A DNA stretch of 64,000 bases. Origin: an uncultured Erysipelotrichaceae bacterium (GTDB lineage Bacteria > Bacillota_I > Bacilli_A > RF39 > UBA660). Positions 1-64,000 of the stretch are shown here, one piece after another; position 1 is the first letter of the stretch, and each line of letters starts with the position of its first letter. The notes under the pieces are model-generated. The model was given only the letters and a program-made list of their open reading frames with translations, did no database searches and was not told the origin of the DNA. Location of the stretch: positions 1,453 through 65,452 of the forward strand of contig CACYFN010000002.1 in NCBI GenBank assembly GCA_902773675.1. The letters run 5' to 3'. Both the position numbers and the translations under genes were made by a program.

Positions 1-480
1 ATATAGTGTATCTCCACATTCTAGATAATTAAATACATCTTCTCCAATTGGAGCATCTTGTGGTAGTTCATGAATACCTTTATTATAGTTTTCTTCTGTT
101 TCTTCTTCTAATCCTAATTCAAATAAAGCACATATCATTCCATCGGAATCTATTCCTCTTTTTTTACTTTTTGATATTTTAAAATTTCCAGGAAGTATTG
201 CTCCTGGTAAGGCTACTATAACTTTTAAACCAATTCTCACATTAGGTGCTCCACAAACAATTTGTTTAATATCACTTCCTATATTTACTTTACATACATG
301 TAAATGATCTGAATCAGGATGATCTTTACATTCTACTACTTCACCTATTACAAGATTATCAATATGATTAGATATAACATGTTCAACATTAATACCAGCT
401 TTGGTTATTTTATCGGCAAGTTCTACTAAGTTTTCATCTTTTATGTCAATATAATCTTTGACCCAATTCATACTTATCAT
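1..480 (-). CDS. pheT: phenylalanyl-tRNA synthetase beta subunit, N-terminal tRNA-binding domain (3' end lies outside the window)
   Basis: Minus-strand translation starts MISMNWVKDYIDIKDENLVELADKITKAG..., which is PheT-like. The ATG at 478-480 sits directly behind the pheS stop, so the two genes are coupled. Confidence 0.8.
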   Translation of the reverse strand, partial: MISMNWVKDYIDIKDENLVELADKITKAGINVEHVISNHIDNLVIGEVVECKDHPDSDHLHVCKVNIGSDIKQIVCGAPNVRIGLKVIVALPGAILPGNFKISKSKKRGIDSDGMICALFELGLEEETEENYNKGIHELPQDAPIGEDVFNYLECGDTLY

Positions 481-481
481 A

Positions 482-1525
482 TTAGTTATCCTCCCTTCTA
501 TCAAAATTAGCACTTTCTCTTAAATCATTTTCGTGTAAAATTCTCATATCATTCATATTATATTTAAGCATAGTTAATCTTTCAGCACCAAATCCGAATG
601 CAAATCCTTGCCACTTATCTGGATCATATCCACACATTTTTAAAACATTAGGGTGAACCATACCTGCTCCACAAATAGTTATCCAACCTTTTGGTTTACA
701 CATATTACATCCACTTCCATCACAATAAATACAACTCATATCAACCTCAACAGAAGGCTCTGTAAATGGATAATAACTAGGTCTAAATCTAATTTCAACA
801 TTTGGACCAAAAATGTGTTTTACAAATGCATCTACTGTCCCTTTTAAATCACTTAATGAAATATTTTTATCAATAACTAGTCCTTCTATTTGACACAATT
901 CTTGTTCATGAGTAGGATTTATATCTTCTCTACGATATGCCTTTCCAGGACAAATCATCCTAATTGGCTTTTCCCCTTTTCCTTCTAACATAGTTCTAAT
1001 TTGAACTGGTGAAGTTTGACTTCTTAAAAGTAATGTATCATCTTTTAAATAGAATGTATCTTGAGCATCTCTAGCTGGATGTTCTTTTGGTAAATTTAAC
1101 ATCTCAAAATTATATTTATCTAATTCTATTTCTGGTCCTTCTAAGACATCATATCCCATATTAATAAAGAATTCTTCTACCATTTCTATCATTTTTTCTT
1201 CAATATTAGGCTGTCCCAATTTAATTTTCGTACTTGGTAAAGTTATATCAATTTTTTCATTTTTTAGTTTTTCTTCTAGTATTTTCTTTTCTAATTCTTG
1301 TTTCTTAGTTTCAATTAAATCATTAGCTTTTGATTTTATTTCATTTAATTTTTTACCAAATTCTTTTTTTTCACTTTCTAACATTGTACCTATTTTTTTA
1401 GTTAACTCATTAATTGAACCTTTTTTACCTAAATATTCGGCTTTTAAATTATTTAAATCATTAATATTTTTGATTGTTTTAATTTTTTCTTTTAATTTTG
1501 ATAATATTTCTTCTGCATTTTTCAT
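482..1525 (-). CDS. pheS: phenylalanyl-tRNA synthetase alpha subunit
   Basis: The track ORF carries the class II aaRS core and PheS motifs. The start is moved to the MKNAEEILS Met at 1523-1525, which has the strong SD AGGAGGAATATT. The longer track start has no RBS. Confidence 0.85.
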   Translation of the reverse strand: MKNAEEILSKLKEKIKTIKNINDLNNLKAEYLGKKGSINELTKKIGTMLESEKKEFGKKLNEIKSKANDLIETKKQELEKKILEEKLKNEKIDITLPSTKIKLGQPNIEEKMIEMVEEFFINMGYDVLEGPEIELDKYNFEMLNLPKEHPARDAQDTFYLKDDTLLLRSQTSPVQIRTMLEGKGEKPIRMICPGKAYRREDINPTHEQELCQIEGLVIDKNISLSDLKGTVDAFVKHIFGPNVEIRFRPSYYPFTEPSVEVDMSCIYCDGSGCNMCKPKGWITICGAGMVHPNVLKMCGYDPDKWQGFAFGFGAERLTMLKYNMNDMRILHENDLRESANFDRREDN

Positions 1526-1545
1526 AATATTCCTCCTAAGCAAAA

Positions 1546-1735
1546 AAAGTATTATAAAATAAGGGACGAAATATCCGTGGTACCACCCTTTTTCATAATA
1601 CTATTATGCACTTAAATTTACTATAAAGCGTAACCTGATTGTTCAAAAGACGAATTCATAAAATACTATCATTCACTTGCACCAACCGTGAACTCTCTTT
1701 GGATAGTTTAGATTACTACTACTTCTTCATCAACA
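1546..1735 (-). promoter_or_regulatory. T-box riboswitch leader, Phe specifier UUC, with terminator/antiterminator
   Basis: The minus strand reads AGAGAG, then AGUGA, then AAUUCG with a UUC specifier. It also carries AAGGGUGGUACCACGG, which matches the T-box consensus AGGGUGGUACCGCGG. A stem and U-run follow just before the pheS SD. Confidence 0.6.
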
Positions 1736-1781
1736 CAATTAAACAAGTTTATAATATCATAATTTTTTATTTTAAACAATA

Positions 1782-2760
1782 CTATTCATATATTTTTTTC
1801 TTATTTGTTAGATTTGATTCGGGATAATATCCACTTTTTTGTAATTCAAAATATTTTAAATATTGTTTAAGAAAATATAATTTATCTATATTTTTATTAA
1901 ATACTAAGTCACTAAATTCTAATGCTTGTTCTAAAAATATTTCATCATACCATTTAATATCATTATATTTATCCTTAATTAGTTCATGCCTTTTCGTTAC
2001 TATTTCAATATTAAAATTTTTGCTCTTACAATATTCAAATACTTTTACTAGTAAATTTATATAATTTTGAATTATAGGGGCTTCTAAAGATGTGTTTGCT
2101 CCTCTTGATTCAACTGTATTTTTATTTCCATATTCATTACATTTTAAATAATCTACGTGCAAAAAATTAATTGCTTTATATTTATCATATGATATTTTTC
2201 TAATTAAATCTTTCAATTTTAAATCTTTTTTCTTACTCAATTGTTCATAATCATTCCATAAATCTTCAGATATTGGATGAGCATATTCTACTATACTAGG
2301 ACGTCCTGTTAAAAAATTTCCATATAAGAATCTATATATAATATTTTCATATGTTGACCAAAATGCACAAAAGTTTAGCCATGACTCTGTGTTATCGCCT
2401 AATATATGGGCACCTATATGAACATGAAGACTTGAGTTTTTTCCAATTTCACACCAAGGATTTATTAGTTCACACATTTCTTTTATTTGATTCCATTTTA
2501 CTTTTTCATCAAATAATGGATTGGATACTATTTCTAGACCTCTATCTAATGATCCATCATATTTTAATGTCCATTCAACTGTATCTTTAGAAAATAGTCT
2601 ATTTAAATCTAATTCTTTATAATTTTTTTGAAATTCTTCAATAATTTTGTCAATATTAGCTTTTTCTACTTCTATTTCTATTCCAAATGTGTTTTCTTTT
2701 TTTAGTTCAAGTGAATCTCTTAATTTAATTGTTAGTTCATCTAGTAAAAGAACTATAATT
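1782..2760 (-). CDS. amidoligase / GS-like carboxylate-amine ligase family protein with an uncertain start
   Basis: An in-frame FGIEIEVE motif is followed by LHVHIGAH. The only ATG start (at 2477) would cut off the conserved N-terminal motif. The frame stays open up to a TAA at about 2772 with no ATG, GTG or TTG, so ATT at 2758-2760 or ATA are the candidate starts. Confidence 0.4.
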
Positions 2761-3685
2761 TTTGAAGTTCTTCTCCATTAAGAGTTGATAAATAGTTATT
2801 TTTTTGAGGATTTAAATAACTATATATAATTTCTTCTGAATTTGTATTTTCATAATTTAGGATATTTTTACTATGATATTTAGTTAATCTTTCATAATTA
2901 CTTTTTCTTATTTCAAATTTTTTTTCTAAATTATTTAAATAATTTATATCATTTTTTTCTATTTTTTCTTTTATTTCTTTATAATTTATTGGAAAAACAT
3001 CTCTGAATGAAAGAACTAATACTTCTAAAATAAATGTTATAAGTAACCATAATACTGTCTCAATAATATTTGTACTTATTTGTTGATTTATATATAATGT
3101 TTTATTATTTTCTTCACTATATATTTTTGCTTCTAAATATTGAAAATTTTCGGTAAAGCTTATATAATCTTTAATCTCTGTTTTATTAATTACTGGACTT
3201 CCAAATAAAGATTCTAAATCTTCATTTTTATTTTTTAATATTTTTTCTATTTTTTCTTTATCTATTGAACCTATATTATATATTTTAATATTTCTAGAAA
3301 ACATATGATTATCTGATTCGTGCCAATAATCATAAAACGTTATGGTATTGTCTGTATTTTCAAATGGTTCATATTGTTCTTCATATCTAATATTACCTGT
3401 ACTACTTATTTCTTCCATTATTTTTAAATTATTTTTTTCTTTGTCAATATAAAATGGTGTATGACCTATAATCATACTACCACCTAATGTAATACCTAAG
3501 GCAATAGCAAAAGGAGCTATTATTCTCCCCTTACAAATGAATATTTTTATATGTTTATTTATTTTAGACTTTATTTTTTCTAATGTTTTATGATTTAACT
3601 TATACTCAAATTTTTTTAAATCTTTCTCTAGTGAAATTAATAGTCTTTTTCTATCTTCGTCTTGTGAAGGGGTTAATGTAATCAT
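2753..3685 (-). CDS. hypothetical membrane protein
   Basis: 310-aa ORF with two predicted TM segments and no recognisable domain. Its 3' end overlaps the amidoligase-like ORF in another frame. Confidence 0.45.
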   Translation of the reverse strand: MITLTPSQDEDRKRLLISLEKDLKKFEYKLNHKTLEKIKSKINKHIKIFICKGRIIAPFAIALGITLGGSMIIGHTPFYIDKEKNNLKIMEEISSTGNIRYEEQYEPFENTDNTITFYDYWHESDNHMFSRNIKIYNIGSIDKEKIEKILKNKNEDLESLFGSPVINKTEIKDYISFTENFQYLEAKIYSEENNKTLYINQQISTNIIETVLWLLITFILEVLVLSFRDVFPINYKEIKEKIEKNDINYLNNLEKKFEIRKSNYERLTKYHSKNILNYENTNSEEIIYSYLNPQKNNYLSTLNGEELQKL

Positions 3686-3749
3686 AAATTCATCCCGTTT
3701 CTTATATATTTTGTCTATTATATCACAAGTTAATAATAATGTATCTTTT

Positions 3750-6305
3750 TTATTTTGCTTCGTACCAATTTATACCATAATTTATTTCTACATTTAGTGG
3801 TACATCTAATTTATAGATATTTTCCATAGTATTTTTTACTATCTCTTTTACTATTTCTAATTCTTCATTAGGGCAGTCAAATACAAGTTCATCATGCACT
3901 TGGACTATCATTTTACTTTTTAAGTTTTTCTTATTAAATATATCATATATTTCAATCATAGCTTTTTTTAGTATATCAGCACTTGTACCTTGAATAGGAG
4001 TATTTAATGCCATTCTTTCTGCACTACTTCTAATCATATAATTTTTATTATTTAATTCTGGTATAGTTCTTTTTCTATTAAATAAAGTAAGTACATAACC
4101 ATTGTTATGAGCATTTAGTATTGTTTTATCCATATATTCTTTTATTCCTGGATAAGTATTTAAATAATCATCTATAAAGGCTTGGGCTTGTTTTGGATTG
4201 ATACTTAAATTTTCTGATAATCCAAAACTACTTATTCCATAAATAATTCCAAAGTTAACTGCTTTTGCTACTCTACGCATTTCTTTTGTTACATCACTAA
4301 TATCTATATGATATATATCACTAGCTGTTTTAGAGTGAATATCTATATTATTTTTAAATGCATCTATAAGTGAATCAATATGAGCCATATGGGATAGTAT
4401 TCTAAGTTCTATTTGTGAGTAATCACTACTTAGTATTACTCCATTATTACTAGGTATGAAGGCTTTTCTTATGAGTCTTCCATATTCATATCTAATTGGA
4501 ATATTTTGTAAATTAGGTTCTATTGATGAAAGTCTACCTGTTCTTGTTACTGTTTGAGTATAAATGGTATGTATTTTATTATCACTACTTATGGTATTTA
4601 TTAGTCCTTCTATATATGTTGTATATAGTTTTGTAAGCATTCTATATTCTAATATATAATTTATTATTATATGTTTATCTCTTAATTTTTCCAATACATC
4701 AGCTGCAGTTGAATAGCCTGTTTTTCCTTTTTTACCATGTGGTAAATTTAATTTTTCAAATAAGATATTTCCTAATTGACTAGGAGATGATATATTAAAT
4801 TCATTACCTGCTATTTTATATATTTCACTACTAATTGACTCTATTTTATTTTTTATTTCTTTACCCATGTCATTTAAGATATTTTTATCTACTTTAATAC
4901 CGGTATATTCCATATCAGCAAGTACATAAACTAATTTCATTTCAATATTATTAAATAAATTTAACATGTTTTCTTTTTCTAACTTATTTAATAAATCTAT
5001 ATGTGTCTCATAGATAAATTTAGCTTTTTGAATGGATATCTTTGCGAGTTCATTAATTTCATCTGTTTTGGTAAATGGTATATTATAACCTTGTTCGTTA
5101 GCTAAATAAGTTATATCATCTTTAACATTATATTCTAATAAATATGCGGCTATCATGGTATCAAATGTGCATAAATCAATAAAAATATTCTGATATTTAA
5201 AGGCTACTAATACTTTTTTTAAGTCATATGTGTATTTGATATTTTTAATTAGAAATTCTGGATTTTGTTTTAATATATTAAATGGTATAAAATAACTAAC
5301 ATCTTCATTATATACACTTAAACCTATAATATTTGCATTATGATAATTAGTATTATCCATTTCTAAGTATATTGCACATTCTTTAGTTATTTTAATATCA
5401 TTTATGTTATTAATTATTTTAACATTTATGTCTTGAATAGTTTTTTGTTCATTCTTTTTTAAAAATGAATAGAATTCTAATTCTTCATACATTTTATTTA
5501 ATAGTTCATAATTAGGTTCTAAATATTTAGTATCTTCGATAGTTATTTCCATTGGTACATCTTTAACAATAGTAGCAATTGAATAACTCATATAAGCATT
5601 ATCTTTATCAGTTACTAATTTATCATGAGTACTACCTTTTATTTCATCTATATGTTCATAAATACCATCTAGTGTTTTGTATTGAGTAAGTAGTTTTAAA
5701 GCAGTTTTTTCTCCTATACCTTTTACTCCTGGTATATTATCACTACTATCACCCATTAGGGCTTTTAAGTCAATTATATTTATAGGATCTATTCCATAAT
5801 CTTTTTTAAATGTTTCTGGATTATATCTTATATAATCTTTTTGTTTTAGTAGTTTTATATCGACATGATTAGATAATAGTTGTAGTAAATCTTTATCACT
5901 ACTAATAATTGTTCCATCATAATCATCATCTTTATTACAATATTCAGCAAATGTACCAATGATATCATCTGCTTCATAATTGTCTATTTCATAATATTTT
6001 ATACCCATATAAGTTAGTAATTCTTTAGCAATAGGAAATTGTACTTTTAATTCATCTGGTGTTTCTCCTCTTCCACCTTTATAAAAATCATATTTAGCAT
6101 GTCTAAATGTTTTTCCTTTATCAAAGGCAACCATTATATACACTGGTTTTTCTTCAGTTATTATTTTATTTATCATATTTACAAATCCAAATAAGGCATT
6201 TGTTGGAAAACCTTTACTATTTTTCATAAAATTACCATTATATGCTGTTGCATAATAGCTTCTAAATAATAGGTTATTACCATCTACTAATAATATTTTT
6301 TTCAT
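3750..6305 (-). CDS. polA: DNA polymerase I
   Basis: A 5'-3' exonuclease N-terminus (KKILLVDGNNLLFRSYYA) is followed by the polymerase domain. The start is set at the internal MKKIL Met (6303-6305), which has the SD AGGTGAT. The track ORF extends upstream of it without support. Confidence 0.9.
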   Translation of the reverse strand: MKKILLVDGNNLLFRSYYATAYNGNFMKNSKGFPTNALFGFVNMINKIITEEKPVYIMVAFDKGKTFRHAKYDFYKGGRGETPDELKVQFPIAKELLTYMGIKYYEIDNYEADDIIGTFAEYCNKDDDYDGTIISSDKDLLQLLSNHVDIKLLKQKDYIRYNPETFKKDYGIDPINIIDLKALMGDSSDNIPGVKGIGEKTALKLLTQYKTLDGIYEHIDEIKGSTHDKLVTDKDNAYMSYSIATIVKDVPMEITIEDTKYLEPNYELLNKMYEELEFYSFLKKNEQKTIQDINVKIINNINDIKITKECAIYLEMDNTNYHNANIIGLSVYNEDVSYFIPFNILKQNPEFLIKNIKYTYDLKKVLVAFKYQNIFIDLCTFDTMIAAYLLEYNVKDDITYLANEQGYNIPFTKTDEINELAKISIQKAKFIYETHIDLLNKLEKENMLNLFNNIEMKLVYVLADMEYTGIKVDKNILNDMGKEIKNKIESISSEIYKIAGNEFNISSPSQLGNILFEKLNLPHGKKGKTGYSTAADVLEKLRDKHIIINYILEYRMLTKLYTTYIEGLINTISSDNKIHTIYTQTVTRTGRLSSIEPNLQNIPIRYEYGRLIRKAFIPSNNGVILSSDYSQIELRILSHMAHIDSLIDAFKNNIDIHSKTASDIYHIDISDVTKEMRRVAKAVNFGIIYGISSFGLSENLSINPKQAQAFIDDYLNTYPGIKEYMDKTILNAHNNGYVLTLFNRKRTIPELNNKNYMIRSSAERMALNTPIQGTSADILKKAMIEIYDIFNKKNLKSKMIVQVHDELVFDCPNEELEIVKEIVKNTMENIYKLDVPLNVEINYGINWYEAK

Positions 6306-6449
6306 TATATCACCTAAAATAATTATACATTTATTAAATATTTTAGTCAATGAAAAAGAAGGATAATTCCTTCTTACAGACTGTTGACAAATAAGTAAGT
6401 TAATATACCTATTTGTCAACAGTCTGAAAAAACAATGTTAATTGTTTTT

Positions 6450-7121
6450 CTAGTTATTTTCTACTTTTAATATATTATTAATATTCGCATAATTAATAAT
6501 AATTTTATAATTTTCGATATTATAATATTCAGATAAATCTATCTCCAATTTTTCAATATAGTCTTTTTTATTTACTATTATCTTTATATTTCCATCTATA
6601 TCATTACTATCATTTATAAATGTTTTATAATCTTTATTATTAATAATATATTCATATGAAATATTTCCATCTTTATATTCTGTTTTAGAATTATAATCAA
6701 AATTATTTAATAGTTTTTCTATTTCATTATAACTTAATCTACTGATTGGAAATTCTACAATTAATTCATTTGTTGTATTGGAATAAATATAATAATCTTT
6801 AATATTATAATCTTCTGAATCTAATTTAAAATTATCTTTATTATCATAATATGTTCCTGATATTTTTAATAAATTATTATCTTTATTAATTTCATATGTA
6901 TATTCATAATTACTTATTTCTTTTTTATTTTGTGAATTTTCTATATTTTCATTTGCTGTTTGAGAATTGTTATCATATTTTATAGGTGTGTTTGATGGTT
7001 GACCACTCTTTATATAAATGAAAACTATTATAAAAAATATTCCATATACAATTAGAAGATATAGTGATCTTTTTTTAGGATCTTTTTTAAATTCTTTTAT
7101 TTTTTTTATAAAATTTTTCAT
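6450..7121 (-). CDS. hypothetical membrane-anchored protein
   Basis: One N-terminal TM segment with an N/Y-rich exodomain. Its start overlaps the fmt stop as ATGA. Confidence 0.45.
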   Translation of the reverse strand: MKNFIKKIKEFKKDPKKRSLYLLIVYGIFFIIVFIYIKSGQPSNTPIKYDNNSQTANENIENSQNKKEISNYEYTYEINKDNNLLKISGTYYDNKDNFKLDSEDYNIKDYYIYSNTTNELIVEFPISRLSYNEIEKLLNNFDYNSKTEYKDGNISYEYIINNKDYKTFINDSNDIDGNIKIIVNKKDYIEKLEIDLSEYYNIENYKIIINYANINNILKVENN

Positions 7122-8058
7122 TTTAAGATTTTTCCTTTCAATGAATTTTTATCTATACCATTTAAATAATCACTAGCTAACATTCTTTTTTTACCTTCTA
7201 GTTGAATATCTGTTAAGACTATTTCTCCATCACTAACTTTTATACCTATACCATCTTTATAAATATTTGATATTTCTCCATTTTGTAAATTATTTATTTC
7301 TTTATCACTTATATAACTATTCCATATTTTAATTCTTTTATCATCTAACATGGCATAAGCACCTGGATGATTATTTAATCCTCTAATTTGGTTATAAATT
7401 TCTATTTTTGTTTTATTGAAATCTATTTTTTCTTCTTCTTTTGTGATGTTATAGGCATATGTTGCTTCAGTACTTTCTTGTTTTATTCTCTTGATCTTAT
7501 TATTTATAATATCTGGTAATGTTTTTAATAGTAATTCTTTTCCAACTATTTTAAGTTTATCATGAAGGGAAGACATAGTATCAGTATCTTCTATTACTAC
7601 TTCTTCTTTGCTTATTATATCTCCAGTATCCATAGACTCATCCATATACATTATGGTAATACCTGTTTTATCATAGCCATCAATAATGGCATGATGAATT
7701 GGAGCTCCTCCTCTTAGTTTTGGAAGGAGAGATGCATGGACATTAATACAACCATATTTTGGATATTCTAGTAGTATTTTAGGTATAATTTGGCCGTAAG
7801 CAGCGGTTATTATGATATTAGGATTTAAATCTAATATTTCTTGATAGTCTTCTCTTATTTTTGTTGGTTGTAATACTTTTATATTGTGTTTTAAAGCTAA
7901 TTCTTTGATTGGTGATATACTAATTTTACCACCACGTCCTACAGGTTTATCTGGCTGTGTTACTACACCTATAACATTATAATTTTTTATTAATCCGTCT
8001 AATATTGGTACACTAAATAAAGGAGTGCCCATAAATACTATTTTTATATCTTTATTCA
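7118..8058 (-). CDS. fmt: methionyl-tRNA formyltransferase portion with a possible independent internal start
   Basis: The Met of MNKDIKIVFMGTP (8056-8058) is preceded by the SD AAAGAGGT, which lies inside the last pflA codons. Confidence 0.6.
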
Positions 8059-8773
8059 TTTTTACCTCTTTACTAAGTAATATTTTTTCTAATTCTTTGC
8101 ATCTTTTTTTATCCATTGCTTCTACGCCATTTAATTTATATTTTATATTTAATTTTTGATATTTTGATACACCTATCAAACTATATGGAAGTAGTTGTAC
8201 TTTTTCTACATTTTTTATATTTTTTATATAATCTTTTAATTTATAAATATATTCTTCGGTATCATTAATTCCTGGTACAATTACTTGTCTTAACCATAAT
8301 TTTTTATTTAATTCTTGTACTTTTTTTAGGAAATATTCAAATTTATCCATATTTTTAGTAGTTATTTTCTTATAATTTTCATTATCTATTGCTTTTATAT
8401 CTAAAAGAATTAAATCGGTATATTTTAATATTTCATCTAGTAAATTTTTATCATAGCCATTACCGGCCGTATCTATACAAGTGTGAATACCAGCTTTTTT
8501 ACATAGTTTTAGTACTTCAAGTAAGAATTCGGATTGTAGAAGTGGTTCTCCTCCTGAAATGGTTATTCCACCACCCATTTCAATATAACTTCGATATTTT
8601 CTTACTACATCTACGATATCTTTAGCACTTGTCTCTAGGTTATTACCTGGTATCCAAGTATCAGGATTATGACAGAAGCAGCATCTTAGGGGACATCCTT
8701 GAAAAAATACTACAACACGAATACCAGGGCCATCAAGTAGGCCCATGGTTTCGATTGAGTGGATATATCCCAT
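7118..8773 (-). CDS. pflA-fmt: in-frame fusion of pyruvate formate-lyase activating enzyme (radical SAM) and methionyl-tRNA formyltransferase
   Basis: The N-terminal 245 aa are a complete PflA (CPLRCCFCHNPDTW, GGGITISGGEP). They run without a stop codon into a complete Fmt (FMGTPLFSVP, QPDKPVGRG, HASLLPKLRGGAPI). Confidence 0.7.
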   Translation of the reverse strand: MGYIHSIETMGLLDGPGIRVVVFFQGCPLRCCFCHNPDTWIPGNNLETSAKDIVDVVRKYRSYIEMGGGITISGGEPLLQSEFLLEVLKLCKKAGIHTCIDTAGNGYDKNLLDEILKYTDLILLDIKAIDNENYKKITTKNMDKFEYFLKKVQELNKKLWLRQVIVPGINDTEEYIYKLKDYIKNIKNVEKVQLLPYSLIGVSKYQKLNIKYKLNGVEAMDKKRCKELEKILLSKEVKMNKDIKIVFMGTPLFSVPILDGLIKNYNVIGVVTQPDKPVGRGGKISISPIKELALKHNIKVLQPTKIREDYQEILDLNPNIIITAAYGQIIPKILLEYPKYGCINVHASLLPKLRGGAPIHHAIIDGYDKTGITIMYMDESMDTGDIISKEEVVIEDTDTMSSLHDKLKIVGKELLLKTLPDIINNKIKRIKQESTEATYAYNITKEEEKIDFNKTKIEIYNQIRGLNNHPGAYAMLDDKRIKIWNSYISDKEINNLQNGEISNIYKDGIGIKVSDGEIVLTDIQLEGKKRMLASDYLNGIDKNSLKGKILK

Positions 8774-10992
8774 TATAATGCCTCGTGGAATGTTCTAGAT
8801 ATTACTTCTTCTTGTTGTTTACGTGTTAGATTATTAAAGTTAACTGCATATCCGGAAATTCTAATTGTTAAATTAGGATATTTATTACGATTATTCATTG
8901 CATCTACTAACATTTGACGATCTAAAACGTTAACGTTTAGGTGATGTCCTCCTTGTTTAAAATATCCATCTAAGATGTGTACTAAATTACTTATTCTATC
9001 TTCTTCTGAACCAAGTGCATCTGGTATGATTGAGAATGTATTTGATATACCATCTAAACATAATGTATATGGTATTTTAGCAACTGATGATAATGATGCA
9101 ATGGCTCCACTTTTGTCGTTTCCTTGTGTTGGATTTGCTCCTGGGGCGAATGGTACTCCTTTTGCTCTTCCATCAGGTGTAGCTCCGGTATTATTTCCAT
9201 ACATTACATTAGAAGTTATTGTTAATAATGATATAGTTGGTTCTGCATTACGATATAGTGGATATTTTTTTAGTTCTTTTGAAAATTTGGTGATTATTTC
9301 TACTGCTAATTTATCTACCCTGTCATCATTATTTCCATATTTAGGGAAATCTTTTTCAGCATCAAATAATGAAGTTATTCCACGTTCGTCTCTTTTAACA
9401 CGTACTTGACCATATTTAATTGCGGATAATGAATCAGCAACAACACTAATTCCAGCTATACCAAAGGCCATTACTCTATTTGGAATAGTATCATGAAGAG
9501 CCATTTGACTACTTTCATAAGCATATTTATCATGCATGTAGTGAATTATATTTAACGCATCAACATATGTTTTAGTTAACTTTTTTATAACTTTTTCATA
9601 GACATGCATAAATTCATCATAATCAATGTAATCTCCTTCGATTTGCTCAATTCCATCTATTACGACATCACCACTTATTTCATCTCGACCGCCATTTAAA
9701 GCATAAAGAAGTGCTTTAGCTAGATTAATACGGGCTCCAAAGAATTGCATTTGTTTACCTTCTACCATAGCTGATACGCAACAGCTAATTGCATAATCAC
9801 TACCATATATTGGACGCATTACATCATCATTCTCATATTGAATTGTATGTGTTATGATTGACATTTCACTGCAATATTTTTTGAAGCTTTCAGGTAATTT
9901 GTTACTCCATAATATTGTCATATTTGGTTCTGCTGATGTACCTATATTATTTAATGTGTTAATAATTCTAAATGATGATTTGGTAACTAATGATCTAGAA
10001 TCATCAAGCATTCCACCAATTGATTCTGTTACCCAAGTAGGATCTCCAGCAAATAATTCATTATATTCTGGTGTTCTTAGGTGTCTAACTAGTCTTAATT
10101 TTATTACATATTGATCAATTAATTCTTGAGCTTCTTCTTCAGTAATTAGACCTTTTTCTAAGTCTCTTTCAATATATATATCTATAAATGTAGTATTTCT
10201 TCCGATACTAGTTGCTGCTCCATTATTTTGTTTGATTGCTGCTAGATATCCAAAGTATAACCACTGAATTGCTTCTTTAGCGTTTGAAGCTGGTTTTGAA
10301 ATATCATATCCATAACGAGATGCCATTTTTACTGTTTCTTTTAGGGCTTTTATTTGTTCTGCTACTTCTTCACGAAGTCTAATGGTTGACATATTAAGTG
10401 GATCTATTAATTTATCTAGATCTTCTTGTTTCTTTGCTATTAGAAAGTCAACTCCATATAGGGCAATTCTTCTATAATCACCTATTAGACGTCCACGACC
10501 ATATGCATCAGGAAGTCCTGTTATTAAATGATTAGTTCTGGCTTTTCTGATATCTTTTGTATAGGCATCAAATACTCCATCGTTATGTGTTTTACGATAT
10601 TCTGTAAATTTCATTTCTATGTCTTTATTTAATACATAACCATAGGCTTCTAAGGATTTTTTTACCATTCTCATACCGCCATATGGATTTACAATTCTTT
10701 TTAGTGGCTCATCTGTTTGAAGTCCTACTATTACTTCATTTTTTCTATCAATGTATCCTGGTTCAAAATTATCAATTCCAGCTATGATATCTGTTTCTAC
10801 ATCAAGTACTCCACTGATTGCTTCTTTTTTTATTAATGATTCACATTTTTTCCATACTTTTTGAGTTTTGCTTGATACTCCTTTTAAGAATGTACTATCT
10901 CCTCTGTATTCTTTATAATTGGCAGCAATAAATCCTGCGACATCGATATTTTTTTGCCAATTTCCATTTTTAAATCCATTCCATTCGTTCAT
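8773..10992 (-). CDS. pflB: formate C-acetyltransferase (pyruvate formate-lyase)
   Basis: 739 aa with the glycyl-radical motif RISGYAV near the C-terminus. Its stop and the pflA start overlap as TAATG. Confidence 0.9.
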
Positions 10993-10995
10993 AAT

Positions 10996-12972
<1,977 letters not shown>

Positions 12973-13084
12973 TCACCTCATCTATTCCTATATACATTAT
13001 ACCATGAACTAAATTTTTTTTAAACAAAAATTGACATAATTTGAAATTTATAGTAATATATTTTTCAAAAAAGGGGGAGTTGTT

Positions 13085-14017
13085 GTGACACTTTCAAAAT
13101 TAGATATTGAAAATATTGAAAAATTAATTAATATAGAAGAATTAATTCTAAATGTTTATAATGAATTAATTAATTTGGAAATAAATGATAGAAAAATGGA
13201 AATTTATGGAAAATATGATTATTTAAAAAGTTTATATTCTATTGAAAGTAATTCTTTTAAGGAATTTGATGATATAGATAAATATCAAATGATTATTGAA
13301 TATATTGATAATAATTATGATAAAAAAAATCCTATTATTCTACAGCGTATTATTAATCAATTAAATGATATATTTTTAAATTACAAACATCATTTATTAT
13401 ATAATCAAAAAAATATATCAGCTGATGCGATAGTTGAACGTGGTAATGTTATAACTTCTCAAATTAACCAATTTATTACTGACGATATAAATAGTATATT
13501 TAGATTATATTTAATTAATAATATTAAAAATACTAATAATAGTGAAATTAAGAATTCTATGATTCAATATAAGTATTTAAATATATTTTCTAATATTAAT
13601 AATAATAATGAAATATTTAATGTTAATAGTGATAATAATCAAGTTTATCTTTCATATAAGGCCTTATTTCAAGTTTTACACAATAAAAGAAATATACCTG
13701 AATTTGTTTTAAATCAAATTTTATTTGAGAGGATTAATACTATTTTAAATTCATTAATCAATGAATTACTTGATACACCTGATAATAATTTATTTGATTC
13801 ATCACAACTAGCTCAAGCATTTATTATTTCATTTTATATTCAATCTTGTTTAAATTTTGTTAATGATGAGTCAATTCTAATATTTAAGGATGATATTAAT
13901 AAAAATGCTTCAAATTCTATATCAAAAGAGATTTTATTAAATTGTGTTGATAATGTGATTAATGAGGATGAAAATAAACCTAAAATATATAGTATTAGTT
14001 TTTATGAAAAAAAATAA
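13085..14017 (+). CDS. hypothetical protein
   Basis: GTG start with the SD GGGGGAG. N/I-rich and no recognisable domain. Confidence 0.45.
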   Translation: MTLSKLDIENIEKLINIEELILNVYNELINLEINDRKMEIYGKYDYLKSLYSIESNSFKEFDDIDKYQMIIEYIDNNYDKKNPIILQRIINQLNDIFLNYKHHLLYNQKNISADAIVERGNVITSQINQFITDDINSIFRLYLINNIKNTNNSEIKNSMIQYKYLNIFSNINNNNEIFNVNSDNNQVYLSYKALFQVLHNKRNIPEFVLNQILFERINTILNSLINELLDTPDNNLFDSSQLAQAFIISFYIQSCLNFVNDESILIFKDDINKNASNSISKEILLNCVDNVINEDENKPKIYSISFYEKK

Positions 14018-14025
14018 TCTTTTGA

Positions 14026-14649
14026 TTATTTTTTTATGGATTCAATATTAACTAATTTATTTTTTTCATTAAATACTAGTTTTAATACTTCTGGAGAATC
14101 AAAACCATTTAGAATTGTTTTTCCTTTAAATTTAATTACATATTTACTATTAATCATTTCTACACAACACCATTTGGTAAGTAAGAAAGCAATGGAAGAT
14201 GCATGACTAACTATAGCGGCTTTTTTATCTTTATTTTGTTTCATTATTTTAATTAAGCCTCTAATCATACGTTTATTTACTTCACTTCTGGATTCACCAT
14301 TTTCTAATTTATAATCTTCATCTTCTATTTGTCTAATAAAGAAGTTTTGAGGTATTTTTTTTATATTGTCAACACCAAATTTTCTTTCATTAAAATCTTC
14401 ATCAATGTATAATGGTATTTGATTATAATGAGCAATGTATTTAGCTGTTGAAAGTGCTCTTACATAATTACTGGATACTACCATACTTATATCTTTAAGT
14501 TCTTCTAATTTGGCCATTTTTTTAGCTTTTCTTTCTCCATCGACACTTAAGATATATTTTTCATTTTCTAATTGAAATGATTCATTTGTATTTATATATA
14601 ATTTTTCAAAATTACCTCTTGAATGTCTAATTAAATATATAGTTGTCAT
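14026..14649 (-). CDS. histidine phosphatase family protein (phosphoglycerate-mutase-like)
   Basis: N-terminal LIRHSRG (RHG motif) and a later VSHASSIA motif. Confidence 0.6.
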   Translation of the reverse strand: MTTIYLIRHSRGNFEKLYINTNESFQLENEKYILSVDGERKAKKMAKLEELKDISMVVSSNYVRALSTAKYIAHYNQIPLYIDEDFNERKFGVDNIKKIPQNFFIRQIEDEDYKLENGESRSEVNKRMIRGLIKIMKQNKDKKAAIVSHASSIAFLLTKWCCVEMINSKYVIKFKGKTILNGFDSPEVLKLVFNEKNKLVNIESIKK

Positions 14650-14699
14650 ATCATCACCTACTATGATAGTTATATCATAAATTAGTAATTATTTCAAGG

Positions 14700-15536
14700 T
14701 TATTTTTCTTTTAATAATTTATCTATGTTAACTATTTCATATCCTTTGCTATTAATATAATTTATAATACTATCTAATTCTTTTAGTAATTTATTATTAA
14801 TATCAAATGCTAATATTGCTCCATTTTTTAGATTATTTTTTACTTCAGATAATAGATTATTAGTTATTTCTATGGGTTTTATAGTATAATTTTTATATTT
14901 TACACAATATTCAATATTATTGATATTATCTGTATAGTAGCAATATCCTTGTTTTTGATTGGTTAAGCTTTTAATAATTGTATCCATCCAAATAAATGCT
15001 GAGTCACTATAATCTAGGTTATTACTTAAGTTACCAATAATATGTCCTGAATTGATTAATTCAATTACTAAATCGTTATTATCTTCAAACCAATTACTAT
15101 TAATAAAAAATGTTGTTTTTATATTATATTTATTAATTATTTTAAGGATACTATCTACTTTATCATTTACTTTAAAGATTAAACTAATATATCTATTTTT
15201 TTTATTACCATTTATTATATATTTATCTATATTATCATTTAAACTAATATTAGGTTTTATATAATTATATACATACATATCGGGATTATAATTACCATAT
15301 TTTTTCATTTTTTTATAGCTTTTTTTTATATTAACTACTCTACCATAAATACCAGGTATGATTGTATCATTTTCTATAATTGCATCTATTGGTTCTATAT
15401 TAAAATTAGTACTATTTTCTTTAATTTGAAGCATAATATTATCAACATTTTCAAATACTGATGTTGTTTTTTCTGTTATAAAAAAGCTAAAACAGGCTAG
15501 AGATAATAAACCTATTATTTCAAATAATCTTTTCAT
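14700..15536 (-). CDS. polysaccharide deacetylase-like (NodB homology) secreted protein, possibly degenerate
   Basis: Signal peptide, then TFFINSNWFEDNNDLVIELINSGHIIGN, which resembles NodB motifs. The canonical TFDDG motif is not conserved. Confidence 0.4.
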   Translation of the reverse strand: MKRLFEIIGLLSLACFSFFITEKTTSVFENVDNIMLQIKENSTNFNIEPIDAIIENDTIIPGIYGRVVNIKKSYKKMKKYGNYNPDMYVYNYIKPNISLNDNIDKYIINGNKKNRYISLIFKVNDKVDSILKIINKYNIKTTFFINSNWFEDNNDLVIELINSGHIIGNLSNNLDYSDSAFIWMDTIIKSLTNQKQGYCYYTDNINNIEYCVKYKNYTIKPIEITNNLLSEVKNNLKNGAILAFDINNKLLKELDSIINYINSKGYEIVNIDKLLKEK

Positions 15537-15604
15537 AAACCACCTAATAAAATATATGATATAAAAAAAGGAAAATACAATTATTTTCCTTTTAATGTTT
15601 TTTT

Positions 15605-15754
15605 CTATATGGTGCTTAAAAATCTAATGAATGTTCCTGATATTCTACCTAGAGAAAATAATGCTTTAATTATATAAGTTATAATTGGTAATAGTAATAT
15701 AGTTAATGAACTTATTACTATTATTTTGGTTATTTTATTATGAATTAGTTGCAT
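15605..15754 (-). CDS. 49-aa hydrophobic peptide, putative bacteriocin immunity protein
   Basis: MQLIHNKITKIIVISSLTILLLPIITYIIKALFSLGRISGTFIRFLSTI. Its ATG overlaps the 3' end of bacteriocin peptide 1, and the SD is weak. Confidence 0.3.
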   Translation of the reverse strand: MQLIHNKITKIIVISSLTILLLPIITYIIKALFSLGRISGTFIRFLSTI

Positions 15755-15912
15755 ATATTTCCACTAAAGATTCTTCTTACTGATGTTCCAAGGCTTCTTC
15801 CTATTTCTAGTAATACATTACCTGCTCTTACTAATGATGATATAAATGATCCTGTTAATAGGCTTGTACCACCTTTTATTTCCATTAATTCTTCTTTATT
15901 TAATTCTTCCAT
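15745..15912 (-). CDS. class II bacteriocin precursor 1 with a double-glycine leader
   Basis: MEELNKEELMEIKGG|TSLLTGSFISSLVRAGNVLLEIGRSLGTSVRRIFSGNICN. The leader fits the LSxxELxxIxGG consensus, and the SD is a perfect AAGGAGG. Confidence 0.65.
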   Translation of the reverse strand: MEELNKEELMEIKGGTSLLTGSFISSLVRAGNVLLEIGRSLGTSVRRIFSGNICN

Positions 15913-15921
15913 AGATCCTCC

Positions 15922-16062
15922 TTAATTACATTTTAATGGTCTTACTATTCCATCTATAAAACCTACCACAAATGTTACTCCTGCTATTATAAGTAAACAA
16001 GAGCCAATACTTATTCCTCCACCTTGTATTTCTTTTAGTTCTTCTTCTTTTAGTTCTTTCAT
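15922..16062 (-). CDS. class II bacteriocin precursor 2 with a double-glycine leader
   Basis: MKELKEEELKEIQGG|GISIGSCLLIIAGVTFVVGFIDGIVRPLKCN. Its ATG overlaps the stop of the upstream accessory gene as ATGA. Confidence 0.65.
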   Translation of the reverse strand: MKELKEEELKEIQGGGISIGSCLLIIAGVTFVVGFIDGIVRPLKCN

Positions 16063-16496
16063 TGAGTCATCCCTTTCTTTATCTTTTTTATTAATTCTTT
16101 TATGAGTGTGGTTTTTCCTGTTTTAAATCTAATTTTTAAGATATTATTATTTATAAGTAATTCTTTTTCTAATTTGCAATCTACTAATAATTCATAGTAC
16201 GTATCTAATTTGTTTATTTTTATTATTTTATAATCATACTTATTATCTTCTATGTATAGTTTATAATTTTTTTTAATTGGAAATAAAGATTTATCAATTA
16301 TTATTTTTAGATTATAATCTTCTTTTATTTCGACGTATCCAATGGTATTTGTATATTTATTTATTTTAAATAGTATGCTTATTAAAATAAATACAAGAGA
16401 TAAAATACATAGTATGGTAATCCAAGAGATTATTTTTGATGGTTTTTCATTTATTAGTTTCATTTTGGAATAGTTAAAGGCATTAAGATTTTCCAT
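16059..16496 (-). CDS. single-TM accessory protein of the bacteriocin exporter
   Basis: 145 aa counted from MENLNAF, which has the SD AGGAGTG. One TM segment is followed by an extracellular beta-rich region. It is coupled both to the exporter stop and to peptide 2. Confidence 0.45.
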   Translation of the reverse strand: MENLNAFNYSKMKLINEKPSKIISWITILCILSLVFILISILFKINKYTNTIGYVEIKEDYNLKIIIDKSLFPIKKNYKLYIEDNKYDYKIIKINKLDTYYELLVDCKLEKELLINNNILKIRFKTGKTTLIKELIKKIKKGMTQ

Positions 16497-18567
16497 TTTT
16501 ATATTCACTCCTAATAATGCTTCCATCATTTATTTCAATTAGATTATCAAATAGGTCAATATTATCTAGTCTATGGGTTATAAATATTATAGTTTTAGTT
16601 TTATAATATTTAATTATATTTTTTAATATTTTTCTTTCTAAATTGATATCTATTTGATTTGTACCTTCATCTATTATTAGAATATTAAATTTTCTAAGAA
16701 GGGTTCTAGCTAATATTATTCTTTGTTTTTCTCCTCCCGAGATATTATAGCCATTTTCTTCTATCATCATATTGTATCCTAAATTACTTTTATTAATAAT
16801 TTCGTCTATAAAACAATTTTTACACACTTCTAGAAAGAATAAATTATCACTATTTTCAATATTAATATTATTAAATATACTATCTGTAAAAAGGGTTTCA
16901 TTTTGACTTAAATATAAGATATTATTTAATGATTTATCTTTATAATTATTTATATCTACTCCATCTATAAATATTTTATTCATATCTACATCATAATACC
17001 TCATAAGTAGTTTAAATAGAGTTGATTTACCAGAACCACTTTTACCAATAATAACTGTTTTGGTACCACTTTTTATTTTTAAGTTTATATTTTTTAAGAC
17101 ATTATATCTATTATCAAAGGTATATGTTAAGCTTTTAAATTCAATATCTCCTTTAATATTTTTATCAAGTATTCCTTTATCTTTATTAATGCTTATTAGT
17201 TCTAAAACTCTTTTTAATGCATTTTTGGCTTCATTTATATTGTTATCTAATTCGATAATATTTTTTATCGGCTCTAAGAAAAAACTAAGTAATGCATTAA
17301 ATGTTATTAGGCTTCCTAATGATAAGGAATTATCTATTACTTTTAATGTTCCTATAAATATAATTATGACAAATCCAATATTATTTATTAATTCTTTAAT
17401 GAAATGGATTATAAAATATGTACTTTGATAATTAAATACTTCTTTTAGGAGGTGAATGTATTTTTTTTCAAAGTTATCGTTTACTTTGTTTTCGATGTGT
17501 AATCCTTTTATGGTTTCGTATGCTTGTAAGCTTTCTACCATATAGGTACTTACATTACTTTTAGCTATTTGAACTTTATTAATTATGAATTTATATTTAT
17601 TTTTAAAGATTATAATAGTTAATACATGCATGAAAATAATTATTATACTTATTATGGTTAATGTAGAACAAATTTTATACATAAATATTAGTACAAGCAA
17701 AGTGAGTGGAAAATCAATAAAAACAGCTAAAAATAGTTTACTAATGATATCTCTTATACTTGATAGGTCATTAAATCTTGATATAACTTCTCCTGTGGTA
17801 CGATTTTTGAAATAGTGATAAGGGAGTTTAATAATTTTATGATAATTATCCACTATTAAGTTTAGATCAATTTTTTGATTGATGTAAATTAGTATTTTAT
17901 TTCTAAAATAATCTGTTATTGTTTTAAGCACATATATAGAAAAGAAAAATATAAATATTAGATATGTATTATTATGAGAATGATTATTTATTTCATCAAT
18001 CATATATTGTATATAAAAGGAATTTATTATAGAAAAGATAGTAATAAATATTGATAACATTAGTAATTGTTTTAATAAGATGTGGTGGTTTTTTATTATT
18101 TCAAATATGAATGAATAAATATTTACACTATTTTCTATAGGAAGTGGTTTTATAGGAGTTAAAAATATTAATATTTTATTAAATACTAATTTGAAGTAAT
18201 CAAATGATACTTTTTTTAGTTTGTCGGCAGGATCACCAATTATTAAATATTTATTTTTATAGTTTATTTCATAAATAACTATAAAGTGCAGATAAGAATT
18301 ATCTATAGTTATATTGGCGATACAAGGGAACAATACATTCTCATTATTTATATCATCAAATTCACATTTAACTCCTCTAGCATCAAATCCTATTTGTTTG
18401 GCAGCATTTATCAGATTATAAGCATTTGTACCCTCTTTATTTGTTTTAGTTATTTGTCTTAACTGTTCGAGATTTAGAAATCCATGGTAATACTTGATAA
18501 TCATCTGTAATGATGCTGCTCCACAATCTTTTATTCCTTCTTGTTTAATGAATGGATATTTTTTCAA
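16483..18567 (-). CDS. bacteriocin-processing ABC transporter with a peptidase C39 domain, TM domain and ATPase
   Basis: The N-terminus IKQEGIKDCGAASLQMIIKYYHG carries the C39 catalytic Cys. The C-terminus has Walker A (GKSGSGKST) and the ABC signature LSGGEKQR. The start is TTG behind the SD GAGGGGG. Confidence 0.85.
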   Translation of the reverse strand: MKKYPFIKQEGIKDCGAASLQMIIKYYHGFLNLEQLRQITKTNKEGTNAYNLINAAKQIGFDARGVKCEFDDINNENVLFPCIANITIDNSYLHFIVIYEINYKNKYLIIGDPADKLKKVSFDYFKLVFNKILIFLTPIKPLPIENSVNIYSFIFEIIKNHHILLKQLLMLSIFITIFSIINSFYIQYMIDEINNHSHNNTYLIFIFFFSIYVLKTITDYFRNKILIYINQKIDLNLIVDNYHKIIKLPYHYFKNRTTGEVISRFNDLSSIRDIISKLFLAVFIDFPLTLLVLIFMYKICSTLTIISIIIIFMHVLTIIIFKNKYKFIINKVQIAKSNVSTYMVESLQAYETIKGLHIENKVNDNFEKKYIHLLKEVFNYQSTYFIIHFIKELINNIGFVIIIFIGTLKVIDNSLSLGSLITFNALLSFFLEPIKNIIELDNNINEAKNALKRVLELISINKDKGILDKNIKGDIEFKSLTYTFDNRYNVLKNINLKIKSGTKTVIIGKSGSGKSTLFKLLMRYYDVDMNKIFIDGVDINNYKDKSLNNILYLSQNETLFTDSIFNNINIENSDNLFFLEVCKNCFIDEIINKSNLGYNMMIEENGYNISGGEKQRIILARTLLRKFNILIIDEGTNQIDINLERKILKNIIKYYKTKTIIFITHRLDNIDLFDNLIEINDGSIIRSEYKNGKS

Positions 18568-18580
18568 TTATCTCACCCCC

Positions 18581-18624
18581 TCATGTATATTATTCGACAA
18601 AACTTTTCGATTTCCTTTTTTTTT
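18581..18624 (-). promoter_or_regulatory. copy 1 of a conserved promoter/leader module, located upstream of the bacteriocin exporter
   Basis: Plus-strand sequence tcatgtatattattcgacaaaacttttcgatttccttttttttt. Read on the minus strand it runs straight into the exporter SD and its TTG start. Confidence 0.45.
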
Positions 18625-18677
18625 CTTAAAAAAATTGAAAAAAAATGAAATTTCTTTATTGAATGCAAAAAAAAAGA

Positions 18678-18932
18678 CTATTTTTCAAATAATCCTTCGC
18701 ATAATTCATCCATGGTCATATCTAACATTAGAGCTATTTTATACATTGAATAGAATGATAAATTCTTTTTGCCACCTCTACTTACGATATGTCTTAGATA
18801 TTCATAGGACATTCCTATTTCTTCTGATAGATTCATTAGATTTATATTATCTTCTTTACATTTTTTTCTAATGTTAGCTCCTACTATATTTTGAACTTCG
18901 TCTACTTTTTTTATTTCTTTTAATCCATTCAT
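18678..18932 (-). CDS. XRE-family HTH transcriptional regulator
   Basis: HTH segment LSEEIGMSYEYLRHIVSRGG. The start is set at MNGLKE (18930-18932), which has the SD GGTGG. Confidence 0.6.
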   Translation of the reverse strand: MNGLKEIKKVDEVQNIVGANIRKKCKEDNINLMNLSEEIGMSYEYLRHIVSRGGKKNLSFYSMYKIALMLDMTMDELCEGLFEK

Positions 18933-19039
18933 ATTTCCACCAAGTATATTATATAATAAACAAATTTTGGTGTCTGCAAACAATTATTTTGCATTTTTTT
19001 ATGAATATATAAATAAGTATTTAATATAATATAATAGAT

Positions 19040-19570
19040 TTGGAGGCAAATATGATTAATAAAAGAAGCTTATGGTTTTTTACTTTATTTAGTTTAATTC
19101 TGGTACTTAGTATTTATTATATTACGATGCCAAGTGAAATGTTACTTAATAATAATTCTAAAAGTACTACTAAAAAAGAAAGTGTTAATAACTCTAATGA
19201 ACAAGTGACAGTAAATATTGAGGAAAGTGATTTACTAGCTGCTTTAAGAGTAGAATCTGATAGTGAGATGGAAAGTGAGATTGAAAATTTAAAGATGGTT
19301 TTAACTGATGATAAAACTAGTACTGATGATAAAAATAAGGCTTATGAAAAGATTAAAAAATTAAATAATAATCGGAGTGAGGAAGAAAATTTAGAAAAGA
19401 AAGTAAAGGATGAATTTAATTTGGATGCATTTATAAAGATTGAAGATGATCAAATTAAGGTTACTATTGATAGTGATATTCATGATAATAGTTTAGCTAA
19501 TAAGATTATGAGAAGTATACAAAGTAATTATGATACTAATAAATATATATCGGTTAAATTTCAAAAATAG
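19040..19570 (+). CDS. spoIIIAH: stage III sporulation protein AH family protein, encoded outside any spoIIIA operon
   Basis: The N-terminal TM helix KRSLWFFTLFSLILVLSIYYITMPSE and the C-terminal ...NLDAFIKIEDDQIKVTI...ISVKFQK closely match SpoIIIAH. Confidence 0.6.
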   Translation: MEANMINKRSLWFFTLFSLILVLSIYYITMPSEMLLNNNSKSTTKKESVNNSNEQVTVNIEESDLLAALRVESDSEMESEIENLKMVLTDDKTSTDDKNKAYEKIKKLNNNRSEEENLEKKVKDEFNLDAFIKIEDDQIKVTIDSDIHDNSLANKIMRSIQSNYDTNKYISVKFQK

Positions 19571-19671
19571 TTTTTATTAACTATTTTTTAGGCATTTATT
19601 ATCACTTTCTATTTAATAGTTCATACAATAATATGAGAAAATATAGCCACTGTTATAGAAAGTGAGGTAAC

Positions 19672-19875
19672 ATGAAAGGGATATTAACAAAAAGAGAAAA
19701 AGAAGTTTTTAATTTATTGATTGTTAATAAAACTACTAAGGAAATTGCTGATGAGTTAAATATTAGTGAGAAAACTGTTAGAAATCATATTTCTAATGTG
19801 ATGCAGAAACTTGGGGTTAAAGGACGTGCTAGTGCGGTTGTAGAGCTTTTAAAATTAAAGGAAATTTCTCTTTAA
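19672..19875 (+). CDS. gerE: LuxR-type sporulation transcription factor GerE
   Basis: LTKREKEVFNLLIVNKTTKEIADELNISEKTVRNHISNVMQKLGVKGRASAVVELL is close to identical to GerE. Confidence 0.8.
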   Translation: MKGILTKREKEVFNLLIVNKTTKEIADELNISEKTVRNHISNVMQKLGVKGRASAVVELLKLKEISL

Positions 19876-19925
19876 AAAGTGCATTATATTGTACTTTTTT
19901 TCATATTATTTTATAGGGTGATGTT

Positions 19926-20861
19926 GTGATAAAAAGAATATATATTAAGAAAATATTGGTATCTTCTGTAGCTTTATTTGCATTTTTTTTAATATATTTT
20001 ATTCCTAATGATAAAAAGATGGATTTAACTATTAAGCAAGAGGTTAAATATGTTAATAGTGATATTACTACACATAACATATATTTACTTGATAAGGATA
20101 ATTATGTAGCTAAAACAGAAATAGTTATTAATGATAATGAAATAGAAAATGTAGCTAAATATTTATTAACTGCTTTAATTATTGATGGAGAATATGAAGA
20201 TAAGATTCCTAATGGATTTAGAGCTTTAATACCTAGTGATACTAATATTTTAGATATTGAATATAAAGATAATTTAGTAAAAGTTAATTTTTCTGATTCT
20301 TTACTTGATACGGAAATGGAAGAGCAAGTAATTGAAGCAATTATTTATACTTTAACTAGTATTAATGGTGTTGATAAGGTAATAATACTTATTGATGGTA
20401 AAATATTAACTAAGTTACCTAAAAGTAATATTAATTTACCTAGTACTTTAGATAGAAGTTTTGGTATTAATAAAGAATATGATGTTAATAAAAATAAAAA
20501 TATTAGTAAGACTACTATTTATTATGTTAATAAGTATAATGATTTAGAATATTATGTACCTGTTACTAAGATTAATAATGATGAAAGGGATAAAATAGAA
20601 ATTATTATTGATGAACTTAGTAGTAAGAATATTTATAGAACTAATTTAATGAGTTATTTAAATAGTAATACTAAGGTATTATCGGTTAATGAAGATAATA
20701 ATTCGATGATGATTGATTTTAATGATTATATTTTTAATGATATTGAAAGTAAAGATATTTTAGAGGAAGTTATTTATACTATATGTTTATCTATTTATGA
20801 TAATTATAAGGTTAATGAGGTTGTTTTTAGGGTAAATAATGAAGAAATTTATAAAAATTAG
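19926..20861 (+). CDS. GerM-like lipoprotein with GerMN domains
   Basis: GTG start with the SD AGGGTGATG. N-terminal anchor and a two-lobed architecture that resembles GerM. Confidence 0.35.
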   Translation: MIKRIYIKKILVSSVALFAFFLIYFIPNDKKMDLTIKQEVKYVNSDITTHNIYLLDKDNYVAKTEIVINDNEIENVAKYLLTALIIDGEYEDKIPNGFRALIPSDTNILDIEYKDNLVKVNFSDSLLDTEMEEQVIEAIIYTLTSINGVDKVIILIDGKILTKLPKSNINLPSTLDRSFGINKEYDVNKNKNISKTTIYYVNKYNDLEYYVPVTKINNDERDKIEIIIDELSSKNIYRTNLMSYLNSNTKVLSVNEDNNSMMIDFNDYIFNDIESKDILEEVIYTICLSIYDNYKVNEVVFRVNNEEIYKN

Positions 20862-20911
20862 AAAAAAGTACTTGAATAATAAGTACTTTTATTGTATAAT
20901 TACTTTGTTAC

Positions 20912-20988
20912 GTCTCAGTAGCTCAGCTGGATAGAGCATCGCCCTTCTAAGGCGAGTGTCAGGGGTTCGAATCCCTTCTGGGACACCA
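20912..20988 (+). tRNA. tRNA-Arg, anticodon TCT
   Basis: Cloverleaf with acceptor stem GTCTCAG/CTGGGAC, anticodon loop CTTCTAA and encoded CCA. Confidence 0.85.
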
Positions 20989-21000
20989 TTTAGAATATTT

Positions 21001-21030
21001 TAGAGAACTTGCAAAAAGTTCTTTTTTATG
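21001..21030 (+). terminator. rho-independent terminator after tRNA-Arg
   Basis: Stem agaactt/aagttct followed by tttttat. Confidence 0.6.
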
Positions 21031-21054
21031 TTATTATGTATTTAGCAAGAGTTC

Positions 21055-21170
21055 TTGCATATAATAAAAAAGGGAACATTCAGTTTTCCGAGTTGAATGC
21101 CTACCCATATTAATTGTTGAGACATTTAATTCAGCATTGAATTAAGTGTCATTTTTTTATTACTACTATC
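21055..21170 (+). ncRNA. candidate cis-antisense RNA convergent with the small-peptide mRNA
   Basis: A TATAAT box at 21060-21065 and a terminator (ttaattca/tgaattaa plus T-run) at 21132-21165. The block aaaaaagggaacattc is shared with the antisense region of the second cassette. Confidence 0.3.
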
Positions 21171-21241
21171 ATGATAATAAGAAGGAATAAAATGATAGTA
21201 ATGTATCTTAGAACTTTGATTACAAAGTTTCTTTTTTTCAT
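21149..21241 (-). CDS. 30-aa hydrophobic peptide, type I toxin-like
   Basis: MKKRNFVIKVLRYITIILFLLIIMIVVIKK with the SD GGAGG. It is a paralog of the peptide at 30756-30857. Confidence 0.45.
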   Translation of the reverse strand: MKKRNFVIKVLRYITIILFLLIIMIVVIKK

Positions 21242-21339
21242 TATTATCAAACCTCCTCTCTATTTGAGATTTGGTAGACACTTAACTACTAAATGTTCCT
21301 ATATATATTATACTATTTATGAAAGATAAATTCGATCTT

Positions 21340-21777
21340 TTATTGTTCACTTCCATTAAAATGTTTGATAAATACGGATGTATCTCTTATGATATATCCT
21401 CTATTTTTATAGAATCTATGTGCTTCTACTCTTTTATTTCCTGATGTAAATTTCATATAGTCAATATTATAGATACTAGCATATTCTTCTAATTTTTTTA
21501 ATAGTGAATCTCCTATTCCTTGACAACGATAATCTTCATGGACACAGAAATAGTTTAGATAGAAATATTTTTCATCGGTAAATAAGTCATTGTGTATTTC
21601 TACTAAGGCATGTCCTATTACTAAATCATTATCTAGTGCTACTATATCAATAATATTTTTATTATCTAATAGATTTTTTAGACAATATTTTTTTATTTCT
21701 CTTTTAAATATACCATTTAATAAAGTATATAATCCTTCTATATCTTTTGATTCTAATTTTTTTATTTCATAATTCAT
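21340..21777 (-). CDS. GNAT family N-acetyltransferase
   Basis: Motif A CQGIGDSLLKKLEEYA. Confidence 0.7.
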   Translation of the reverse strand: MNYEIKKLESKDIEGLYTLLNGIFKREIKKYCLKNLLDNKNIIDIVALDNDLVIGHALVEIHNDLFTDEKYFYLNYFCVHEDYRCQGIGDSLLKKLEEYASIYNIDYMKFTSGNKRVEAHRFYKNRGYIIRDTSVFIKHFNGSEQ

Positions 21778-21829
21778 ATTATCACCTTTTTTCTATAATT
21801 TCATAAAATACTATGAAAGGAGTCTAATT

Positions 21830-22072
21830 ATGTATCAAAATTATAATAAGCAACAATTCTATAATCAGAAACCTAATAATAATTATCAACAATTTTATAA
21901 TCCAAATAATAATGATGATCGTTTTATTGGTGGAGGTTTTTTAGGACCATTTATTCTAGGTGGGTTAACTGGTGGTTTGGTTGCTCCATTTTTCTATGGT
22001 AATAGACCTAATTATAATTATTATTATCCATATCCTGCTACATATTATTATGGTGGAGGTTATTATCGATAA
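21830..22072 (+). CDS. Tyr/Gly/Asn-rich low-complexity small protein, possibly a spore-coat-like protein
   Basis: MYQNYNKQQFYNQKPNNNYQQFYNP...GGGYYR. Confidence 0.35.
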   Translation: MYQNYNKQQFYNQKPNNNYQQFYNPNNNDDRFIGGGFLGPFILGGLTGGLVAPFFYGNRPNYNYYYPYPATYYYGGGYYR

Positions 22073-22132
22073 CTATATTTATTATAACATAAAGTTAAGG
22101 AAATCCTTAATTTTTTTATGAAAAAAGAAGCT

Positions 22133-23686
22133 TTATTTAGCTTCTTCTACAGCTCTTGTTTCTCTAATTACGGTAACTTTTATTGTTCCAGGATATTGTA
22201 ATTTTTCTTCAATTTTATTTTTTATATCATATGCTACTTTATGAGATGTTGCATCATCTATTTCTTCTGGTTTTACTAGTACACGTAATTCTCTACCTGC
22301 TTGCATTGCGAATGATTTTTCTACACCTTCTATTTCATTAGCTATATCTTCTAGATCTCTTAATCTTTGAACATAGTTTTCAAGTGAATCATTTCTAGCA
22401 CCTGGACGGGTTGCGGACAATGTATCTGCTATAGCTACTAAACTAGATATTACACTTGTTGCTTCACAATCTCCATGATGAGATTCTATAGCATTTATAA
22501 CCACTTCATTTTCATTATATTTTTTAGCGATATTTGAACCTATTTCAACATGGCTACCTTCTATTTCATGGTCTATTGATTTTCCAATATCATGTAATAA
22601 TCCGGCTCTTTTAGCTAGCATTACATTTTCTCCAAGTTCTGATGCCATTATTCCTGTTAGGTTGGCTACTTCTATTGAATGCATTAAACCATTTTGACCA
22701 TAACTTGTTCTAAATTTTAGTTTACCAATAAGTTCTACTAATTCTGGATCAACTTTTGTTATTCCTAACTCAAATAATGCTTCTTCTCCGTATTCTAGTA
22801 TTTTTGCTCGCATTTCTTTTGCTGTTTTATCATATACTTCTTCAATTCTAGCTGGATGAATTCTTCCATCTTTAATTAAAGTTTCTACTGTTAATCTGGC
22901 TATTTCTCTTCTTAGTGGATCAAATGATGATAAAACTATTGCTTCTGGGGTATCATCTATTATTAGATCAACACCTGTTACTGCTTCTATGGTACGAATA
23001 TTTCTTCCTTCTCTACCAATAATTCTACCTTTCATATCATCATTATCTAGATTAACTACTGTTATTGTTTGTTCTTCGACAACGTCACTCGCATATTTTT
23101 GCATACTTTCAATTAACATTGATTTTGCTTTTTTATCTACGACCAATTTAGCTTCTTCTTCTTTTTCTTTTATTAATGAAGCTATTTCTTTACTCATTGT
23201 CTCTTCTATTTTTTTAAGAACAATTTCTCTTGCTTTTTCTTTAGAATATCCTGAAATTTTTTCAAGCATTTCTAACTGACTATTTTTTATCTCCTCTATT
23301 TTTGCTTTTTCATTTTGAATATCATTTTGTTTATCGATTAAATTTTGTTCTTTTTCATCTATTAGCATTTCTCTATTTTGTAAGTTTTCGTTTCTTTTAT
23401 CTAAAGTTTCTTCACGGAAAATTAATCTTTTTTCCATTTCTTTGGCTTCAGATTTTTTTTCTTTTAATTCTTCTTCTACTTTTTCTTTTATTTCATTTGC
23501 TTCTTTTTTTGCTTCGCTAATAGTATCTTTTTTTATTTTTTCTGCTTCTGTTTTAGCTTTAGAAATAATATTTTCTGCGCTATCTGTTGCTTTATTTTTA
23601 CGAATATTGTTAATTATAAACATTACGATTATTCCGACTATAAGTCCAATAAAAATTAGCAAAATGGAGAATACTGTATCATTCAT
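22133..23686 (-). CDS. rny: ribonuclease Y
   Basis: N-terminal TM segment, a KH domain and an HD domain (LLHDIGK). Confidence 0.9.
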
Positions 23687-23809
23687 TTTATTCCTCCATT
23701 TCCAAGAGTGAATTTCTCCACTCTATTATTATTTTAATGGTTAAATGATAATATGTCAAGTATTATAAAAAATGATTAATAATTTATGTGTAAATAAAAA
23801 ATCCAATTA

Positions 23810-24277
23810 TTATTTTATAACTGGATTTTCCTTATTTATTTTTGTACAATTAAATGTCATATTATCTTTATTAGTCATTACTATTTTTTTCTCTTCACTA
23901 TTAATAGCTAAATCATATGATTTATTATATTCTTTATTTTTATCTTTATTATTTTCAATAAATTTTTCACTATTTAAAGTTAATTTATAATATAAAACAT
24001 ATTTATTACTATCTTTTTTATCTAATTTTTCTAATTTATAATTACCTATTATATAATTATTATCATCTTTACTCCATGTAAATTTATTATCTTTATTTAT
24101 TTCTAATTTTATGACAAATTTATCATTATTATAATAACTACAATTCCATGTACCTATAAATTCTTTATTTATTCTATCTTTAAAAAATATAAAATATATT
24201 AATAATATAGCTATAATAATAATTACTATAATTGATGATATTAATAAAAATTTTTTAGTTAAATTATTTTTTTTCAT
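23810..24277 (-). CDS. hypothetical membrane-anchored protein
   Basis: Starts at MKKNNLTKKFLLISSIIVIII and sits immediately after the stop of the TPM-domain gene. Confidence 0.4.
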   Translation of the reverse strand: MKKNNLTKKFLLISSIIVIIIIAILLIYFIFFKDRINKEFIGTWNCSYYNNDKFVIKLEINKDNKFTWSKDDNNYIIGNYKLEKLDKKDSNKYVLYYKLTLNSEKFIENNKDKNKEYNKSYDLAINSEEKKIVMTNKDNMTFNCTKINKENPVIK

Positions 24278-24278
24278 A

Positions 24279-25013
24279 TTACCTACTTCTACCGCCACCA
24301 CCATGGCTAATTCCACTACTTCCGGTATGAGTTGATGATCCTCCACTACCTGATGATGTATTAATTCTAACTGAAGTTGTATGGGTAGTTACAAATTGAT
24401 CATTTCTTTCAGTAATTTTTGCAGAATCTTTATCCATATAAGTATTTGCTTCAGTAGCTATTTTAACCATTTTATTTTTAGCTACTAAAATACCTAATAC
24501 AATTGAAGCTACTAAAGCTGATACTGCGAATGCTATAAAAAATGGAAAATGTCTTTCTGCATATTTACTTGCATCTTTGATAAATAAATTAAATAATTCA
24601 TAATAATCGTATTCTGTATAAACATCATCTAAAATACTATCTATTTTAGTATCAGTATATACTTTTATAGCTTTTCCTGTTGTTTCCATTTGAATATTTT
24701 CTTTTTCAAAATTATTATCTATTACAAGAATAACTCCATCATGAGAACTACCTATTCCAAAGCCATTATAGTCATAAAAATCATCGGCATATGCTTGGGT
24801 ACTAGTTTTATCATGTTCATTAACTGTCACTAATACCATATCCATATTATATTTTTTTATATATTCATCTACTTTTTCTTTTAACATTTTTTCTTCACTA
24901 TCTGTTAAAAGGTCTGCATAATCATATATTTTTTGGGATGTATCAAATGCATTTACATTAGTAATTAATAATATATTCATTAATAAGATTAAGATAAATA
25001 ATATTTTTTTCAT
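24279..25013 (-). CDS. TPM-domain protein (TLP18.3/Psb32/MOLO-1 family) with a G/S-rich tail
   Basis: FDTSQKIYDYADLL...DGVILVI is a TPM signature. The start at 25011-25013 has the SD AGGGGTGAT. It overlaps the stop of the upstream gene as ATGA. Confidence 0.6.
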   Translation of the reverse strand: MKKILFILILLMNILLITNVNAFDTSQKIYDYADLLTDSEEKMLKEKVDEYIKKYNMDMVLVTVNEHDKTSTQAYADDFYDYNGFGIGSSHDGVILVIDNNFEKENIQMETTGKAIKVYTDTKIDSILDDVYTEYDYYELFNLFIKDASKYAERHFPFFIAFAVSALVASIVLGILVAKNKMVKIATEANTYMDKDSAKITERNDQFVTTHTTSVRINTSSGSGGSSTHTGSSGISHGGGGRSR

Positions 25014-26083
25014 CCAATCACCCCTACAAAATAAAGAATTACAAATAAAGCCATTACTGAAGCAAAGACTGCTACCCACCATATTATTGCTTTTATTGGA
25101 TCTACTGGAATATTACCTATCATTTTACCAGTTTGACCATTCATAGCAAATGTTCTTAATTTACCTTTATAATTTACATTTAATAACCATACAGGTAATA
25201 ATGCATAATCATCATTTATTTTTTCACATTTGATATCTTTTTTTACCACATTTACAACATTAAATCCTTTTATATCAGCTTTTAAAGTTTTTACTGTAGA
25301 TTCTTCTGAACGATTTTGTGCTACTTTAACAGCTTCTTCATTTGGTAAATCATATTTTTCAGCTAAAAATCCTGATAAGTATGAATGTGTAAATTTTTTT
25401 AAATCATTATAATCAAATGGTTCTATAGAATTCATAATATCATCTGCAAAATGCTTAGATCCATCTACTGGAATACGTTTATATTCCATATTACCAGCTC
25501 TAGTTGATAAATAAACATCAGTTTTGGTATGACTATAATTTCCTGTTACCCAAGTTGTAATTCTTTTACTATCTGCTTGAATTGATCCAGATGTATTTAT
25601 ATCATATAGCCAAAATGGGATATATATTCCTTTTGTTTCTTCAATATTTTTTGGATCATTAAAAATCTTAGGCATTAATGGTTTACCTTTACCAATTGTT
25701 CTAAACTTTTCTATAGCATCTTCTTTAGTAAATTTAAATGGAATTACATAATCTGGATTAAATTCATCTACTAATTTATTTTTTAAAATAGCTGTATTTT
25801 TACAATAAACACAGAATGTAGCTGAAGTGTTTTCATCAGCTACTATTTGGGCTCCACAATTGTTACAGATATAAATATCCATACCATTTGCATCTTTATC
25901 CATTTTTGTTGTATGTTCTTCACTTAATTCTTTTTTTCCTACTTTTTTATCATGTTTTTGTAAATCTTCTAAGGTATATTCACTTTTACAAAATTCACAT
26001 TTCCAATTTTGTCCATGAGGGTCAAATTTTAGTATTGCATCACACGATGGACATTTATAATCTAATGTTCCACTCTTGCTCAT
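25010..26083 (-). CDS. double zinc-ribbon protein with a C-terminal TM helix
   Basis: CPSC...CEFC and CNNC...CVYC. The start is at MSKSGTLDY, which has the SD AAGGAAGGTG. Confidence 0.5.
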   Translation of the reverse strand: MSKSGTLDYKCPSCDAILKFDPHGQNWKCEFCKSEYTLEDLQKHDKKVGKKELSEEHTTKMDKDANGMDIYICNNCGAQIVADENTSATFCVYCKNTAILKNKLVDEFNPDYVIPFKFTKEDAIEKFRTIGKGKPLMPKIFNDPKNIEETKGIYIPFWLYDINTSGSIQADSKRITTWVTGNYSHTKTDVYLSTRAGNMEYKRIPVDGSKHFADDIMNSIEPFDYNDLKKFTHSYLSGFLAEKYDLPNEEAVKVAQNRSEESTVKTLKADIKGFNVVNVVKKDIKCEKINDDYALLPVWLLNVNYKGKLRTFAMNGQTGKMIGNIPVDPIKAIIWWVAVFASVMALFVILYFVGVIG

Positions 26084-26159
26084 TTTAACACCTTCCTTAT
26101 AGAATGAGTATACCATATTTATAGTTAAAATACAATCAAAAAGGACATAATTTCATGTC

Positions 26160-27908
26160 CTATTTTTTATCTTTTATTAAGTTTTTTATGAATTCTACAA
26201 ATTCATTACTATCTAAAGTTTCAGTTTTTTCACTACCATATTTTCGATATGAAATAGTACTATTATCTCTTTCTTTATCTCCTAATATTAAAGTAAATGG
26301 TATTTTACGTGTTACTGATTCACGTATTTTATAATTCATTTTTTCATCTCTATCATCTAGTTCTACTCTTATATCATTTTCAAGTAATAAGTCTTTTATT
26401 TTTTTAGAATAATCTAGATGATATTCTTTGTTTACTGGAATGATATTTACTTGAACTGGTGATAAGAATGTTGGAAGTACTCCTTTTGTTTCTTCTAGAT
26501 AATATGCAATAAATCTATCTATTGAACCAAATACTGCTCTATGAAGTACTACTGGTGTTTTTTTAGATCCATCTTTGTCTACATAAGTTAAATTAAATTT
26601 CATTGGTAAGCAGAAATCTATTTGACAAGTTGAAATTGTTATTTCATTACCTACAGCTGGTTTAACTTGTACATCTAGTTTTGGGCCATAGAAAGCAGCT
26701 TCTCCTGTTTTTTCTACATAGTCTATGCCAATATTATCCATTACTTTACGAAGCATATCTTCAGCTTTATTCCACATTTCATCATCTTGATAATATTTTA
26801 CTTTATCTTCTGGATCTCTTAATGATAATTCAAAACGGTAATTAGTTATATTTAATTCTTTGTAGCATTCTAATATTAAGTCAACTACTGTTTTAAATTC
26901 ACTTTCTACTTGTTCTAATGTACAAAATAAATGGGCATCATTTTGACAGAATGTTCTTACTCTTTCTACTCCTTTTAATGATCCACTTGCCTCATATCTA
27001 CAATCTCTAGCTATTTCTCCTATTCTAATAGGTAAATCTTTATATGAATGAATTCCATTAGAATAAATAACCATATGATGTGGACAATTCATTGGACGAA
27101 GTACAAATTCTTCTCCATCTACTTCCATTATTGGGAACATTGAATCTCTATAATGATCTAAGTGTCCACTTGTTTTATATAATTCTACATTACCAAGTGG
27201 TGGAGTCATTACATGTTTATATCCTAATTTCTTTTCTTTTGTTTTTATGTATTTTTCTAACTCTTCCCATAAAATATATCCATTTGGTAAATACATTGGA
27301 AGTCCTTTACCTACTAAATCAGATAGCATAAATAAGTTTTGTTCTTTACCAATTTTTCTGTGATCTCTTAGTTTTGCTTCTTCTAATTCTTTTAAGTAGT
27401 CATTTAAATCTTCTTCTGTTTCAAAGCATACTCCATATATTCTTTGAAGCATTTTATTTTTAGAATCCCCTTTAAAATATGCTCCTGATACTCTTATTAA
27501 TTTAAAATATTTCATTGATTTAGTTGTTGGCATATGAGGTCCACGACATAGATCAACAAAGTCATCTTGTTTATATGCAGTAATTACTTCATCATCACTT
27601 AAATTATTTATGATATCTAATTTATAAGGATTATCCTTAAACATATCTAAAGCTTCTTTTTTAGAAAGTTCCAATCTAGTTATCCTTTTATCACTTTTAG
27701 ATATTTTTTTCATTTCCTTTTCTATTTTTTGTAAATCATCTATAGTAATAGATTCATCTAGGTCTATATCATAATAAAATCCCTCTTCTATAGCTGGTCC
27801 TACCCAAAATAAAGCTTTAGGAAATAAATGTTTTATAGCATGAGCTAGAAGGTGTGCACAACTATGGTTTAACATATTTAATTTTTCATTTTCTTTTATA
27901 TTTATCAT
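26160..27908 (-). CDS. thrS: threonyl-tRNA synthetase lacking the N-terminal TGS domain
   Basis: HSCAHLLAHA (HxxxH of the editing domain), a class II catalytic core and an anticodon-binding domain. Total length is 582 aa. Confidence 0.85.
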   Translation of the reverse strand: MINIKENEKLNMLNHSCAHLLAHAIKHLFPKALFWVGPAIEEGFYYDIDLDESITIDDLQKIEKEMKKISKSDKRITRLELSKKEALDMFKDNPYKLDIINNLSDDEVITAYKQDDFVDLCRGPHMPTTKSMKYFKLIRVSGAYFKGDSKNKMLQRIYGVCFETEEDLNDYLKELEEAKLRDHRKIGKEQNLFMLSDLVGKGLPMYLPNGYILWEELEKYIKTKEKKLGYKHVMTPPLGNVELYKTSGHLDHYRDSMFPIMEVDGEEFVLRPMNCPHHMVIYSNGIHSYKDLPIRIGEIARDCRYEASGSLKGVERVRTFCQNDAHLFCTLEQVESEFKTVVDLILECYKELNITNYRFELSLRDPEDKVKYYQDDEMWNKAEDMLRKVMDNIGIDYVEKTGEAAFYGPKLDVQVKPAVGNEITISTCQIDFCLPMKFNLTYVDKDGSKKTPVVLHRAVFGSIDRFIAYYLEETKGVLPTFLSPVQVNIIPVNKEYHLDYSKKIKDLLLENDIRVELDDRDEKMNYKIRESVTRKIPFTLILGDKERDNSTISYRKYGSEKTETLDSNEFVEFIKNLIKDKK

Positions 27909-28828
27909 TATTCTTCCTCCATTTTTCTAATTTTTACTTTTTCTTTTTCTTTTCGATATTTTCTATTTTCTCTTTTTTTCTCTATACGTCTTTTGTGTAA
28001 TTCTAATTTTACTTTAAAATACATTTTACCATTTTTTTCTTGACGATATTTTCTTTCTAATTGTTCTAATTCATAATCCATTAAAAAATCTAAATCAGTA
28101 TTTGTAAGTTCATAGTTAATACTATCTTCTTTATCTTGTCTTGGACAATATGATTTAAGCAAGAAATTTCTAATATCTATAAGATTATATTTCTCACTAG
28201 TATTTCCATTAAATGTTATATATACTCTTCCTTGATTTGTTATATTAATAGCTATTATATCTTTTTCTTGGGTTAAAAGATTTGCTTTTTCTTTATTCTG
28301 ATTAATACTTGTAAGATTTAAATATTGAATCATTAATCTTTCAAATGTATATATATCATCTAAATTTTTTATTAATATACCACCATCTTGATTAAGTTTT
28401 ACAAATTCTTCATCAATAATATCTATCTCTCTACTAGTACTACCTATAATATCATTAGAGATACTATCATTATTTTCTAGTATTATTAAACCATTCTTAT
28501 AATTATGCATAATTTTATCAATAGCTGATACTAGTTGCACTATTAAATTTTCTCTTTCATCTAATCCATTATTTTCAAGTTCATATCCAGTTATATATGG
28601 AATACACTTATTATTAGAGTCTCTTACTAAGACCACTTTACCAGTATACACTAATTCTGGATTTTTAACAATATCTTCAAATGATCCTCTCTGAATATCT
28701 GGAAATAAACTTTTAACGTTTTCATGAACTAATTTTTTATTTCTAAAGTCAGTCCTTCCATAATATTTTTCTAATAAATCATTAATAGATAATGCATTCT
28801 TATAATAATAATCTAAATTTTTAATCAT
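27908..28828 (-). CDS. hypothetical protein with a K/R-rich C-terminus, co-transcribed with thrS
   Basis: 306-aa ORF with the SD AGGAGG. Its stop overlaps the thrS start as TAATG. Confidence 0.45.
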   Translation of the reverse strand: MIKNLDYYYKNALSINDLLEKYYGRTDFRNKKLVHENVKSLFPDIQRGSFEDIVKNPELVYTGKVVLVRDSNNKCIPYITGYELENNGLDERENLIVQLVSAIDKIMHNYKNGLIILENNDSISNDIIGSTSREIDIIDEEFVKLNQDGGILIKNLDDIYTFERLMIQYLNLTSINQNKEKANLLTQEKDIIAINITNQGRVYITFNGNTSEKYNLIDIRNFLLKSYCPRQDKEDSINYELTNTDLDFLMDYELEQLERKYRQEKNGKMYFKVKLELHKRRIEKKRENRKYRKEKEKVKIRKMEEE

Positions 28829-28838
28829 ATTTCCTCCT

Positions 28839-29100
28839 AAAAAAACAAAAAGAAGATAATACCATAAGGAGTCTATATAGACGGTACCATCCTCTTTTTT
28901 TACTTAATTATGATAATGGCTATTAACCAGGTTATAAAACCGACTTATAAGGAGTAACTATTAAATCTATTTATTATCTTCCACCTAATGATAACTCTCT
29001 ATAAAACACAATTTAATAATATTGTCTTATAATATGTCTTTCTTGATGAATATTTTACTACTTTTTTTTTATTTTGTGAAGTATTTTTATGTAATTTAAA
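28839..29100 (-). promoter_or_regulatory. probable T-box leader upstream of the unknown ORF and thrS
   Basis: Minus-strand AGAGAG is followed by AAGAGGAUGGUACCGUC, which is T-box-core-like. A 14-bp terminator helix AAGAGGAUGGUACC/GGUAUUAUCUUCUU is followed by UUUUGUUUUUUU and then the SD. Confidence 0.35.
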
Positions 29101-29273
29101 GAAAAATCTAGTAAAAACTAGATTAATCATTTTAATTTAATAAAACTATATTTATTATAAAATAAGTTAGATAAGTTAAATTATATTAAACCAGCTTTCA
29201 ATATATTATTGATTGTTATTACACTATTTTGTTTATTTTTGTATCTTATTTTTTTAAATTTACTTAAAAAGTT

Positions 29274-30371
29274 CTAACAACCACTTCCATAATATATACC
29301 ATTTCCATACGAGAAGCACTGAGTATTTTCACTGCTATAAATATATATATCACCATTTTGATTTAAACTAACATTAATTTCTGATTCGTCAGTACAATCA
29401 ATACTATATTCTTCGTCTCCAGTACACTGATTATCCCAATCAAAAAAATGTTTTACAATATCAATATTTTTAGAAATCAATAAATTATCAGAATCTCCTT
29501 CTAAACAAAAATATCTATTGTTCATAGCACCACACAAAAAAACTCTTGTAACTATATTATTATCTGTTATAACTCCAGCAAAAGCATCACCCAAAGAAGA
29601 ATAATCATTTGTATAATCATTAGATTCGTCTAATTCTTCATTTAATAATTGAAAACCAGTAAAAAAAATACAATTTGGACACATACTTTCCATTGAATAT
29701 GGATCTACTGGTTTTACTTCTGCTATTTCTACATTAGTATTCCATGCTGTTGCATACTTATTATATTGTACTGTTTCTATTGTTAGTGTTAATGTATATG
29801 TAGCATTATCATAATCATCGCCACTAGAGTTACATGTTGTAGTTGTTACTCCATTGTTAGTTGTTGTTGTACATGTATCATCTAATTTAGTTTTTGGATT
29901 AAATGTTACTGATTCTAATAATGAACTAGTTGATTCTGTTGGTGCTAATTTATAATTATAATAGTAATAATTACCTACTTTAGTCCAATCTGATGTATTA
30001 GCTAAATTAAGTATTGCTACCCTTTCATCTGTTTCTAACTCACTTTGTGTAGTATGAGTTGATTTAGTACCATCTGCATGAATCCATCCATTTAATGTAC
30101 CATTATTATTTGTAGTCCAAGATTCAGTAACTAGTACTCTTACAGCTTGGTCTACTTCCCCTGTATTAGTGGCTACTAATGTTTTTTCTGTTGTATCTCC
30201 TGGTAGCCAATTATCAGGTGATACAAAGGTTTCTTCGTATGTAGTACCATATTCTTTAGTTGTAAATGTATTATCTAAACTGGTTGAGTTTGCAAAATAA
30301 GCTATTGTTAGACCTACTATACCTATTATAGCTATTAATAAAAGTGCAATTATACTTTTCTTATTATTCAT
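29274..30371 (-). CDS. TasA/CalY (camelysin, peptidase M73)-like secreted protein with a Cys-rich C-terminal domain
   Basis: The signal peptide ends ...GLTIAYFANSTSLDNTFTT, which resembles the SipW-cognate signal of TasA (GGTWAAFND...ATFASGTLDL). The C-terminal 150 aa carry about 12 Cys. Confidence 0.5.
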   Translation of the reverse strand: MNNKKSIIALLLIAIIGIVGLTIAYFANSTSLDNTFTTKEYGTTYEETFVSPDNWLPGDTTEKTLVATNTGEVDQAVRVLVTESWTTNNNGTLNGWIHADGTKSTHTTQSELETDERVAILNLANTSDWTKVGNYYYYNYKLAPTESTSSLLESVTFNPKTKLDDTCTTTTNNGVTTTTCNSSGDDYDNATYTLTLTIETVQYNKYATAWNTNVEIAEVKPVDPYSMESMCPNCIFFTGFQLLNEELDESNDYTNDYSSLGDAFAGVITDNNIVTRVFLCGAMNNRYFCLEGDSDNLLISKNIDIVKHFFDWDNQCTGDEEYSIDCTDESEINVSLNQNGDIYIYSSENTQCFSYGNGIYYGSGC

Positions 30372-30654
30372 TATATTCCTTCTTTCTATTATATAAATTA
30401 TATCATATTTAATACAAAAATTATGTCATGTATCACCTTATTCTTTTACCCTTATAACATAATTTTAAGGCAAAAAAAAAATTGTCAACTATTTGAAAGA
30501 TAGTTTTTTTAAATTTATTTAAAATGTACGTTTTTTAATTTTGGTTGTTAATTTTTTTAATTATGGTTTAAAAGAGGTATTTAATTTTATAAAAATTGTA
30601 TGATTTTCAAAAAAAATGGTAATTAAATTTTTACCATTTTTAAAATTATAGCAT

Positions 30655-30683
30655 TTGACATTATTTTTTAGTAATAATATAAT
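30655..30683 (+). promoter_or_regulatory. consensus sigma-A promoter
   Basis: TTGACA, a 17-nt spacer, then TATAAT. Confidence 0.6.
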
Positions 30684-30755
30684 GCTTTTTGAAACATTTT
30701 AATGTGAGTGTCTTACCTTTTTATTATATTAAATTATATAGAAAGGACTGATATT

Positions 30756-30857
30756 ATGAGTAAAAGATATTTTATAATAAAATTACTACATTCTATCATT
30801 ATCATTTTATTGCTACTTATTCTACTTATTATAGTAATAAAAAAAGACACTCTGTAA
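30756..30857 (+). CDS. 33-aa hydrophobic peptide, type I toxin-like
   Basis: MSKRYFIIKLLHSIIIILLLLILLIIVIKKDTL with the SD AAAGGA. It is a paralog of the 21149-21241 peptide. Confidence 0.45.
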   Translation: MSKRYFIIKLLHSIIIILLLLILLIIVIKKDTL

Positions 30858-30945
30858 TTTGAGTGTCACCACCTAAATTATAAAGGTAAGACATTCTATT
30901 ACGCATTAGAATGTTTCCTTTTTTGTGCAAGAATGAACTTGCTAA
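30838..30945 (-). ncRNA. candidate cis-antisense RNA overlapping the 3' end of the small-peptide mRNA
   Basis: Minus-strand consensus promoter TTGACA-17-TATTAT (plus coordinates 30974-30946). A minus-strand terminator gacactcaaattacagagtgtc plus U-run lies at 30867-30838. Confidence 0.4.
30891..30926 (+). terminator. rho-independent terminator of the small-peptide mRNA
   Basis: Stem acattcta/tagaatgt followed by ttccttttttg. Confidence 0.55.
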
Positions 30946-30984
30946 AATAATAATATCACTACTATTTGTATATGTCAATAGTTT

Positions 30985-32190
30985 TTATCTTTTAAATTTT
31001 CCTTTTGCACCTTTTACGCCATTATAATTTGATAATATATTGGTATCAAAGGAATATGTTTTCTTTTGTTTATTTTTATATTCTTTGATAGCTATATTAA
31101 TCATATCATCTAGTAATTGTTCATAACTTTTACCAATTGGTTCCCATAGATAGAAAGCTAAACTTCCTGGAATTGTGTTTGGTTCGTTTACATATACTTT
31201 GTTTTTCTTTTTATCTATTAGATAATCTATTCTACAAAGTCCACTTAGATTTAGTGCTTTAAATACTTGTTTACTTAAGTCTTTTATTTCGTTTTCAGTT
31301 TTTTCACTAATTCTAGCTGGTATTACTCTGCTTGCACTTGCCATACCTTTAGATCCTAATGATTTAATTCCGCCTTTTGTTTTACCTTTTGAGTTACCAA
31401 TATATTTATCTTGGTATGTAAGAAGATTATGTTCACTTGTTACTTCTTCTAAGGCACTTGTTTCTTGATGCATGTAATTACCTAGAACACTACAGTTCAC
31501 TTCTGTTAGATCTTCTACTGCTTTTTCTACAACTATTTTTTTATCATATTTTATTGCTTCTTCAATAGCATTTGTAATGTTTAGTTCATCTTTTACAAAT
31601 GTTATTCCTACACTACTTCCAAGGGTAGCTGGTTTTACTACTACTGGATATCCTAATTTTTTTATTTTATTTAATATTGTATCTCTACTTTCATTATATT
31701 CTATATCATAAAACCAAGTATATTCTACTACAGGTATATTCATGCTTTCAAATACTTGTTTCATTACTACTTTATCTTGACCTAGTGCACTACCAAGTAC
31801 TTTACTTCCTACATATGGTATACCTATTGAATCTAAATATCCTTGTAATGATCCATCTTCGACATTGTTTCCATGTACTATTGGAAGAACTATATCAATA
31901 TCTGTTATATCGCTTCTAAATAGTCCAGTTACTTTTTGAAGATAAAATTTGTCTTTCTTTTTTACAAGTGTTACTTTTTTGGCATATTTTTTTAAATCAT
32001 CAAAATTTCTGAATACATCTATATCCATTAATAATTTTCCAGCATACCATGTTCTATCTTTACTAATATAGATAGGCATTATATCATATTTTTCTTGATT
32101 TATGTGTTCCATTGCTTGGAGAGCACTTATGATACTTACTTCGTGTTCGACACTCTCTCCTCCAAATATTACTCCTAATTTTATTTTCAT
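30985..32190 (-). CDS. ddl: D-alanine--D-alanine ligase with an extended loop and C-terminal tail
   Basis: MKIKLGVIFGGESVEHEVSIISA and an ATP-grasp fold. Confidence 0.85.
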   Translation of the reverse strand: MKIKLGVIFGGESVEHEVSIISALQAMEHINQEKYDIMPIYISKDRTWYAGKLLMDIDVFRNFDDLKKYAKKVTLVKKKDKFYLQKVTGLFRSDITDIDIVLPIVHGNNVEDGSLQGYLDSIGIPYVGSKVLGSALGQDKVVMKQVFESMNIPVVEYTWFYDIEYNESRDTILNKIKKLGYPVVVKPATLGSSVGITFVKDELNITNAIEEAIKYDKKIVVEKAVEDLTEVNCSVLGNYMHQETSALEEVTSEHNLLTYQDKYIGNSKGKTKGGIKSLGSKGMASASRVIPARISEKTENEIKDLSKQVFKALNLSGLCRIDYLIDKKKNKVYVNEPNTIPGSLAFYLWEPIGKSYEQLLDDMINIAIKEYKNKQKKTYSFDTNILSNYNGVKGAKGKFKR

Positions 32191-32196
32191 TATATC

Positions 32197-33774
32197 CTAC
32201 CTTTCATTGAATAAATCTGGCAAATCATTTTCAAGTAATGCATATGTATTAGTACTAGCTAATTTATTCATTATTGGAAATGCTTCTTTGACATCATTTA
32301 TTACAAATATATTTTTTTTATTATATTTTTTTTCTATTAAGCCATCATAGATTGGTTTTGTTTGTGCTTCTCCTACTAGGATTACATAATCGGCTACTTC
32401 GCTTATATATTCACCAAATTTTTTGTTTAATTCATATTGTTTATCTCCTAATTCAATCATACCGGGAGTTACTACTATTTTTTCTCCATCCATTAGATTA
32501 AGAACATCTAATGCCATTTTTGATCCTACTGGATTAGAGTTATAGGCATCATCTATTATATTAATATTTCCATATTTTTTTAGTTCTAGTCTATGTTCTA
32601 TTACTTTTATACTTGATACTCCTCTTTGTAGTTCTTCAATAGTCATACCTAAGCATTTTCCTAACATTATACCGGCTAATATATTATAAACATTATGTTT
32701 TCCTAATAATTTAGTTGTAAATGTGTATTTTTCTTTGTCTCCTTTAAATATTACATCAAAGGTTGTACCATTACTTGATAATTTTATGTTGGTTGCTTTT
32801 AGATCTAAATCATCAGAATCTATTCCTACATAATATACTTTACAATTATTTTTTAATTTATAGTTTCTTTGATATTCATCATCACCATTAAGTATTCCAA
32901 TTCCATCACTAGGTAATGATTCTATTAGTTCAAATTTTCCTTTTTGGATATTTTCTCTTGAACCAAAACTTTCAAAATGGGCTTCTCCAATTATTGTTAA
33001 TACTCCGTATTTAGGATGCATTAAATCACATGTTTTTTTGATTTCTCCTATTTTGAATGCTCCCATTTCAGCTATAAATATATCATTAAATTTATCTAGA
33101 TAATTATTAATTGAATTTATTAATCCATATGGGGTATTAAAGTTTTTAGGAGTAGCAAAGGCATTAAATTTTATATTTAAGATATCATTTAATATATTTT
33201 TACTACTAGTTTTTCCATAACTACCAGTAATTCCTATAACTGGTAAGTTCATACTTTTTAATTTTTTTAAAGCTTGATGTTTATATTTAAGATATACACA
33301 TTTTTCTACTGGTATATTTATTTTATTAACAATTAATATTATAAAATAATTTAAATATGTTAATAACGATAAACCTAGGTAATAATATGGTATATAGTTT
33401 TTATTAAATGTAAGCATTATTAAAACTATTATAATTGTATATATAAGTGTTAGTGTTGTAAATAATCTTTTAATTCTAGCAGTAATTACTAATGGCTTTT
33501 TTACTTGTTCTTTATGAGTTGAATATAAAGCCATTATTAGAAAAGAAAATCCAGCAAAAAAGATATATGATACATTTTCTTTAAATAGAATACATATTAC
33601 TGATAGTGGTAATAATATATCTATTGTTAAGAATACTTTTTTTAAATTTTTTATTATCCAAAAGAAATATCTTTTAGATTCATCATAGTAGTTTTGCTGC
33701 AACATATGCATTGATTTTTTACTCTTTAATATTGTTAGTATAAATAATGGCATTAATGATAATATAAAATACAT
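32197..33774 (-). CDS. murF: UDP-MurNAc-tripeptide--D-Ala-D-Ala ligase MurF with an N-terminal polytopic membrane extension
   Basis: Mur ligase motifs GITGSYGKTSS and DDAYNSNP. The first 175 aa form four or five predicted TM helices. The start at 33774 has a perfect SD AGGAGGT. Confidence 0.75.
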   Translation of the reverse strand: MYFILSLMPLFILTILKSKKSMHMLQQNYYDESKRYFFWIIKNLKKVFLTIDILLPLSVICILFKENVSYIFFAGFSFLIMALYSTHKEQVKKPLVITARIKRLFTTLTLIYTIIIVLIMLTFNKNYIPYYYLGLSLLTYLNYFIILIVNKINIPVEKCVYLKYKHQALKKLKSMNLPVIGITGSYGKTSSKNILNDILNIKFNAFATPKNFNTPYGLINSINNYLDKFNDIFIAEMGAFKIGEIKKTCDLMHPKYGVLTIIGEAHFESFGSRENIQKGKFELIESLPSDGIGILNGDDEYQRNYKLKNNCKVYYVGIDSDDLDLKATNIKLSSNGTTFDVIFKGDKEKYTFTTKLLGKHNVYNILAGIMLGKCLGMTIEELQRGVSSIKVIEHRLELKKYGNINIIDDAYNSNPVGSKMALDVLNLMDGEKIVVTPGMIELGDKQYELNKKFGEYISEVADYVILVGEAQTKPIYDGLIEKKYNKKNIFVINDVKEAFPIMNKLASTNTYALLENDLPDLFNER

Positions 33775-33783
33775 AATTACCTC

Positions 33784-34509
33784 CTATTTTATAAATACTT
33801 TAAGAACGTTTGTTACTTCGTTTATTCTTTCTAAATATGCATAATGAGTACATCCTTCATAAATTACTACTCCTGCATCGGGAATTAGTTTTTCAAGTTC
33901 ATATGCATCAGCTACTGGTACTGCTTCATCTAATGTTCCCCATATTATAAGGGTTGGACATTTTATTTTTTTGACATCTTCTGTTATATCTAAATTAACT
34001 GTACTAACTAGTATTTTTCTCATCATTTCACTAGCATTTTTATAATCAGTAGATCCTATATGTTTTTTGGCAAATCCTTCTAATTTATTTAAACCAGGTA
34101 TTTTTTTTGCTTTTTTTAATAGTTTTGTTTTTAAGGATAATTTCTTTTTTTCTGGACGATAAGGACTACCAAATAATACTAGTTTTTCTACATCATATTT
34201 ACTAGCATATACTAGGCTAATTTTTCCTCCAAATGAATGTCCCATAAGAATAGGTTTTTTAACATTTAAACTATCTAGTAGTTCTTTTATACATTCTACA
34301 TAATCATATATTGTCCAAACATAATTTGGTTCTTGACTTAATCCATATCCAGGTAAATCCACTATTATAATTTTATTACCTTCTAATCTATCTCCAAGTG
34401 GTTTCATCATTTCAATATTTTGTCCCCATCCATGAAGAAGGACTACTGTATTTTTTCCACTTCCATATTCTATATAGTTTACATCTATATTTTTTATATG
34501 TTTAATCAT
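33784..34509 (-). CDS. alpha/beta hydrolase
   Basis: HGWGQN and the nucleophile elbow GHSFGG. The start at MIKHIKN has the SD GGAGG. Confidence 0.65.
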   Translation of the reverse strand: MIKHIKNIDVNYIEYGSGKNTVVLLHGWGQNIEMMKPLGDRLEGNKIIIVDLPGYGLSQEPNYVWTIYDYVECIKELLDSLNVKKPILMGHSFGGKISLVYASKYDVEKLVLFGSPYRPEKKKLSLKTKLLKKAKKIPGLNKLEGFAKKHIGSTDYKNASEMMRKILVSTVNLDITEDVKKIKCPTLIIWGTLDEAVPVADAYELEKLIPDAGVVIYEGCTHYAYLERINEVTNVLKVFIK

Positions 34510-34592
34510 ACAAAAACCTCCATTATTAGTATACCACATTTTTTTATATAAAAAAAAGAAATTATAGCAATTTCTTAATTTTTTACATATGT

Positions 34593-35597
34593 TTACTGAT
34601 ATAATCTAATATTATCTGTTCTACCTAGTCCAACTTTTTCTTTTACTTCATAATATTTCTTTTTAGCTATTTCATTTGTCTTTTTATATCCTTCATCTAA
34701 TATTTCATCAATTAGGTTTGAATTAATTATTTCATTATATTTATTTTGTAAGTTAGTTATTTTTTCTACTACTATATCAGCTACTGCTTTTTTAAATGTT
34801 CCATAGTTACTATCTTTAAATAAATTTACTGACTCTTCTATACTTATATCTTTTAATACTGAATAGATTGTTAATAAATTAGATATTCCAGGTTTATTTT
34901 CTTCATCAAAATATATTTTATTATCACTATCTGTTACAGCGCTCATTATTTTTTTTCTAATTACTTCTGGTTCATCTAAAAGTCTAATTATAGCTTTTTC
35001 ATTTGTTGATGATTTACTCATTTTTTTAGTTGGTTCTTGTAAATCTTTAATACGTGCTCCTATTTCTGGTATTAATGGTTCTGGTATATTAAATGTCTCA
35101 CCATATTTAGAATTGAAACGTTCTGCTAAATTTCTAGCTAATTCCACATGTTGTTTTTGGTCTGCTCCAGTTGGTACTAAGTCAGCATCATATAAAAGTA
35201 TATCTGCTGCCATTAGTATTGGATATGTAAATAGTCCACAGCTTACATTCTTTTTACTAGCACTTTTTTCTTTGAACTGGGTCATTCTTGACATTTCTCC
35301 CATATATGAATGACATTCAAGGATCCAAGAAAGATTTGCATGATATAAATTTTCTGATTGTATATATAATGTACATTTTTTAGGATTTAATCCACTAGCT
35401 ATATAAAGAGCTATATTTTTTCTAATACGTTCTTTTAAAAGGGATGGATCTTGTTCTACAGTTATTGAATGTAGATCTGGTACAAAAACAAATAATTCAT
35501 AATCATCTTGATACTTAATTAGTTGTCTTATTCCACCAATGTAATTACCTAGTGTTAATTCTCCACTTGGTTGAAGCCCTGTTAATACTCTTTTCAT
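34593..35597 (-). CDS. trpS: tryptophanyl-tRNA synthetase
   Basis: Class I aaRS with a KMSKS motif and a TrpS-type N-terminus. Confidence 0.9.
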   Translation of the reverse strand: MKRVLTGLQPSGELTLGNYIGGIRQLIKYQDDYELFVFVPDLHSITVEQDPSLLKERIRKNIALYIASGLNPKKCTLYIQSENLYHANLSWILECHSYMGEMSRMTQFKEKSASKKNVSCGLFTYPILMAADILLYDADLVPTGADQKQHVELARNLAERFNSKYGETFNIPEPLIPEIGARIKDLQEPTKKMSKSSTNEKAIIRLLDEPEVIRKKIMSAVTDSDNKIYFDEENKPGISNLLTIYSVLKDISIEESVNLFKDSNYGTFKKAVADIVVEKITNLQNKYNEIINSNLIDEILDEGYKKTNEIAKKKYYEVKEKVGLGRTDNIRLYQ

Positions 35598-35598
35598 A

Positions 35599-36267
35599 TT
35601 ATACCTCTATTCCATCTATACAATTATTATAAAGCCAAATTTTTAATTCGTTATTATCTCCTGTTTCGTAATACTTAATTAGTTTATAAACATATTCACC
35701 AATTAATTCAACAGGTACAGCGATTATTCCTTGACCATTTTTAATCATTTCTTTATTGGCAACTAAATTTGCTACCCTTTTATTACCATCTAAGAACATT
35801 TGACATCTCTGTATCCAACAAAATAAATCTAAACACCTATCTAATTTATTTGGATTTTTTAATATTTCTTGTAACTCACTATTATAATCACATTCAGCAG
35901 GTAATTTTGGTCTCCATGTTGTTCCTGTAATTCCTACTCCTTTTTCTCTAAATTCACCCAGAGGAGTTATGTTTTGTCCTTTGCAAACTTCAAAATGAAT
36001 TTTTTTAATAAAATCTATATTTAAATCTTTATCTATATTATCAAAAACATATTTCCAAGCATCTTTTAATCCTTTTAATTTTAACATATCATCTATTGAA
36101 ATATTGCCAGTATTTACATTATTCATAAAAGAATATGTATCAGCAAATGTAATAGCAATTCCTTCAAGATTAGCACTTTTATATATATTATCGACTAATT
36201 TTCTTTTAGCAAAAAATATATTATCTTCTTTAGACATATTATATTTACTTTCCATATACCAATACAC
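35599..36267 (-). CDS. Fic/DOC family protein
   Basis: FLDGNKRVANLVAN resembles the Fic motif HxFx(D/E)GNGRxxR. Confidence 0.4.
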   Translation of the reverse strand: MYWYMESKYNMSKEDNIFFAKRKLVDNIYKSANLEGIAITFADTYSFMNNVNTGNISIDDMLKLKGLKDAWKYVFDNIDKDLNIDFIKKIHFEVCKGQNITPLGEFREKGVGITGTTWRPKLPAECDYNSELQEILKNPNKLDRCLDLFCWIQRCQMFLDGNKRVANLVANKEMIKNGQGIIAVPVELIGEYVYKLIKYYETGDNNELKIWLYNNCIDGIEV

Positions 36268-36333
36268 CTCATAATAATTTTAACATTTATAATTTTATTT
36301 ATCAATAAAAATAAACACATTTATTTAATATGT

Positions 36334-38287
<1,954 letters not shown>

Positions 38288-38335
38288 TTATACTAAAAAA
38301 TATTTAATAAGTAAAATTAAGAAAAAATATGGAAT

Positions 38336-38854
38336 TTAGTAATTAAATCCATATTTAAATGTTTTATTTTCTCTTTTATATTCTAATTCTTTACACAAAT
38401 CTAAAAATGATGTATTTGAATATTTAAGCATTAAATCTCTAGCATTTTCAAATACGTGTGGTTTTACACATATTACTGTATTTGTATCATTTAATAATGT
38501 TTCTCTTTTTACTGATATTTTTAAGTCATTTAATATATATATAATTGGTGCCCCGACTTTAATTTTTCTTTTTATTTTTTCATCATTTAGTAATTTTTCT
38601 AGTCCTAAACATTCTAACGACTTTTCTTGGTTTGCATAAGTAGCACTACTTCCATCTGAATATATATTTTGAATAATTTCTCTTACATCAATTACACTTT
38701 CTTTTGATTTTGATGTGACTCTAGTAAAAAGATAATGTTTTTTACTTATTGTAAGTAAATCAATATATTCTCCTTCATATAATATCTTTTCTTTTATTAC
38801 ATCTTTTAATTCATCATAATTATTGTATCCAAAATTTATTATTTTTTTCCCCAT
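38336..38854 (-). CDS. hypothetical protein
   Basis: 172-aa ORF with no recognisable domain. Confidence 0.4.
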   Translation of the reverse strand: MGKKIINFGYNNYDELKDVIKEKILYEGEYIDLLTISKKHYLFTRVTSKSKESVIDVREIIQNIYSDGSSATYANQEKSLECLGLEKLLNDEKIKRKIKVGAPIIYILNDLKISVKRETLLNDTNTVICVKPHVFENARDLMLKYSNTSFLDLCKELEYKRENKTFKYGFNY

Positions 38855-38955
38855 TTTTTCTCACCAGTTGATTATTATACATTAATTTTTAAAAATTGCA
38901 AGTTCTTATTTTATATATATAACATATAATTAAATGTAGAAAGGATGAAATATTT

Positions 38956-39216
38956 ATGGAAACACTTAAAGTAGGGACTAAATCAAATCCCAATTCAGTT
39001 GCAGGTGCTTTAGCTAATGTAATGCGTGATAAAGGAAGTGTAGAAATTCAAGCTATAGGAGCTGGTGCTTTAAATCAAGCTATTAAGGCTATTGCTATTG
39101 CACGTGGTTTTGTTGCTCCATCTGGTAAAAATTTAGTTTGTATTCCAGCTTTTACTGATATTAATATTGATGGTGAGGAGCGAACGGCGATTAAATTAAT
39201 TGTTGAGACTAAATAG
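38956..39216 (+). CDS. spoVS: stage V sporulation protein S
   Basis: 86 aa, near-identical to SpoVS (SNPNSVAGALA...EIQAIGAGALNQAIKAIAIARGFVAPSG...CIPAFTDI). Confidence 0.9.
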   Translation: METLKVGTKSNPNSVAGALANVMRDKGSVEIQAIGAGALNQAIKAIAIARGFVAPSGKNLVCIPAFTDINIDGEERTAIKLIVETK

Positions 39217-39283
39217 TCTTTTTTTCTTGACAAATAGTAAAAACTGATATTATAATTATTATGGTAAAGTAAGGGAGGTAATT

Positions 39284-39514
39284 ATGGAGTTAAAAATTAA
39301 AGGAATTTATAAACATTTTAAAGGAGATTTATATTTAGTTGAAGATGTTGGAATTCATAGTGAGACTTTAGAAAAGTTTATTATCTATAGGGCTTTATAT
39401 GGTGATACTAAATTATGGATTAGACCTTATGATGAATTTTTTGAGGAAGTTAATAAAAATAATCAAAAGTATCGTTTTGAACTTCAAAATATTGAAAGTA
39501 AAAAAGAGCATTAG
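39284..39514 (+). CDS. DUF1653-like small protein
   Basis: GIYKHFKGDLYLV...RPYDEFF. Confidence 0.4.
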   Translation: MELKIKGIYKHFKGDLYLVEDVGIHSETLEKFIIYRALYGDTKLWIRPYDEFFEEVNKNNQKYRFELQNIESKKEH

Positions 39515-39522
39515 CTCTTTTT

Positions 39523-39675
39523 TTATTCCATATCCCCTAGTTTTTCATTTGCTTTCTCTAAAGCATCATCCATTATTTCATGCATTTTTTTCATTACTGG
39601 TTTACTATATTTTTGGTAGGCTAGTACTACTCCAGCACCTGCTGCCATTAAACCAACTATTTTTGCAATCTTCAT
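39523..39675 (-). CDS. 50-aa small membrane protein, not in the ORF track
   Basis: MKIAKIVGLMAAGAGVVLAYQKYSKPVMKKMHEIMDDALEKANEKLGDME with the SD GAGGTGAT. A shared bidirectional terminator (agagc/gctct) separates it from the DUF1653 gene. Confidence 0.45.
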   Translation of the reverse strand: MKIAKIVGLMAAGAGVVLAYQKYSKPVMKKMHEIMDDALEKANEKLGDME

Positions 39676-39744
39676 AATATCACCTCACACTAGTAATATG
39701 ATTTTGTATATTTTTCAATATACATTTTTATTATGATATTATTT

Positions 39745-41943
39745 TTAATTATTATTCATTTTATTTAATAAATCTGTTTTTCTTGAAATTTCAGATGTAT
39801 TTTCTACTCCATATTTAAAGGCATTTGGTTCTCCAATTATTATTAATTTTTTTCTAGCTCGGGTTATTCCTGTATATATTAATTTTCTATATAGCATTCT
39901 TCTATAACTTGAAGACATTGGCATTACTACTAATTCGAATTCACTTCCTTGAGCTTTATGAATACTTATTATAAATCCATGTTTTATGTTGATAAAATCT
40001 TTGGACTCGTAAATAACTATATTTCCATCAAAGTCTATTTCTATTTCATTTTTACCACTTTTACTTATATTTGATGGTATTATACGGGTAATAATACCTA
40101 TATCTCCATTGAAAACATTATCATCTGGAATATTTACTAATTGTAATACTTTATCATTTTCTCGATATATGATATCTCCATATTTTATTTCTTTTTTTGA
40201 TTTAGTTGGTGGATTAAATATTTCTTGAAGATGTTTATTTAGATTATCTATTCCGACAATTCCTGCATACATAGGTGCCATTACTTGAAATCTTTTATAG
40301 TCATATCCTTTATTTTTAAGTTTTGTGCATAAATTTATTATTGATGATACTATTCCTTGATTTGTACAAGGTAGAAACTGATAATCAGTTGTTTTTTTTA
40401 CAAAGTCATCACTTAATTTATTTGAATTTATTTCACTAGCAAGTACTGGTATATAACTATTTTCATCTTGACGATATAGTGTATCTAATTTTATTATGTC
40501 TATTTTTTTACTTTCTATTAAGTCTTTTAGAATCATTCCAGGTCCAACACTTGGTAATTGATTGATATCTCCAACTAGAATTAATTTGATATTTTTTGTT
40601 AATCCTCGAAGAAGATTATCCATTAAGTTATTATCAATCATACTTACTTCATCAATAATTATTAAATGACTATAATCTGGATTAAATTCATTTACCCCAA
40701 ATTCATTACTTTCTTTATTCCATTTTAAAAATCTATGAATGGTGGTTGCTGGATATGTGGTTGATTCACTCATTCTTTTACTGGCTCTACCTGTTGGAGC
40801 AAGAAGAGCTAATTTTTCTAGTAATTCATCATTATTATATTTATTTATTTTTTTATAAAGTGTTACTATAGCTTTAATAATTGTTGTTTTACCTGTTCCT
40901 GGTCCTCCAGTAATAATTAAAATATTATTTTCTAAGGCTTTTTTGATAGCTAATTTTTGTTTTTCATTATATTTTATTCCACTATCTATTTCAAGGGCAT
41001 TGATATTTTTTTCAATATTGGAAATTTTATTTATTTTTTTATTAGCTAAATAATTTATTTTAGTTGCGATAAAATTTTCTTGATCATATACTTCTTTGAT
41101 AAAATATTTTAGATCATCAACTATAATATTTAAATTAGCTTCTAATTCATCTAGACAATTATTAATTATTTCTTCATCTATATTATTAACATATTTATTA
41201 ATTTCATTATATATTTCATCATAATATAAATATGTATCACCTTGTTCAAATGTTTTGGTTTTTATTACATGAATAATTAGGGCGGTAATTCTTCTTTCAT
41301 CTAGTGAATCATAATCCATATTTAGGGCTACATTATCTACTTTATTAAAACTAATAGTTGTATCTTCGATTATTTTATAGATATTATTATTTATTATGGA
41401 TATGGTATTATTTTTATATTCATTATATATTTCCATGGCTTCTCTCATAGTGAATCCCATTTCGGTTAATGATACTATTGTGGCATGGCTTTCTTCATAT
41501 TTTGCAAGGGTATTATATATACTATCTATCTTTTTTTTGGATATTTTTGGTACTTGATATAAGCAGGTTTTGTCTTCTAATATTTGTTCTAAGGCATTAA
41601 GGCCTAATCTATTTACTATTGATGTAGCTAAATTTATTCCTACTCCTTTAAATAAATCACTTGATAAAAATGCAATTATTCCATCTTTGTCTTCAGGTTT
41701 AATTCTTTCATAGTGATTAACATTATATTGAAATCCATATTTTGGATGATTATATGTTTCTCCATGTAATATATAATTATCATTGGTATTTATATGATCA
41801 AAATAACCTGTTATAGTTATAGTTCTTCCTATATAATCAGATAATTCATTTGATGTATCTGTTACTTTTAGTAGACCAATATTGTATCCATTATCACCTG
41901 TAAATATTGATTGCTTATATATGCCTTTTATATAGTTATCCAT
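39745..41943 (-). CDS. recD2: RecD2-like ATP-dependent DNA helicase
   Basis: Walker A ITGGPGTGKTT and helicase motifs. The start at MDNYIKG has the SD GGTGAT. Confidence 0.85.
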   Translation of the reverse strand: MDNYIKGIYKQSIFTGDNGYNIGLLKVTDTSNELSDYIGRTITITGYFDHINTNDNYILHGETYNHPKYGFQYNVNHYERIKPEDKDGIIAFLSSDLFKGVGINLATSIVNRLGLNALEQILEDKTCLYQVPKISKKKIDSIYNTLAKYEESHATIVSLTEMGFTMREAMEIYNEYKNNTISIINNNIYKIIEDTTISFNKVDNVALNMDYDSLDERRITALIIHVIKTKTFEQGDTYLYYDEIYNEINKYVNNIDEEIINNCLDELEANLNIIVDDLKYFIKEVYDQENFIATKINYLANKKINKISNIEKNINALEIDSGIKYNEKQKLAIKKALENNILIITGGPGTGKTTIIKAIVTLYKKINKYNNDELLEKLALLAPTGRASKRMSESTTYPATTIHRFLKWNKESNEFGVNEFNPDYSHLIIIDEVSMIDNNLMDNLLRGLTKNIKLILVGDINQLPSVGPGMILKDLIESKKIDIIKLDTLYRQDENSYIPVLASEINSNKLSDDFVKKTTDYQFLPCTNQGIVSSIINLCTKLKNKGYDYKRFQVMAPMYAGIVGIDNLNKHLQEIFNPPTKSKKEIKYGDIIYRENDKVLQLVNIPDDNVFNGDIGIITRIIPSNISKSGKNEIEIDFDGNIVIYESKDFINIKHGFIISIHKAQGSEFELVVMPMSSSYRRMLYRKLIYTGITRARKKLIIIGEPNAFKYGVENTSEISRKTDLLNKMNNN

Positions 41944-41997
41944 GTTTATCACCAACAGAAGTATTATATCATAAAGAAAAATAACTATCAATGATAG

Positions 41998-42738
41998 TTA
42001 TTTATTTTCATTTTTTCTTTTTTTAATAAAGATTATTAATATGCATGCTACTGTACATACTCCAATTGAAGCAATTACTACTGGTACATAGTTATAATCA
42101 AGTCCAGTAATTGGAGCTGGAATTATTTCGATTACTTCTTTTTCTGGTGTTGGCTCTGGAGTTGGAACAGGTTCTGGTGTTGGCTCTGGTTCAGGTTCTG
42201 GTTCAGGCTCTGGCTCTGGTGGAACTTGTTTATCAAATTCAGCTATAAATGCCCAATTTAGATATGAATAATCATTAAATTCTTTATTACTATATTGTTC
42301 TGATAGTTTTAATTCAACTGTTATTTTGGCTTGTTCATTATTAGCCATTTCTTTAAGTAATACGGAATTTTGTAAGTTGATACCGTCTAAATTATAATCA
42401 AGTCCTTTTACTTTACCATTATAAATCATTGAGTCATTTAGATATACTTTCATGTATATATTATCTAATAATTCTTCTGCTTGAGTATTTTGATCTGTCT
42501 CTTTTACTTTTAGATAAATAGTTAATGGGAAACCTGCTGCATTTTCTATTATTAATTCATCTGTATATGTTCCTCCTGGTACCATATCGGTATGATACAT
42601 AAATTTAGTACTATCAAATAAAGATGTATCATAGTAAATTTTATTATCACTTTCAGTTAAATATAATTTATTATCGAGTGCAAATACGGGAATTGCAAAT
42701 GCAAATAATAGAATTAATCCAAATATAATTTTTTTCAT
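41998..42738 (-). CDS. secreted protein with a (PE)n/(TPEP) linker and a C-terminal sorting-signal-like anchor
   Basis: Signal peptide, PEPEPEPEPEPEPTPEPVPTPEPTPE, then IPAPITG, a hydrophobic helix and KKRKNENK. Confidence 0.5.
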   Translation of the reverse strand: MKKIIFGLILLFAFAIPVFALDNKLYLTESDNKIYYDTSLFDSTKFMYHTDMVPGGTYTDELIIENAAGFPLTIYLKVKETDQNTQAEELLDNIYMKVYLNDSMIYNGKVKGLDYNLDGINLQNSVLLKEMANNEQAKITVELKLSEQYSNKEFNDYSYLNWAFIAEFDKQVPPEPEPEPEPEPEPTPEPVPTPEPTPEKEVIEIIPAPITGLDYNYVPVVIASIGVCTVACILIIFIKKRKNENK

Positions 42739-42808
42739 TGTTACCTCCACTACTATATTTTTATTTTAATATATTTTACAATTTTATTCAATAGTTTTGA
42801 TATTTTTT

Positions 42809-43852
42809 TTATATTTTGTGTAAAGATTTATTTATGGAACTACTTATTAAATATGATAGTTTTTTGATTACGAAATCTATTTCTTTAGGTGTTACCATTA
42901 AATTGTATCCAATTGGAGTTAATACTTCATAGATTAATTCTTTTATTTCTTCATCATTTAGGGTACCTATTAATCCTAATAAATTGGTTTTATCTGTTTT
43001 TGTAATTTTTATATTTTTATTTAAATAATCAATGTTATTAAATGTTAGTTTGCTTTGTGGTTTTTTACTATATTCTTTATTGAATACATAGTGTTTATAC
43101 ATATAATTTATTGTATCTGATACTATTACTGATGCATCTACAACGGTTGGAATACCTATTGCAAGTACTGGTATTCCAATGGTGTCTTTACTTATTTCTT
43201 TTCTTTTGTTACCTATTCCACTTCCAGGATGAATACCTGTATCGGTCATTTGAATGGTTTTATTTACTCTTTCTATTGATTGACTGGCTAAAGAGTCAAT
43301 GGTAATTATAAAGTCTGGTTTTACTTTGTTTACTATGCTTAATATTATGTCACTTGTTTCTATTCCTGTTTGGCCTGTTACTCCTGGTGTGAATGATGAT
43401 ACTCTTCTAAAGTTATCATCTAAACTATTTAACATATATAAGTGATTAGTTACTATTATATCTTTTATTACTAGTGGGCCTAATGAGTCTGGTGTGGATA
43501 ACTGATTACCTAAACCTATTATTAGACAACTATCTTTTTCTTTAATGTGCATAATCTTTAAGATATTTTTTATTTCTTTTATTAATACTTCTTCTACTTG
43601 ATTTTTATTATCGGTATCTGTTATATCTCTAAATTCTATTGTTATATAATTACCTTCTTTTTTTTCTAATGTATTAAATTTATCTAGTTTTACATTAGTT
43701 ACTTTTATATTATTTATTTCATAATATGATTTACTTACTCCTAATGGATTACTTTTATTTTCTAATTCTTCAATGGCTAAATCAGTTCTAATTTGATAGT
43801 TTTTTAAATCTATTTCATGTTTCAATTTTATCACCATTAATATTTTTACCAA
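42809..43852 (-). CDS. gpr: germination protease
   Basis: The N-terminus ...YQIRTDLAIEE... is GPR-like. It is divergent from rpsT, as in Bacillus. Confidence 0.7.
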   Translation of the reverse strand: MVKILMVIKLKHEIDLKNYQIRTDLAIEELENKSNPLGVSKSYYEINNIKVTNVKLDKFNTLEKKEGNYITIEFRDITDTDNKNQVEEVLIKEIKNILKIMHIKEKDSCLIIGLGNQLSTPDSLGPLVIKDIIVTNHLYMLNSLDDNFRRVSSFTPGVTGQTGIETSDIILSIVNKVKPDFIITIDSLASQSIERVNKTIQMTDTGIHPGSGIGNKRKEISKDTIGIPVLAIGIPTVVDASVIVSDTINYMYKHYVFNKEYSKKPQSKLTFNNIDYLNKNIKITKTDKTNLLGLIGTLNDEEIKELIYEVLTPIGYNLMVTPKEIDFVIKKLSYLISSSINKSLHKI

Positions 43853-43927
43853 ATTTTGTTTATTTTATTTGATTTTTTAATAAAAGTTTGCTAAAATATA
43901 TTCGTATGTGATTCGGAGGTGAATTTT

Positions 43928-44191
43928 ATGCCAAATATGAAAAATGCTGAAAAGAAAATTTTAGTTGATGAAAAACGTGAAGATACTAATAACATGTATG
44001 TTGCAACTATGAAAAATTCTATTAAAAAAGTAGATAAAGCTGTTGCTGCTAAAGATAAGGAAAAAGCTAATGAGGCTTTAAAATGTGCTATTAAAGCTAT
44101 TGATAAGGCTCAAAAGAATGGTACTGTTAAAAAGAATACCTGTTCAAGAAATAAATCAAGATTAACAAAGAAAGTTAATGCAATGGAGTAA
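43928..44191 (+). CDS. rpsT: 30S ribosomal protein S20
   Basis: MPNMKNAEKK... is S20-like. The start is the fourth codon of the track ORF. Confidence 0.8.
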   Translation: MPNMKNAEKKILVDEKREDTNNMYVATMKNSIKKVDKAVAAKDKEKANEALKCAIKAIDKAQKNGTVKKNTCSRNKSRLTKKVNAME

Positions 44192-44245
44192 TTTTACTTC
44201 ATTTTTTTTTATATTTATGATATTATTAATAATAGGTGATGATAA

Positions 44246-45151
44246 TTGAAATATATAAGATATTTTATTTTATTAGGTTTAATTGTTACTACTATATATT
44301 TTAGAAATGATATAGCTAATTATATTTTAAGAAAAACTAATCCTACTAAAAAAAGTTTAGTACTTGTTAATAATAGTTATTATAGTAATAATGAAATTAA
44401 ATATGTTAGTATTACTGATGATTTTGATGTTGATAGTAAGCAAGATATTTTAAATGTTTTCTATACTATTTTAAATAGTGGTATGACATCTTTTGAATTT
44501 ACTTGTAATAGTGGTTATAAAGATTGTTTAGCAGACGTTGAAGATATAATTAGAGATAATATTACTTTAGCTAGTATTAATAATATGGTACATCCTTATA
44601 ATTCTTATGAAAATATTTCTGTTAATATCAGTAATTATGGTAAAGTTGATGTTGATATTGAAAAAGTATATAATGATGAGCAAATAGAATATGTTAATAA
44701 CTTTATAATTGATTTTATTAATAATAATGTTACTGATGATATGAGTGATACTGATAAGATTAAGATTTTTCATGATTATATAATTAAGACTACTGATTTT
44801 GATGTTGAGGAATCACATAGTAGCACTAGAGATGGTTCTGTGTCACATACTGCTTATGGGCTTATTCTTAATCATAAGGCTATATGTGGAGGATATAGTG
44901 ATACTATGTCAATATATTTGTATTTATTAAATATTCCTAATTATCGTATATCTACTAATGATCACGTATGGAATTTAGTATTTGTTGATAATGAATGGAA
45001 ACATTTAGATCTAACTTGGGATGATCCTGTTACTAGTGATGGATCTAGACAGTTATTATATCAATATTTTTTAATCGATGAAAAAACATTACATGAATTA
45101 GATAGTTCTCAACACAATTATAATGAAGACGTTTACTTAGAAGCACAATAA
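44246..45151 (+). CDS. transglutaminase-like domain membrane-anchored protein
   Basis: Cys-His-Asp core: AICGGYSD...HVWNLV...HLDLTWDD. Confidence 0.55.
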   Translation: MKYIRYFILLGLIVTTIYFRNDIANYILRKTNPTKKSLVLVNNSYYSNNEIKYVSITDDFDVDSKQDILNVFYTILNSGMTSFEFTCNSGYKDCLADVEDIIRDNITLASINNMVHPYNSYENISVNISNYGKVDVDIEKVYNDEQIEYVNNFIIDFINNNVTDDMSDTDKIKIFHDYIIKTTDFDVEESHSSTRDGSVSHTAYGLILNHKAICGGYSDTMSIYLYLLNIPNYRISTNDHVWNLVFVDNEWKHLDLTWDDPVTSDGSRQLLYQYFLIDEKTLHELDSSQHNYNEDVYLEAQ

Positions 45152-45158
45152 AAGACTC

Positions 45159-46421
45159 TTATGAGTCTTTTTTGTTTCTTTTTGAATAATAAAAGGTATA
45201 TCCTATTATTAATCCACCTAATATAATAATTATTATACTTACTATTATTATTGTCCAAGATAGATAGTTTAATGTATTTGCTACTGTAACATTTTCTTCT
45301 TTAGTATCTGTTTTATCTGCATCTTCATTATTAATTATTTCTTCTTCATTATCAATTATTTCATCACTATTTTCTTTACCAGGAAATAATGAATAACTAT
45401 TATCTACAGTTCCATCACCATAATATATATTTACATTAGATTTTAAATATACTACTGGTCGAATAATAAATGTATTTGTTACTTTTCCATTATTAAAGAA
45501 TCCTGTTCCATCAATAGCTACAGCATGATTTGCATGTCTTGCAAATGGAGAAATTAGCCATGTATTATGTGTTTCAGAACCAGTTTCTGCTATTATACTA
45601 TTATAAATCCAACTTGTTGTTACATCTTCATTTTCAATTCTACATCCATTTGGATTATTATAACAAGATTCGTTAACTCCTTTTCCATATACCAAATATC
45701 CATCACTAGGATACATTAATCCAACATTTCCAGTAGATGATGTTGAAAAATTATTTGAATGATAATTAGTTGTACCACGTTCCCAATTATATAAATCTTC
45801 AGCATTTTGATTAGCTAAATTATCGTTTGCACTTCCTCCTAGATAGAATACTACATTATCTATCATATTTCTAGCTGATTCTTTTAATCCATAGTTTATA
45901 GCATCTCCTGTTTGATTATAATAATCTCCATTTAAGAATGTATTTAAACTTGAATTTTCCCAATCATTTTTACTATTACTATCTTCACTATTATTCCAAG
46001 CCATTTTACTTTCTAAGCCATTGTCTTTAACTATTTTTATTCTTTCTTCAATATTTCCAGTTCCATCATCAATACTGAATATACCTAGTATTCTCCAAGT
46101 TTCACAGTTAGTTCCATCGCTATCACAATTAAATTTAATGTAATTATTTGGATTACTACCTATATATCTATAGTCAGTTTGAGCAGGTGTTTGGATTGTT
46201 GCGTCATGATTAAATGTGTACATTTCTCCTTTATTACCTGTTTCATATGTTGTTATACTTTCATCATTCATTTTTGATTTTATTAATTCTATGGCATTTT
46301 GTGCTTCATTGCCATTATTATATAATTTATTTTTTAGACTGATTCTTGTTGGTGCTTCTTTTGATATTAATGTTATTACTAAAATTAAAATGGAACATAT
46401 TATTAATACTTTTTTCTTCAT
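45159..46421 (-). CDS. surface protein with an N-terminal signal/anchor and a C-terminal TM anchor
   Basis: Ends in a ...FIIRPVVYLKSNV module that is shared with the proteins at 52343 and 54263. Confidence 0.5.
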   Translation of the reverse strand: MKKKVLIICSILILVITLISKEAPTRISLKNKLYNNGNEAQNAIELIKSKMNDESITTYETGNKGEMYTFNHDATIQTPAQTDYRYIGSNPNNYIKFNCDSDGTNCETWRILGIFSIDDGTGNIEERIKIVKDNGLESKMAWNNSEDSNSKNDWENSSLNTFLNGDYYNQTGDAINYGLKESARNMIDNVVFYLGGSANDNLANQNAEDLYNWERGTTNYHSNNFSTSSTGNVGLMYPSDGYLVYGKGVNESCYNNPNGCRIENEDVTTSWIYNSIIAETGSETHNTWLISPFARHANHAVAIDGTGFFNNGKVTNTFIIRPVVYLKSNVNIYYGDGTVDNSYSLFPGKENSDEIIDNEEEIINNEDADKTDTKEENVTVANTLNYLSWTIIIVSIIIIILGGLIIGYTFYYSKRNKKDS

Positions 46422-46488
46422 AATAAACCTCTCCTATCTTTATTATAATTATATCAAAAAAAGGTATAAAGTACAATAAAAAAAGAAA

Positions 46489-46839
46489 TTATTCTTCAAT
46501 TTCTTTTTCGTGAATTTCTTTTATTTTATCTTCAATTAATTTTCCATAAGCTATTGATTCATCGTAAATAAATTCTAATTCTGGCATATGTCTTATATCT
46601 ATTCTTTCACATAGCTTACTTCTTATAAATCCACTTGCTTGTTTTAGTGCTTTTAATGTTTCTATTTTTTTTGTATCATCTAATACTGTAAAATATACTT
46701 TAGCAAAGCTTAGATCATTTGTTACTTTTACATCGGTTATTGTTACAAATTTAATATGTTGATCTTTTACTTCAGTTTCTAATATATAACTTATTTCTCT
46801 AATCATACTATGATTAATTCTATCTATTTTAATACTCAT
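46489..46839 (-). CDS. rbfA: ribosome-binding factor A
   Basis: RbfA-like 116 aa. It is not part of a nusA-infB operon here. Confidence 0.75.
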   Translation of the reverse strand: MSIKIDRINHSMIREISYILETEVKDQHIKFVTITDVKVTNDLSFAKVYFTVLDDTKKIETLKALKQASGFIRSKLCERIDIRHMPELEFIYDESIAYGKLIEDKIKEIHEKEIEE

Positions 46840-46894
46840 ATAATGCCTTCTTTCTAAATATTATTATACATAAATTTTATTAATTAGTAAATAC

Positions 46895-47578
46895 TCACAT
46901 ATTCCCATTTTCGAGAAAACTATAATAATTATTTTTTCCTATTATGACATGATCTATTACTTTTATTCCTAATAAGTTACCTGCTTCAATTAGTTTTTTG
47001 GTTAATTCAAGGTCTGGTTTGCTTGGTAATGTATTACCTGTTGGATGATTATGTATACAAATGATACTGGATGCACTTAAAAGGTAAGCATTTTTAAATA
47101 CTTCTCGAGGATGGACTACACTATAGTTTAGAGTTCCTATAAAGAGTAATTTATCTTTTATTACTCTTTTTTTGTTATCTAGATATACACAATAAAAATA
47201 TTCTTGTTGTTTATCTCCTAGTATATCTTTATAATACTCATATACTTTGCTTGTTTTATTTAAAATTATATTATTTATACTGGTTATTTCTCTATTTATT
47301 CTTTTTCCTAGTTCTATACTAGCAAGTAATTCACATGCTTTAGCTGGTCCTATTCCTTTGATGCTTTTTAATTTTTCATAGTTAATATTATTTAAATGTT
47401 TGATACCATCTAATTCTTTTATTAAGATATTAGCAAGTTCTTTGGCAGAGTTATCTTTATTTCCTGTTTTTAATAATATGGCAATTAATTCTTCATTACT
47501 TAATGATTCTACTCCATTATTTATAAGTCTTTCTCTTGGTCGATCTTGAGTTTCTATATCTTTAATTCTTACTTTCAT
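46895..47578 (-). CDS. radC: RadC-like JAB domain protein
   Basis: HNHPTGNTLPSKPD, a JAMM motif. Confidence 0.8.
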   Translation of the reverse strand: MKVRIKDIETQDRPRERLINNGVESLSNEELIAILLKTGNKDNSAKELANILIKELDGIKHLNNINYEKLKSIKGIGPAKACELLASIELGKRINREITSINNIILNKTSKVYEYYKDILGDKQQEYFYCVYLDNKKRVIKDKLLFIGTLNYSVVHPREVFKNAYLLSASSIICIHNHPTGNTLPSKPDLELTKKLIEAGNLLGIKVIDHVIIGKNNYYSFLENGNM

Positions 47579-48026
47579 TTATCACCACTTCCTCATATGA
47601 TGTTAGACCTTCACTAACTACTTCGCCTATTACAACATTATCATTTGTTTGTAATAAAACTGTATCATTATTCTCAATGGCATTTATAAATTTATCATTT
47701 GTTATATTGAATTCTTTTATATTGGTATTATATCCTAAATTTTTAAAGTAATTGTTTATTTTATCTAATACTTCTTTATTTTTGGTTATTCCTATGTATA
47801 CATGATATTTATTATGGTTTATTTCATAAATATAGTTTTCTAGGTTAATGGTATTATCTTCCATTTCTTTATAGTCATTAAATACTCCATATTCAATAAA
47901 ATATAATGATGTACCTTCTTTGTATACAGTAATACCTTTATAATCATCATATTGTTTTAATAAAAAATTAGATAATAAAAAACCAATTAATAAGGATATA
48001 AATATTATTAATAAATACTTTTTCAT
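47562..48026 (-). CDS. hypothetical membrane-anchored protein
   Basis: One N-terminal TM segment and no recognisable domain. Confidence 0.4.
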   Translation of the reverse strand: MKKYLLIIFISLLIGFLLSNFLLKQYDDYKGITVYKEGTSLYFIEYGVFNDYKEMEDNTINLENYIYEINHNKYHVYIGITKNKEVLDKINNYFKNLGYNTNIKEFNITNDKFINAIENNDTVLLQTNDNVVIGEVVSEGLTSYEEVVINESKN

Positions 48027-48074
48027 ATTATCACCAATTTGATTATATCTTATTAGTTAGTTTTTTTTTGTCGA

Positions 48075-50315
48075 TTAATCTTCTTTATTTAGTTTTACAA
48101 GTACTTCTCTTGGCTTTGAACCATTGGATGGTCCTACAATTCCTCTTTCTTCAAGTAAATCTATGGCACGGGCTGCTCTATTATATCCAAGACGGAATCT
48201 TCTTTGTAGAAGGGATGCACTGGCTTTTCCTTGAGTTACTACAAATTCTACTATTTCATTATATAATGGTTCTTCATAGTCATCTTCTTTTTCAACCATA
48301 GTTGTTGCGTGTTCTTCTTCTTCATCCATGGTAAGTGAATTATCATAATGAGCTTTTTGTTGATTACATACATATTCGACAATGGCTTTTGTTTCATCTT
48401 CGGATATAAATGTTCCTTGAATTCTTATTGGAACGTTTTCTCCTTGTGGAAGATATAACATATCACCTTTTCCAAGAAGTTTTTCAGCACCAACCATATC
48501 AAGAATAGTACGTGAATCAATTCCACTTGATACGGCAAATGATATACGTGATGGAATATTGGCTTTTACAACACCAGTAATAACATCTGTTGATGGTCTT
48601 TGGGTTGCTACTATCAAATGGATTCCAGCTGCTCTAGCCATTTGGGTAATACGCATGATTGAATCTTCTACTTCTTTAGCTGCTACTAGCATTAAGTCTG
48701 CAAGTTCATCTATTATTACTACTATATATGGCATTTTTTTCATTTTTTCTGAATCTTGAAGTTTTTCATTTTGTTTTTCAATATAATTATTATAACTTAT
48801 TATATTTTTAGTTTTACTTTCTTCAAAGACATCATATCTTCTTTCCATTTCGGATACTATTTTTTTAAGAACAATATTGGCTTTTTTAGGATCTGTTACT
48901 ACTGGAACCATTAAGTGTGGTACTCCATTATATATGGATAATTCTACTTTTTTAGGGTCTACTAGCACTAGTTTTACTTCATCTGGTTTAGCACGCATCA
49001 ATATTGAAGCTAAAATACTATTTACGCATACTGATTTACCTGAACCAGTTGATCCGGCTACTAATAGATGGGGAGTTTTATTTATTTCCATCCATCTTGG
49101 TTCACCCATTATATCTCTACCTAGTACTGATAATAATTTACTATCTCTTAGTGTTTGTGGTACGCTAGTTAATACTTCTCTAACGTTTACCATTGATATT
49201 GATTTATTAGGTAGTTCTATTCCAATTGTATTTTTTCCGGGAATAGGTGCTTGTATACGAACATCTTTGGCTGCTAGAGCTAGAGCTATTTCTCTATTTA
49301 AACTTAGTATTTTATTTACTTTGGTACCGGCTTTTATTTCAAGTTCATATTGAGTTACTGCTGGTCCGACATGGGCAGCTACTACTTTACCTTCGATACC
49401 AAAATCTCTTAGTACTTGAGTTAATATTGGTACATTATATTTAATAGCTTCTTGATTATCTTTACCACTTGTTTTTGATGGTTTATTTAATAATGTTATT
49501 GGTGGATAAGTATAATTAACATTTTCTTTGGTATCATTATCGTTAGAAATACTTTGAGTATTTTCTACTTTTTCTTCTACTACTTCATGATGTTCATTAT
49601 TTTTAAGTTCATTAATATTAGAAATAACGATATGATTATCATTTTCATCATTTACATCTGTTGTAACTATTTCATCTTCTATGCTTTTATCTTTATGATG
49701 ATGTAGTTTTGTTCCAACTTTTTTAACTCCACTACCTGCTTTTTTAAGAATATCATAGATAGATATACCGGTAAACATAATAAATCCACATATGATAAGA
49801 GTAATAGCTACTACTACCATTCCATCTAGGGTTAGAAGTCCAACAAAAAGGGATGAAAAAACTGCTCCGATTATTCCTCCACCTTGTATTGGAGCACTTT
49901 TGGTAGCAAAGGCAAGTACATTATTTACTGTTTCTACTACAACTGTTTGTCCATTTTCAATTATTTTAAAGTTATTAACATCTAATGTATCACTAGATAA
50001 GTTTTTTATATATCCTGAATGTGATAACATTAAAACTGCAATGATTATTATATATAATCCTATTAGTTTAACTGTAAAGAAATTAGGAAATTTTCTTCTT
50101 ATTATCATAAATATTCCGGCAAGTCCAACTAGAACTAATAATACTGCCCACCAAGTTCCTACTAGAAAGGCAGCAAATCCTTTAATAACATCTGATACTG
50201 GTTTAAATGGACAACATCCGATGATTGCAATTAACAATAATAATATTCCTTTTATTTCAACTAAATAATCTTTATTTTTAGTAACTGTTTCTTTTCTTTT
50301 TTTCTTCTTTGCCAT
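48075..50315 (-). CDS. ftsK: DNA translocase FtsK/SpoIIIE
   Basis: N-terminal TM segments, Walker A GSTGSGKS and a C-terminal winged-helix gamma domain. The SD is AAGGAGG. Confidence 0.9.
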
Positions 50316-50800
50316 GAATTAACCTCCTTATTACAACTAATAACATTATATCACAGATTAACACTTTTTAGCATATTTTTTATTGTTATTAATAATAATT
50401 ACAATTATAAATTCATAATGGTTTTAGTGTATAATTCTATTACTTTTTTTATTGAATCAGTTAGAATATTTTCTTTTTTACATTATGTATCATATATATT
50501 AGATAATTACTTTGATATCTTCTAAAATATAAACTATATCATCACTTTTTATTAACACATCTAATGTTCTAATTCTTAAAAATACTCTATCAGCTACTAA
50601 TTCTCTATTTCTAACATTTAAATTATTAATATTATAATTTAAATTTAGAGACTTGAATGTTCTATTTATTAACCATTTAAGTAATTTGTCATCTTTAAAG
50701 AAGATACTTTAAAATACTATATTATTAGCTAATGTTTTAATCTTATTATCTTTCATTTATTTCACCCTCATTCTAAGAAAGTAGCTTGTCCTACACTACC

Positions 50801-50848
50801 CTCTATATATATTATTCGACAAAACTTTTTAATTTCCTTTTTTTTTCG
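50801..50848 (-). promoter_or_regulatory. copy 2 (orphan) of the conserved promoter/leader module
   Basis: ctctatatatattattcgacaaaactttttaatttcctttttttttcg. On the minus strand it is followed by the SD GAGGGTG and a 15-codon mini-ORF at 50709-50756. Confidence 0.4.
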
Positions 50849-50937
50849 TTAAAAAATATAAAAATTTACAAAAAGGACAAATTATTTGTTGTAAATAATA
50901 TTTATTTTAATTGAATTTTATATTATAATATTAATAG

Positions 50938-52305
50938 GTGGTAGAAATGAGTAATAAAAGAAAAAAAATGATAATGATTGTAATAATACTTTCGGTATTT
51001 TGTTTTATGTATATTTTAAATAGTAAAACAATGATAGTATCAGATGATTTTCCATATCATTTTGTTTTTTCCAGAGAGCCTAATGCAAATACTAAGTTTA
51101 TTACTAATCCAATTGAAATATTTGGATCTATGGGTACACATTGGATTACTTGGGGTGGACGAGTTTCGGTACATTTTTTACTGCAATTGTCTTTTATGTT
51201 AGGTATTAATTTTTTTAATATTGTTAATTCTATTATGTTTGTACTTTTAGGTATACTTATTTATAAACATATAAATAACACAAAGGAAATTAAATTATCA
51301 TGGTTAGTTACTATTTATGCGGTTATATTTTTATTTGTTCCACAACCAGCTTCTACTATTATGTGGAAAAGTGGTAGTGCGAATTATTTATGGTCTTCTG
51401 TTTTAATTTTATGTATGACTTTAATATTTAAAAAACATTTTGATAATAAGAAATGTATTAAAGATAATTATTTAAATATGTTTTTATTATTTCCTTTTGG
51501 ATTAATAATTGGATGTTCTAATGAAAATACTGGTTGTGCATTAATTTTAGCTGAAATATTATTTATTATTGCTTATAAGGTTAATTATAAAAAGATTCCT
51601 AAGTGGGCAATTAGTGCATTAATTGGTACTATTTTTGGATATATTTTCTTGGTATCTTCTCCTGGTAATTATAAGAGAACTGATATAATGTATCCTAATG
51701 TTCAATATGGAATATCTAATATATTTGATTATATTTTAAAAATTACAAGACTTACTTATAGTTATTTAAAGGAAATTATTATTAGTGTTATTGTTACGAG
51801 TATTATTATTTATAAGGAGAAATATGATTTAAAAAAAGCTATTAGTAATCATACTATTCAGATAATATTTTTAATTCTTGCTTTAGCTAGTATATATTCA
51901 TTAATTATTTCTCCTGCTTACCCTGAGAGATGTTGGATGTTTTCATTTGTTTACTTTACTATTGTAATTGGTATTAATATTAGTAAGATGAAATTTAAAT
52001 CCGATACTATTAGTAGAATTATGATGACTTTAATGATAATATTATCTATTAAGGCTATAAGTGAATATTCAAGTGCATATTATTTTATAAGTGAGACTTA
52101 TGATGAAGTAAATGCTCAAATAGTTGAAATTAATAGACAAAAAGATAAAGGTATTAAAGATATTAAGATACATAGTATTTCGCAACCTGAAGGTAAATAT
52201 AATGCATTTAAGGATAATGGATATATAAATTCAGATCCAGAAAATTGGATTAATGTTTGGGCTGCAGAGTATTATGGTGTTGATACGATTGAAGCTATTG
52301 ATTAA
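50938..52305 (+). CDS. polytopic membrane protein, possibly a GT-C-type glycosyltransferase
   Basis: About 12 predicted TM helices with an early extracytoplasmic SDDFPYHF (D-D/E-like) loop. Confidence 0.4.
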   Translation: MVEMSNKRKKMIMIVIILSVFCFMYILNSKTMIVSDDFPYHFVFSREPNANTKFITNPIEIFGSMGTHWITWGGRVSVHFLLQLSFMLGINFFNIVNSIMFVLLGILIYKHINNTKEIKLSWLVTIYAVIFLFVPQPASTIMWKSGSANYLWSSVLILCMTLIFKKHFDNKKCIKDNYLNMFLLFPFGLIIGCSNENTGCALILAEILFIIAYKVNYKKIPKWAISALIGTIFGYIFLVSSPGNYKRTDIMYPNVQYGISNIFDYILKITRLTYSYLKEIIISVIVTSIIIYKEKYDLKKAISNHTIQIIFLILALASIYSLIISPAYPERCWMFSFVYFTIVIGINISKMKFKSDTISRIMMTLMIILSIKAISEYSSAYYFISETYDEVNAQIVEINRQKDKGIKDIKIHSISQPEGKYNAFKDNGYINSDPENWINVWAAEYYGVDTIEAID

Positions 52306-52342
52306 TAATTATCAATAGTTTTTTTATGCAAAAAAAGAAGAA

Positions 52343-54241
52343 TTATTTCTTCTTCATTTTCTTAAATATTATTGCAGATAATATTACTTGAGCAAATATA
52401 AATAAATTTATTAATATTAATCCTATTAAAATATATTTAATTAATCCATCATCTAATCCATCTTCTCCATAGTCATTATAATAATTATTGATATTTCCAT
52501 TATTATCTATACTATTATTTTCTTTTTCTTCTTCAATTTCGTCTTTTGTTGTTTCTGGATTATTTGATTGCTCATTTGTAAGAGTCTTTTGTTTTTCATT
52601 GGATTCTTTTATTATATTATTGGTTGATTCTTCATCTAATTTTTCTACATTATCTAATTTTAATGTAATTACTGGTCTTATGCCAGCTGTAAATGATAAT
52701 TCTCCTACTCCATTATATCCTGATAGGAAAAAATTATTTCCATTATTTTGACCTGGTGCGATATAAAGAGATACCCAGTTCTTTTCTATTTCAGCATTAT
52801 CGAGATTATAGAACATTATTCCTACATTGAAATATCCATTACCATTATATGGTGATGATGTATCTTCTACAGATTTTTTATTAAATTGCCTTTTGGAATT
52901 AATCCAATATTTAGCATTTACTTTATCATTTATTTTATTTAGATTAGCTAAATCAGAATATACAACTGCTCTAGCATTTATTACTTTATCTCCATTTTTA
53001 TAATTATCTACTTCTTTTTGAAGAATATCTTCATAATTTTCATAATCATCTTTTCCTCTAAGGTAAAGATTTTTTACTATTCCACCACTAATTATATCTA
53101 CTGTATTATTTGCTTTATCTATTGATAATACACGCCAATTTTTATATTCTTGTGCACTATAATTTACATAGTCTCCTACACTTAAATCAGTATTTGCTTC
53201 TTTTTTGTTAGTTTCTTGTGGTGTTAGTTTAAGGGTAACTACTGGCCTAAATCCTTTTGTTACTGGTTGGTATTGACTATATGTTTCAGAATAGCAACAC
53301 TCTAAATAGTTTCTTTCTACTACATACTTTTCAATTTCATAGTATCTTGATTTATATCCTTCTCCAGAACTATCTCCAAACCATCCTCTTAATATTTTAT
53401 ATGGGTTACTTTTGGATGCATAATAATTTTTTATTTTAGTAATATAATTTATTCTATCATTTCCATATCTTTGAAGAACATGTCCAGTTTCCCAAACATT
53501 ACTGTCTGACTGACGATAATCATTAAAAATTGCATCAATATATCCATATGGATCATTTAACATTTGCTCATTACCTAATACATCTATTGCAATTGGGTCT
53601 TTAGGCATTAACCATAAAGAATCTCCCCATACTTCTATTATAAACCATTCACTAATACCACCAATATCTTTGGTATATATATCTCCTTGTTCATAACCAG
53701 ATGTGTTATCTAAATGATATTGTATATATGGTAAAAAATATAGATCATTTGAAAAATCAGATGGATCTACATATTCAATTTTTCCTGCTGAATATGCAAT
53801 ACTCTTATCATATTTGTCTGCTGTCCAAAATTCTTTACCAAATGCAAAATTCTCCAAATCAGAACGATTTACGCTTCTTGCTTTAATAGCATATTTCCCA
53901 TCAACATATTTATCTGCTTCAGTTTGAAATATATCTAATGCATTATCAAAATCATCTTTATCTGATATAGTTATTTCGGATACATTATCTTTACTTACAA
54001 CGTCTATTGTTCCATTTACTTTATCTATATAGATAACTTTCCAATCTGAATATCCATTTATTTCATATTTTATTGAATCACCAATTTTAATTTTTTTTAT
54101 ATTTGTATTTAAATCATTTATGTTGTAGACACTACCCATTAATCTATTAGGATTTACTGATATTCCAACTAATACAATTATTAATATAACCATAAAAATA
54201 CTTGTAATTAGTACTTTTATTGCATTACTTTTTTTATTCAT
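52343..54241 (-). CDS. large two-anchor surface protein with two tandem ~200-aa repeats
   Basis: Each repeat runs from ...GDSIKYEINGYSDWKVIYIDKVNGTIDVVSK... to ...GFRPVVTLKL. It is a paralog of the 54263 and 45159 proteins. Confidence 0.5.
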   Translation of the reverse strand: MNKKSNAIKVLITSIFMVILIIVLVGISVNPNRLMGSVYNINDLNTNIKKIKIGDSIKYEINGYSDWKVIYIDKVNGTIDVVSKDNVSEITISDKDDFDNALDIFQTEADKYVDGKYAIKARSVNRSDLENFAFGKEFWTADKYDKSIAYSAGKIEYVDPSDFSNDLYFLPYIQYHLDNTSGYEQGDIYTKDIGGISEWFIIEVWGDSLWLMPKDPIAIDVLGNEQMLNDPYGYIDAIFNDYRQSDSNVWETGHVLQRYGNDRINYITKIKNYYASKSNPYKILRGWFGDSSGEGYKSRYYEIEKYVVERNYLECCYSETYSQYQPVTKGFRPVVTLKLTPQETNKKEANTDLSVGDYVNYSAQEYKNWRVLSIDKANNTVDIISGGIVKNLYLRGKDDYENYEDILQKEVDNYKNGDKVINARAVVYSDLANLNKINDKVNAKYWINSKRQFNKKSVEDTSSPYNGNGYFNVGIMFYNLDNAEIEKNWVSLYIAPGQNNGNNFFLSGYNGVGELSFTAGIRPVITLKLDNVEKLDEESTNNIIKESNEKQKTLTNEQSNNPETTKDEIEEEKENNSIDNNGNINNYYNDYGEDGLDDGLIKYILIGLILINLFIFAQVILSAIIFKKMKKK

Positions 54242-54262
54242 TCTTAAACCTCCTTCTAATAA

Positions 54263-56263
54263 TTACTTTTTCTTTTTATTTTTTATATTTTTAATAATAA
54301 GTACAGAAAATATTGTTTGAATTAGTAACGCTATATTTAATATTACTATAGTAATTATTATATATTTTACTATTTTATTATTATTATTTTTCTTTTTATG
54401 GTTATTATAATAATTATTTACTTCATTATTATCTTTAGTATCTATTTTATTATCTTCTGTATTTTTATCATCTTTAGTTATATCATTTTTTGTATTATTT
54501 TTTTCATTATTCTTTTTAGTATCATCTGTTATATATTTAGTACTATTATTCTTTTGTTCTTTTGTAATATTATTATTATTTTTATTTGATGATTCAATAG
54601 CATTTTGTGTTTCTTCTTCATTTAATTTTTTAACATTATCTAGTTTTAATGATATTACTGGTCTAATTCCAGCTGTAAATGATAAATCTCCAAATCCATT
54701 GTAACCTGTTAACATAGAACTTGATCCACTTGTTAGGCTTGTTGAAACATATAATGAAACCCATTTTCTTTCTACTGAATTTGTGTCATAGTCAAAATAT
54801 AAAATTGCGGCATCATAGAATCCATTAGTAGCATAAGGAGATGATGTTTCATCTACTGCTTTTTTGTTATATTGTTTTTTTTCTAATGACCAATATTTTA
54901 CATTTACATCATCATTAATTTTATTTAATTTTTTAATATCACTATATTCAGTTATTCTGGCACTTATAGCATTATCACCATTTTTATATTCATCTACTTC
55001 TTTTTGTAAAATATCTTCATAGTTTTCAAAATCATCTAATCCATAAAGGCTTATATTTTTAACTATTCCACCACTAATTATATCGACTGTTTCATTTTCT
55101 TCATCTATTGATAATACTTTCCAGTTATAATATTCTTTAGCACTATAGTTTACATTATCTCCAACTTGTAAATCTGTTCCAATACTTTTACCATCTGCAA
55201 TTTTTGAACTATATTTTAGAGTAACAATTGGTCTAAAGCCTTTGGTAATTGGTTTTTCTGTTATATATGATTCATTTTCACAACATTCATCACTATTTTG
55301 GTCAAGGTGAATTGTTGCAACAGATCCTGTTATTTCGTCATAAGTATAATTTTGATGTAATTCAAAGTATCCTGTAAAAGTTTTTAGATCATTTCCTTCT
55401 TGAATAAAGTAATTATTTATATTTTGATTGTCTCTTATAACCCAGAATCCATATTTATCTTGAAGGTTACCTACTTCTACTACTTTATTATTGGAATTTT
55501 GTAATCTTTCTAGATATTCTGCAATATATTTTGTTGGATTATTTCTAAATTGTTCATTTTTTTCAAATGACAATTTAATTGGTTCTTTTGATATTAGTGC
55601 TAATTTATCATATGAAGGAGCATTGATAACAAACCAATCTGTAACTCCATCAATATCTATTGTATAGTCTGATCCATAAGCATACGAATAGGCATTTTCT
55701 ATATCATTTATGATGACATATGGGATGTAATAGTATTCATGGGGTTTATTTTCAAATTCTGTATATTTAACTGCTCCGGTTGTAAATGCTACTGCTCCAT
55801 CATAAATATCAGCATTCCAGAATTCTTCATCAAATGCAAAGTTATCTAAATCAGCTCTTGATACACTACGTGCTTTTATTGCATATTTTTCATCTACATA
55901 TTTATTGGCTGTTTCTTGAAATTTATTTAGGGCATTGTCATAATCATCTTTAGTTAGTAAGGTTATATCTTCAACATTGGTTTTACTAACAACATCAATT
56001 GTATTACTATTTCTATCAATGTATACTACTTGCCAATCAGAATATCCATTTATTTCATAATTAATAGTATCTCCTACTTTTAATATATTATTATTACTTT
56101 CTAATTCTGTTGCTTTATAAGTACTACCTAAAAGTTTATCTGGTTTAAGCTTTGTTCCTAGCAATATAACAAATACAAAGATTAAACTTAATCCTATTAT
56201 TAAAACATATTTTTTAGGTGTTTTTATATTATTAGATTTTTTAACATTTTTTTTATTATTCAT
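54263..56263 (-). CDS. large two-anchor surface protein, paralog of the 52343 protein
   Basis: Same repeat architecture: ...GDTINYEINGYSDWQVVYIDRNSNTIDVVSK... ending in GFRPIVTLKY and AGIRPVISLKLD. Confidence 0.5.
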   Translation of the reverse strand: MNNKKNVKKSNNIKTPKKYVLIIGLSLIFVFVILLGTKLKPDKLLGSTYKATELESNNNILKVGDTINYEINGYSDWQVVYIDRNSNTIDVVSKTNVEDITLLTKDDYDNALNKFQETANKYVDEKYAIKARSVSRADLDNFAFDEEFWNADIYDGAVAFTTGAVKYTEFENKPHEYYYIPYVIINDIENAYSYAYGSDYTIDIDGVTDWFVINAPSYDKLALISKEPIKLSFEKNEQFRNNPTKYIAEYLERLQNSNNKVVEVGNLQDKYGFWVIRDNQNINNYFIQEGNDLKTFTGYFELHQNYTYDEITGSVATIHLDQNSDECCENESYITEKPITKGFRPIVTLKYSSKIADGKSIGTDLQVGDNVNYSAKEYYNWKVLSIDEENETVDIISGGIVKNISLYGLDDFENYEDILQKEVDEYKNGDNAISARITEYSDIKKLNKINDDVNVKYWSLEKKQYNKKAVDETSSPYATNGFYDAAILYFDYDTNSVERKWVSLYVSTSLTSGSSSMLTGYNGFGDLSFTAGIRPVISLKLDNVKKLNEEETQNAIESSNKNNNNITKEQKNNSTKYITDDTKKNNEKNNTKNDITKDDKNTEDNKIDTKDNNEVNNYYNNHKKKNNNNKIVKYIIITIVILNIALLIQTIFSVLIIKNIKNKKKK

Positions 56264-56416
56264 TTCATCCCACTCCTATTTTAATAATTTTATATTTTAT
56301 TATAACATTATAATGAGTATTTATCAATGATTAATATTCTTTTGTTTTTATTTTTCGTTTATTTAAATAGATTTTTTATTCACTTATTAATAATATAATT
56401 CCCCAAAAAAAGAAGA

Positions 56417-57649
56417 TTATTTATCTTCTAGTTTTTTTTTCATGATGATTGCTATTGCTACTAAAACAACAACGCATCCACCAAGAATAGCAAATATTTT
56501 TACAATATCATCTAGTGTTTTTGGTGCTTCTGCTTCTTTTTTTTCTTCTTTTACTTCTTCTAATGTTTCTTCTTTTGCTTCTTCAATAGTTTTTTCTTTT
56601 AAACTTGCTCTTGCTGCTTTTAACTTTGTAACCATTTCATCTACATTTTCTTGAGTAGCATTAGTATTATTTTTTAATTCATTAGCTTCATCTAATAAAT
56701 CTTCAACATTTTTAAATGATTCATCAGTATATTTATCTTTTTCTAATGCATTAATTTCTTCTAATTGTTTTAATAATTCAGTTTTATCTGCTTGATTTTT
56801 TAAATTATTTTTTGCTGTATTAATACTATCTATTCCGTTTTTTATATCATCTATTGTGATTGTTGTACCTTCCAAAACTGTTTTTTGTGCTTCTATTACT
56901 TCTTTCAAACTATCTATTGAATCTTTTGTATAATTATTCGCATAATCCTCATATTTTCCTTCTTCTTCAGTAATTAAATTTGATAATAATGCAGTATTTA
57001 CTTCTAACGCATCAACAATGTCATCAGCTTCTCCAAATGTATAATCTACTTGAATATAGAATTTACCTGGAGTTGTTGTATCTTCATTAAGAGTAATTTC
57101 TGATGAAATAGCTGTTTCAATATTTTCAATTAATTCATCTAAATTGCTAAAAGAAGTTGATGTGTAATATTCTTTATTATTTTGATACTCTTTTAAAGTA
57201 CTTAGACGTGTTTGTAATTCAGTCTTGTCATAAAGATACCAATTTCCTATTCTCTTTGATCCACTATATCCTGTTATTTTGTATGCATAGTTTTTTTCAA
57301 TATATCCTAAATTAATTGTTTTATTAGAGTCTCCTCCATTTTCATTATGAAAAATTATCATATTATAATGATATTCATCAAAACTATCTGGGGCTGTAAA
57401 CATGTATATATTGTCTTCGCCAGGAACCTTAACTAATTCATCATTACTATCCCAGGCTTTATATGTTGCTCCATTTTTTTCCCAAATATGAATATAGATA
57501 TGATTCCAGTCTAATCCAGTTGCATCAAAATAGATAACATCTCCTTTTTTTATTGCTGAATGTTCTTTATCTGGCGTATATGTAGCTTTTACATTTGATA
57601 TACAAAGCATTGTAAGTATTATTGCTATAAACGCAAATATTTTTTTCAT
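56417..57649 (-). CDS. surface protein with an N-terminal beta-domain, a coiled-coil region and a C-terminal sorting-like anchor
   Basis: Signal peptide. The C-terminus reads EAPKTLDD, a hydrophobic helix, then KKKLEDK. Confidence 0.5.
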   Translation of the reverse strand: MKKIFAFIAIILTMLCISNVKATYTPDKEHSAIKKGDVIYFDATGLDWNHIYIHIWEKNGATYKAWDSNDELVKVPGEDNIYMFTAPDSFDEYHYNMIIFHNENGGDSNKTINLGYIEKNYAYKITGYSGSKRIGNWYLYDKTELQTRLSTLKEYQNNKEYYTSTSFSNLDELIENIETAISSEITLNEDTTTPGKFYIQVDYTFGEADDIVDALEVNTALLSNLITEEEGKYEDYANNYTKDSIDSLKEVIEAQKTVLEGTTITIDDIKNGIDSINTAKNNLKNQADKTELLKQLEEINALEKDKYTDESFKNVEDLLDEANELKNNTNATQENVDEMVTKLKAARASLKEKTIEEAKEETLEEVKEEKKEAEAPKTLDDIVKIFAILGGCVVVLVAIAIIMKKKLEDK

Positions 57650-57762
57650 TTTCTTCCTCCTATTATTATATGTAAATTATATAATAAATATTTTCTTTTG
57701 TCAATATTAGCATGAAATAAATTTCTTTTTTATATACTAAAAAATAGTACTAATTGCACTAT

Positions 57763-58287
57763 TTAATATTCTTCATCATTTATTATCTTTGCTTCTATAA
57801 TTATTTGTATATCATCTTTAATTTTATGGCATGTTATAAGTGTAATAGTATTATTATGATTTTCTATTTTAAAGGAATTCTTTTTTAATTCTTTTATGTT
57901 ATATATTTGATATGTATACTTGACATTATCTTTATATAAATAAATAATATCTTCATTCTTTAATTCATCTAATCTGTTAAAATAACATATACTGCAGTTA
58001 CCGGAATGACTTGCTAAAATTATATCATTATTTAGAAATCTTTGATAATCTATGATAGTAATATCTTCATCTACATTAGAATCTTTTTTTAACCCTCTTT
58101 TTAAATTTATTTTAGGTATTTCTAATATTGCTACAAAATCATTATTATCTTTATGTTCTAAATAGTTAGCTATAGAATTAATTTCTTGTTTTTGAATTTT
58201 ATAATTTTGATAATAATTATTACACTTTAAAGTTATGCCAATTATGATAAATAAACTACTTATTAAAATTATACTTTTTAGTTTCAT
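57763..58287 (-). CDS. small sortase-family transpeptidase
   Basis: ILASHSG (His) and TLITC (TLxTC Cys). No canonical Arg is obvious after the Cys. Confidence 0.55.
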   Translation of the reverse strand: MKLKSIILISSLFIIIGITLKCNNYYQNYKIQKQEINSIANYLEHKDNNDFVAILEIPKINLKRGLKKDSNVDEDITIIDYQRFLNNDIILASHSGNCSICYFNRLDELKNEDIIYLYKDNVKYTYQIYNIKELKKNSFKIENHNNTITLITCHKIKDDIQIIIEAKIINDEEY

Positions 58288-60031
58288 ATATACCTATAAA
58301 ACCTATTATAATAAAAATATTAGATAGTATTTTATTATAATTAATTTCATTTTTTAATGTATTTGGTATTTCATATTGTTCATTTATTACTTCAATATTA
58401 TTAAAATCATTATCTATATTTATATCAATATTATCTGTATTTAATAAATATCCATTAACTCCTTCTACTTCTTCTAAATAATATTCTCCATAATAAAGAT
58501 CAGATATATAGCCATAACCATTATTAATTGTTATTTCATCTATTAATTCATCAGCTTTATAATAGATATCTCCTGTAAGTGATACTATATCTTTTTTAGC
58601 AAATAATTTAAATTTTGCTCCATTTAATAGTAAATTATCACTACCTATTTTTTTGATTTCTAAATTACCTTTTTTTATTATTTCTTTATCTTTTAACTCA
58701 ATTATAGTTTCTTCTTTAATGTTTGAGGCATCTATTTCTATTGGACTACTTATTTCAAAGTTATCTTTTCCACTTATTTGTTTTAGAATATATTTACCAA
58801 ATGGTAAAAGTAATTCTATGGTACCTGATTCATCTGTTATATATGTATCTATTAAATTATTATATTCATCATAAAGTTCAAATGAGGCATCACTTTCTAA
58901 ATAGTAATTATCAGTTATTTCATTACCATATTTTTTTATGATTTTATATTTATTTTTGATTATATCTTCATATACTATTAGTTTTTGATGATTATTAGTT
59001 GAGGTTAGATTTACTTCATATTTGGTATCATCTAACATATATCCTTTACTGGGTTGTATTTCTTTTATGTAATAATTTCTTAATGGTAAATCAGAAATTA
59101 CTCCATATCCATTATTATCAAGTGATATTTCTTGAATTAATTTATTATCTTCATCATATAATCCATATACCGCTCCTTCTAGGGTAGCTGGCGCTTGACT
59201 AGTAATATTTTCTCTATCTTGTTTATTAATTTCTATTGTTCCATCTTTAAATGTTATAGTTATTGACTTTGTTACATCATCATACTTACCTGGATAAAAC
59301 ATGTTTTGTCTTACATTGTTATTATATAATATATAATCTCTAGTTTCAGAAGATTTTTTTATAAAACGAATTGTATATGTACCTGGATTATCACTGGATA
59401 TTGTTAATGTATTACCAACTTTATTTATGTTAATATTACCATTATAATCAATATCATATAAGTCAAGTACATTGTTATTATCTACTAATGTATATTGTTC
59501 TTTAATACTATAATTGTTTTCTATGTTAAAATTTGGAGTAATGTAATGATTATTTACAAGACTATTTAATTCATTTAATTCTTCTTTATATTGAATAATT
59601 TTATTTCCATATAATGTATCGGTATAATAGATATCATCTAGTCCTAAAGTTTCCCAAATAAGATATTGAGTTATTCCATACCATTTTATATCGGTATGAT
59701 TATTATAACCATATCCATAATGAGCAAGTAAATTCATTCTATTTATTTGTTCTTTTGATAAACCGAATAATTCATTATATCCAATATATCCTTCATAATT
59801 TCCATTTATTTCATTAGTAAATGGATCTATGCAATATACATAATTATTATCACTTCTTAGTAGCATCCATGTTGATGTATTTCTTAAATTACCATTTTTT
59901 ATTTTTGTTACATAGGCATTTGGTACCATACTACCAAAGTGAAATGATTCTATTAAATCATAAGCTGATACTTTAGATATACTTATAATAAGTATAAAAA
60001 TAATAAATAAAATTTTTTTCATTTTTTTCAT
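58256..60031 (-). CDS. thioester-domain (TQXA) adhesin with CnaB/SpaA-type isopeptide domains
   Basis: YVYCIDPF followed by GITQYLIWE, with Cys...TQxxIW spacing typical of a thioester domain. It has three CnaB-like repeats, and its C-terminus reads IPNTL, a hydrophobic helix, then KKYNFNK. Confidence 0.6.
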   Translation of the reverse strand: MKKMKKILFIIFILIISISKVSAYDLIESFHFGSMVPNAYVTKIKNGNLRNTSTWMLLRSDNNYVYCIDPFTNEINGNYEGYIGYNELFGLSKEQINRMNLLAHYGYGYNNHTDIKWYGITQYLIWETLGLDDIYYTDTLYGNKIIQYKEELNELNSLVNNHYITPNFNIENNYSIKEQYTLVDNNNVLDLYDIDYNGNININKVGNTLTISSDNPGTYTIRFIKKSSETRDYILYNNNVRQNMFYPGKYDDVTKSITITFKDGTIEINKQDRENITSQAPATLEGAVYGLYDEDNKLIQEISLDNNGYGVISDLPLRNYYIKEIQPSKGYMLDDTKYEVNLTSTNNHQKLIVYEDIIKNKYKIIKKYGNEITDNYYLESDASFELYDEYNNLIDTYITDESGTIELLLPFGKYILKQISGKDNFEISSPIEIDASNIKEETIIELKDKEIIKKGNLEIKKIGSDNLLLNGAKFKLFAKKDIVSLTGDIYYKADELIDEITINNGYGYISDLYYGEYYLEEVEGVNGYLLNTDNIDINIDNDFNNIEVINEQYEIPNTLKNEINYNKILSNIFIIIGFIGIYETKKYNFNK

Positions 60032-60045
60032 TTTTTTCCTCCTTA

Positions 60046-61074
60046 TTAACTTGGTATTTGGATAAAAGATAAATAATCATTTTTCATCCATATGTTGTAT
60101 TCTGTATTAATCCAATTATTATAGTCATACCAAATTCCGTCATAAAAATACCTAGATAGTTGATGGGTATTTTTATTTATTTTATATGTTAAATCTTGTT
60201 GATTTGGTATTCTAATATCATTGGTAATAATTTTATTACTGATAAGTTTAAACATATTATATTTTTGAGTATCTATTATATATTCATAACCATAACCACT
60301 TATTTTTTTATTTATATAAATTGGGTTATTCCAATTTAGGTCAGTAGAATCGGAATTATTAATTCTTTTCCATAGGTAAATAGATGGATTTTGATCTATA
60401 AATATATAGATTCTTTTTTTATTAAATTGAGAAAATACTAGAGGTGCGAATACTTTTCCTAAATTATTAGTTGAGAATGATAAATCAATGGTTTGTTTTT
60501 TAGCACTAATCTCTGAATTATTGGTATCGGTAAAGATAATATTTTTATATTTATTTATATTTTCTGGTTCTATATTATAAGCATATATTTTTTTTTGATA
60601 ATCTATTAGGGTTGCAGGTTTACCCGGCCATGGTGCATTATATATTTTTTCTTGATCATTATATAAATAAACATTTACATTAGTTGAATTCCAATCAGGA
60701 GGTATTTGAAAATAGATATAATTATTTTTCCATTTAGCAAATAGTTCTATAGTATCATTATCAACAGAAGTTAGATTTATGATAGATTCTCCATCTTGAT
60801 AATTTTTTCCTGTTCCATTTTGTTCGGTATTCCATCCATCAAAAGTATATCCTTCTTTTGTAAAAGTATTTAAATTTAGATTATAACTTGTATCATATAT
60901 TAAATTCATATCTGGCATTGATCCGATACCAGAGTTTGAATTAAATTTTACTATATAATTTGGTTTACGATTATTAATAGTTATTGTACTTTTAAAAGAA
61001 GTATGATATTTACTATAAGATACTGGAATTATCATTGATAATACTATTAATAAAATAATTAATACTTTTTTCAT
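60046..61074 (-). CDS. secreted Listeria-Bacteroides repeat protein
   Basis: The signal peptide ends VSYSKYHTSF. GYTFDGWNTEQNGTGKNYQDGESI is a List_Bact repeat. Confidence 0.5.
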   Translation of the reverse strand: MKKVLIILLIVLSMIIPVSYSKYHTSFKSTITINNRKPNYIVKFNSNSGIGSMPDMNLIYDTSYNLNLNTFTKEGYTFDGWNTEQNGTGKNYQDGESIINLTSVDNDTIELFAKWKNNYIYFQIPPDWNSTNVNVYLYNDQEKIYNAPWPGKPATLIDYQKKIYAYNIEPENINKYKNIIFTDTNNSEISAKKQTIDLSFSTNNLGKVFAPLVFSQFNKKRIYIFIDQNPSIYLWKRINNSDSTDLNWNNPIYINKKISGYGYEYIIDTQKYNMFKLISNKIITNDIRIPNQQDLTYKINKNTHQLSRYFYDGIWYDYNNWINTEYNIWMKNDYLSFIQIPS

Positions 61075-61085
61075 GAGTCACCTCT

Positions 61086-61547
61086 TTATAAGTTTACTTG
61101 ATTAAATATTACTTCTATTTGAATAGGATGGTTTAAAAGATTTGGGGTTGCTAATGTGGATTTAAAATGGAGAGTATCTTGAATATTTAGTATTTCTTTT
61201 GATGAATTTATGGTTCTGACATCAATAATTATTTGATTATTATTGGAACTTATATATGAATTATTATTGAGTGATACTTCTATTTCATCTGGAACATTAG
61301 TGAGTTTTATTATATAATTGGAAGCTACTTCAGATTTATAGGAAATATTAATTATATAATCCTCGATATTACTACCTGATACTAAATCTAGTGTTTCATT
61401 TGGTAGACTTGCTTCTATATTCCATTTAGCTATAGCAATACTTTTATTAATTAATAAATTATTATTGTATTTTGAGTATGTGTTTACTATTATATTAAAT
61501 GAAAATATAACAAAATAAATTAATAAGAAATGGATATATTTTTTCAT
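61086..61547 (-). CDS. secreted protein with a TasA-like N-terminal motif
   Basis: ...NTYSKYNNNLLINKSIAIAKWNIE..., paralogous to the N-terminus of the protein at 62199. Confidence 0.5.
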   Translation of the reverse strand: MKKYIHFLLIYFVIFSFNIIVNTYSKYNNNLLINKSIAIAKWNIEASLPNETLDLVSGSNIEDYIINISYKSEVASNYIIKLTNVPDEIEVSLNNNSYISSNNNQIIIDVRTINSSKEILNIQDTLHFKSTLATPNLLNHPIQIEVIFNQVNL

Positions 61548-62122
61548 AGATTATCATTCTCTTCTATACTAAAAGATAGTTTTACTATATATTTATTAAT
61601 ATTACTTTTTCCAATATAATTATCTAATTTATCATTATCAAACCATTTCCAATCTAGAGAATAATTATCTATGTTTCCTTTTGATAAATTTAGATAGGTA
61701 GTTTTTAATTCTTCGGATGTTACCCATAATTTATCATTTCCAAGTATATATTCATCATTTCTTTTTAATCGATATTTTATATTAACACTGTAATTGGATA
61801 GTTTAGTTAATTCTATTAAATATTTAATAGTTATGTTATTGTTATTTTTTACTTTAAAATAATATGTATTAGATACTCCTGGGGCAATAGTTTTTGTGTT
61901 ATTAAATAAATTTATTTCTGTTTGATATTGATAATCTCCATTATAATCTTCAATAATGATATTACCATTATCTAATTTACAATTATCTTTTTTACTATTA
62001 AATTTAATATTATAAATATCTGCATTTTTCTTTAATATTTTTGTTTTAGTACATTTTACAAAAAGAAGAAGAATTATTATTAATACTAATATTATATTTA
62101 TTATTTTCCACTTATTATTCAT
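61544..62122 (-). CDS. hypothetical membrane-anchored protein
   Basis: N-terminal TM segment with an N/K-rich beta-rich ectodomain. It is coupled to the downstream gene. Confidence 0.45.
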   Translation of the reverse strand: MNNKWKIINIILVLIIILLLFVKCTKTKILKKNADIYNIKFNSKKDNCKLDNGNIIIEDYNGDYQYQTEINLFNNTKTIAPGVSNTYYFKVKNNNNITIKYLIELTKLSNYSVNIKYRLKRNDEYILGNDKLWVTSEELKTTYLNLSKGNIDNYSLDWKWFDNDKLDNYIGKSNINKYIVKLSFSIEENDNL

Positions 62123-62198
62123 TTAATACCTCCTATTTAGTTTCCATAGACAAAATAATTATTACTTTGCCTATGGAAGTTAAATAACTTCCAATTTA

Positions 62199-62825
62199 TT
62201 AGTTTATGTGAATAGTTATTGGATTAGTTCCTGGTCTTACTTGTGTTCCTGTAATAGTTACTGGTATTTCTAGTATTTCTCCTAAAACACCATATTCATT
62301 ATCAAGTGCATCTCCGCTATATATTCCATTTGTTATGGATCCTGTTTCAAATATCCACTTCCAATATATGGTTACTGTTAATCCTTCTTCGTCATTAGCA
62401 GATAATTGTCCATTTATTTTAGTGATTCCTGGTATTATTTCTGTTTGATAGTTTGAATCTTTATAAAATTTAATATTTGTAGGAAAATGTTCAACACTAT
62501 CTAATGAAATGCTGAAATTAGCACCAACATCACTAGTATTTACTAAGTCTATGGAAAATGATCCTTCTGTACCTGGGGCAATTATTTTATAATCTTTTCC
62601 ATCAACTGTTCTTGAACTTATAAGTGTTGATTCATCATAATTATCTTTTAGGTTAATATTAATTGTTTCAGAATTATTATCAGTTTCAAAATTCCATCTA
62701 GCTATAGCTACGGAACTTCTTTTGGAAATAGAGGCTGTGTATTTAGCATATGTACCTGCAATAAAAACACCAGATATACCAATTACTAATAGTAATAATA
62801 ATACTTTAATTTTTTTCTTTTTCAT
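62199..62825 (-). CDS. secreted protein with a TasA-like N-terminal motif, first gene of the island operon
   Basis: ...AGTYAKYTASISKRSSVAIARWNFE... with the SD AAAGGAAGTG. The promoter module lies 60 nt upstream. Confidence 0.5.
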   Translation of the reverse strand: MKKKKIKVLLLLLVIGISGVFIAGTYAKYTASISKRSSVAIARWNFETDNNSETININLKDNYDESTLISSRTVDGKDYKIIAPGTEGSFSIDLVNTSDVGANFSISLDSVEHFPTNIKFYKDSNYQTEIIPGITKINGQLSANDEEGLTVTIYWKWIFETGSITNGIYSGDALDNEYGVLGEILEIPVTITGTQVRPGTNPITIHIN

Positions 62826-62891
62826 ATTTCACTTCCTTTCTTTTTTTCTATAGCTTGTCCATTATTTATTTACAACATATTTATCACCTCC

Positions 62892-62937
62892 TCATGTATA
62901 TTATTCGACAAAACTTTCTAATTTCCTTTTTTTTTTG
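62892..62937 (-). promoter_or_regulatory. copy 3 of the conserved promoter/leader module, located upstream of the surface island operon
   Basis: ctcatgtatattattcgacaaaactttctaatttcctttttttttt. On the minus strand it is followed by the SD GAGGAGGTGA and the mini-ORF ATG TTG TAA. Confidence 0.45.
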
Positions 62938-62958
62938 GAAAAAAAATGAAGAAAAGTG

Positions 62959-63324
62959 TTAATTTTCTTCATTTTCTTTATTATTTATCCATAATCCGTG
63001 TTTATTACAGTAAGAATATATTTTGGAATTTGGTTTATATTCAAATTCAACTTGTGGTTCTTCTCCTGGTTTTAATCTTTTTATAACTATATCATTTGGC
63101 GTTTCTTGAGCTATCCATTCGATGTAATGATCTTCATCCATTACATGGTTTACTGTAACTATTATTTTATTATTTACTACTTCAATATTTGGTACATGTT
63201 TTTCAAATGATGCATCAATACTATTAGATATTAATTCTTTCATTTCTTCATTACAGCAAATAGTACTATTACTTCCTTTTAATACATAAATAACCTTACC
63301 ACATTTCATACATTTTCTAAACAT
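62959..63324 (-). CDS. dfx: desulfoferrodoxin (superoxide reductase)
   Basis: N-terminal CMKCGKV...CC desulforedoxin site and a C-terminal HVMDEDHYIEWI...YCNKHGLW neelaredoxin site. A terminator gaagaaaa/ttttcttc follows. Confidence 0.75.
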   Translation of the reverse strand: MFRKCMKCGKVIYVLKGSNSTICCNEEMKELISNSIDASFEKHVPNIEVVNNKIIVTVNHVMDEDHYIEWIAQETPNDIVIKRLKPGEEPQVEFEYKPNSKIYSYCNKHGLWINNKENEEN

Positions 63325-63325
63325 T

Positions 63326-63631
63326 TCAATCATTCCTTTCATTAGATTTCCAATTATTTAACAATTCTACTTGTTCCGATTTAGGTACAAGATATAAATA
63401 ATTAATAAGTGCAATTAAATCCTTACATTCTTCAGATATATTTTGTTCATTTAATGATTTATCTTCTAATACATAATATTCTTTATCAGAATCTGCAGCT
63501 ATATCATTTAATTTTTGAAATAACTCATCAGGTATTTTCTTTAATAATTCCTCTTCAAAATATGACGCAAGCATTAAAAATTCTTTAGCAACATCCTTAT
63601 TTAGTTCTTCCATACTGATCACTTCTTTCAA
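63326..63631 (-). CDS. hypothetical protein
   Basis: 101-aa acidic ORF. Confidence 0.35.
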   Translation of the reverse strand: MKEVISMEELNKDVAKEFLMLASYFEEELLKKIPDELFQKLNDIAADSDKEYYVLEDKSLNEQNISEECKDLIALINYLYLVPKSEQVELLNNWKSNERND

Positions 63632-64000
63632 ATAAAGTTCTTATTTTTTGAGTTATTTCTTTAATATTTTTTATTAATCTTGTATTTGATAATTCTTTTA
63701 AGTCTTTACTATTAAATTTTTTGCTTTGCTTAGTATTTTTATAATTAATAAACATTTCTTCACTATAATATATAATATTTGATTCATCTGTATACCAAAA
63801 TTTATCTTCAAGTTTATACATTGGCATAATCAAAATACTATCATTCTCTGCAATTTTCTTAACAAAGCTTACTTTATCTGATGGTACTAATATCATTCTA
63901 ATAGATTCTTTAGGAAAACTATCTTTTATTCCAACTTCAGGTACATCAGAAGGTACCCATACCCTATTAGAAACTAAAATATCTTCTTCTGTCGTTCCAA
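63597..64000 (-). CDS. hypothetical protein (5' end outside the window)
   Basis: The reading frame stays open upstream of the track Met all the way to the window edge. Confidence 0.35.
   Translation of the reverse strand, partial: GTTEEDILVSNRVWVPSDVPEVGIKDSFPKESIRMILVPSDKVSFVKKIAENDSILIMPMYKLEDKFWYTDESNIIYYSEEMFINYKNTKQSKKFNSKDLKELSNTRLIKNIKEITQKIRTLFERSDQYGRTK

What the first reader, a model, noticed from the sequence alone, without database searches (positions are those of the whole stretch)
30655..30980. Type I toxin-antitoxin-like cassette 2, paralogous to cassette 1, with consensus promoters on both strands
A plus-strand TTGACA-17-TATAAT promoter, an SD and a 33-aa peptide MSKRYFIIKLLHSIIIILLLLILLIIVIKKDTL, which is clearly homologous to the 30-aa peptide. 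The 5'UTR gagtgtcttacctttttat is complementary to a segment beyond the stop codon (ataaaggtaagacattc), giving about 16 bp. A minus-strand TTGACA-17-TATTAT promoter at 30974-30946 and a minus-strand terminator at 30867-30838 define a roughly 100-nt antisense RNA across the toxin 3' end. The block AAAAAAGG(G/A)AACATTC is shared with the cassette 1 antisense region. The two cassettes sit about 9.5 kb apart in intergenic spaces.
Basis: seen in the sequence. Interest (0 to 1): 0.65.

Follow-up and report, generated by a model that had tools for sequence, protein, structure and literature searches.

The report
New type I toxin–antitoxin RNA cassette
This 330-base intergenic stretch most likely carries a small membrane "toxin" peptide gene and an opposing antisense RNA that keeps it silent; it belongs to a previously uncatalogued, multi-copy family found in uncultured gut Bacilli, but it is built like known Bacillus subtilis type I toxin–antitoxin systems, and neither transcription nor toxicity has been tested.

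Summary
Window 30655-30978 has a perfect TTGACA-17-TATAAT promoter, an SD and a 33-codon hydrophobic ORF (30756-30857). A convergent extended -10 promoter (30978-30950) is predicted to drive a 106-nt antisense RNA (30943 to 30838) that would overlap the last 88 nt of the predicted toxin mRNA.

A pattern scan plus a covariance model found 59 copies in 36 species-level MAGs of uncultured gut Bacilli and 30 more in metagenomes. None was found in phage, plasmid or viral collections.

- **Coding signal:** synonymous changes make up 0.54-0.68 of single-base codon differences, against 0.24 expected.
- **mRNA structure:** a long helix joins the predicted first and last nucleotides of the toxin mRNA. 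95% of cells are paired, 10 of 16 pairs show compensatory changes, and G·U outnumbers A·C 93 to 7.
- **Antisense RNA:** all 59 copies have a TGnTAnnAT promoter, and all 47 copies folded give three hairpins; the terminator stem covaries.
- **Toxin loss:** about 14 copies lack a toxin ORF with a recognisable SD; about 12 of these are clear remnants, and IS110 cuts off this cassette's promoter in some strains.

No Pfam, NCBIfam, Rfam or PDB match exists. The layout matches bsrG/SR4 of B. subtilis. Verdict: a new member of a known kind. Toxicity and transcripts remain untested.

The parts
30655..30683 (+). Toxin promoter: TTGACA, 17-nt spacer, TATAAT. The predicted +1 is G30691, 7 nt after the -10.
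   Evidence: 12/12 matches. Both hexamers are kept in the orthologs L011 and L012 although 7 of 29 bases differ, all in the spacer. Homologous cassettes have TGnTAnnAT-like -10 boxes 7 nt before the conserved GGAACA 5' end (partial run).
30691..30924 (+). Predicted toxin mRNA, about 234 nt.
   Evidence: MFE -64.4 kcal/mol, z = -7.7, closed by a helix between the 5' and 3' ends. Cassette 1 folds the same way, z = -7.8.
30691..30717 (+). 5' arm of the long end-to-end helix (P1): GAAACATT...GAGTGTCTTACC. The adjacent CCTTTTTAT (30716-30724) is predicted to pair with the SD.
   Evidence: family covariation; G·U 93 versus A·C 7; SD mostly paired.
30742..30747 (+). Shine-Dalgarno AAAGGA, 8 nt upstream of the ATG.
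   Evidence: Most homologs have GGAGG at the same place.
30756..30857 (+). Toxin ORF of 33 aa with a single transmembrane segment: MSKRYFIIKLLHSIIIILLLLILLIIVIKKDTL.
   Evidence: In the orthologs the ORF differs by 0.9-1.8% while the neighbouring ddl differs by 5.0-8.9%. In the family the synonymous fraction is 0.54-0.68 against 0.24 expected, and 0.05-0.31 in the other frames.
30846..30867 (-). Antisense RNA terminator hairpin (SL3), followed by a U run at 30845-30838. The U run is the complement of the toxin's Lys-Lys codons. On the + strand the same hairpin holds the stop codon in its loop.
   Evidence: The family SL3 has 11 pairs, 7 with compensatory changes.
30885..30924 (+). 3' arm of P1, which is also the toxin-strand terminator hairpin: GG..ACATTCTA / TAGAATGT..CC plus a U run at 30919-30924. 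The two folds are mutually exclusive.
30950..30978 (-). Antisense promoter: TTGACA, 17-nt spacer, TG-n-TATTAT. The predicted +1 is 30943.
   Evidence: All 59 family copies have TGnTAnnAT, 54 of them with a 17-nt spacer.
30838..30943 (-). Predicted antitoxin antisense RNA of 106 nt with three hairpins. SL1 lies at 30942-30927, SL2 at about 30914-30891, and SL3 is the terminator. It overlaps the toxin mRNA by 30838-30924 (about 88 bp).
   Evidence: Covariance-model hit at 62.3 bits, E = 9e-10. Fold z = -4.7. Cognate duplex -143 kcal/mol.
21044..21158 (+). Cassette 1 antisense RNA (paralog). Its promoter TTGCAA, 17-nt spacer, TG-n-TATTAT lies at 21009-21037.
   Evidence: Covariance-model hit at 117.3 bits. 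Fold z = -4.8.
21066..21299 (-). Cassette 1 toxin mRNA. The ORF is 21241-21149 (30 aa, MKKRNFVIKVLRYITIILFLLIIMIVVIKK) and the -10 TATAAT lies at 21312-21307.

Best explanation
Cassette 2 is a chromosomal type I toxin-antitoxin locus of the convergent, 3'-overlapping class, and cassette 1 is a second copy.

**Layout.** A sigma-A-type promoter is predicted to make a ~234-nt mRNA for a 33-aa single-transmembrane cationic peptide. The first ~27 nt of that mRNA pair with the last ~35 nt before the U run. This closes the molecule in a long helix (P1), and the SD sits in a local stem, so the full-length mRNA should be poorly translated. From the opposite strand an extended -10 promoter is predicted to make a 106-nt RNA with three hairpins. 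It is fully complementary to the last 88 nt of the toxin mRNA: the final codons, the 3'UTR, the 3' arm of P1 and the terminator.

**Inferred mechanism.** The antisense RNA binds through complementary hairpin loops and zips up an ~88-bp duplex. The duplex is probably cut by a double-strand-specific RNase (RNase III in B. subtilis). Binding also strips the 3' arm from P1, which frees a 5' anti-SD segment that further occludes the SD. If antisense supply falls, the peptide is made and inserts in the membrane.

**What is shown here.**
- the sequence elements;
- purifying selection on the ORF;
- covariation and strand-specific G·U pairs in P1 and in the antisense hairpins;
- conservation of both promoters;
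- multi-copy and tandem distribution;
- copies that kept the antisense gene but lost the toxin.

**What is inferred only.** Transcription, toxicity, duplex formation, the RNase involved, and the biological role.
For: **Anatomy.**

**Paralogy.** Compensatory differences separate the two cassettes: GAAACATT/AATGTTTC versus GGAACATT/AATGTTCC, and GTGTCTTACC/GGTAAGAC versus GTGTCTACC/GGTAGGC.

**Family size.** 59 copies in 36 MAG loci and 30 more in metagenome contigs.

**Coding selection.**
- 24 distinct A-type sequences all have exactly 30 codons.
- The synonymous fraction is 0.54 (A type) and 0.68 (B type), against 0.24 for random changes and 0.05-0.31 in the shifted frames.
- The cassette 2 ORF is 0.9-1.8% diverged where ddl is 5.0-8.9% and the 3'UTR linker 35-59%.

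**Helix P1** (MAFFT alignment, columns outside the search pattern).
- 95.4% of cells are paired, 10 of 16 pairs have double changes, 0 of 500 shuffles reach this, and slid controls give 27-42%.
- G·U 93 versus A·C 7.

**Antisense RNA.**
- The same three-hairpin fold is predicted in all 47 copies folded.
- 96.7% of cells are paired, and SL3 has 7 of 11 pairs with double changes.
- G·U 133 versus A·C 12 on the antisense strand.
- TGnTAnnAT is present in 59 of 59 copies.

**Toxin loss with antitoxin retention.** About 14 copies lack an SD-preceded ORF. About 12 of these are clear remnants; one has an ATG-to-ATT start and one has a replaced 5' region. IS110 removes the promoter and 5'UTR of this very cassette in four metagenome contigs.

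**SD accessibility.** The SD is predicted mostly paired, and more so when the antisense target is blocked: mean unpaired probability 0.14 versus 0.07, Wilcoxon p = 5e-4, n = 37.

**Precedent.** bsrG mRNA has helix P1 between nt 1-35 and nt 232-262, and its SD sits in a short stem. SR4 binds the 3' end, extends the SD stem and triggers decay (PMC3834814; PMC8309996).
Against: - There are no transcript data, no toxicity data and no RNase data.
- The peptide matches no toxin family in Pfam, NCBIfam or PDB, and the RNAs match no Rfam family. The TA label therefore rests on architecture and evolutionary behaviour alone.
- SL1 and part of SL2 are invariant partly because the genomes were retrieved with an exact pattern over those bases.
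- The family sequences are related, so the shuffle controls are not probabilities.
- The antisense promoter lies directly after the ddl stop codon on the same strand, so part of the antisense signal could come from ddl read-through.
- The predicted change in SD occlusion is small and model-based.
- The locus is in core chromosome, not on a prophage or plasmid. A stabilisation role is therefore not obvious.
Confidence: 0.78

Rival explanations
1. A small, non-toxic membrane peptide gene (for example a regulator or accessory subunit of a membrane complex) whose expression is tuned by a cis-antisense RNA. The layout is the same, but there is no toxin-antitoxin relationship.
For: Toxicity is untested. 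The cassettes sit in core-genome intergenic spaces between housekeeping genes (GerM, tRNA-Arg, RNase Y, ThrRS, ddl, murF), and no copy is in viral, phage or plasmid collections. The ORF is strongly conserved, more than ddl, as expected for a useful protein.
Against: - The family is multi-copy, with tandem arrays of up to 4 per locus and at least 9 copies in one MAG.
- The peptide diverged rapidly into types of 27, 30, 33 and 40 aa on one RNA scaffold.
- The peptide gene was lost repeatedly while the antisense gene was kept (about 12 copies).
- The mRNA has a double lock (closed ends and an occluded SD), as in characterised type I toxins.

These traits are typical of type I TA loci and unusual for housekeeping small proteins.
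Confidence: 0.14
2. A MITE-like mobile element whose terminal inverted repeats create the apparent 5'/3' complementarity. The ORF and promoters would be incidental.
For: The element is multi-copy, often in tandem, and next to a tRNA or tmRNA gene in 5 loci. It has an imperfect inverted repeat of about 27 nt at the ends of the predicted mRNA. An IS110 element is found at this locus in some strains.
Against: - Conservation does not stop at the repeat arms. It continues about 35 nt upstream into a -10/-35 promoter and about 60 nt downstream into SL1 and the antisense promoter.
- The repeat tolerates G·U (93 cells) but not A·C (7 cells), a strand-specific RNA signature.
- The ORF shows a codon-position and synonymous-substitution pattern only in its own frame, and its length is fixed.
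- Copies within a genome are diverged, not near-identical.
Confidence: 0.03
3. The minus-strand features are only the 3'UTR and terminator of the murF-ddl operon, with a chance promoter-like site. No separate antisense RNA gene exists.
For: ddl ends at 30985 on the minus strand. No terminator lies between it and the hairpin at 30867-30846, so ddl transcripts probably do end there.
Against: The same about 110-nt module, with TGnTAnnAT at a fixed distance, occurs in 59 copies in unrelated gene contexts. Cassette 1 is one of them, and there the upstream neighbour is a tRNA. The covariance model scores the window copy at E = 9e-10.
Confidence: 0.05

Closest known systems
bsrG/SR4 of Bacillus subtilis (SPbeta prophage)
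   Same: - Convergent toxin and antisense genes that overlap at the toxin's 3' end.
- The toxin is a small hydrophobic peptide with a C-terminal Lys cluster.
- The mRNA is closed by a long helix P1 between the 5' end (nt 1-35) and the 3' region (nt 232-262), with stem-loops branching from it, the SD in a short stem and the stop codon in a hairpin.
- The antitoxin RNA consists of modular stem-loops, and its terminator loop faces a toxin-mRNA loop.
- The published mechanism is duplex-triggered decay plus extended SD sequestration (PMC3834814; PMC8309996).
   Different: - No detectable sequence homology of peptide or RNA.
- The antisense RNA is 105-127 nt with three hairpins, against 183 nt with four.
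- Here the 3' arm of P1 and the toxin terminator are the same nucleotides; in bsrG, P1 and terminator SL4 are separate.
- The location is core chromosome, multi-copy and in tandem, not a prophage.
- The peptide has an N-terminal Lys/Arg cluster.
txpA/RatA, bsrE/SR5 and yonT/SR6 of B. subtilis
   Same: Antisense RNAs of about 100-200 nt overlap the 3' end of a small membrane-toxin mRNA. Control by RNase III-dependent duplex cleavage is published (PMC3531473, PMC5848175; both seen as title/abstract). PMC6562991, listed by title, reviews these systems.
   Different: Those toxins are 30-59 aa and unrelated in sequence, and they sit on prophages or prophage remnants. No family-wide conserved antitoxin scaffold has been reported for them. 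Nothing here shows RNase III involvement.
par (Fst/RNA II) of pAD1 and the Fst/Ldr/SprA1/Lpt superfamily
   Same: A Gram-positive type I system with a peptide of about 30 aa, convergent transcripts, the SD sequestered by an intramolecular 5' structure, and interaction starting at terminator loops (PMC8309996).
   Different: The family motif APxxxGxxx (Pro11, Gly15) is absent from all peptide types here. In par the RNAs interact mainly through 5' direct repeats over the start codon; here the overlap is purely 3'. There is no Pfam or NCBIfam hit.
hok/sok (enterobacterial plasmids) and aapA1/IsoA1 (Helicobacter)
   Same: The full-length toxin mRNA is locked by pairing between its 5' and 3' ends and is translationally inert (my own knowledge of these systems, not tested here).
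   Different: Those antisense RNAs target the 5' leader, and activation needs 3' trimming. They occur in Proteobacteria and have unrelated sequences.

Membership tests
Type I toxin-antitoxin system (the kind) | A small protein-coding gene with its own promoter and SD, encoding a hydrophobic, membrane-type peptide that is really translated. | tested here: met
   Promoter, SD and ORF are present. The peptide has one uninterrupted Ile/Leu/Val stretch flanked by Lys/Arg. A frame-specific excess of synonymous changes and a fixed ORF length hold across 24 and 9 distinct sequences, and the ORF is conserved in orthologs.
Type I toxin-antitoxin system (the kind) | An antisense RNA gene that overlaps, or is complementary to, the toxin mRNA. 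| tested here: met
   All by prediction only. An extended -10 promoter is present in 59 of 59 copies. The RNA has a covarying terminator and hairpins with G·U strand bias. The perfect overlap is 88 bp.
Type I toxin-antitoxin system (the kind) | The peptide is toxic when over-produced, and the RNA neutralises it. | not testable with these tools
   There is indirect support only: about 12 copies kept the antisense gene but lost or disabled the toxin, and IS110 truncates this cassette in four contigs.
bsrG/SR4 | Toxin homologous to BsrG and antitoxin homologous to SR4. | tested here: not met
   No Pfam or NCBIfam family at E <= 10 beyond chance transmembrane-segment hits. No Rfam family. No PDB relative.
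bsrG/SR4 | mRNA closed by the 5'/3' helix P1, SD in a stem, and a 3'-overlapping multi-hairpin antisense RNA. | tested here: met
   compared with the published structure.
Fst/Ldr (par) superfamily | Conserved APxxxGxxx motif in the transmembrane helix (PMC8309996) and a match to the family HMM. | tested here: not met
   The cassette 1 and 2 peptides and nearly all A-type peptides contain no Pro or Gly. Where Gly occurs in other copies (position 2 in several B-type peptides; inside the hydrophobic segment in L037 and L043) there is no Pro and no APxxxG motif. No HMM hit.
MITE / non-autonomous transposon | Conservation bounded by terminal inverted repeats; a DNA-level (strand-symmetric) repeat; no coding constraint. 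| tested here: not met
   Conservation extends beyond both arms. G·U 93 versus A·C 7. The coding signal is frame-specific. Target-site duplications and empty sites were not examined.

The most novel reading that the evidence does not exclude
One conserved antitoxin-RNA scaffold serves several diverged toxin peptides (27, 30, 33 and 40 aa) within a genome. Its invariant 5' half is the complement of the toxin terminator and the 3' arm of P1. Under this reading the paralogous antisense RNAs and the toxin-less 'orphan' antisense genes act in trans on each other's toxin mRNAs. The result would be a genome-wide buffering or anti-addiction network rather than isolated pairs. Non-cognate cassette 1/cassette 2 pairing is predicted at -48 kcal/mol against -30 +/- 4 for shuffled RNAs, with a 15-17-bp perfect stretch at the toxin's 3' end.
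Probability: 0.25. Interest if true: 0.6.

Novelty: new member of a known kind. Interest (0 to 1): 0.45.

Why it matters
It adds a well-supported type I toxin-antitoxin family, with about 90 natural variants, in a lineage of uncultured, AT-rich gut and rumen Bacilli where none is catalogued. Neither gene callers nor Pfam or Rfam see it.

The natural variation amounts to a mutational map of an mRNA locked end to end and of its antisense partner. That makes the bsrG/SR4-type mechanism testable by comparative and synthetic approaches.

The orphan antisense genes and the strains truncated by IS110 offer natural "toxin-minus" controls.

It also gives a covariance model and a DNA pattern that can be used to annotate these loci in MAGs.

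Tried and rejected
**Database searches that found nothing.**
- Pfam and NCBIfam scans of nine peptide variants gave only chance transmembrane-segment hits.
- PDB phmmer found nothing.
- Rfam at the gathering threshold and at E <= 10 gave only noise.
- An exact look-up of the peptides among 15 billion proteins found them absent, so they are not gene-called anywhere.
- blastn against phage and plasmid records gave only chance flank hits or none.
- The IMG/VR pattern scan found none.
- A literature search for type I TA in Tenericutes, Erysipelotrichia or MAGs found nothing relevant in the held library.

**Analyses that failed or led nowhere.**
- RNAalifold on short MAFFT sub-blocks returned no structure, because loop indels misalign the stems. 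Per-sequence folds and the full-length alignments were used instead.
- A third weak DNA match at 54208-54258(-) turned out to be the SD and signal anchor of a larger ORF, not a cassette.
- The covariance model found no third copy in the window.
- Two pattern hits, in a Mucilaginibacter genome and in an archaeon (L020, L021), are chance matches. They have no plausible toxin ORF (L021 has only a non-hydrophobic 26-aa chance ORF) and no model hit.
- The toxin-promoter tabulation stopped on an error after 19 copies; only the printed rows are used.

**Readings rejected.** The MITE reading and the 'ddl 3'UTR only' reading were rejected (see rivals).

Full report
**1. The observation**

- **Toxin promoter:** a perfect TTGACA-17-TATAAT promoter on the + strand, 30655-30683.
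- **SD and ORF:** AAAGGA at 30742-47 and a 33-codon ORF at 30756-30857 encoding MSKRYFIIKLLHSIIIILLLLILLIIVIKKDTL.
- **Antisense promoter:** a convergent TTGACA-17-TGnTATTAT promoter on the - strand, 30978-30950. This is 4 nt from the coordinates given.
- **Antisense terminator:** a - strand terminator at 30867-30846 with a T run to 30838.

The 5'UTR/3'UTR complementarity is real and larger than reported. Besides GAGTGTCTTACC/GGTAAGACATTC there is an outer helix, GAAACATT (30691-98) with AATGTTTC (30910-17). This outer helix runs from the predicted +1 to the last bases before the U run.

The predicted 235-nt mRNA folds at -64.4 kcal/mol (z = -7.7) and is closed by this end-to-end helix. Cassette 1 (toxin on the - strand, 21299-21066) folds the same way, z = -7.8.

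In the whole 64-kb window, 12/12 promoters number 3 against 0.27 expected. Convergent pairs of strong promoters occur only at this locus, against 0.08 expected.

**2. Paralogy**

The two cassettes align over coding and non-coding parts, and the peptides are 63% identical. Their end-to-end helices differ by compensatory changes: G-C versus A-U in the outer helix, and a matched one-base insertion on both sides of the inner helix.

**3. Orthologs**

The adjacent ddl gene led to metagenome contigs of the same and of related strains. In two diverged relatives, ddl differs by 5.0% and 8.9%. The toxin ORF differs by only 1.8% (two synonymous changes) and 0.9% (Tyr5Phe). Both promoters keep their hexamers, while the 3'UTR linker differs by 35-59%.

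In four other contigs an IS110-family element and a rearrangement replace everything upstream of the SD. The ORF and the antisense gene are intact, but the toxin promoter and 5'UTR are gone.

**4. A family**

Gene callers never called the peptides, and protein searches were uninformative. I therefore scanned one genome per species with a DNA pattern taken from blocks shared by both cassettes: the toxin terminator 3' arm plus the antisense 5' hairpin.
- The scan returned 38 loci. 36 are real, nearly all labelled uncultured 'Bacilli bacterium' MAGs from human (Hadza, Nepal), rabbit, goat and deer gut.
- A covariance model of the antisense RNA then found 59 copies in these loci plus the window and the orthologs. 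Some diverged copies had been missed by the pattern.
- 30 more copies lie in 24 metagenome contigs.
- The window holds exactly two copies.
- Copies often lie in tandem, up to four per locus, and one MAG has at least nine.
- None occurs in IMG/VR viral contigs, phage records or plasmid records.
- The window copies lie between housekeeping genes: GerM, tRNA-Arg and GNAT for cassette 1, and murF-ddl for cassette 2.

**5. The peptide is a real coding gene**

Upstream of about 45 of the 59 antisense genes lies an SD (mostly GGAGG) and an ATG, GTG or TTG ORF of 27-40 codons. The peptide types are:

| Type | Length | Example |
|---|---|---|
| A | 30 aa | MKKRNFVIKVLRYITIILFLLIIMIVVIKK |
| B | 27 aa | MSKKDFLISILLFIIILLIALLFIILK |
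| C | 40 aa | C-terminal extension that runs through the hairpin |
| Cassette-2-like | 30-33 aa | MSKRYFIIKLLHSIIIILLLLILLIIVIKKDTL |

- All 24 distinct A-type sequences have exactly 30 codons.
- Among codons that differ by one base, 54% (A type) and 68% (B type) of the changes are synonymous. Random change would give 24%, and the two other frames give 5-31%.
- Differences rank third > first > second codon position.

**6. The toxin mRNA structure is selected**

This test used a MAFFT alignment of 40 full-length cassettes and only columns outside the search pattern.
- The long-range helix is 95.4% paired.
- 10 of 16 pairs show changes on both sides.
- No shuffle out of 500 reaches the observed values.
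- Sliding the partner by 1-3 columns drops pairing to 27-42%.
- The helix holds 93 G·U cells against 7 A·C cells. That is the signature of an RNA helix on the toxin strand, not of a DNA inverted repeat.

The 3' arm of this helix is the same stretch as the toxin-strand terminator hairpin, so the two folds exclude each other.

**7. The antisense RNA is selected too**

- All 47 copies retrieved by the pattern scan fold into the same three hairpins: SL1, SL2 and the terminator SL3.
- On a MAFFT alignment of 44 copies, 96.7% of cells are paired, and SL3 has 7 of 11 pairs with double changes.
- On the antisense strand the count is G·U 133 against A·C 12. These wobble pairs would be mismatches on the toxin strand.
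- All 59 copies carry TGnTAnnAT 6-7 nt upstream of the conserved AGCAAG start, 54 of them with a 17-nt spacer to a -35-like hexamer.
- The invariance of SL1 and of part of SL2 is partly imposed by the search pattern. However, copies found only by the model show compensatory variants there.

**8. Behaviour expected of a toxin gene**

About 14 copies lack a toxin ORF with a recognisable SD.
- About 12 of these keep the antisense gene but have only a 3' remnant of the toxin, a mutated start (ATT in L026, ATG in the near-identical L036), or a replaced 5' region (L019).
- Together with the IS110-truncated alleles of cassette 2, this is the asymmetric decay expected when the peptide is harmful and the RNA is protective.

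This is indirect evidence only.

**9. Mechanism**

The layout reproduces the experimentally determined bsrG/SR4 system. In that system:
- helix P1 joins nt 1-35 with nt 232-262;
- the SD sits in a short stem, and the stop codon lies in a hairpin;
- the antisense RNA has a modular stem-loop structure and binds the 3' end;
- binding extends the SD stem and triggers decay (PMC3834814; PMC8309996).

Constrained folding of 37 family members predicts an SD that is already mostly paired (mean unpaired probability 0.14). It becomes more occluded when the antisense target region is blocked (0.07; Wilcoxon p = 5e-4). This is suggestive, not proof.

The cognate duplexes are about 88-93 bp, at -143 and -152 kcal/mol. 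Non-cognate cassette 1/cassette 2 pairing is weaker but above background: -48 against -30 +/- 4 kcal/mol.

**10. Comparison and novelty**

No peptide type matches Pfam, NCBIfam or PDB, and no Rfam family matches either strand. The Fst/Ldr motif APxxxGxxx is absent. The locus therefore works like bsrG/SR4 and the other 3'-overlap systems of B. subtilis, but it is not a sequence member of any catalogued family.

I rate it a new member of a known kind. It is of moderate interest because the family is large, has strong structural support and sits in an uncultured lineage. It is not surprising in principle.

**11. Limits**

- No transcript, toxicity or RNase data exist.
- Family members are phylogenetically related, so cell counts and shuffles overstate independence.
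- Retrieval by an exact pattern biases the set towards close relatives.
- Read-through from ddl may contribute to antisense transcription at cassette 2.

Noticed in passing
L003:2985-4310; also L006, L007, L009 (equivalent to window ~30744): In four metagenome contigs of the same species, an IS110-family transposase gene (PF01548/PF02371) sits directly upstream of the cassette 2 SD. Beyond it the neighbours are veg and yabG instead of the 365-aa gene. The toxin ORF is still 100% identical but has lost its promoter and 5'UTR.
   Followed up: partly
window 20912-20988 (+); L014:997-1072; L016:3854-3929; L048:3567-3642; L050:5589-5949: Five cassettes lie within about 50-250 bp of a tRNA or tmRNA gene: tRNA-Arg(TCT) next to cassette 1, tRNA-Thr, tRNA-His twice, and tmRNA. 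By a rough estimate this is about nine times more than chance.
   Followed up: partly
L015:4513-4838; L016:4100-4213; L028:134-246; L030:1641-1751; L031:4415-4522; L039:613-724; L023:4996-5100; L026:111-221 and 509-617; L037:6367-6490: These are orphan antisense genes with only a toxin remnant or a disabled toxin. L026 has an ATT start where the near-identical L036 has ATG. L019 has its toxin promoter and SD region replaced.
   Followed up: partly
window 30839-30857 versus 21149-21160: The three extra C-terminal residues of cassette 2 (DTL) arise from loss of the T of the TGA stop used in A-type copies (AAAAAAATGACAC becomes AAAAAAAGACACTCTGTAA). The toxin's Lys-Lys codons double as the U run of the antisense terminator.
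   Followed up: yes
window 30985 (ddl stop) to 30838: No terminator lies between the ddl stop codon and the antisense gene on the same strand. The antisense terminator probably also ends murF-ddl transcripts, and ddl read-through could add to the antitoxin supply.
   Followed up: no
window 54208-54258 (-): This stretch has weak DNA similarity to the start of cassette 1. It is the SD plus the N-terminal signal anchor (MNKKSNAIKVLITSIFMVILIIVLVG...) of a larger ORF, not a third cassette.
   Followed up: yes
window 16483-18567 (-), 22133-23686 (-), 1559-1742 (-): Three other features in the window: a C39-peptidase ABC exporter of the bacteriocin-export type about 2.5 kb from cassette 1, RNase Y between the two cassettes, and a T-box leader.
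   Followed up: no
L050 (CAZRJK010000002.1): A typical cassette and a tmRNA gene sit on a contig binned as 'Muribaculaceae'. All other real copies labelled below phylum level are in MAGs assigned to Bacilli or Mycoplasma, so the contig is probably mis-binned.
   Followed up: no
window 29274-30371 (-): This 365-aa protein has a SipW-type (camelysin/TasA-like) N-terminal signal, with a weak Peptidase_M73 hit. In one relative (L011) the gene downstream of the cassette encodes 542 aa instead.
   Followed up: no

Follow-up and report, generated by a model that had tools for sequence, protein, structure and literature searches.

The window, a stretch of 64 kb, belongs to a genome of 24% G+C and contained an island of nine genes (g1 to g9), all on the minus strand (Table 1). 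The nine co-directional genes were present as originally described. The same nine-gene order was recovered in contigs of at least four independent metagenome assemblies with 99.4–99.8% identity, indicating that the arrangement is not an assembly artefact. Relatives were compared as 21 dereplicated lineages.

Table 1. Genes and candidate transcription signals of the island (↓, predicted cleavage site).
Feature	Position	Strand	Description
Promoter module copy 3	62884-62958	-	AAAGGAAAT-N11-GTCGAATAA, then Shine-Dalgarno site
g1	62199-62825	-	208 aa; putative major subunit with signal peptide and beta-sandwich domain; cleavage predicted at TYA27↓K28
Stem-loop	62174-62193	-	just after g1; -8.9 kcal/mol, no U-tract
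g2	61544-62122	-	192 aa; membrane-anchored; one N-terminal hydrophobic segment; no cleavage motif
g3	61086-61547	-	153 aa; minor g1 paralog; motif TYS↓KY; disordered N-terminal segment, then 7-strand beta-sandwich
g4	60046-61074	-	342 aa; post-signal motif SYS↓KY, then Listeria-Bacteroides repeat and CBM26-like module
g5	58256-60031	-	591 aa; TIE-type adhesin with thioester domain and three SpaA/CnaB-type domains between an ordinary Sec signal and a candidate sorting signal
g6	57763-58287	-	174 aa; small membrane-anchored sortase; His94, Cys153 (TLITC)
Terminator-like hairpin	57736-57764	-	directly after sortase stop codon; 9-bp stem, -7.8 kcal/mol, then U6; z-score -2.95
Sigma-70 site before g7	57676-57704	-	TTGACA-17-TATAAT, perfect consensus, 12/12 matches
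g7	56417-57649	-	410 aa; surface protein: Sec signal, coiled-coil-like region, C-terminal APKTL and hydrophobic anchor
Sigma-70-like site before g8	56299-56327	-	TTGATA-17-TG-TATAAT, 11/12 matches
g8	54263-56263	-	666 aa; tandem paralog of g9
g9	52343-54241	-	632 aa; tandem paralog of g8
DUF6056 (GT_STM0557_N) polytopic membrane protein	50938-52305	+	convergent; Pfam 379 bits

Comparative analysis revealed that g1 is the head of a large unannotated family widespread in gut bacteria: its family profile was matched by 8351 representative clusters (50% identity), and none of 80 homologs carried a Pfam domain. T25, A27, K28 and Y29 were invariant across 44 g1 homologs, as were IAPG82-85, W155, W157, D175 and Q195 in the family; N96 was likewise invariant, beside K28 and D175. 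The 153-aa g3 was confirmed as a paralog of g1 (hhalign probability 98.6%, E 8.6e-16), and g2 proved to be a paralog of the C-terminal half of g1 (IAPG...WKW...DxxxG; probability 96.2%, E 2.2e-9). AF2 monomer models had a pLDDT of 80.8 for g1 and 81.3 for g3, with residues 25–37 of g3 below 50. The predicted Listeria-Bacteroides-repeat protein, g4, matched Flg_new at 44.5 bits (cut-off 27), TIGR02543 at 25.8 bits (cut-off 20.95) and CBM26 at 34.9 bits (cut-off 28.1), making it a putative carbohydrate-binding tip or adaptor. In homologs of g1, g3 and g4 from divergent loci, the signal anchor was followed by [ST][YF][AS]KY, a motif kept by the g4 homologs of L001, L007, L011 and L013. No C-terminal hydrophobic anchor or LPXTG-like motif was present in g1, g3 or g4.

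The small secreted proteins had been described as TasA-like, which was not borne out as a statement about sequence or structure. Peptidase_M73 (PF12389) gave no match with g1, g2 or g3 at E ≤ 1, or with any of 44 g1-family members at E ≤ 10, and TIGR04088 scored 12 bits on g1 against a cut-off of 19, with a weak match in only two of the 44 members. Alignment of the g1 profile by hhalign yielded nine columns at the cleavage site, with a probability of 11%, against a 25-sequence TasA alignment, and a probability of 2.8% against TasA alone; the 9–10 columns aligned across both comparisons set the g1 motif opposite the TasA cleavage site GTWA↓AF. A PDB profile search with g1 found no TasA, and the structural likeness was non-specific, fold searches returning generic beta-sandwich (Ig-like or jelly-roll) matches only, the best being to CBMs, CUB domains and matrix proteins such as RbmA. 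None of the sequence tests supported membership in the TasA/camelysin family. What stood of the earlier description was a set of secreted subunits (g1–g4) that looks SipW-cognate and TasA-analogous, since sipW synteny in relatives, the paralogy of g2 and g3 and the shared post-signal motif point to an analogy with TasA that would be valid for mechanism, not for family membership.

The order sipW-g1-g2-sipW-g3-(g4) recurred at many independent loci among relatives, with g2 in the position of second gene, and a SipW-type peptidase lay within 5 kb of the cluster in 16 of the 21 dereplicated lineages. The cluster-linked peptidases tested all exceeded the TIGR02228 cut-off of 51.85 (57–115 bits for those of L001, L004, L010, L011, L012, L013 and L014), and the SGSM Ser and THR His were kept in most. 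Fusion genes were seen in L010, where SipW is joined to a g3-like domain, and in L004, where its partner is a g1-like domain. No S26/SipW peptidase was detected in the 64-kb window by tblastn with eight SipW-type queries, which agrees with the reported lack of SipW in the island. The lack is not inherent in the design: orthologous clusters hold one or two such genes at fixed positions. Both cis sipW copies have been lost in this lineage, so that processing must rely on a peptidase whose gene lies at another genomic site, and supply in trans seems common, given that five of the 21 lineages have no cis SipW. That processing takes place in this organism is assumed. For g1–g6, dN/dS between the window and L007, both without cis sipW, was 0.18–0.42 at dS 0.4–0.96, which shows these genes to be under purifying selection despite the absent sipW.

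For g5 and g6, originally described as a TQXA adhesin with CnaB repeats and a sortase, the TED (PF08341; 25.8 bits, cut-off 22), SpaA (PF17802; 113 bits in three stretches) and Sortase (PF04203; 47.5 bits, cut-off 26.6) calls were, like Flg_new in g4, above the Pfam thresholds. Alignment of g5 to SaTIE-TED 6fx6 (E 1.6e-6; YCIDP with fCIEP, TQYLIW with TQMLIW) identified Cys67 and Gln122, both conserved in L007 and L010, as the pair predicted to form the thioester bond; the thioester domain was thereby upheld, whereas the strict TQXA motif was not, the sequence reading TQYL. The C-terminus of g5, IPNTL-KNEINYNKILSNIFIIIGFIGIY-ETKKYNFNK, consisted of a motif, a hydrophobic stretch and a basic tail, the motif being IPNTL here and in L007 and IPNTG in L010, such that Gly at P1' is absent here. 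In g6, Gln161 replaced the catalytic Arg of the His-Cys-Arg triad in alignments to 5dv0, 2ln7 and the L004 and L041 sortases, and the alignment to 2kw8 ended at residue 162 with no Arg there either. None of the NCBIfam sortase class models reached its cut-off on g6 (best, class C, 46 bits against 160). Gln161 was also found in L010, which keeps IPNTG and a sipW fusion, and the substitution is therefore older than the sipW loss. Either the Arg-to-Gln or the Leu-for-Gly change could alter or abolish sortase activity. The only clear candidate substrate was g5, the end of g7 (APKTL, hydrophobic stretch, KKK) being ambiguous. TED and sortase genes were always adjacent to each other; they lay near g1 clusters in four of the 21 lineages, and in 17 there was no sortase within 10 kb. 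The pair is an accessory two-gene module, and its reading as an integral part of one system was not supported.

The promoter module postulated upstream of the island does exist, with three copies in the window (three-copy repeat family D4; 18573-18647, 50795-50869 and 62884-62958) whose core was invariant in the alignment. All three match AGGAWWW-N11-12-RNNGAAT, of which the window holds eight matches against 1.3 expected, and copy 3 fits the sigma-H-family consensus and is a candidate sigma-H-type promoter. The gaps between g1 and g6 were short or overlapping, and g1–g6 plausibly form one operon transcribed from this sigma-H-like promoter. The stem-loop after g1 is possibly a partial attenuator or an mRNA stabiliser favouring the major-subunit transcript. 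Control of all nine genes by the module was not confirmed, in view of the terminator-like hairpin after g6 and the consensus sigma-70 sites before g7 and g8. These promoter and terminator calls derive from pattern searches, and at 24% G+C matches of this kind abound (94 sigma-70-like sites found, 114 expected).

At the distal end of the island, g7 was 100% identical to L007, compared with only 66–88% at the DNA level for g1–g6; its matches to CBM26 (24 bits) and FIVAR were both below threshold. As predicted, g8 and g9 were large two-anchor repeat proteins, 46% identical, in which hydrophobic anchors at the N- and C-terminal ends flank an internal two-fold repeat, and their 107 homologs had no Pfam domains. 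The DUF6056 gene was a constant neighbour of the g8/g9 family, with the same pairing in L015–L019, and in L019 the family occurred with DUF6056 genes and without g1–g6. These features suggest that g7 and g8–g9 are separate transcription units of different evolutionary history, and that g8/g9 are not part of the conserved module. With moderate confidence, the island is considered a composite of unit A (g1–g4), unit B (g5–g6) and unit C (g7; g8–g9 with the DUF6056 gene).

Unit A resembles the tapA-sipW-tasA operon of B. subtilis (Peptidase_M73, TIGR04088, TIGR04087) in that the operons of relatives encode an archaeal/ER-type signal peptidase and several small secreted paralogs, a conserved motif lies across the cleavage site (GTYA↓KY in this locus, GTWA↓AF in TasA), the predicted subunit fold is a beta-sandwich preceded by an N-terminal strand, and, as with TapA, an accessory protein has the same N-terminal handle. 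In the TasA/TapA and BsaA systems, the conserved N-terminal segment at the cleavage site is the donor strand (PMC9674648, PMC10151520, PMC11580942). The claim that such an architecture is undescribed was overstated. C. perfringens is already reported to have a SipW/TasA-like operon next to a sortase gene, in that sipW-bsaA-bsaB-bsaC adjoins srtB and most strains have an LPXTG-bearing BsaB-like protein (PMC7395162, PMC11580942). This SipW-dependent operon of an anaerobic spore former likewise encodes a TasA-like polymer next to a sortase gene, and BsaA assembles by donor-strand exchange, as is proposed for unit A. However, the LPXTG protein there is BsaB-like, whereas the sortase substrate here is an unrelated thioester adhesin, and BsaA, which forms intermolecular isopeptide bonds, has remote homology to TasA, whereas none was detectable for g1.

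In the FCT pili of GAS, too, a thioester tip adhesin and a sortase occur together with a homolog of signal peptidase (PMC7900414). The likeness of FCT-2/3/4 (cpa-sipA/lepA-fctA-srtC-fctB), with a signal-peptidase-I homolog, a CnaB-type thioester adhesin and a dedicated sortase, was closest in L010. FCT pilins are sortase-polymerised through sorting signals and a pilin lysine, unlike g1, g3 and g4, which have no sorting signal, and SipA/LepA are without catalytic residues, whereas the SipW-type enzymes of relatives keep Ser and His. A sortase-assembled pilus would have a major pilin with a sorting signal and a pilin-motif lysine, polymerised by a class C or class B sortase; unit A offers no such pilin, and g6 could not be assigned to a sortase class. 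Unit B resembles the TIE proteins (SaTIE-TED 6fx6, SfbI, Cpa), as g5 has an N-terminal TED with a Cys-Gln pair, a SpaA/CnaB-type stalk and a putative C-terminal wall-sorting region, but its motif is IPNTL rather than LPXTG, its partner sortase is without the conserved Arg, and the gene lies inside a SipW-type operon.

One integrated fibre/adhesin machine of all nine genes, with TasA-like subunits, a TED tip and a sortase on one structure, would fit the adjacent, co-directional genes, the plausible g1–g6 operon and the presence of sortase and TED near g1 clusters in 4/21 lineages, above our chance expectation. It is nevertheless quite improbable. A C-terminal sorting signal is lacking in g1, g3 and g4, and a sortase within 10 kb is lacking in 17/21 lineages. 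Separate consensus promoters precede g7 and g8 beyond a terminator-like hairpin, the history of g7 differs from that of the rest, and the g8/g9 family occurs without g1–g6 in L019. Even less credence is given to a decaying, non-functional remnant, left by sipW loss, the Gly-to-Leu signal change and the Arg-to-Gln sortase change: the window without SipW, IPNTL in place of the IPNTG of L010 and Gln161 agree with decay, but every ORF remains intact, both in the at least four samples and in the divergent L007, the dN/dS values of all six genes (g1–g6) are low enough (0.18–0.42) to argue against it, Gln161 predates the sipW loss, and cis SipW is absent in 5/21 lineages.

An unlikely alternative, though a less remote one, is that g1–g4 are secreted or surface beta-sandwich proteins that are SipW-processed but do not polymerise; they could, for instance, form a glycan-binding surface complex that g2 keeps at the membrane. 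The generic folds (closest to CBMs, CUB domains and RbmA) and the CBM26 module of g4 are consistent with such a complex, and fibre polymerisation is itself a prediction. Against it, a dedicated SipW-type peptidase, several small paralogous subunits and a strictly conserved N-terminal segment at the cleavage site together constitute the signature of TasA/TapA and BsaA, and if the segment were not an assembly handle, its motif would hardly be expected on g4, a protein otherwise unrelated.

In the preferred reading, a composite island with a fibre-building unit A, g1, g3 and g4 would be exported by Sec and cut by a SipW-type signal peptidase at (S/T)(Y/F)(A/S)↓KY, and the freed N-terminal strand of one subunit would slot into the beta-sandwich of its neighbour, by the donor-strand complementation described for TasA. 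The fibre would consist mainly of g1, with g3 as minor subunit; g4 (Flg_new/CBM26) would be joined via the same N-terminal strand, as glycan-binding tip or adaptor, and g2, the uncleaved, membrane-anchored paralog, may be the base or assembly platform. Polymerisation of unit A, its cleavage site and the roles given to g2, g3 and g4 are inferred, as are dependence on sigma-H and activity of the Arg-less g6. The g5 thioester adhesin would bind its target covalently and be anchored to the wall by the small dedicated sortase g6, unit B thus being self-contained and presumably co-transcribed with unit A from the sigma-H-like promoter, while unit C would comprise independently transcribed surface or membrane proteins. 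Unit A belongs to a large, so far unannotated family of SipW-cognate operons found among gut Bacillota, whose products probably assemble into a fibre on the cell surface along TasA-like lines.

The surface-protein island comprises nine minus-strand ORFs, g1 to g9, encoding proteins of 208, 192, 153, 342, 591, 174, 410, 666 and 632 aa, in a window of about 24% G+C. The same gene order was repeated in at least four independent metagenome assemblies (L015–L018), whose contigs share 99.4–99.8% identity with the window, which shows the arrangement to be real. Pfam and NCBIfam scans revealed a Listeria-Bacteroides repeat and a CBM26 module in g4, one thioester domain (TED) and three SpaA/CnaB-type domains in g5, and a sortase domain in g6; g8 and g9 were 46% identical, each with a hydrophobic segment at the N- and C-terminus. 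No Rfam element, riboswitches included, was found in the island. Related contigs recovered from metagenomes, here designated by L numbers, were from human-gut assemblies wherever a source was named. The idea of a mobile island was unsupported, the junction between the desulfoferrodoxin gene and g1 being kept in three related loci (L001, L010 and L007, the closest divergent relative); IS elements sit 3' of the sortase in L010.

The gaps between g1 and g6 are 76, -4, 11, 14 and -32 nt, and g6 is followed by a 9-bp hairpin (-7.8 kcal/mol) and U6. A perfect TTGACA-17-TATAAT lies 5' of g7, and an extended -10 site (11/12 match) lies 5' of g8. DNA identity between the window and L007 was 66–88% from the desulfoferrodoxin gene through g6 and 100% from about position 57,778 through g7, and the history of g7 is therefore separate, unless the L007 contig is chimeric. 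The identical stretch runs from just past the sortase stop codon through at least 235 codons of g7, after 5.5 kb at 66–88%; it points either to the edge of a recent recombination or transfer, or to chimerism in the metagenome contig. Members of the g8/g9 family also occur in L019, which lacks g1–g6, and are paired there, as in the window, with convergent genes for DUF6056 membrane proteins. From the promoter-like sites, the hairpin, the history of g7 and the occurrence of g8/g9 without g1–g6, it follows that g7–g9 are neighbours and not parts of the fibre/adhesin system to which the original prediction assigned them; that prediction of a nine-gene island was borne out in gene content and order but not in extent. 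The recurrent pairing suggests that the g8/g9 family and DUF6056 form a functional pair, in which the partner perhaps glycosylates the two-anchor proteins. Elsewhere in the window, a 420-aa DUF6273 surface protein with an anchor at its C-terminus is encoded next to a divergent transglutaminase-like protein, and the C-terminal motif of the DUF6273 protein, IRPVVYLK, resembles GIRPVITLK of g8/g9, with a match of E 0.097 only. A link between g8/g9 and DUF6273 was dropped: this single match covers 46 residues, and ten more family members had no significant Pfam match.

The 208-aa protein g1, described in the original prediction as TasA-like, did not belong to the TasA family by sequence. Peptidase_M73 matched neither g1 nor any of 44 diverse homologs, the SipW-cognate signal model TIGR04088 gave 12 bits against a cut-off of 19, and a PDB search with the g1-family profile did not find TasA. 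A TasA-family alignment was rebuilt from a TasA sequence 99% identical to the B. subtilis cluster, with PF12389 present in every one of the matches listed for it; profile-profile comparison with the g1 family aligned nine columns only (sGTYAKYTS/GGTWAAFND, probability 11%). Membership was thus ruled out by Pfam and NCBIfam scans of g1 and the 44 homologs, by the PDB profile search, and by hhalign against both TasA alone and the TasA-family alignment. The AF2 model of g1 (pLDDT 80.8) had a signal helix, an N-terminal strand and a beta-sandwich, and Foldseek returned no specific match to it. The model of g3 (153 aa; pLDDT 81.3), for which g3 aligned with g1-family sequences was the input, was disordered at residues 25–37, right after the predicted cleavage site, and matched generic Ig-like folds (RbmA, 6.7; cannula subunit CanX, 5.9; EcpD, 5.9). 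A structural likeness of g1 to TasA would therefore be weak.

None of the 80 word-index homologs of g1 had a Pfam annotation, and a full HMMER scan with the g1-family profile retrieved 8351 representative clusters at E<=1e-3 and 697 at E<=1e-30; the family thus spans thousands of clusters at 50% identity without a Pfam or NCBIfam model. Invariant positions in its alignment were T25, A27, K28 and Y29 (GTYAKYT motif), IAPG82-85, W155, W157, D175 and Q195. Intermolecular isopeptide bonding, modelled on BsaA, was considered as something g1 might undergo, given the invariance of K28, N96 and D175 and the near-invariance of E99.

The g3 family matched the N-terminal half of the g1 family (probability 98.6%, E 8.6e-16), confirming that the 153-aa protein is a paralog of g1, and the g2 family matched the C-terminal half (IAPG...WKW...DxTxG; probability 96.2%, E 2.2e-9). 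A motif, [ST][YF][AS]KY, stands right after the signal helix in g1, g3 and the otherwise unrelated g4, and likewise in the distant loci L001, L011, L013 and L014; it is absent from g2, the signal anchor of which looks uncleaved. With small residues at -3 and -1, this shared handle reads as a probable signal-peptidase site, and by analogy with TasA (GTWA/AFND) g1 would be cut between A27 and K28. In BsaA (PMC11580942) and in TasA/TapA (PMC9674648, PMC10151520), SipW cleavage frees the donor strand by which subunits are joined. Because of this role, g1–g4 may be read as a fibre module analogous, not homologous, to TasA, for which tapA-sipW-tasA of B. subtilis offers the nearest mechanistic model. 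In such a fibre, g1 would be the major subunit, g3 the minor subunit, g2 the membrane base, and g4 a glycan-binding tip or adaptor attached through the same N-terminal handle.

Related loci linked this module to SipW. L001, whose g1 is 57% identical, encodes g1, a g2-like protein, a 144-aa S26 peptidase, and g3-like and g4-like proteins, and L011, L012 and L013 each have two peptidase genes, the first 5' of g1 and the second between g2 and g3. A SipW-type domain is fused in frame to a g1-like subunit domain in L004 and to a g3-like protein in L010, and these enzyme-substrate fusions support a functional link between the peptidase and the subunits. All cluster-linked peptidases tested exceeded the cut-off of TIGR02228 (archaeal/ER, SipW type), and most kept the SGSM serine and the THR histidine. 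A metagenome scan added 80 loci, in which HMMs made from our own alignments repeatedly picked out the order sipW-g1-g2-sipW-g3-(g4). A SipW-type gene lay within 5 kb in 16 of 21 lineages, defined by dereplicating g1 sequences at 80% identity and requiring adequate flanking sequence. A SipW/TasA-type mechanism for the first four genes is hence backed by the handle motif and by sipW linkage in relatives, but not by homology to TasA. Separately, a 167-aa SipW-like protein encoded 3' of the desulfoferrodoxin gene in L019 scored 45.8 bits with TIGR02228, just short of the cut-off. Neither the SGSM serine nor the THR histidine is present in it, and it may be a peptidase homolog that is degenerate or chaperone-like, recalling SipA/LepA. 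L013 also encodes a 393-aa protein with a C-terminal SipW-type domain, beside a DUF5305 protein and a second Flg_new protein, which looks like another SipW-associated surface cluster on the same contig.

As the original prediction had stated, the island has no SipW-type peptidase, and no S26 gene was found across the 64-kb window. The overlap of g2 and g3 is four bases, so no remnant of a peptidase gene is left, and L007 shows the same loss. With dN/dS of 0.18–0.42 between the window and L007 (dS 0.4–0.96), g1–g6 are not in decay, and SipW is absent in cis from 5 of the 21 lineages; as judged from the 64-kb window, these data are thus explained most economically by processing in trans.

In an alignment of g5 to SaTIE-TED 6fx6 (E 1.6e-6), Cys67 (YCIDP) and Gln122 (TQYLIW) coincide with the thioester residues, and the Cys-Gln pair expected of this 591-aa protein is present. 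Its C-terminal sorting signal is IPNTL in the window and L007, and IPNTG in L010. The sortase g6 has His94 and Cys153, and Gln161 where 5dv0, 2ln7 and the L004 and L041 sortases, which lie beside TED genes, carry the catalytic Arg; the alignment of 2kw8 to g6 likewise had no Arg in this stretch, and L007 and L010 share the Gln. No sortase class model reached threshold with g6. The g6 gene is under purifying selection (dN/dS 0.20). Sortase and TED genes were always adjacent to one another and were near g1 clusters in only 4 of the 21 lineages (window/L007, L010, L004 and L041); they therefore form an accessory two-gene module that recurs near the fibre module without always accompanying it. No sorting signal was found in g1, g3 or g4, so the island is not a sortase-assembled pilus, and that reading of the whole was rejected. 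Translated with table 11, the TED proteins of L004 and L041 end one residue past LPRTG or LPITG, without a hydrophobic tail; a frameshift, an alternative code or an unusual substrate could account for this.

All three copies of the 75-nt promoter module, the third of which precedes g1, share AAAGGAAAT-N11-GTCGAATAATATA followed by a strong Shine-Dalgarno site. They fit the sigma-H-family consensus, RNAGGAWWW-N11-12-RNNGAAT, with 8 matches in the window against 1.3 expected. They also match a sigma-H/ComX-like consensus (AGGAAAT-N11-GTCGAAT), and the module is thus a candidate for sigma-H dependence. Copy 1 lies directly 5' of a Peptidase_C39/ABC peptide exporter gene, where the Shine-Dalgarno site serves the true start codon; in the leader of copy 3, a mini-ORF of two codons (ATG TTG TAA) comes after the same strong site (GAGGAGGTGA). 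The only ORF behind copy 2 has 14 codons (MKDNKIKTLANNIVF), some 480 nt 5' of ftsK/spoIIIE. This distribution hints at a small regulon tying peptide export to the surface island. The window also encodes a germination protease (GPR), so the organism is an endospore former.

Positions of features in the window and in related loci
Feature	Sequence	Position	Strand
Surface-protein island, g1–g9	window	52343-62940	minus
g6, sortase	window	57763-58287	minus
Promoter module, copy 1	window	18573-18647	minus
Promoter module, copy 2	window	50795-50869	minus
Promoter module, copy 3	window	62884-62958	minus
Two-codon mini-ORF, copy 3 leader	window	62870-62878	minus
Peptidase_C39/ABC peptide exporter	window	16483-18567	
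T-box leader	window	1559-1742	minus
tRNA gene	window	20912-20985	plus
GPR gene	window	42809-43852	minus
DUF6273 and transglutaminase-like genes	window	44246-46421	
DUF6056 (GT_STM0557_N domain) polytopic membrane-protein gene, convergent to g8/g9	window	50938-52305	plus
Stretch 100% identical to L007	window	~56946-57778	
Stretch 100% identical to window	L007	8745-9560	
DUF6056 genes paired with g8/g9 family	L019	4961-6322 and 10397-11755	
SipW-like protein, 167 aa	L019	2289-2792	
SipW-type domain fused to g1-like subunit domain	L004	11369-12418	
SipW-type domain fused to g3-like protein	L010	5166-6038	
Second SipW-associated surface cluster	L013	18018-20275	
TED protein without hydrophobic tail	L004	3525-6104	
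TED protein without hydrophobic tail	L041	5214-6227	

The claim that such an architecture is undescribed goes too far. In C. perfringens, the SipW/TasA-like operon sipW-bsaA-bsaB-bsaC adjoins a sortase, and most strains have an accessory protein bearing LPXTG (PMC11580942); streptococcal FCT pili join a thioester adhesin and a sortase with a homolog of signal peptidase (PMC7900414). What is apparently new is a subunit family without detectable TasA homology or database model, and a six-gene layout kept from locus to locus, in which one paralog is membrane-anchored and a lectin-type protein bears the same handle; new in this lineage is that sipW was lost in cis while a TED adhesin and an Arg-less sortase were gained. 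The original observation was largely real and its mechanism held up, but not its family membership, extent or novelty. Joined into one proposal, the g1 family would be an undescribed class of surface fibre in gut Bacillota, SipW-processed, assembled by donor strands and without sequence relationship to TasA (in the order sipW, major subunit, membrane base, sipW, minor subunit, lectin tip), to which the Arg-less sortase would here couple the TED adhesin covalently, for example at the invariant N-terminal Lys28, giving a hybrid donor-strand and sortase fibre; in its entirety we consider this improbable.

To our knowledge, fibre building by SipW and donor strands is so far known only from TasA, CalY and BsaA. 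If the g1 family polymerises, such Gram-positive fibres reach well beyond Bacillus and C. perfringens, and one tipped with Flg_new/CBM26 would be a candidate for mediating attachment to glycans of the diet or the host. The conserved Arg-to-Gln sortase, with its IPNTL signal, provides a ready test of how far the sortase Arg is essential, and the repeated co-location with a TED adhesin and sortase makes these loci a natural setting in which to ask how covalent and non-covalent routes of surface assembly are combined.

What the first reader, a model, noticed from the sequence alone, without database searches (positions are those of the whole stretch)
56417..60031. Atypical sortase and non-LPXTG sorting signals (xPxTL)
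The 174-aa sortase has the His (ILASH) and TLxTC motifs, but no obvious catalytic Arg downstream of the Cys. The adjacent TED adhesin ends in EIPNTL, a spacer, a hydrophobic helix and KKYNFNK. The next protein ends in EAPKTL, a hydrophobic helix and KKKLEDK. The PE-repeat protein at 41998 ends in IPAPITG, a TM helix and KKRKNENK. No LPXTG motif occurs anywhere in the island, which suggests a sortase with P-x-T-[LG] specificity.
Basis: inference. Interest (0 to 1): 0.55.

Follow-up and report, generated by a model that had tools for sequence, protein, structure and literature searches.

The report
Arginine-less sortase with PxT sorting signals
A small surface-anchoring enzyme (sortase) of an uncultured gut or rumen bacterium belongs to a large, apparently undescribed family that carries glutamine where textbook sortases have a catalytic arginine, and its partner proteins carry [V/I/A]-P-x-T tags with a free last position instead of LPXTG.

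Summary
The 174-aa protein at 57763-58287(-) is a true sortase: Pfam 47.5 bits, and an AlphaFold2 model (pLDDT 90.7) whose best structural matches are solved sortases. It has His94 and TLITC-Cys153 but no Arg after the Cys. Gln161 sits at the start of strand β8, where Arg sits in B. anthracis SrtA and SrtD.

This is not a one-off mutation. Gln is kept in 118 of 120 homologues and in 144 of 147 representatives clustered at 50% identity, and no column has a conserved Arg. About 416 clusters match at E<=1e-30, nearly all from uncultured gut or rumen Bacilli.

In 67 of 88 distinct loci a SpaA or thioester-domain adhesin gene lies just upstream of the sortase gene, overlapping its start in 65. These adhesins end in xPxT-x, a hydrophobic helix and a basic tail. 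P5 is V in 55 and I in 8. P1' is G in 24, L in 22 and one of nine other residues in 21.

The window's adhesin (IPNTL), FIVAR protein (APKTL) and PE-repeat protein (APITG) keep P-x-T across orthologues while P1' drifts. No LPxT[GA] occurs in the window.

Best reading: an active, substrate-coupled sortase clade with a His-Cys-Gln site and [V/I/A]PxT↓x specificity. No biochemistry exists. It is a new variant of a known kind.

The parts
57763..58287 (-). Sortase gene. It encodes 174 aa: an N-terminal TM helix and a minimal catalytic domain of about 125 aa.
   Evidence: Pfam PF04203 scores 47.5 bits against a cut-off of 26.6. The AF2 model has pLDDT 90.7 and Foldseek's top hits are solved sortases. 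The identical protein occurs on 16-18 metagenome contigs.
58006..58008 (-). Codon of the catalytic His94 (ILASHSG).
   Evidence: It aligns with His120 of S. aureus SrtA. It is invariant in 147 of 147 representatives.
57829..57831 (-). Codon of the catalytic Cys153 (TLITC). The preceding Thr152 is also conserved.
   Evidence: Cys is present in 147 of 147 representatives and Thr152 in 143 of 147. It aligns with the TLITC of S. aureus SrtA.
57805..57807 (-). Codon CAA of Gln161, at the position of the canonical catalytic Arg (start of β8).
   Evidence: Alignments to 2kw8, 5dv0 and 2ln7 place it opposite the Arg. The AF2 secondary structure agrees. Gln is present in 118 of 120 homologues and 144 of 147 representatives. 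Codons are 67 CAA and 6 CAG across family members, and Arg (CGA) is one transition away.
58256..60031 (-). Thioester-domain (TED) adhesin with three SpaA domains, 591 aa. It is the presumed primary substrate. Its last 32 nt overlap the sortase start.
   Evidence: Pfam TED scores 25.8 bits and SpaA 113 bits. The thioester Cys (YCIDPF, residue 67) and Gln (TQYLIW, residue 122) are conserved in orthologues. The adhesin-then-sortase order is conserved in 67 of 88 loci.
58259..58369 (-). Sorting signal of the adhesin: IPNTL, the spacer KNEINYNK, a hydrophobic stretch and the tail ETKKYNFNK.
   Evidence: Orthologues carry IPNTL, IPNTG or IPSTG.
56417..57649 (-). FIVAR/CBM26-like surface protein of 410 aa. 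It is a second presumed substrate.
   Evidence: It has weak Pfam hits to FIVAR and CBM26. The gene is conserved next to the sortase in L005, L007, L008 and L009.
56420..56527 (-). Sorting signal of the FIVAR protein: APKTL-DD, a TM helix and the tail KKKLEDK.
   Evidence: Orthologues carry APKTL, VPKTL or APQTI, set in otherwise variable E/K-rich linkers.
41998..42750 (-). PE-repeat surface protein of 250 aa. It is a third presumed substrate. Its signal spans 42001-42117 (APITG, a TM helix, KKRKNENK).
   Evidence: Almost all of about 30 homologues at 36-85% identity keep xPxT, with P1' G, V, N, K or M.
45159..46421 (-). DUF6273 protein ending VANTL, a TM helix and SKRNKKDS. It is a possible fourth substrate carrying a Pro-less variant of the motif.
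   Evidence: The same Pro-less variants (IANTL, VADTL) are found in sortase-adjacent adhesins of L018 and L034. Conservation in orthologues could not be tested.
57676..57704 (-). Perfect sigma-70-type promoter match (TTGACA-17-TATAAT) between the sortase gene and the FIVAR gene.
   Evidence: This is a consensus match only. It suggests that adhesin and sortase form one transcription unit and that the FIVAR gene has its own promoter.

Best explanation
The locus encodes an active, membrane-anchored cysteine transpeptidase of the sortase superfamily. It belongs to a distinct clade, with at least about 400 clusters at 50% identity, almost all from uncultured gut or rumen Bacilli.

In this clade the canonical His-Cys-Arg triad is His94-Cys153-Gln161, and Thr152 is retained. 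The gene is translationally coupled to its main substrate, a thioester-domain/SpaA adhesin.

Inferred mechanism:
- Substrates are exported by their N-terminal signal peptides.
- They are held in the membrane by the C-terminal hydrophobic segment and basic tail.
- The enzyme recognises [V/I/A]-P-x-T and cleaves after Thr, whatever the P1' residue.
- The thioacyl intermediate is resolved by an amine of a peptidoglycan precursor, which anchors the protein to the wall.
- The Gln amide takes over the hydrogen bonds that Arg normally gives to the P4/P3 backbone carbonyls.
- Thr152 and backbone amides form the oxyanion hole.

In this genome the same enzyme probably also handles the FIVAR protein (APKTL), the PE-repeat protein (APITG) and perhaps the DUF6273 protein (VANTL).

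Shown: the fold, the residue identities, family-wide conservation, gene coupling and motif conservation. Inferred: activity, cleavage site, acceptor and the role of Gln.
For: Fold and family
- Pfam Sortase hit.
- The AF2 model has pLDDT 90.7. Foldseek gives probability 1.00 to B. anthracis SrtA, L. monocytogenes SrtA, T. fusca SrtE and C. perfringens SrtC.

Gln at the Arg position
-.

Strong purifying selection, which argues for activity
- H94, G96 and C153 are each 147 of 147. Q161 is 144 of 147, K136 is 145 of 147 and T152 is 143 of 147.
- Gln is encoded by both CAA and CAG, although Arg is one transition away.

Family size
- 416 representatives at E<=1e-30.
- 439 loci in GTDB species genomes.

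Enzyme-substrate coupling
- In 67 of 88 distinct loci the upstream same-strand gene ends in xPxT-x, a TM helix and a basic tail.
- In 65 of the 67 it overlaps the sortase start, by 3-84 nt.

Motif conservation
- The motif is conserved against variable linkers in three unrelated substrate families.

P1' tolerance
- P1' varies within one genome: L and G in the window, G and L in L005, G and I in L009. This points to tolerance rather than co-evolution.

Contrast with the nearest annotated relatives
- Class D sortases on Clostridium plasmids, in the same adhesin-then-sortase arrangement, have Arg (..KQRLIL.., ..GQRRIV..).
- The C. baratii adhesin ends in LPQTGG.

Availability of an acceptor
- The window encodes Ddl and a MurF-like ligase.

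Mechanistic plausibility
- In S. pyogenes SrtA the Arg bonds the P4/P3 carbonyls, not the P1 oxyanion.
- The Thr before the Cys forms the oxyanion hole.
- An evolved S. aureus SrtA with Arg-to-Ser is still an efficient transpeptidase with altered specificity (PMC9520033).
- Class F sortases of Actinobacteria are reported to have Asn in place of Arg (PMC6998099).
Against: - There is no biochemical or proteomic evidence for cleavage or anchoring by any member of the family.
- Arg-to-Ala mutants of canonical sortases are inactive (PMC9520033), so loss of Arg could mean loss of function.
- Only 64 kb of the genome is seen. A canonical sortase elsewhere could process some or all of these signals.
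- The model's coordinates could not be inspected, so the orientation of Gln161 toward the active site is inferred from topology only.
- The adhesin's hydrophobic segment is short (about 15 residues) and is separated from the motif by a charged 8-residue spacer.
- The acceptor nucleophile is unknown.
Confidence: 0.65

Rival explanations
1. The protein is a catalytically dead pseudo-sortase. It would act as a chaperone or scaffold, and the C-terminal segments would be simple membrane tail-anchors whose PxT is incidental.
For: The catalytic Arg is absent, and R-to-A mutants of class A sortases are inactive (PMC9520033). Two neighbouring proteins (52343-54241 and 54263-56263) have C-terminal TM helices and KKK tails without any PxT motif, so tail-anchoring as such exists in this organism.
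Against: His, Cys, the Thr before the Cys and Gln are near-invariant over at least 147 clusters at 50% identity. That pattern is typical of an active site and not of a decayed one. PxT is conserved at a fixed distance from the helix in three unrelated protein families and in 67 of 88 adjacent adhesins. Arg-less sortase variants can be active (PMC9520033).
Confidence: 0.1
2. It is a class C-like pilin polymerase that joins adhesin subunits, or adhesin plus other pilins, into a pilus rather than anchoring them to the wall.
For: The best NCBIfam partial hit is class C (46 bits). The best PDB profile hits include C. perfringens SrtC. The substrate has SpaA domains and a weak SpaH/EbpB major-pilin match. 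[I/V]PxTG signals are typical of pilins, for example VPDTG of RrgC.
Against: - The class C score is far below its cut-off (46 against 160).
- There is no lid segment and no C-terminal TM helix. Only about 7 residues lie between the N-terminal helix and β1.
- The only YPxK-like motif in the adhesin (FYPGKY) has K or R in orthologues, so it is not an invariant pilin-motif lysine.
- Each locus has a single adjacent substrate. No major-pilin or base-pilin set is present.
- The other presumed substrates (the FIVAR and PE-repeat proteins) are not pilins.
Confidence: 0.08
3. The enzyme is active but acts only on its cognate adhesin, or it resolves the acyl-enzyme differently, by hydrolytic release or by attachment to a non-peptidoglycan acceptor. 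The other xPxT proteins in the window would then be handled by another, unseen sortase.
For: Only the adhesin is gene-coupled to the sortase throughout the family. The FIVAR gene appears to have its own promoter. The PE-repeat gene is 15 kb away among housekeeping genes. Related lineages of Bacilli show reduced peptidoglycan gene sets (PMC10868615).
Against: No other sortase and no LPxT[GA] signal is present in the window. None was found in about 1 Mb of flanks of related loci, where P5 is never Leu. All presumed substrates share the same core motif. Ddl and MurF are present in the window.
Confidence: 0.15

Closest known systems
Class A housekeeping sortases (B. anthracis SrtA 2KW8, L. monocytogenes SrtA 5HU4, S. 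pyogenes SrtA)
   Same: These are the best structural matches (Foldseek E about 1e-9, rmsd 2.6-2.7 Å). They share the single N-terminal membrane anchor, His in a ..AxH.. motif, TLITC with the conserved Thr before the Cys, and a short β7-β8 loop.
   Different: The query has Gln instead of Arg at the start of β8. Its catalytic domain is smaller, about 125 aa. Its gene overlaps a substrate gene. Its signals are [V/I/A]PxT-x and not LPXTG. It scores 37.3 on TIGR01076, just below the 39.35 cut-off.
Class D sortases of Clostridium conjugative plasmids (C. perfringens, C. baratii; B. anthracis SrtD 2LN7)
   Same: These are the nearest annotated relatives by tblastn, at 31-39% identity over 40-63% of the query. 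The C. baratii plasmid has the same cassette, with a SpaA adhesin gene directly upstream of the sortase. The β8 sequence is very similar: RYIIEAKL against QIIIEAKI. Both occur in spore-forming Bacillota.
   Different: They keep the Arg (..KQRLILKG....GQRRIVLKG..), and the C. baratii adhesin ends in LPQTGG. The query scores 24 on the NCBIfam class D model against a cut-off of 165.
Class C pilus-assembly sortases (C. perfringens SrtC 6IXZ/7D6P; S. pneumoniae SrtC)
   Same: These are the best profile-sequence hits in the PDB, at 63 bits. They are clustered with SpaA-domain substrates that carry [I/V/Y]PxTG-type signals.
   Different: The query has no lid, no C-terminal TM helix, no Arg, and no pilin set or invariant pilin lysine. 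It scores 46 on the NCBIfam class C model against a cut-off of 160.
Class F sortases of Actinobacteria with Asn in place of Arg (Malik & Kim 2019, as cited in PMC6998099)
   Same: This is a precedent for a natural sortase lineage in which the third triad residue is an amide (Asn or Gln) instead of Arg.
   Different: They come from a different phylum and sequence family, and no class F model matched at E<0.01. The substitution is Asn and not Gln. No VPxT signals or adhesin coupling are reported for them.
Lactobacillus plantarum-type LPQTxE signals, class B NPQTN and class D LPNTA (from general knowledge of sortase signals, not tested here)
   Same: These are examples where P1' is not Gly or is variable.
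   Different: They keep Leu or Asn at P5 and a canonical Arg-containing enzyme. Here P5 is Val, Ile or Ala, and P1' ranges over at least 11 residue types.

Membership tests
Sortase superfamily (PF04203) | Match to the family model above the curated cut-off | tested here: met
   47.5 bits against a cut-off of 26.6.
Sortase superfamily (PF04203) | Eight-stranded sortase β-barrel fold | tested here: met
   AF2 pLDDT 90.7 and pTM 0.80. Foldseek probability 1.00 to many solved sortases, with TM-score 0.68-0.76 normalised to the target.
Sortase superfamily (PF04203) | Catalytic His and Cys (TLxTC) | tested here: met
   His94 and Cys153 are invariant in 147 of 147 representatives. They align with His120 and Cys184 of S. 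aureus SrtA.
Sortase superfamily (PF04203) | Conserved catalytic Arg at the start of β8 | tested here: not met
   Gln161 occupies this position. Arg is present there in 0 of 120 homologues and 0 of 147 representatives. No other column has a conserved Arg; the maximum is 60%, at a loop position that the window protein lacks.
Class A sortase | Match to the NCBIfam sortase model TIGR01076 (not specific to class A); LPXTG substrates; gene not linked to its substrates | tested here: not met
   37.3 bits against a cut-off of 39.35. There is no LPxT[GA] in the window. The gene overlaps its substrate gene.
Class B sortase | Match to class B models; NP(Q/K)T(N/G) signal | tested here: not met
   No class B model is listed at E<0.01. 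Signals here are [V/I/A]PxT-x.
Class C sortase | NF033745 score of 160 or more; a lid over the active site; a C-terminal TM helix; pilin substrates with a pilin-motif Lys | tested here: not met
   46.3 bits. There is no segment for a lid and no C-terminal helix. YPG[K/R]Y is not invariant.
Class D sortase | NF033746 or NF058671 above cut-off; LPxTA or LPQTG signals | tested here: not met
   24.2 against 165, and 27.9 against 140. Plasmid class D relatives have Arg, and the C. baratii adhesin ends in LPQTGG, unlike this family.
Class E / class GN sortases | Model score above cut-off | tested here: not met
   18.8 against 160, and 17.5 against 158.
Cell-wall sorting signal (tripartite) | Pentapeptide motif, then a hydrophobic segment, then a basic tail at the extreme C-terminus of a secreted protein | tested here: met
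The motif is conserved in orthologues.
Cell-wall sorting signal (tripartite) | Actual cleavage after Thr and amide linkage to peptidoglycan | not testable with these tools
   This needs biochemistry or mass spectrometry.
Thioester-domain (TED) adhesin | TED model match plus conserved Cys and Gln that form the thioester | tested here: met
   PF08341 scores 25.8 against a cut-off of 22. YCIDPF (Cys67) and TQYLIW (Gln122) are invariant in five orthologues.

The most novel reading that the evidence does not exclude
This may be the first recognised member of an undescribed sortase class with a His-Cys-Gln active site. Its features would be:
- at least about 400 clusters at 50% identity, almost all from uncultured gut or rumen Bacilli;
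- natural operation without the 'invariant' Arg;
- recognition of [V/I/A]-P-x-T with no constraint on P1';
- translational coupling to a thioester adhesin.

It may be the surface-anchoring system of lineages scored as lacking srtA/srtB. It would be a natural test of whether the sortase Arg is a catalytic residue or a specificity residue. It could also serve as a new ligation enzyme with an orthogonal tag.
Probability: 0.4. Interest if true: 0.75.

Novelty: new variant of a known kind. Interest (0 to 1): 0.62.

Why it matters
His-Cys-Arg is treated as the universal sortase triad, but the role of the Arg is still debated: oxyanion stabiliser, or substrate-positioning and selectivity residue (PMC9520033). 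A large, strongly conserved natural family with Gln at that position, paired with a shifted P5 preference (Val/Ile/Ala instead of Leu) and a free P1', offers a direct test system for that question.

It also suggests that homology-based surveys reporting a lack of srtA/B sortases in some reduced-genome gut Bacilli (PMC10868615) may miss this clade. No curated class model reaches its cut-off for this protein. Those organisms may therefore display covalently anchored thioester adhesins after all.

Practically, a 125-residue sortase domain that accepts xPxT followed by any residue could extend sortase-mediated ligation beyond LPXTG.

Tried and rejected
- Profile comparison of the family with S. 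aureus SrtA aligned His and Cys but stopped before the Arg, because the β7-β8 loop lengths differ. The Arg equivalence therefore rests on sortases with similar loop lengths (2kw8, 5dv0, 2ln7).
- A one-residue register shift, with Gln aligned to the residue before Arg as in the class D sequence KQRLIL, was considered and rejected. QIIIEAKI against RYIIEAKL matches without a shift, and a shift breaks the β8 hydrophobic pattern.
- A pilin motif in the adhesin was rejected because Lys and Arg alternate in YPG[K/R]Y.
- The 'island' idea was rejected because housekeeping genes are interspersed.
- tblastn of the window's sortase against plasmids found nothing. A more typical family member, P0095, found only Arg-containing class C and class D sortases. 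Against phages it gave weak, unannotated hits.
- Cluster look-up gave no source names.
- The metagenome scan for relatives of the VANTL protein gave two distant loci. The one inspected has no C-terminal anchor, so conservation of that motif is untested.
- Literature searches for VPNTL, VPDTL, IPNTL, VPNTG and APKTL, and for Arg-less sortases, found nothing on this family.
- The AFDB Foldseek library was not available.
- Model coordinates are not exposed, so no distances around Gln161 or Lys136 could be measured.
- The GTDB scan found no relative closer than 49% identity, so the window's species could be placed only as an uncultured Bacilli MAG lineage, through PheS.

Full report
**Setting.** The window is 22-30% G+C and almost all genes lie on the minus strand. 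It is chromosomal DNA of an uncultured member of the Bacilli.
- It carries PheS, PolA, LigA, ThrRS, TrpRS, Tgt, RecD2, FtsK, RbfA and RadC.
- It carries the spore genes Gpr, SpoIIIAH and GerM.
- It carries the peptidoglycan-precursor enzymes Ddl and a MurF-like ligase.
- The closest named PheS relatives, at 68-75% identity, are 'MAG: Bacilli bacterium'.
- The sortase locus occurs unchanged on 16-18 metagenome contigs. Some sample names point to rumen datasets.
The PE-repeat gene is 15 kb away, among housekeeping genes.

**The observation.**
- The ORF at 57763-58287(-) encodes 174 aa with ILASHSG (His94) and TLITC (Cys153). The remaining 21 residues contain no Arg.
- It passes the Pfam Sortase model at 47.5 bits against 26.6. 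It reaches no curated NCBIfam class cut-off: class C 46 against 160, class D 24 against 165, class E 19 against 160, and the generic TIGR01076 37.3 against 39.35.
- HMMER alignments to solved sortases with similar loop lengths place Gln161 opposite the catalytic Arg. B. anthracis SrtD reads DRYIIEAKL against DIQIIIEAKI. In 5dv0, ERIIV aligns with IQIII. The family profile k-q-i-v-i aligns with K-R-Y-V-V of B. anthracis SrtA.
- An AlphaFold2 model (pLDDT 90.7) has an N-terminal helix at 3-43, β7 at 147-153 ending at the Cys, a six-residue loop, and β8 at 160-173. Gln161 therefore sits at the topological Arg position.
- Foldseek finds solved sortases of classes A, E, C and D with probability 1.00 and shows no preference for one class.
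- No LPxT[GA] exists in any ORF of 60 aa or more in the window.

**It is a family trait and not a lesion.**
- Among the 120 best homologues, Gln is present in 118 and Arg in none.
- In 147 representatives clustered at 50% identity, His94, Gly96 and Cys153 are invariant. Gln161 is 144 of 147, Lys136 is 145 of 147 and Thr152 is 143 of 147.
- No column holds a conserved Arg.
- Gln is encoded by CAA 67 times and by CAG 6 times. Arg (CGA) is one transition away, so Gln is selected for and not merely tolerated (the last step is inference).
- The exhaustive profile search gives 416 representatives at E<=1e-30.
- The GTDB species-genome scan gives 439 loci. The best 80 are nearly all MAGs labelled uncultured Bacilli, Tenericutes, Erysipelotrichaceae or 'Mycoplasma sp. 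CAG:877'.

**Substrate coupling and the sorting motif.**
- In close relatives at 50-100% identity (L001-L011), the TED/SpaA adhesin gene always ends 31-43 nt inside the sortase gene.
- Across 88 distinct sortases, 82 have an upstream same-strand ORF, and 67 of these end in xPxT-x, a hydrophobic helix and a basic tail. In 65 of the 67 the ORF overlaps the sortase start.
- P5 is Val in 55 and Ile in 8. P3 is Asn in 34 and Asp in 23.
- P1' is Gly 24, Leu 22, Phe 4, Asn 4, Ser 3, Ala 2, Asp 2, Tyr 2, Gln 2, Met 1 and Lys 1.
- Orthologues of the window's adhesin read IPNTL, IPNTG or IPSTG. The FIVAR protein reads APKTL, VPKTL or APQTI within an otherwise variable E/K-rich linker.
- About 30 homologues of the PE-repeat protein, at 36-85% identity, almost all keep xPxT with P1' G, V, N, K or M.
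- Single genomes mix P1' residues. This favours one tolerant enzyme over co-evolving enzyme-substrate pairs (inference).
- P.T occurs at only 0.0021 per position in the window's long ORFs.
- A few adhesins have Pro-less variants (IANTL, VADTL, VKDTG). The window's DUF6273 protein, ending VANTL with a TM helix and SKRNKKDS, may be a fourth substrate.
- The two large paralogues at 52343-56263 are tail-anchored without the motif and are probably not substrates.

**The adhesin.**
- It has a signal peptide, a thioester domain with conserved Cys (YCIDPF) and Gln (TQYLIW), and three SpaA domains.
- The only pilin-motif-like element, FYPG[K/R]Y, is not an invariant Lys.
- The sortase has no lid and no C-terminal helix.
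- Wall anchoring of a stand-alone adhesin is therefore more likely than pilus polymerisation.

**Comparison with the nearest annotated relatives.**
- tblastn of a typical family member against plasmids finds class D sortases of C. perfringens and C. baratii at 31-39% identity. In C. baratii a SpaA adhesin gene lies directly upstream, and both sit near type IV secretion genes.
- These enzymes retain Arg (KQRLILKG, GQRRIVLKG), and the C. baratii adhesin ends in LPQTGG.
- The Gln clade thus differs from its closest characterised kin in both the triad residue and the signal.
- One family member (L014) also lies among conjugation genes.

**Mechanism (inferred).**
- Structures of S. pyogenes SrtA show the Arg hydrogen-bonding the P4 and P3 carbonyls. 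The Thr before the Cys, together with backbone amides, forms the oxyanion hole.
- An evolved S. aureus SrtA with Arg-to-Ser remains an efficient transpeptidase with changed specificity (PMC9520033).
- The β7-β8 loop modulates selectivity in class A sortases (PMC8361268).
- Class F sortases of Actinobacteria are reported to have Asn for Arg (PMC6998099).
- A His94/Thr152/Cys153 chemistry, with the Gln161 amide positioning a [V/I/A]-P backbone and a short loop leaving S1' open, is therefore plausible.
- Ddl and MurF in the window indicate that a lipid II-type acceptor is available.

**Novelty.**
- No curated class model captures the family.
- The library held no paper with the motif strings or with an Arg-less Firmicute sortase.
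- A survey of reduced-genome Bacilli reports a lack of srtA/B in orders RFN20 and ML615J-28 (PMC10868615). Whether those orders carry this clade was not established here.
- I rate it a new variant of a known kind.
- The main uncertainty is the total absence of biochemical evidence, together with the unseen remainder of the genome.

Noticed in passing
window:7118-8773 (-), next to 8773-10992 (-): A single 551-aa ORF fuses a pyruvate formate-lyase activating enzyme (TIGR02493, 293 bits, residues 3-232) to methionyl-tRNA formyltransferase (TIGR00460, 327 bits, residues 244-542). It lies directly downstream of a PFL-like glycyl-radical enzyme. This is an unusual fusion linking formate production and formyl transfer.
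   Followed up: no
window:60046-62825 (-); L005, L007, L009, L010: Four genes for small secreted proteins lie upstream of the adhesin. In three of them the signal-peptide h-region is followed by x[T/S]Y[A/S]KY, which resembles SipW/TasA-type signals. Orthologous loci carry a second copy of the cluster that includes an S26 signal peptidase, fused to one of these proteins in L010. No S26 gene was seen in the window, and no Pfam or NCBIfam family matches the three smaller proteins.
   Followed up: partly
window:29274-30371 (-): A BsaA-family SipW-dependent biofilm matrix protein (TIGR04090, 112 bits against a cut-off of 60). It supports the presence of a SipW-type secretion and matrix system in this organism.
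   Followed up: no
window:52343-54241 (-) and 54263-56263 (-): Two paralogous proteins of 632 and 666 aa have both N-terminal and C-terminal TM helices and K-rich tails, no family assignment and no PxT motif. In L001-L005 and L007 they lie downstream of the FIVAR gene and beside a DUF6056/GT_STM0557_N membrane protein (window: 50938-52305, +).
   Followed up: partly
window:45159-46421 (-): A DUF6273 protein ends TVANTL, a TM helix and SKRNKKDS. This is a Pro-less look-alike of the sorting signal, like the IANTL and VADTL adhesins of L018 and L034. Conservation could not be tested.
   Followed up: partly
L014:5543-16489; L096; L097: In L014 the adhesin-sortase cassette sits among conjugative-element genes: TraC/TraG-like ATPases, a resolvase, SSB and an M23 peptidase. 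On Clostridium plasmids, Arg-containing class D sortases lie beside VirD4-like or T4SS genes, with a SpaA adhesin gene directly upstream in C. baratii. The cassette may be a mobile mating or adhesion module.
   Followed up: partly
window:57676-57704 (-) and 56299-56327 (-): A 12/12 sigma-70 consensus promoter match lies in the 113-nt gap between the sortase and FIVAR genes. An 11/12 match with an extended TG lies upstream of the 666-aa gene. These are consensus matches only, in AT-rich DNA.
   Followed up: no
window:16483-18567 (-): A C39-peptidase-domain ABC exporter (bacteriocin or double-glycine leader type) with small ORFs nearby. The cargo was not sought.
   Followed up: no
Sortase residue Lys136 (window 57880-57882, -): A family-specific Lys just after β6 is conserved in 145 of 147 representatives and has no counterpart in canonical sortases, where it aligns to Pro or Asp in 2kw8 and class C enzymes. 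It may supply the positive charge lost with the Arg. This could not be tested without model coordinates.
   Followed up: partly
L038 (JAUNSN010000005.1): This is the one relative in the locus set with Arg after the Cys (TLITCKKGNNRYRLIIVG). Its upstream gene lacks a PxT, TM helix and basic tail signal. It may mark the boundary of the Gln clade.
   Followed up: no

Follow-up and report, generated by a model that had tools for sequence, protein, structure and literature searches.

In Bacillus subtilis, the tapA-sipW-tasA operon encodes a dedicated ER-type signal peptidase together with its substrates. Mature TasA and its donor strand begin at residue 28, directly after SipW cleavage (PMC9674648), and the first mature residues (AFHDI/AFNDI) are common to the major subunit TasA and the accessory protein TapA, which has another fold (PMC10151520). 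The sipW-bsaA-bsaB-bsaC locus of Clostridium perfringens encodes a Firmicute SipW-dependent matrix fibre with a disordered N-terminal donor segment and adjoins a sortase gene that is dispensable for polymerisation (PMC7395162, PMC11580942); BsaA fibres combine donor-strand exchange with an isopeptide bond (PMC11580942). Further loci of the TasA superfamily (AbpA, AbpX, Tafi) combine major and minor subunits with a tip protein, an anchor (membrane or LPXTG), and a dedicated signal peptidase I, and the fibres have an aromatic “clamp” at mature position 2 as well as an N-terminal extension that is unstructured in monomer predictions (bioRxiv 10.64898/2026.01.04.697558). The operon described here lies in a 64-kb stretch of DNA (henceforth the window, i.e., the whole stretch that was analysed) and, as in sortase-assembled SpaA-type pili, is contiguous with genes for a SpaA/CnaB-domain thioester adhesin and a sortase. 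Some pilus loci also encode homologues of signal peptidases, e.g., the signal-peptidase-like SipA/LepA of Streptococcus pyogenes.

On balance, we regard the motif shared by three proteins of this operon as the mark of a specialised signal for secretion and assembly, which would be a variant form of the SipW-cognate signal found on biofilm fibre proteins of the TasA/BsaA type, with assembly by donor strands.

The operon and its recurring motif

The preliminary description had reported a motif [ST]-Y-[AS]-K-Y common to three secreted proteins (p1, p3, and p4), and had set it against a classical T-I-A-Y-F signal on a fourth (p8). All four quoted N-termini were found in the window as written. Six-frame translation of the whole window confirmed the motif in p1, p3, and p4 and yielded exactly these three matches, all encoded in one minus-strand operon. 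Given the amino-acid composition of the 64 ORFs that are 90 aa or longer, 0.07 matches were expected versus three observed, and none of 2000 within-ORF shuffles reached three. The features are listed below.

p1, 62199-62825, minus strand: ORF of 208 aa with the N-terminus IAGTYAKYTASISKRSSVAIARWNFE; signal peptide of residues 1-27 with a predicted cut after A27; mature part of a conserved N-terminal strand followed by a beta-sandwich core IAPG...N...WKW...TQV (AF2 beta-sandwich models); candidate major subunit and founding member of the “KY” family
p1 motif T25-Y26-A27-K28-Y29, 62739-62753, minus strand: predicted SipW-type cleavage between A27 and K28
p1 conserved N-terminal segment K28-E47 (KYTASISKRSSVAIARWNFE), 62685-62744, minus strand: proposed donor strand, based on conservation logo and pLDDT
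p2, 61544-62122, minus strand: 192 aa; N-terminal TM segment without the motif, family beta-sandwich core, no donor segment
p3, 61086-61547, minus strand: 153 aa with the N-terminus IVNTYSKYNNNLLINKSIAIAKWNIE; motif T23-Y-S-K-Y27 (61467-61481) and SIAIAKWNIE
p4, 60046-61074, minus strand: 342 aa with the N-terminus IPVSYSKYHTSF; motif S19-Y-S-K-Y23 (61006-61020), followed by a short conserved strand (HTSFKSTITINNRKP), a Listeria-Bacteroides repeat (Flg_new; Pfam, 1.7e-11), and a CBM26-like module (CBM26; Pfam, 1.7e-8)
p5, 58256-60031, minus strand: 591 aa; adhesin with a thioester domain (Pfam TED, 1.5e-5) and three SpaA/CnaB domains (SpaA, 6.9e-33); ordinary signal peptide, C-terminal IPNTL sorting-like signal, TM segment, and basic tail
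p6, 57763-58287, minus strand: 174 aa; sortase (TLITC; Pfam Sortase, 1.8e-12) overlapping the end of p5; TIGR01076 at E = 2.1e-9 and 37.3 bits, just under the 39.35 cutoff
p7, 56417-57649, minus strand: 410 aa; surface protein (CBM26-like, FIVAR) that ends in a TM segment and has a consensus promoter of its own
p8, 29274-30371, minus strand: 365 aa with the N-terminus GLTIAYFANSTSLDNTF; SipW-dependent biofilm matrix protein of the BsaA family

Each copy of the motif directly follows the hydrophobic core of the signal peptide. Its placement behind the signal peptide in the preliminary description was corrected: the motif sits at the signal-peptide end and, in all likelihood, extends across the cleavage site. 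The second shared element, SxAIA[KR]WN[FI]E in p1 and p3, was recovered in a BLASTP alignment (40% over 55 residues, E = 2e-8) that spans signal peptide, motif, and this element. The paralogue p2, which is encoded between p1 and p3 and has no motif, was absent from the preliminary description.

The KY family and neighbouring signal peptidase genes

The KY family comprises 8,344 clusters at 50% identity (E <= 1e-3), or 4,627 at E <= 1e-10. Among 216 sequences, with overall identity down to 28%, T-[YF]-A-K-Y is almost fully conserved (in the register of p1, T in 209, A and K in 210 each, and Y in all), and the motif is invariant in 80 p1 homologues. Some variation is seen in locus L038 of the cultured Hungatella effluvii DSM 24995, which has a complete cassette with S26a and S26b and the motifs T-M-A-K-Y, T-L-A-R-Y, and T-A-A-R-Y. 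In the family core, N96 and D175 are invariant and further acidic residues nearly so. The family HMM matches both p2 (E = 1e-10) and p3 (E = 6e-7); residues 77-170 of p2 correspond to 80-168 of p1 (BLASTP, E = 5e-5), and the HMM match in p2 orthologues is limited to the core at approximately positions 55-164. The cassette position of p2 is conserved in 50 loci. Neither p1-p3 nor 33 family members had a match in Pfam or NCBIfam, the family profile had none among PDB sequences, and a literature search found no paper on the family.

The element is portable, i.e., it is carried by unrelated mature domains within the cassette. Among non-family ORFs, [AGS][KR][YF] directly follows an N-terminal TM segment in 82/184 (45%) inside cassettes versus 9/326 (3%) outside, and the strict motif occurs in 20/184 versus 0/326. 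Homologues of p4 keep [SGC]-K-Y, and one of them has a classical IGYSAFN signal, in which G-Y-S-A-F-N stands in the same register as S-Y-S-K-Y-H. In the clade of the window, the motif of p3 has drifted to T-Y-C-K-Y (locus L094) and T-Y-S-K-I (a fusion in locus L095), which could reflect relaxed constraint.

Signal peptidase genes of the S26 type were found at 79 of 85 related loci, and at 78 of these 85 within 3 kb of a family member. Each such locus has one to three of them near the family, of the archaeal/ER type (SipW-class, TIGR02228), and the usual gene order is S26a, p1, p2, S26b, p3-like gene, and a gene for a large protein. All eight cassette peptidases that were compared with TIGR02228 pass its cutoff and show SGSMEP...THRI...GDxNN. 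The second peptidase gene lies between p2 and p3 in locus L005 and is fused to p3 in L095; proteins in which S26 is fused to a family domain, with an internal TM segment and the motif, are encoded in L001, L081, and L095. The preliminary description had suggested a dedicated signal-peptidase recognition element as one role of the motif, and both the proximity of S26 genes and the peptidase-substrate fusions argue for it, with cleavage as the presumed outcome.

The window itself departs from this arrangement. A signal peptidase of any kind was detected neither in its 64 kb nor in a further 6 kb of the contig, and HMM, phmmer, and regular-expression searches of the window found no degraded S26 gene. 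The start of p3 overlaps the stop of p2 exactly where relatives have the S26b gene. Both cassette peptidase genes are lost in the lineage of the window, and the operon runs on into the thioester adhesin and the sortase. The processing must hence be left to a peptidase whose gene lies elsewhere. The adhesin p5 is linked to the cassette in this clade only, with orthologues in L094, L095, and L096.

Relation to TasA-type signals and fibres

The preliminary description had called the motif similar to, and distinct from, the SipW-cognate signal, and both halves of that statement held. In the comparison it had proposed with TIGR04088 (a signal model of 34 positions), the curated cutoff of 19 bits was not reached: p1 scored 12.0 bits (E = 0.18), p3 and p4 gave no match, and only 2 of 33 family members matched at E <= 1 (best 0.036). 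The BsaA-type protein p8, whose T-I-A-Y-F signal was confirmed, itself scored 14.9 bits, i.e., under the same cutoff, though TIGR04090 places it in the BsaA family (112 bits against a cutoff of 60, E = 3.7e-32); it also has a weak match to Peptidase_M73 and no adjacent sipW. In a profile alignment by hhalign (95.9%, E = 5.5e-9), v-G-T-Y-A-K-Y-T-S of the KY family was aligned with v-G-x-T-i-A-y-F-t-x-s of the BsaA-type family, which brings T-Y-A-K-Y-T onto T-I-A-Y-F-T of the BsaA/TasA type. Where the hydrophobic core ends, the KY family thus has a T-x-A-x-[FY]-like element whose register is that of TasA (T-W-A|A-F in TasA, T-Y-A|K-Y in KY).

We read the motif as straddling the cut, with T at -3, A/S at -1, and K-Y opening the mature N-terminus. 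For p1, p3, and p4 alike, [ST]-Y-[AS]|K is the one site that conforms to the -3/-1 rule; alternative upstream sites would have N or V at -1. TasA differs in having A-F at +1/+2. The invariant lysine at +1 is foreign to TasA-type signals.

The 95.9% hhalign match was not accepted as proof that the mature domain is homologous to BsaA, because trimming of the signal peptides reduced the probability to 6% (E = 0.006, 30 columns); the trimmed alignment covers the strand pair “PG...N.G/SEV” only, so that the alignment of BsaA and the KY family is convincing over the signal region alone. No profile match of the mature domain to PF12389/TIGR04090 was obtained, nor one of the family to Peptidase_M73/TasA profiles. 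Foldseek searches of the PDB with full-length and mature-only models returned generic jelly-roll, CBM, GOLD, and CUB matches with TM-scores of about 0.2-0.38, and TasA was absent among the 50 matches listed. Common ancestry of the mature domains of KY and TasA/BsaA proteins is thus not established.

The other role suggested in the preliminary description, a donor strand or N-terminal segment for assembly, is supported by the first residues of the predicted mature protein. Although no other part of the protein is as conserved, residues 1-22 (K-Y...A-x-V-A-K-W-x-F) have a pLDDT below 50 in the mature-only model, as do residues 24-31 in the full-length model; a strand that is conserved yet unstructured in AlphaFold suggests a donor strand. 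Counted from the predicted cut site, Y occupies mature position 2 in 216/216 sequences, as would be expected of a donor-strand N-terminus.

Several traits are shared with the described systems. As in B. subtilis, relatives of the operon encode ER-type peptidases with their substrates, a conserved mature N-terminus is common to the proposed major subunit and a protein of another fold (p1/p3 versus p4), and the segment right after the cut is the proposed donor strand. The canonical cassette differs in that it comprises two peptidases together with a paralogue anchored in the membrane and a large modular protein, and the copy of the window in that it has no peptidase gene. The sortase next to the operon is reminiscent of the C. 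perfringens bsa locus, whereas BsaA has a T-I-A-Y-F signal and an N-E-K isopeptide triad. The loci of AbpA, AbpX, and Tafi follow the same logic and share the aromatic residue at mature position 2 and the unstructured N-terminal extension; in contrast, no sequence or Foldseek link to them from p1 was found, the KY family does not conserve the acidic residue at position 4, and the small, SipW-like peptidases of the KY cassettes (144-245 aa) contrast with those of the AbpX type, which have some ten TM helices and are partnered with DUF5305. Unlike SpaA-type pili, p1-p4 have no sorting signals or pilin motifs, sortase is absent from 81/84 other loci, and the cassette peptidases keep their catalytic Ser and His motifs.

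Three other identities were rejected. A type IV pilin or class III signal does not fit a motif located after the hydrophobic core rather than before it, and TIGR04205 was matched by only 2/33 family members (E >= 0.068). A lipoprotein signal for p2 was discarded as it has no lipobox. Sortase-assembled pilins were dismissed for p1-p4, which have no C-terminal sorting signal, TM tail, or YPKN-type pilin motif; among p1-p5, IPNTL plus a TM segment is found in p5 only, and a sortase in only 3/84 other loci.

Proposed assembly and alternative explanations

KY proteins probably assemble like TasA biofilm fibres. Precursors would be exported by Sec and held in the membrane via the hydrophobic core, and an archaeal/ER-type (SipW-class) signal peptidase I would cut at [A/S]|K, with T/S at -3, an aromatic residue at -2, and A/S at -1. 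The N-terminus exposed by this cut, which would read K-Y-T-S...A-x-V-A-K-W-x-F for p1 and p3 and K-Y-x-[ST]...L-N-x-R for p4, may then act as donor strand, with the aromatic residue at mature position 2 docking into the beta-sandwich of the next subunit. Under this scheme, p1 (donor plus acceptor) would form the shaft and p3 is proposed as a minor subunit or adaptor. The proposed base is p2, an acceptor-only subunit in which an uncleaved membrane anchor is combined with the acceptor core and no donor segment. The proposed distal tip adhesin is p4, in which only the N-terminus is common with the others and the donor segment would precede Flg_new/CBM26-like domains without an acceptor fold. The exact cut site, polymerisation by donor strands, and the roles of the subunits are what we infer from the comparisons above.

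Three other explanations were weighed. The signal peptides might be ordinary Sec signals processed by a housekeeping signal peptidase, their similarity being merely inherited among paralogues and without a special role. While p1, p2, and p3 are indeed paralogues, T/S-x-A/S fits the general -3/-1 rule, and the window encodes no dedicated peptidase, the element is also present on p4 and on many cassette proteins with unrelated mature domains; positions -2, +1, and +2, which general signal peptidases leave unconstrained, are nearly invariant across thousands of clusters, and SipW-class genes flank the family at nearly all loci and are sometimes fused to it. This is held to be the least probable of the explanations considered. 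Hardly better is the chance that the proteins are monomeric, i.e., secreted or membrane-tethered beta-sandwich carbohydrate-binding or adhesin proteins whose N-terminal segment is a sorting or retention tag of a dedicated secretion route. The Foldseek matches listed are CBM6/CBM35-type modules, GOLD/CUB, and the receptor-binding domain of C. perfringens enterotoxin, p4 and p7 carry CBM26-like modules, and polymerisation is itself a deduction; however, all structural matches are weak (TM <= 0.38), and the division into donor-only, donor-plus-acceptor, and acceptor-only proteins with an unstructured, conserved N-terminus is the pattern of a donor-strand system.

Unlikely, too, though ranked ahead of both, is that the lysine of the motif serves as a nucleophile in a covalent fibre, either as acceptor for sortase linkage to p5 (IPNTL) or in an intermolecular isopeptide bond like N35-K74 of BsaA. 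The lysine is conserved in 210/216 sequences, a sortase and a sorting-signal protein adjoin the cassette in 4/4 loci of the clade of the window, the core offers invariant N96 and D175 besides its near-invariant acidic residues, and the dual linkage of BsaA fibres provides a precedent. Yet sortase is rare in the other loci, p1-p4 have neither C-terminal sorting signals nor a YPKN-type pilin motif, no structural model places K28 beside N96 or D175, and recognition of P1' by the peptidase would account for the conservation of the lysine equally well.

The preferred reading, a variant SipW-cognate signal on donor-strand fibre proteins, would make the KY system a new variant on the theme of SipW-cognate signals and TasA-like fibres, with cleavage and polymerisation as presumed steps. 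A bolder version is given the same low probability as the nucleophilic lysine: the KY cassette (S26a-p1-p2-S26b-p3-large adhesin) would represent an undescribed class of filaments of gut and rumen Firmicutes with a fold separate from the TasA superfamily, in which two dedicated ER-type peptidases release the subunits, the Lys-Tyr N-terminus is both donor strand and covalent (isopeptide/sortase-type) link, and tip adhesins need only the short KY strand; the lineage of the window would have been rewired to a state without own peptidases and with a thioester adhesin and a sortase.

If the preferred reading is correct, T-phi-A|K-Y would be a second major class of SipW-type cognate signal, and at least 8,000 clusters (50% identity) would be probable surface-fibre subunits. 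The family is carried by bacteria of gut and rumen, namely Erysipelotrichaceae, uncultured Bacilli/“Tenericutes”, and Clostridia; very little is known of the surface structures of these organisms. The motif would provide a simple annotation rule for substrates of many unexplained SipW-like peptidase paralogues and suggests which large modular proteins (Flg_new, CBM-like) sit at fibre tips, a point of relevance to how cells attach to host glycans or dietary fibre. The peptidase-substrate fusions and the peptidase-less operon of the window represent natural experiments on the specificity of enzyme-signal pairing.

A promoter and terminator scan of the window DNA (25% GC) was uninformative except for the consensus promoter upstream of p7, which is probably a separate unit. 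The true BsaA-family gene p8 lies in the same window as the KY operon.

Motif-bearing genes of the window

The motif [ST]-Y-[AS]-K-Y, which the preliminary description had reported as common to three secreted proteins, was recovered by six-frame translation of all 64 kb at three sites, and only at these; 0.07 matches are expected by composition (ORFs of at least 90 aa), and none of 2000 shuffles reached three. The three quoted N-termini were exact, as was the TIAYFANS...NTF protein at 29274-30371. The motif belongs to p1, p3 and p4, in each of which a K-rich n-region is followed by a hydrophobic core of about 12-18 residues and then directly by the motif. The genes of the operon and its downstream flank (window GC, 24.7%), together with the fourth protein, are as follows.

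Genes of the minus-strand string (p1-p7) and the fourth protein
p1: 62199-62825 (-), 208 aa
p2: 61544-62122 (-), 192 aa
p3: 61086-61547 (-), 153 aa
p4: 60046-61074 (-), 342 aa, Flg_new (Listeria-Bacteroides repeat) and CBM26-like module
p5: 58256-60031 (-), 591 aa, thioester-domain adhesin with three SpaA/CnaB domains and C-terminal IPNTL, TM segment and basic tail
p6: 57763-58287 (-), 174 aa, sortase
p7: 56417-57649 (-), 410 aa, CBM26/FIVAR protein with C-terminal TM segment
fourth protein: 29274-30371 (-), BsaA-family, SipW-dependent matrix protein (TIGR04090, 112 bits; cutoff 60)

No Pfam or NCBIfam match above threshold was obtained for p1, p2 or p3, which are mutually paralogous. The alignment of p1 with p3 spans the signal, the motif and the AIA[KR]WN[FI]E segment, and that of p1 with p2 the beta-sandwich core (IAPG...WKW). 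An HMM of the KY family (p1 and its homologues) matched p2 at 1e-10 and p3 at 6e-7. p2 has an N-terminal TM segment and lacks the motif, and in its orthologues the HMM match is confined to the core, excluding the N-terminal segment.

The p1-p2 spacer (76 bp) contains a palindrome, TGGAAGTTAAATAACTTCCA (62174-62193), which could act as an attenuating hairpin behind the major-subunit gene; the coding strand shows no clear T-run there. p5 ends in IPNTL-KN, a TM segment and a basic tail, and its orthologues carry IPNTG (L095, 7111-8880) or IPSTG (L096, 3078-4841), so that the sortase-motif glycine is replaced by leucine in the window copy. Since a perfect sigma-70 consensus (TTGACA-17-TATAAT; 57676-57704, minus strand) lies immediately 5' of p7, separate transcription of this gene from the p1-p6 string is suggested. 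The operon is followed directly by genes for two paralogues of 666 and 632 aa (54263-56263 and 52343-54241, minus strand), each with a TM segment at both termini, no Pfam match and, after the first TM segment, LLGSTYKATE and LMGSVYNIND, respectively. The BsaA-family gene encodes a cysteine-rich C-terminal extension of about 150 aa and is flanked by ddl (30985-32190) and, on the other side, by a 306-aa unknown ORF and thrS (26160-27908).

Conservation, predicted cleavage and portability of the motif

An indexed search returned 80 homologues of p1, none of them named or carrying a Pfam domain. Homologue-bearing contigs and genomes belong to Erysipelotrichaceae, to uncultured Bacilli/'Tenericutes' and to Clostridia, and include those of the cultured Hungatella effluvii DSM 24995 and one Gordonibacter chromosome. 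A profile search of 1.84 billion cluster representatives matched 8,344 clusters at E<=1e-3 and 4,627 at E<=1e-10. The consensus of 216 sequences reads KK - hydrophobic core - V-[SAG]-G-T-[YF]-A-K-Y-T-S-x6-8-A-x-V-A-K-W-x-F; T is kept in 209 of them, A and K in 210 each and Y in all 216, and this conservation persists down to 28% overall identity. As the motif is near-invariant and none of 33 diverse members scored above any curated Pfam or NCBIfam cutoff, it is the hallmark of a large family outside the coverage of both databases. The KY system draws its interest from this size and from the restriction of the family to Firmicutes of gut and rumen that have been little studied.

The motif had been described as resembling the SipW-cognate signal while being distinct from it, and both parts are supported. 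When the profile of the KY family was aligned with that of a BsaA-type family seeded with the fourth protein, T-Y-A-K-Y-T was superposed on T-I-A-Y-F-T (95.9%, E=5.5e-9); against TIGR04088, the SipW-cognate signal model, p1 remained sub-threshold (12 bits vs a cutoff of 19). Mature TasA starts at residue 28 (T-W-A|A-F-N-D), and its residues 28-38 form the fibre donor strand (PMC9674648); TapA, of another fold, is matured at A44 and begins with AFHDI, comparable to AFNDI of TasA (PMC10151520). From this register, and because [ST]-Y-[AS]|K alone fits the -3/-1 rule in p1, p3 and p4 alike (the next possible cut upstream would leave N (p3) or V (p4) at -1), we infer that the motif straddles the cut, with T/S at -3, an aromatic residue at -2, A/S at -1, K at +1 and Y at +2.

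ORFs with an N-terminal hydrophobic segment in the related loci were scored for the relaxed element [AGS][KR][YF] directly after the segment. Among family members, 139 of 182 had it; among non-family ORFs, the counts were 82 of 184 within cassettes and 9 of 326 outside them, and for the strict motif 20/184 and 0/326, respectively. The motif is thus a portable signal, more than a family trait. Large p4-type proteins (340-1800 aa; Flg_new and other domains) retain [SGC]-K-Y, and after it a short strand, x-I-x-L-N-x-R-x-P, is conserved. Since one p4 homologue (42% identity) has the classical I-G-Y-S-A-F-N in the register of V-S-Y-S-K-Y-H in p4, the classical and KY signal types are interchangeable at one position.

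SipW-class peptidases in related cassettes

S26 peptidase genes were found in 79 of 85 non-redundant related loci, at most 3 kb from a family member in 78/85; there are usually two per locus (S26a and S26b), often less than 100 bp from the family member. The gene order is strongly conserved: S26a - p1 - p2 (or a protein of about 850-1500 aa) - S26b - p3-like - large protein. TIGR02228 models archaeal/ER-type signal peptidase I, the class that includes SipW; all eight cassette peptidases tested scored above its curated cutoff and share SGSMEP...THRI...GDxNN, with His instead of Lys in box D. Peptidase and family domain are naturally fused in three loci, the linker being an internal TM segment plus the motif.

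Natural fusions (N-terminal SipW-type domain, internal TM segment, K-Y-type motif, family or other ectodomain)
L001: 11369-12418 and 12429-13550
L095: 5166-6038
L081

Such fusions are Rosetta-stone evidence of the classic kind that the enzyme acts together with the protein bearing the motif, and they imply that the fusion enzymes cleave their own C-terminal passenger.

In the window operon, S26a and S26b are both absent; a desulfoferrodoxin gene lies 133 bp upstream of p1, the p2 stop overlaps the start of p3, and neither the 64-kb window nor the adjoining 6 kb of contig contains an S26-like ORF.

Series of gene layouts in the window and related loci, with identity to p1
L005: p1-p2-S26b-p3-p4 (57%)
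L095: p1-p2-[S26b::p3 fusion]-p4-adhesin-sortase (71%)
L094 and window: p1-p2-p3-p4-adhesin-sortase (L094, 79%)
L096: p1-p2-adhesin-sortase (63%)

The start of p3 in L094 and the window corresponds to the start of the internal TM segment in the L095 fusion. Because the window's BsaA-family gene likewise has no adjacent sipW, the gene for at least one SipW-type enzyme presumably lies in another part of the genome. In the window's clade, the cassette is joined by the thioester adhesin and the sortase in 4/4 loci, and a sortase occurs in only 3/84 other loci, so that the pair is a lineage-specific addition outside the core system. A small subclade of Clostridium sp. MAGs (L020, L021, L022, L025, L031, L082) has the order p1 - 187 aa - p2-like - protein of about 445 aa, keeps x-Y-A-K-Y in signals of the type G-Q-V-Y-A-K-Y-M, and has no S26 gene in the neighbourhood; it is a second lineage retaining the motif without a local peptidase.

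Relation to known systems and a proposed fibre

By several independent criteria, the KY system appears to work like the SipW/TasA paradigm, and the earlier reading of the motif as a peptidase recognition element or donor-strand segment gains backing from the comparative evidence. Among the closest known systems are tapA-sipW-tasA of B. subtilis, the recently generalised TasA-superfamily loci (dedicated SPase I, minor subunits, tip proteins, anchors) and sipW-bsaABC of C. perfringens, whose adjoining sortase is dispensable (PMC7395162, PMC11580942). The KY system differs from these in its mature N-terminus (K-Y, not A-F), in the two small SipW-like peptidases of each cassette, in the membrane-anchored paralogue, and in a mature domain whose profile match to TasA/BsaA is undetectable. 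The signal region contributes most of the 95.9% match; with signal peptides trimmed, a 30-column match was left ('IAPGTEGSF..N.SEV' vs 'WLPGTTT..N.GDV'; probability 6%, E=0.006). Foldseek searches of the PDB with p1 models gave no more than generic likenesses (jelly-roll, CBM6, GOLD, CUB and enterotoxin C-domain; TM <=0.38), and the 50 matches listed did not include TasA. A literature search found no published description of the KY system. L013 has, 5 kb downstream of its KY cassette, another locus (17364-20624), which is of a different type. Its products are a 182-aa protein with the classical signal VGYAAFQT, an S26-like protein of 393 aa (faint Peptidase_S26 match only), a DUF5305 protein and a Flg_new protein, a set in agreement with published AbpX-type loci (bioRxiv 10.64898/2026.01.04.697558).

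Given the inferred cut, Y occupies mature position 2 in 216/216 sequences; donor-strand fibres of the TasA superfamily have been described as generally having an aromatic 'clamp' at this position and an N-terminal extension to which monomer predictions assign no structure (bioRxiv 10.64898/2026.01.04.697558). AF2 models of p1 have a high-confidence beta-sandwich core and leave unplaced, at pLDDT <50, precursor residues 24-31 (the motif) and the first 22 mature residues; no other stretch is as well conserved in the family. We propose that the cassette holds the full set of parts expected of a donor-strand fibre: p1 would combine donor and acceptor, p3 would be a small variant carrying the donor segment, p4-type proteins would combine a donor-like N-terminus with adhesin domains and lack the acceptor fold, and p2 would provide a membrane anchor and acceptor core without the donor segment. 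On this basis, a hypothetical layout would place p4 at the tip, p1 and p3 in the shaft and p2 at the membrane base.
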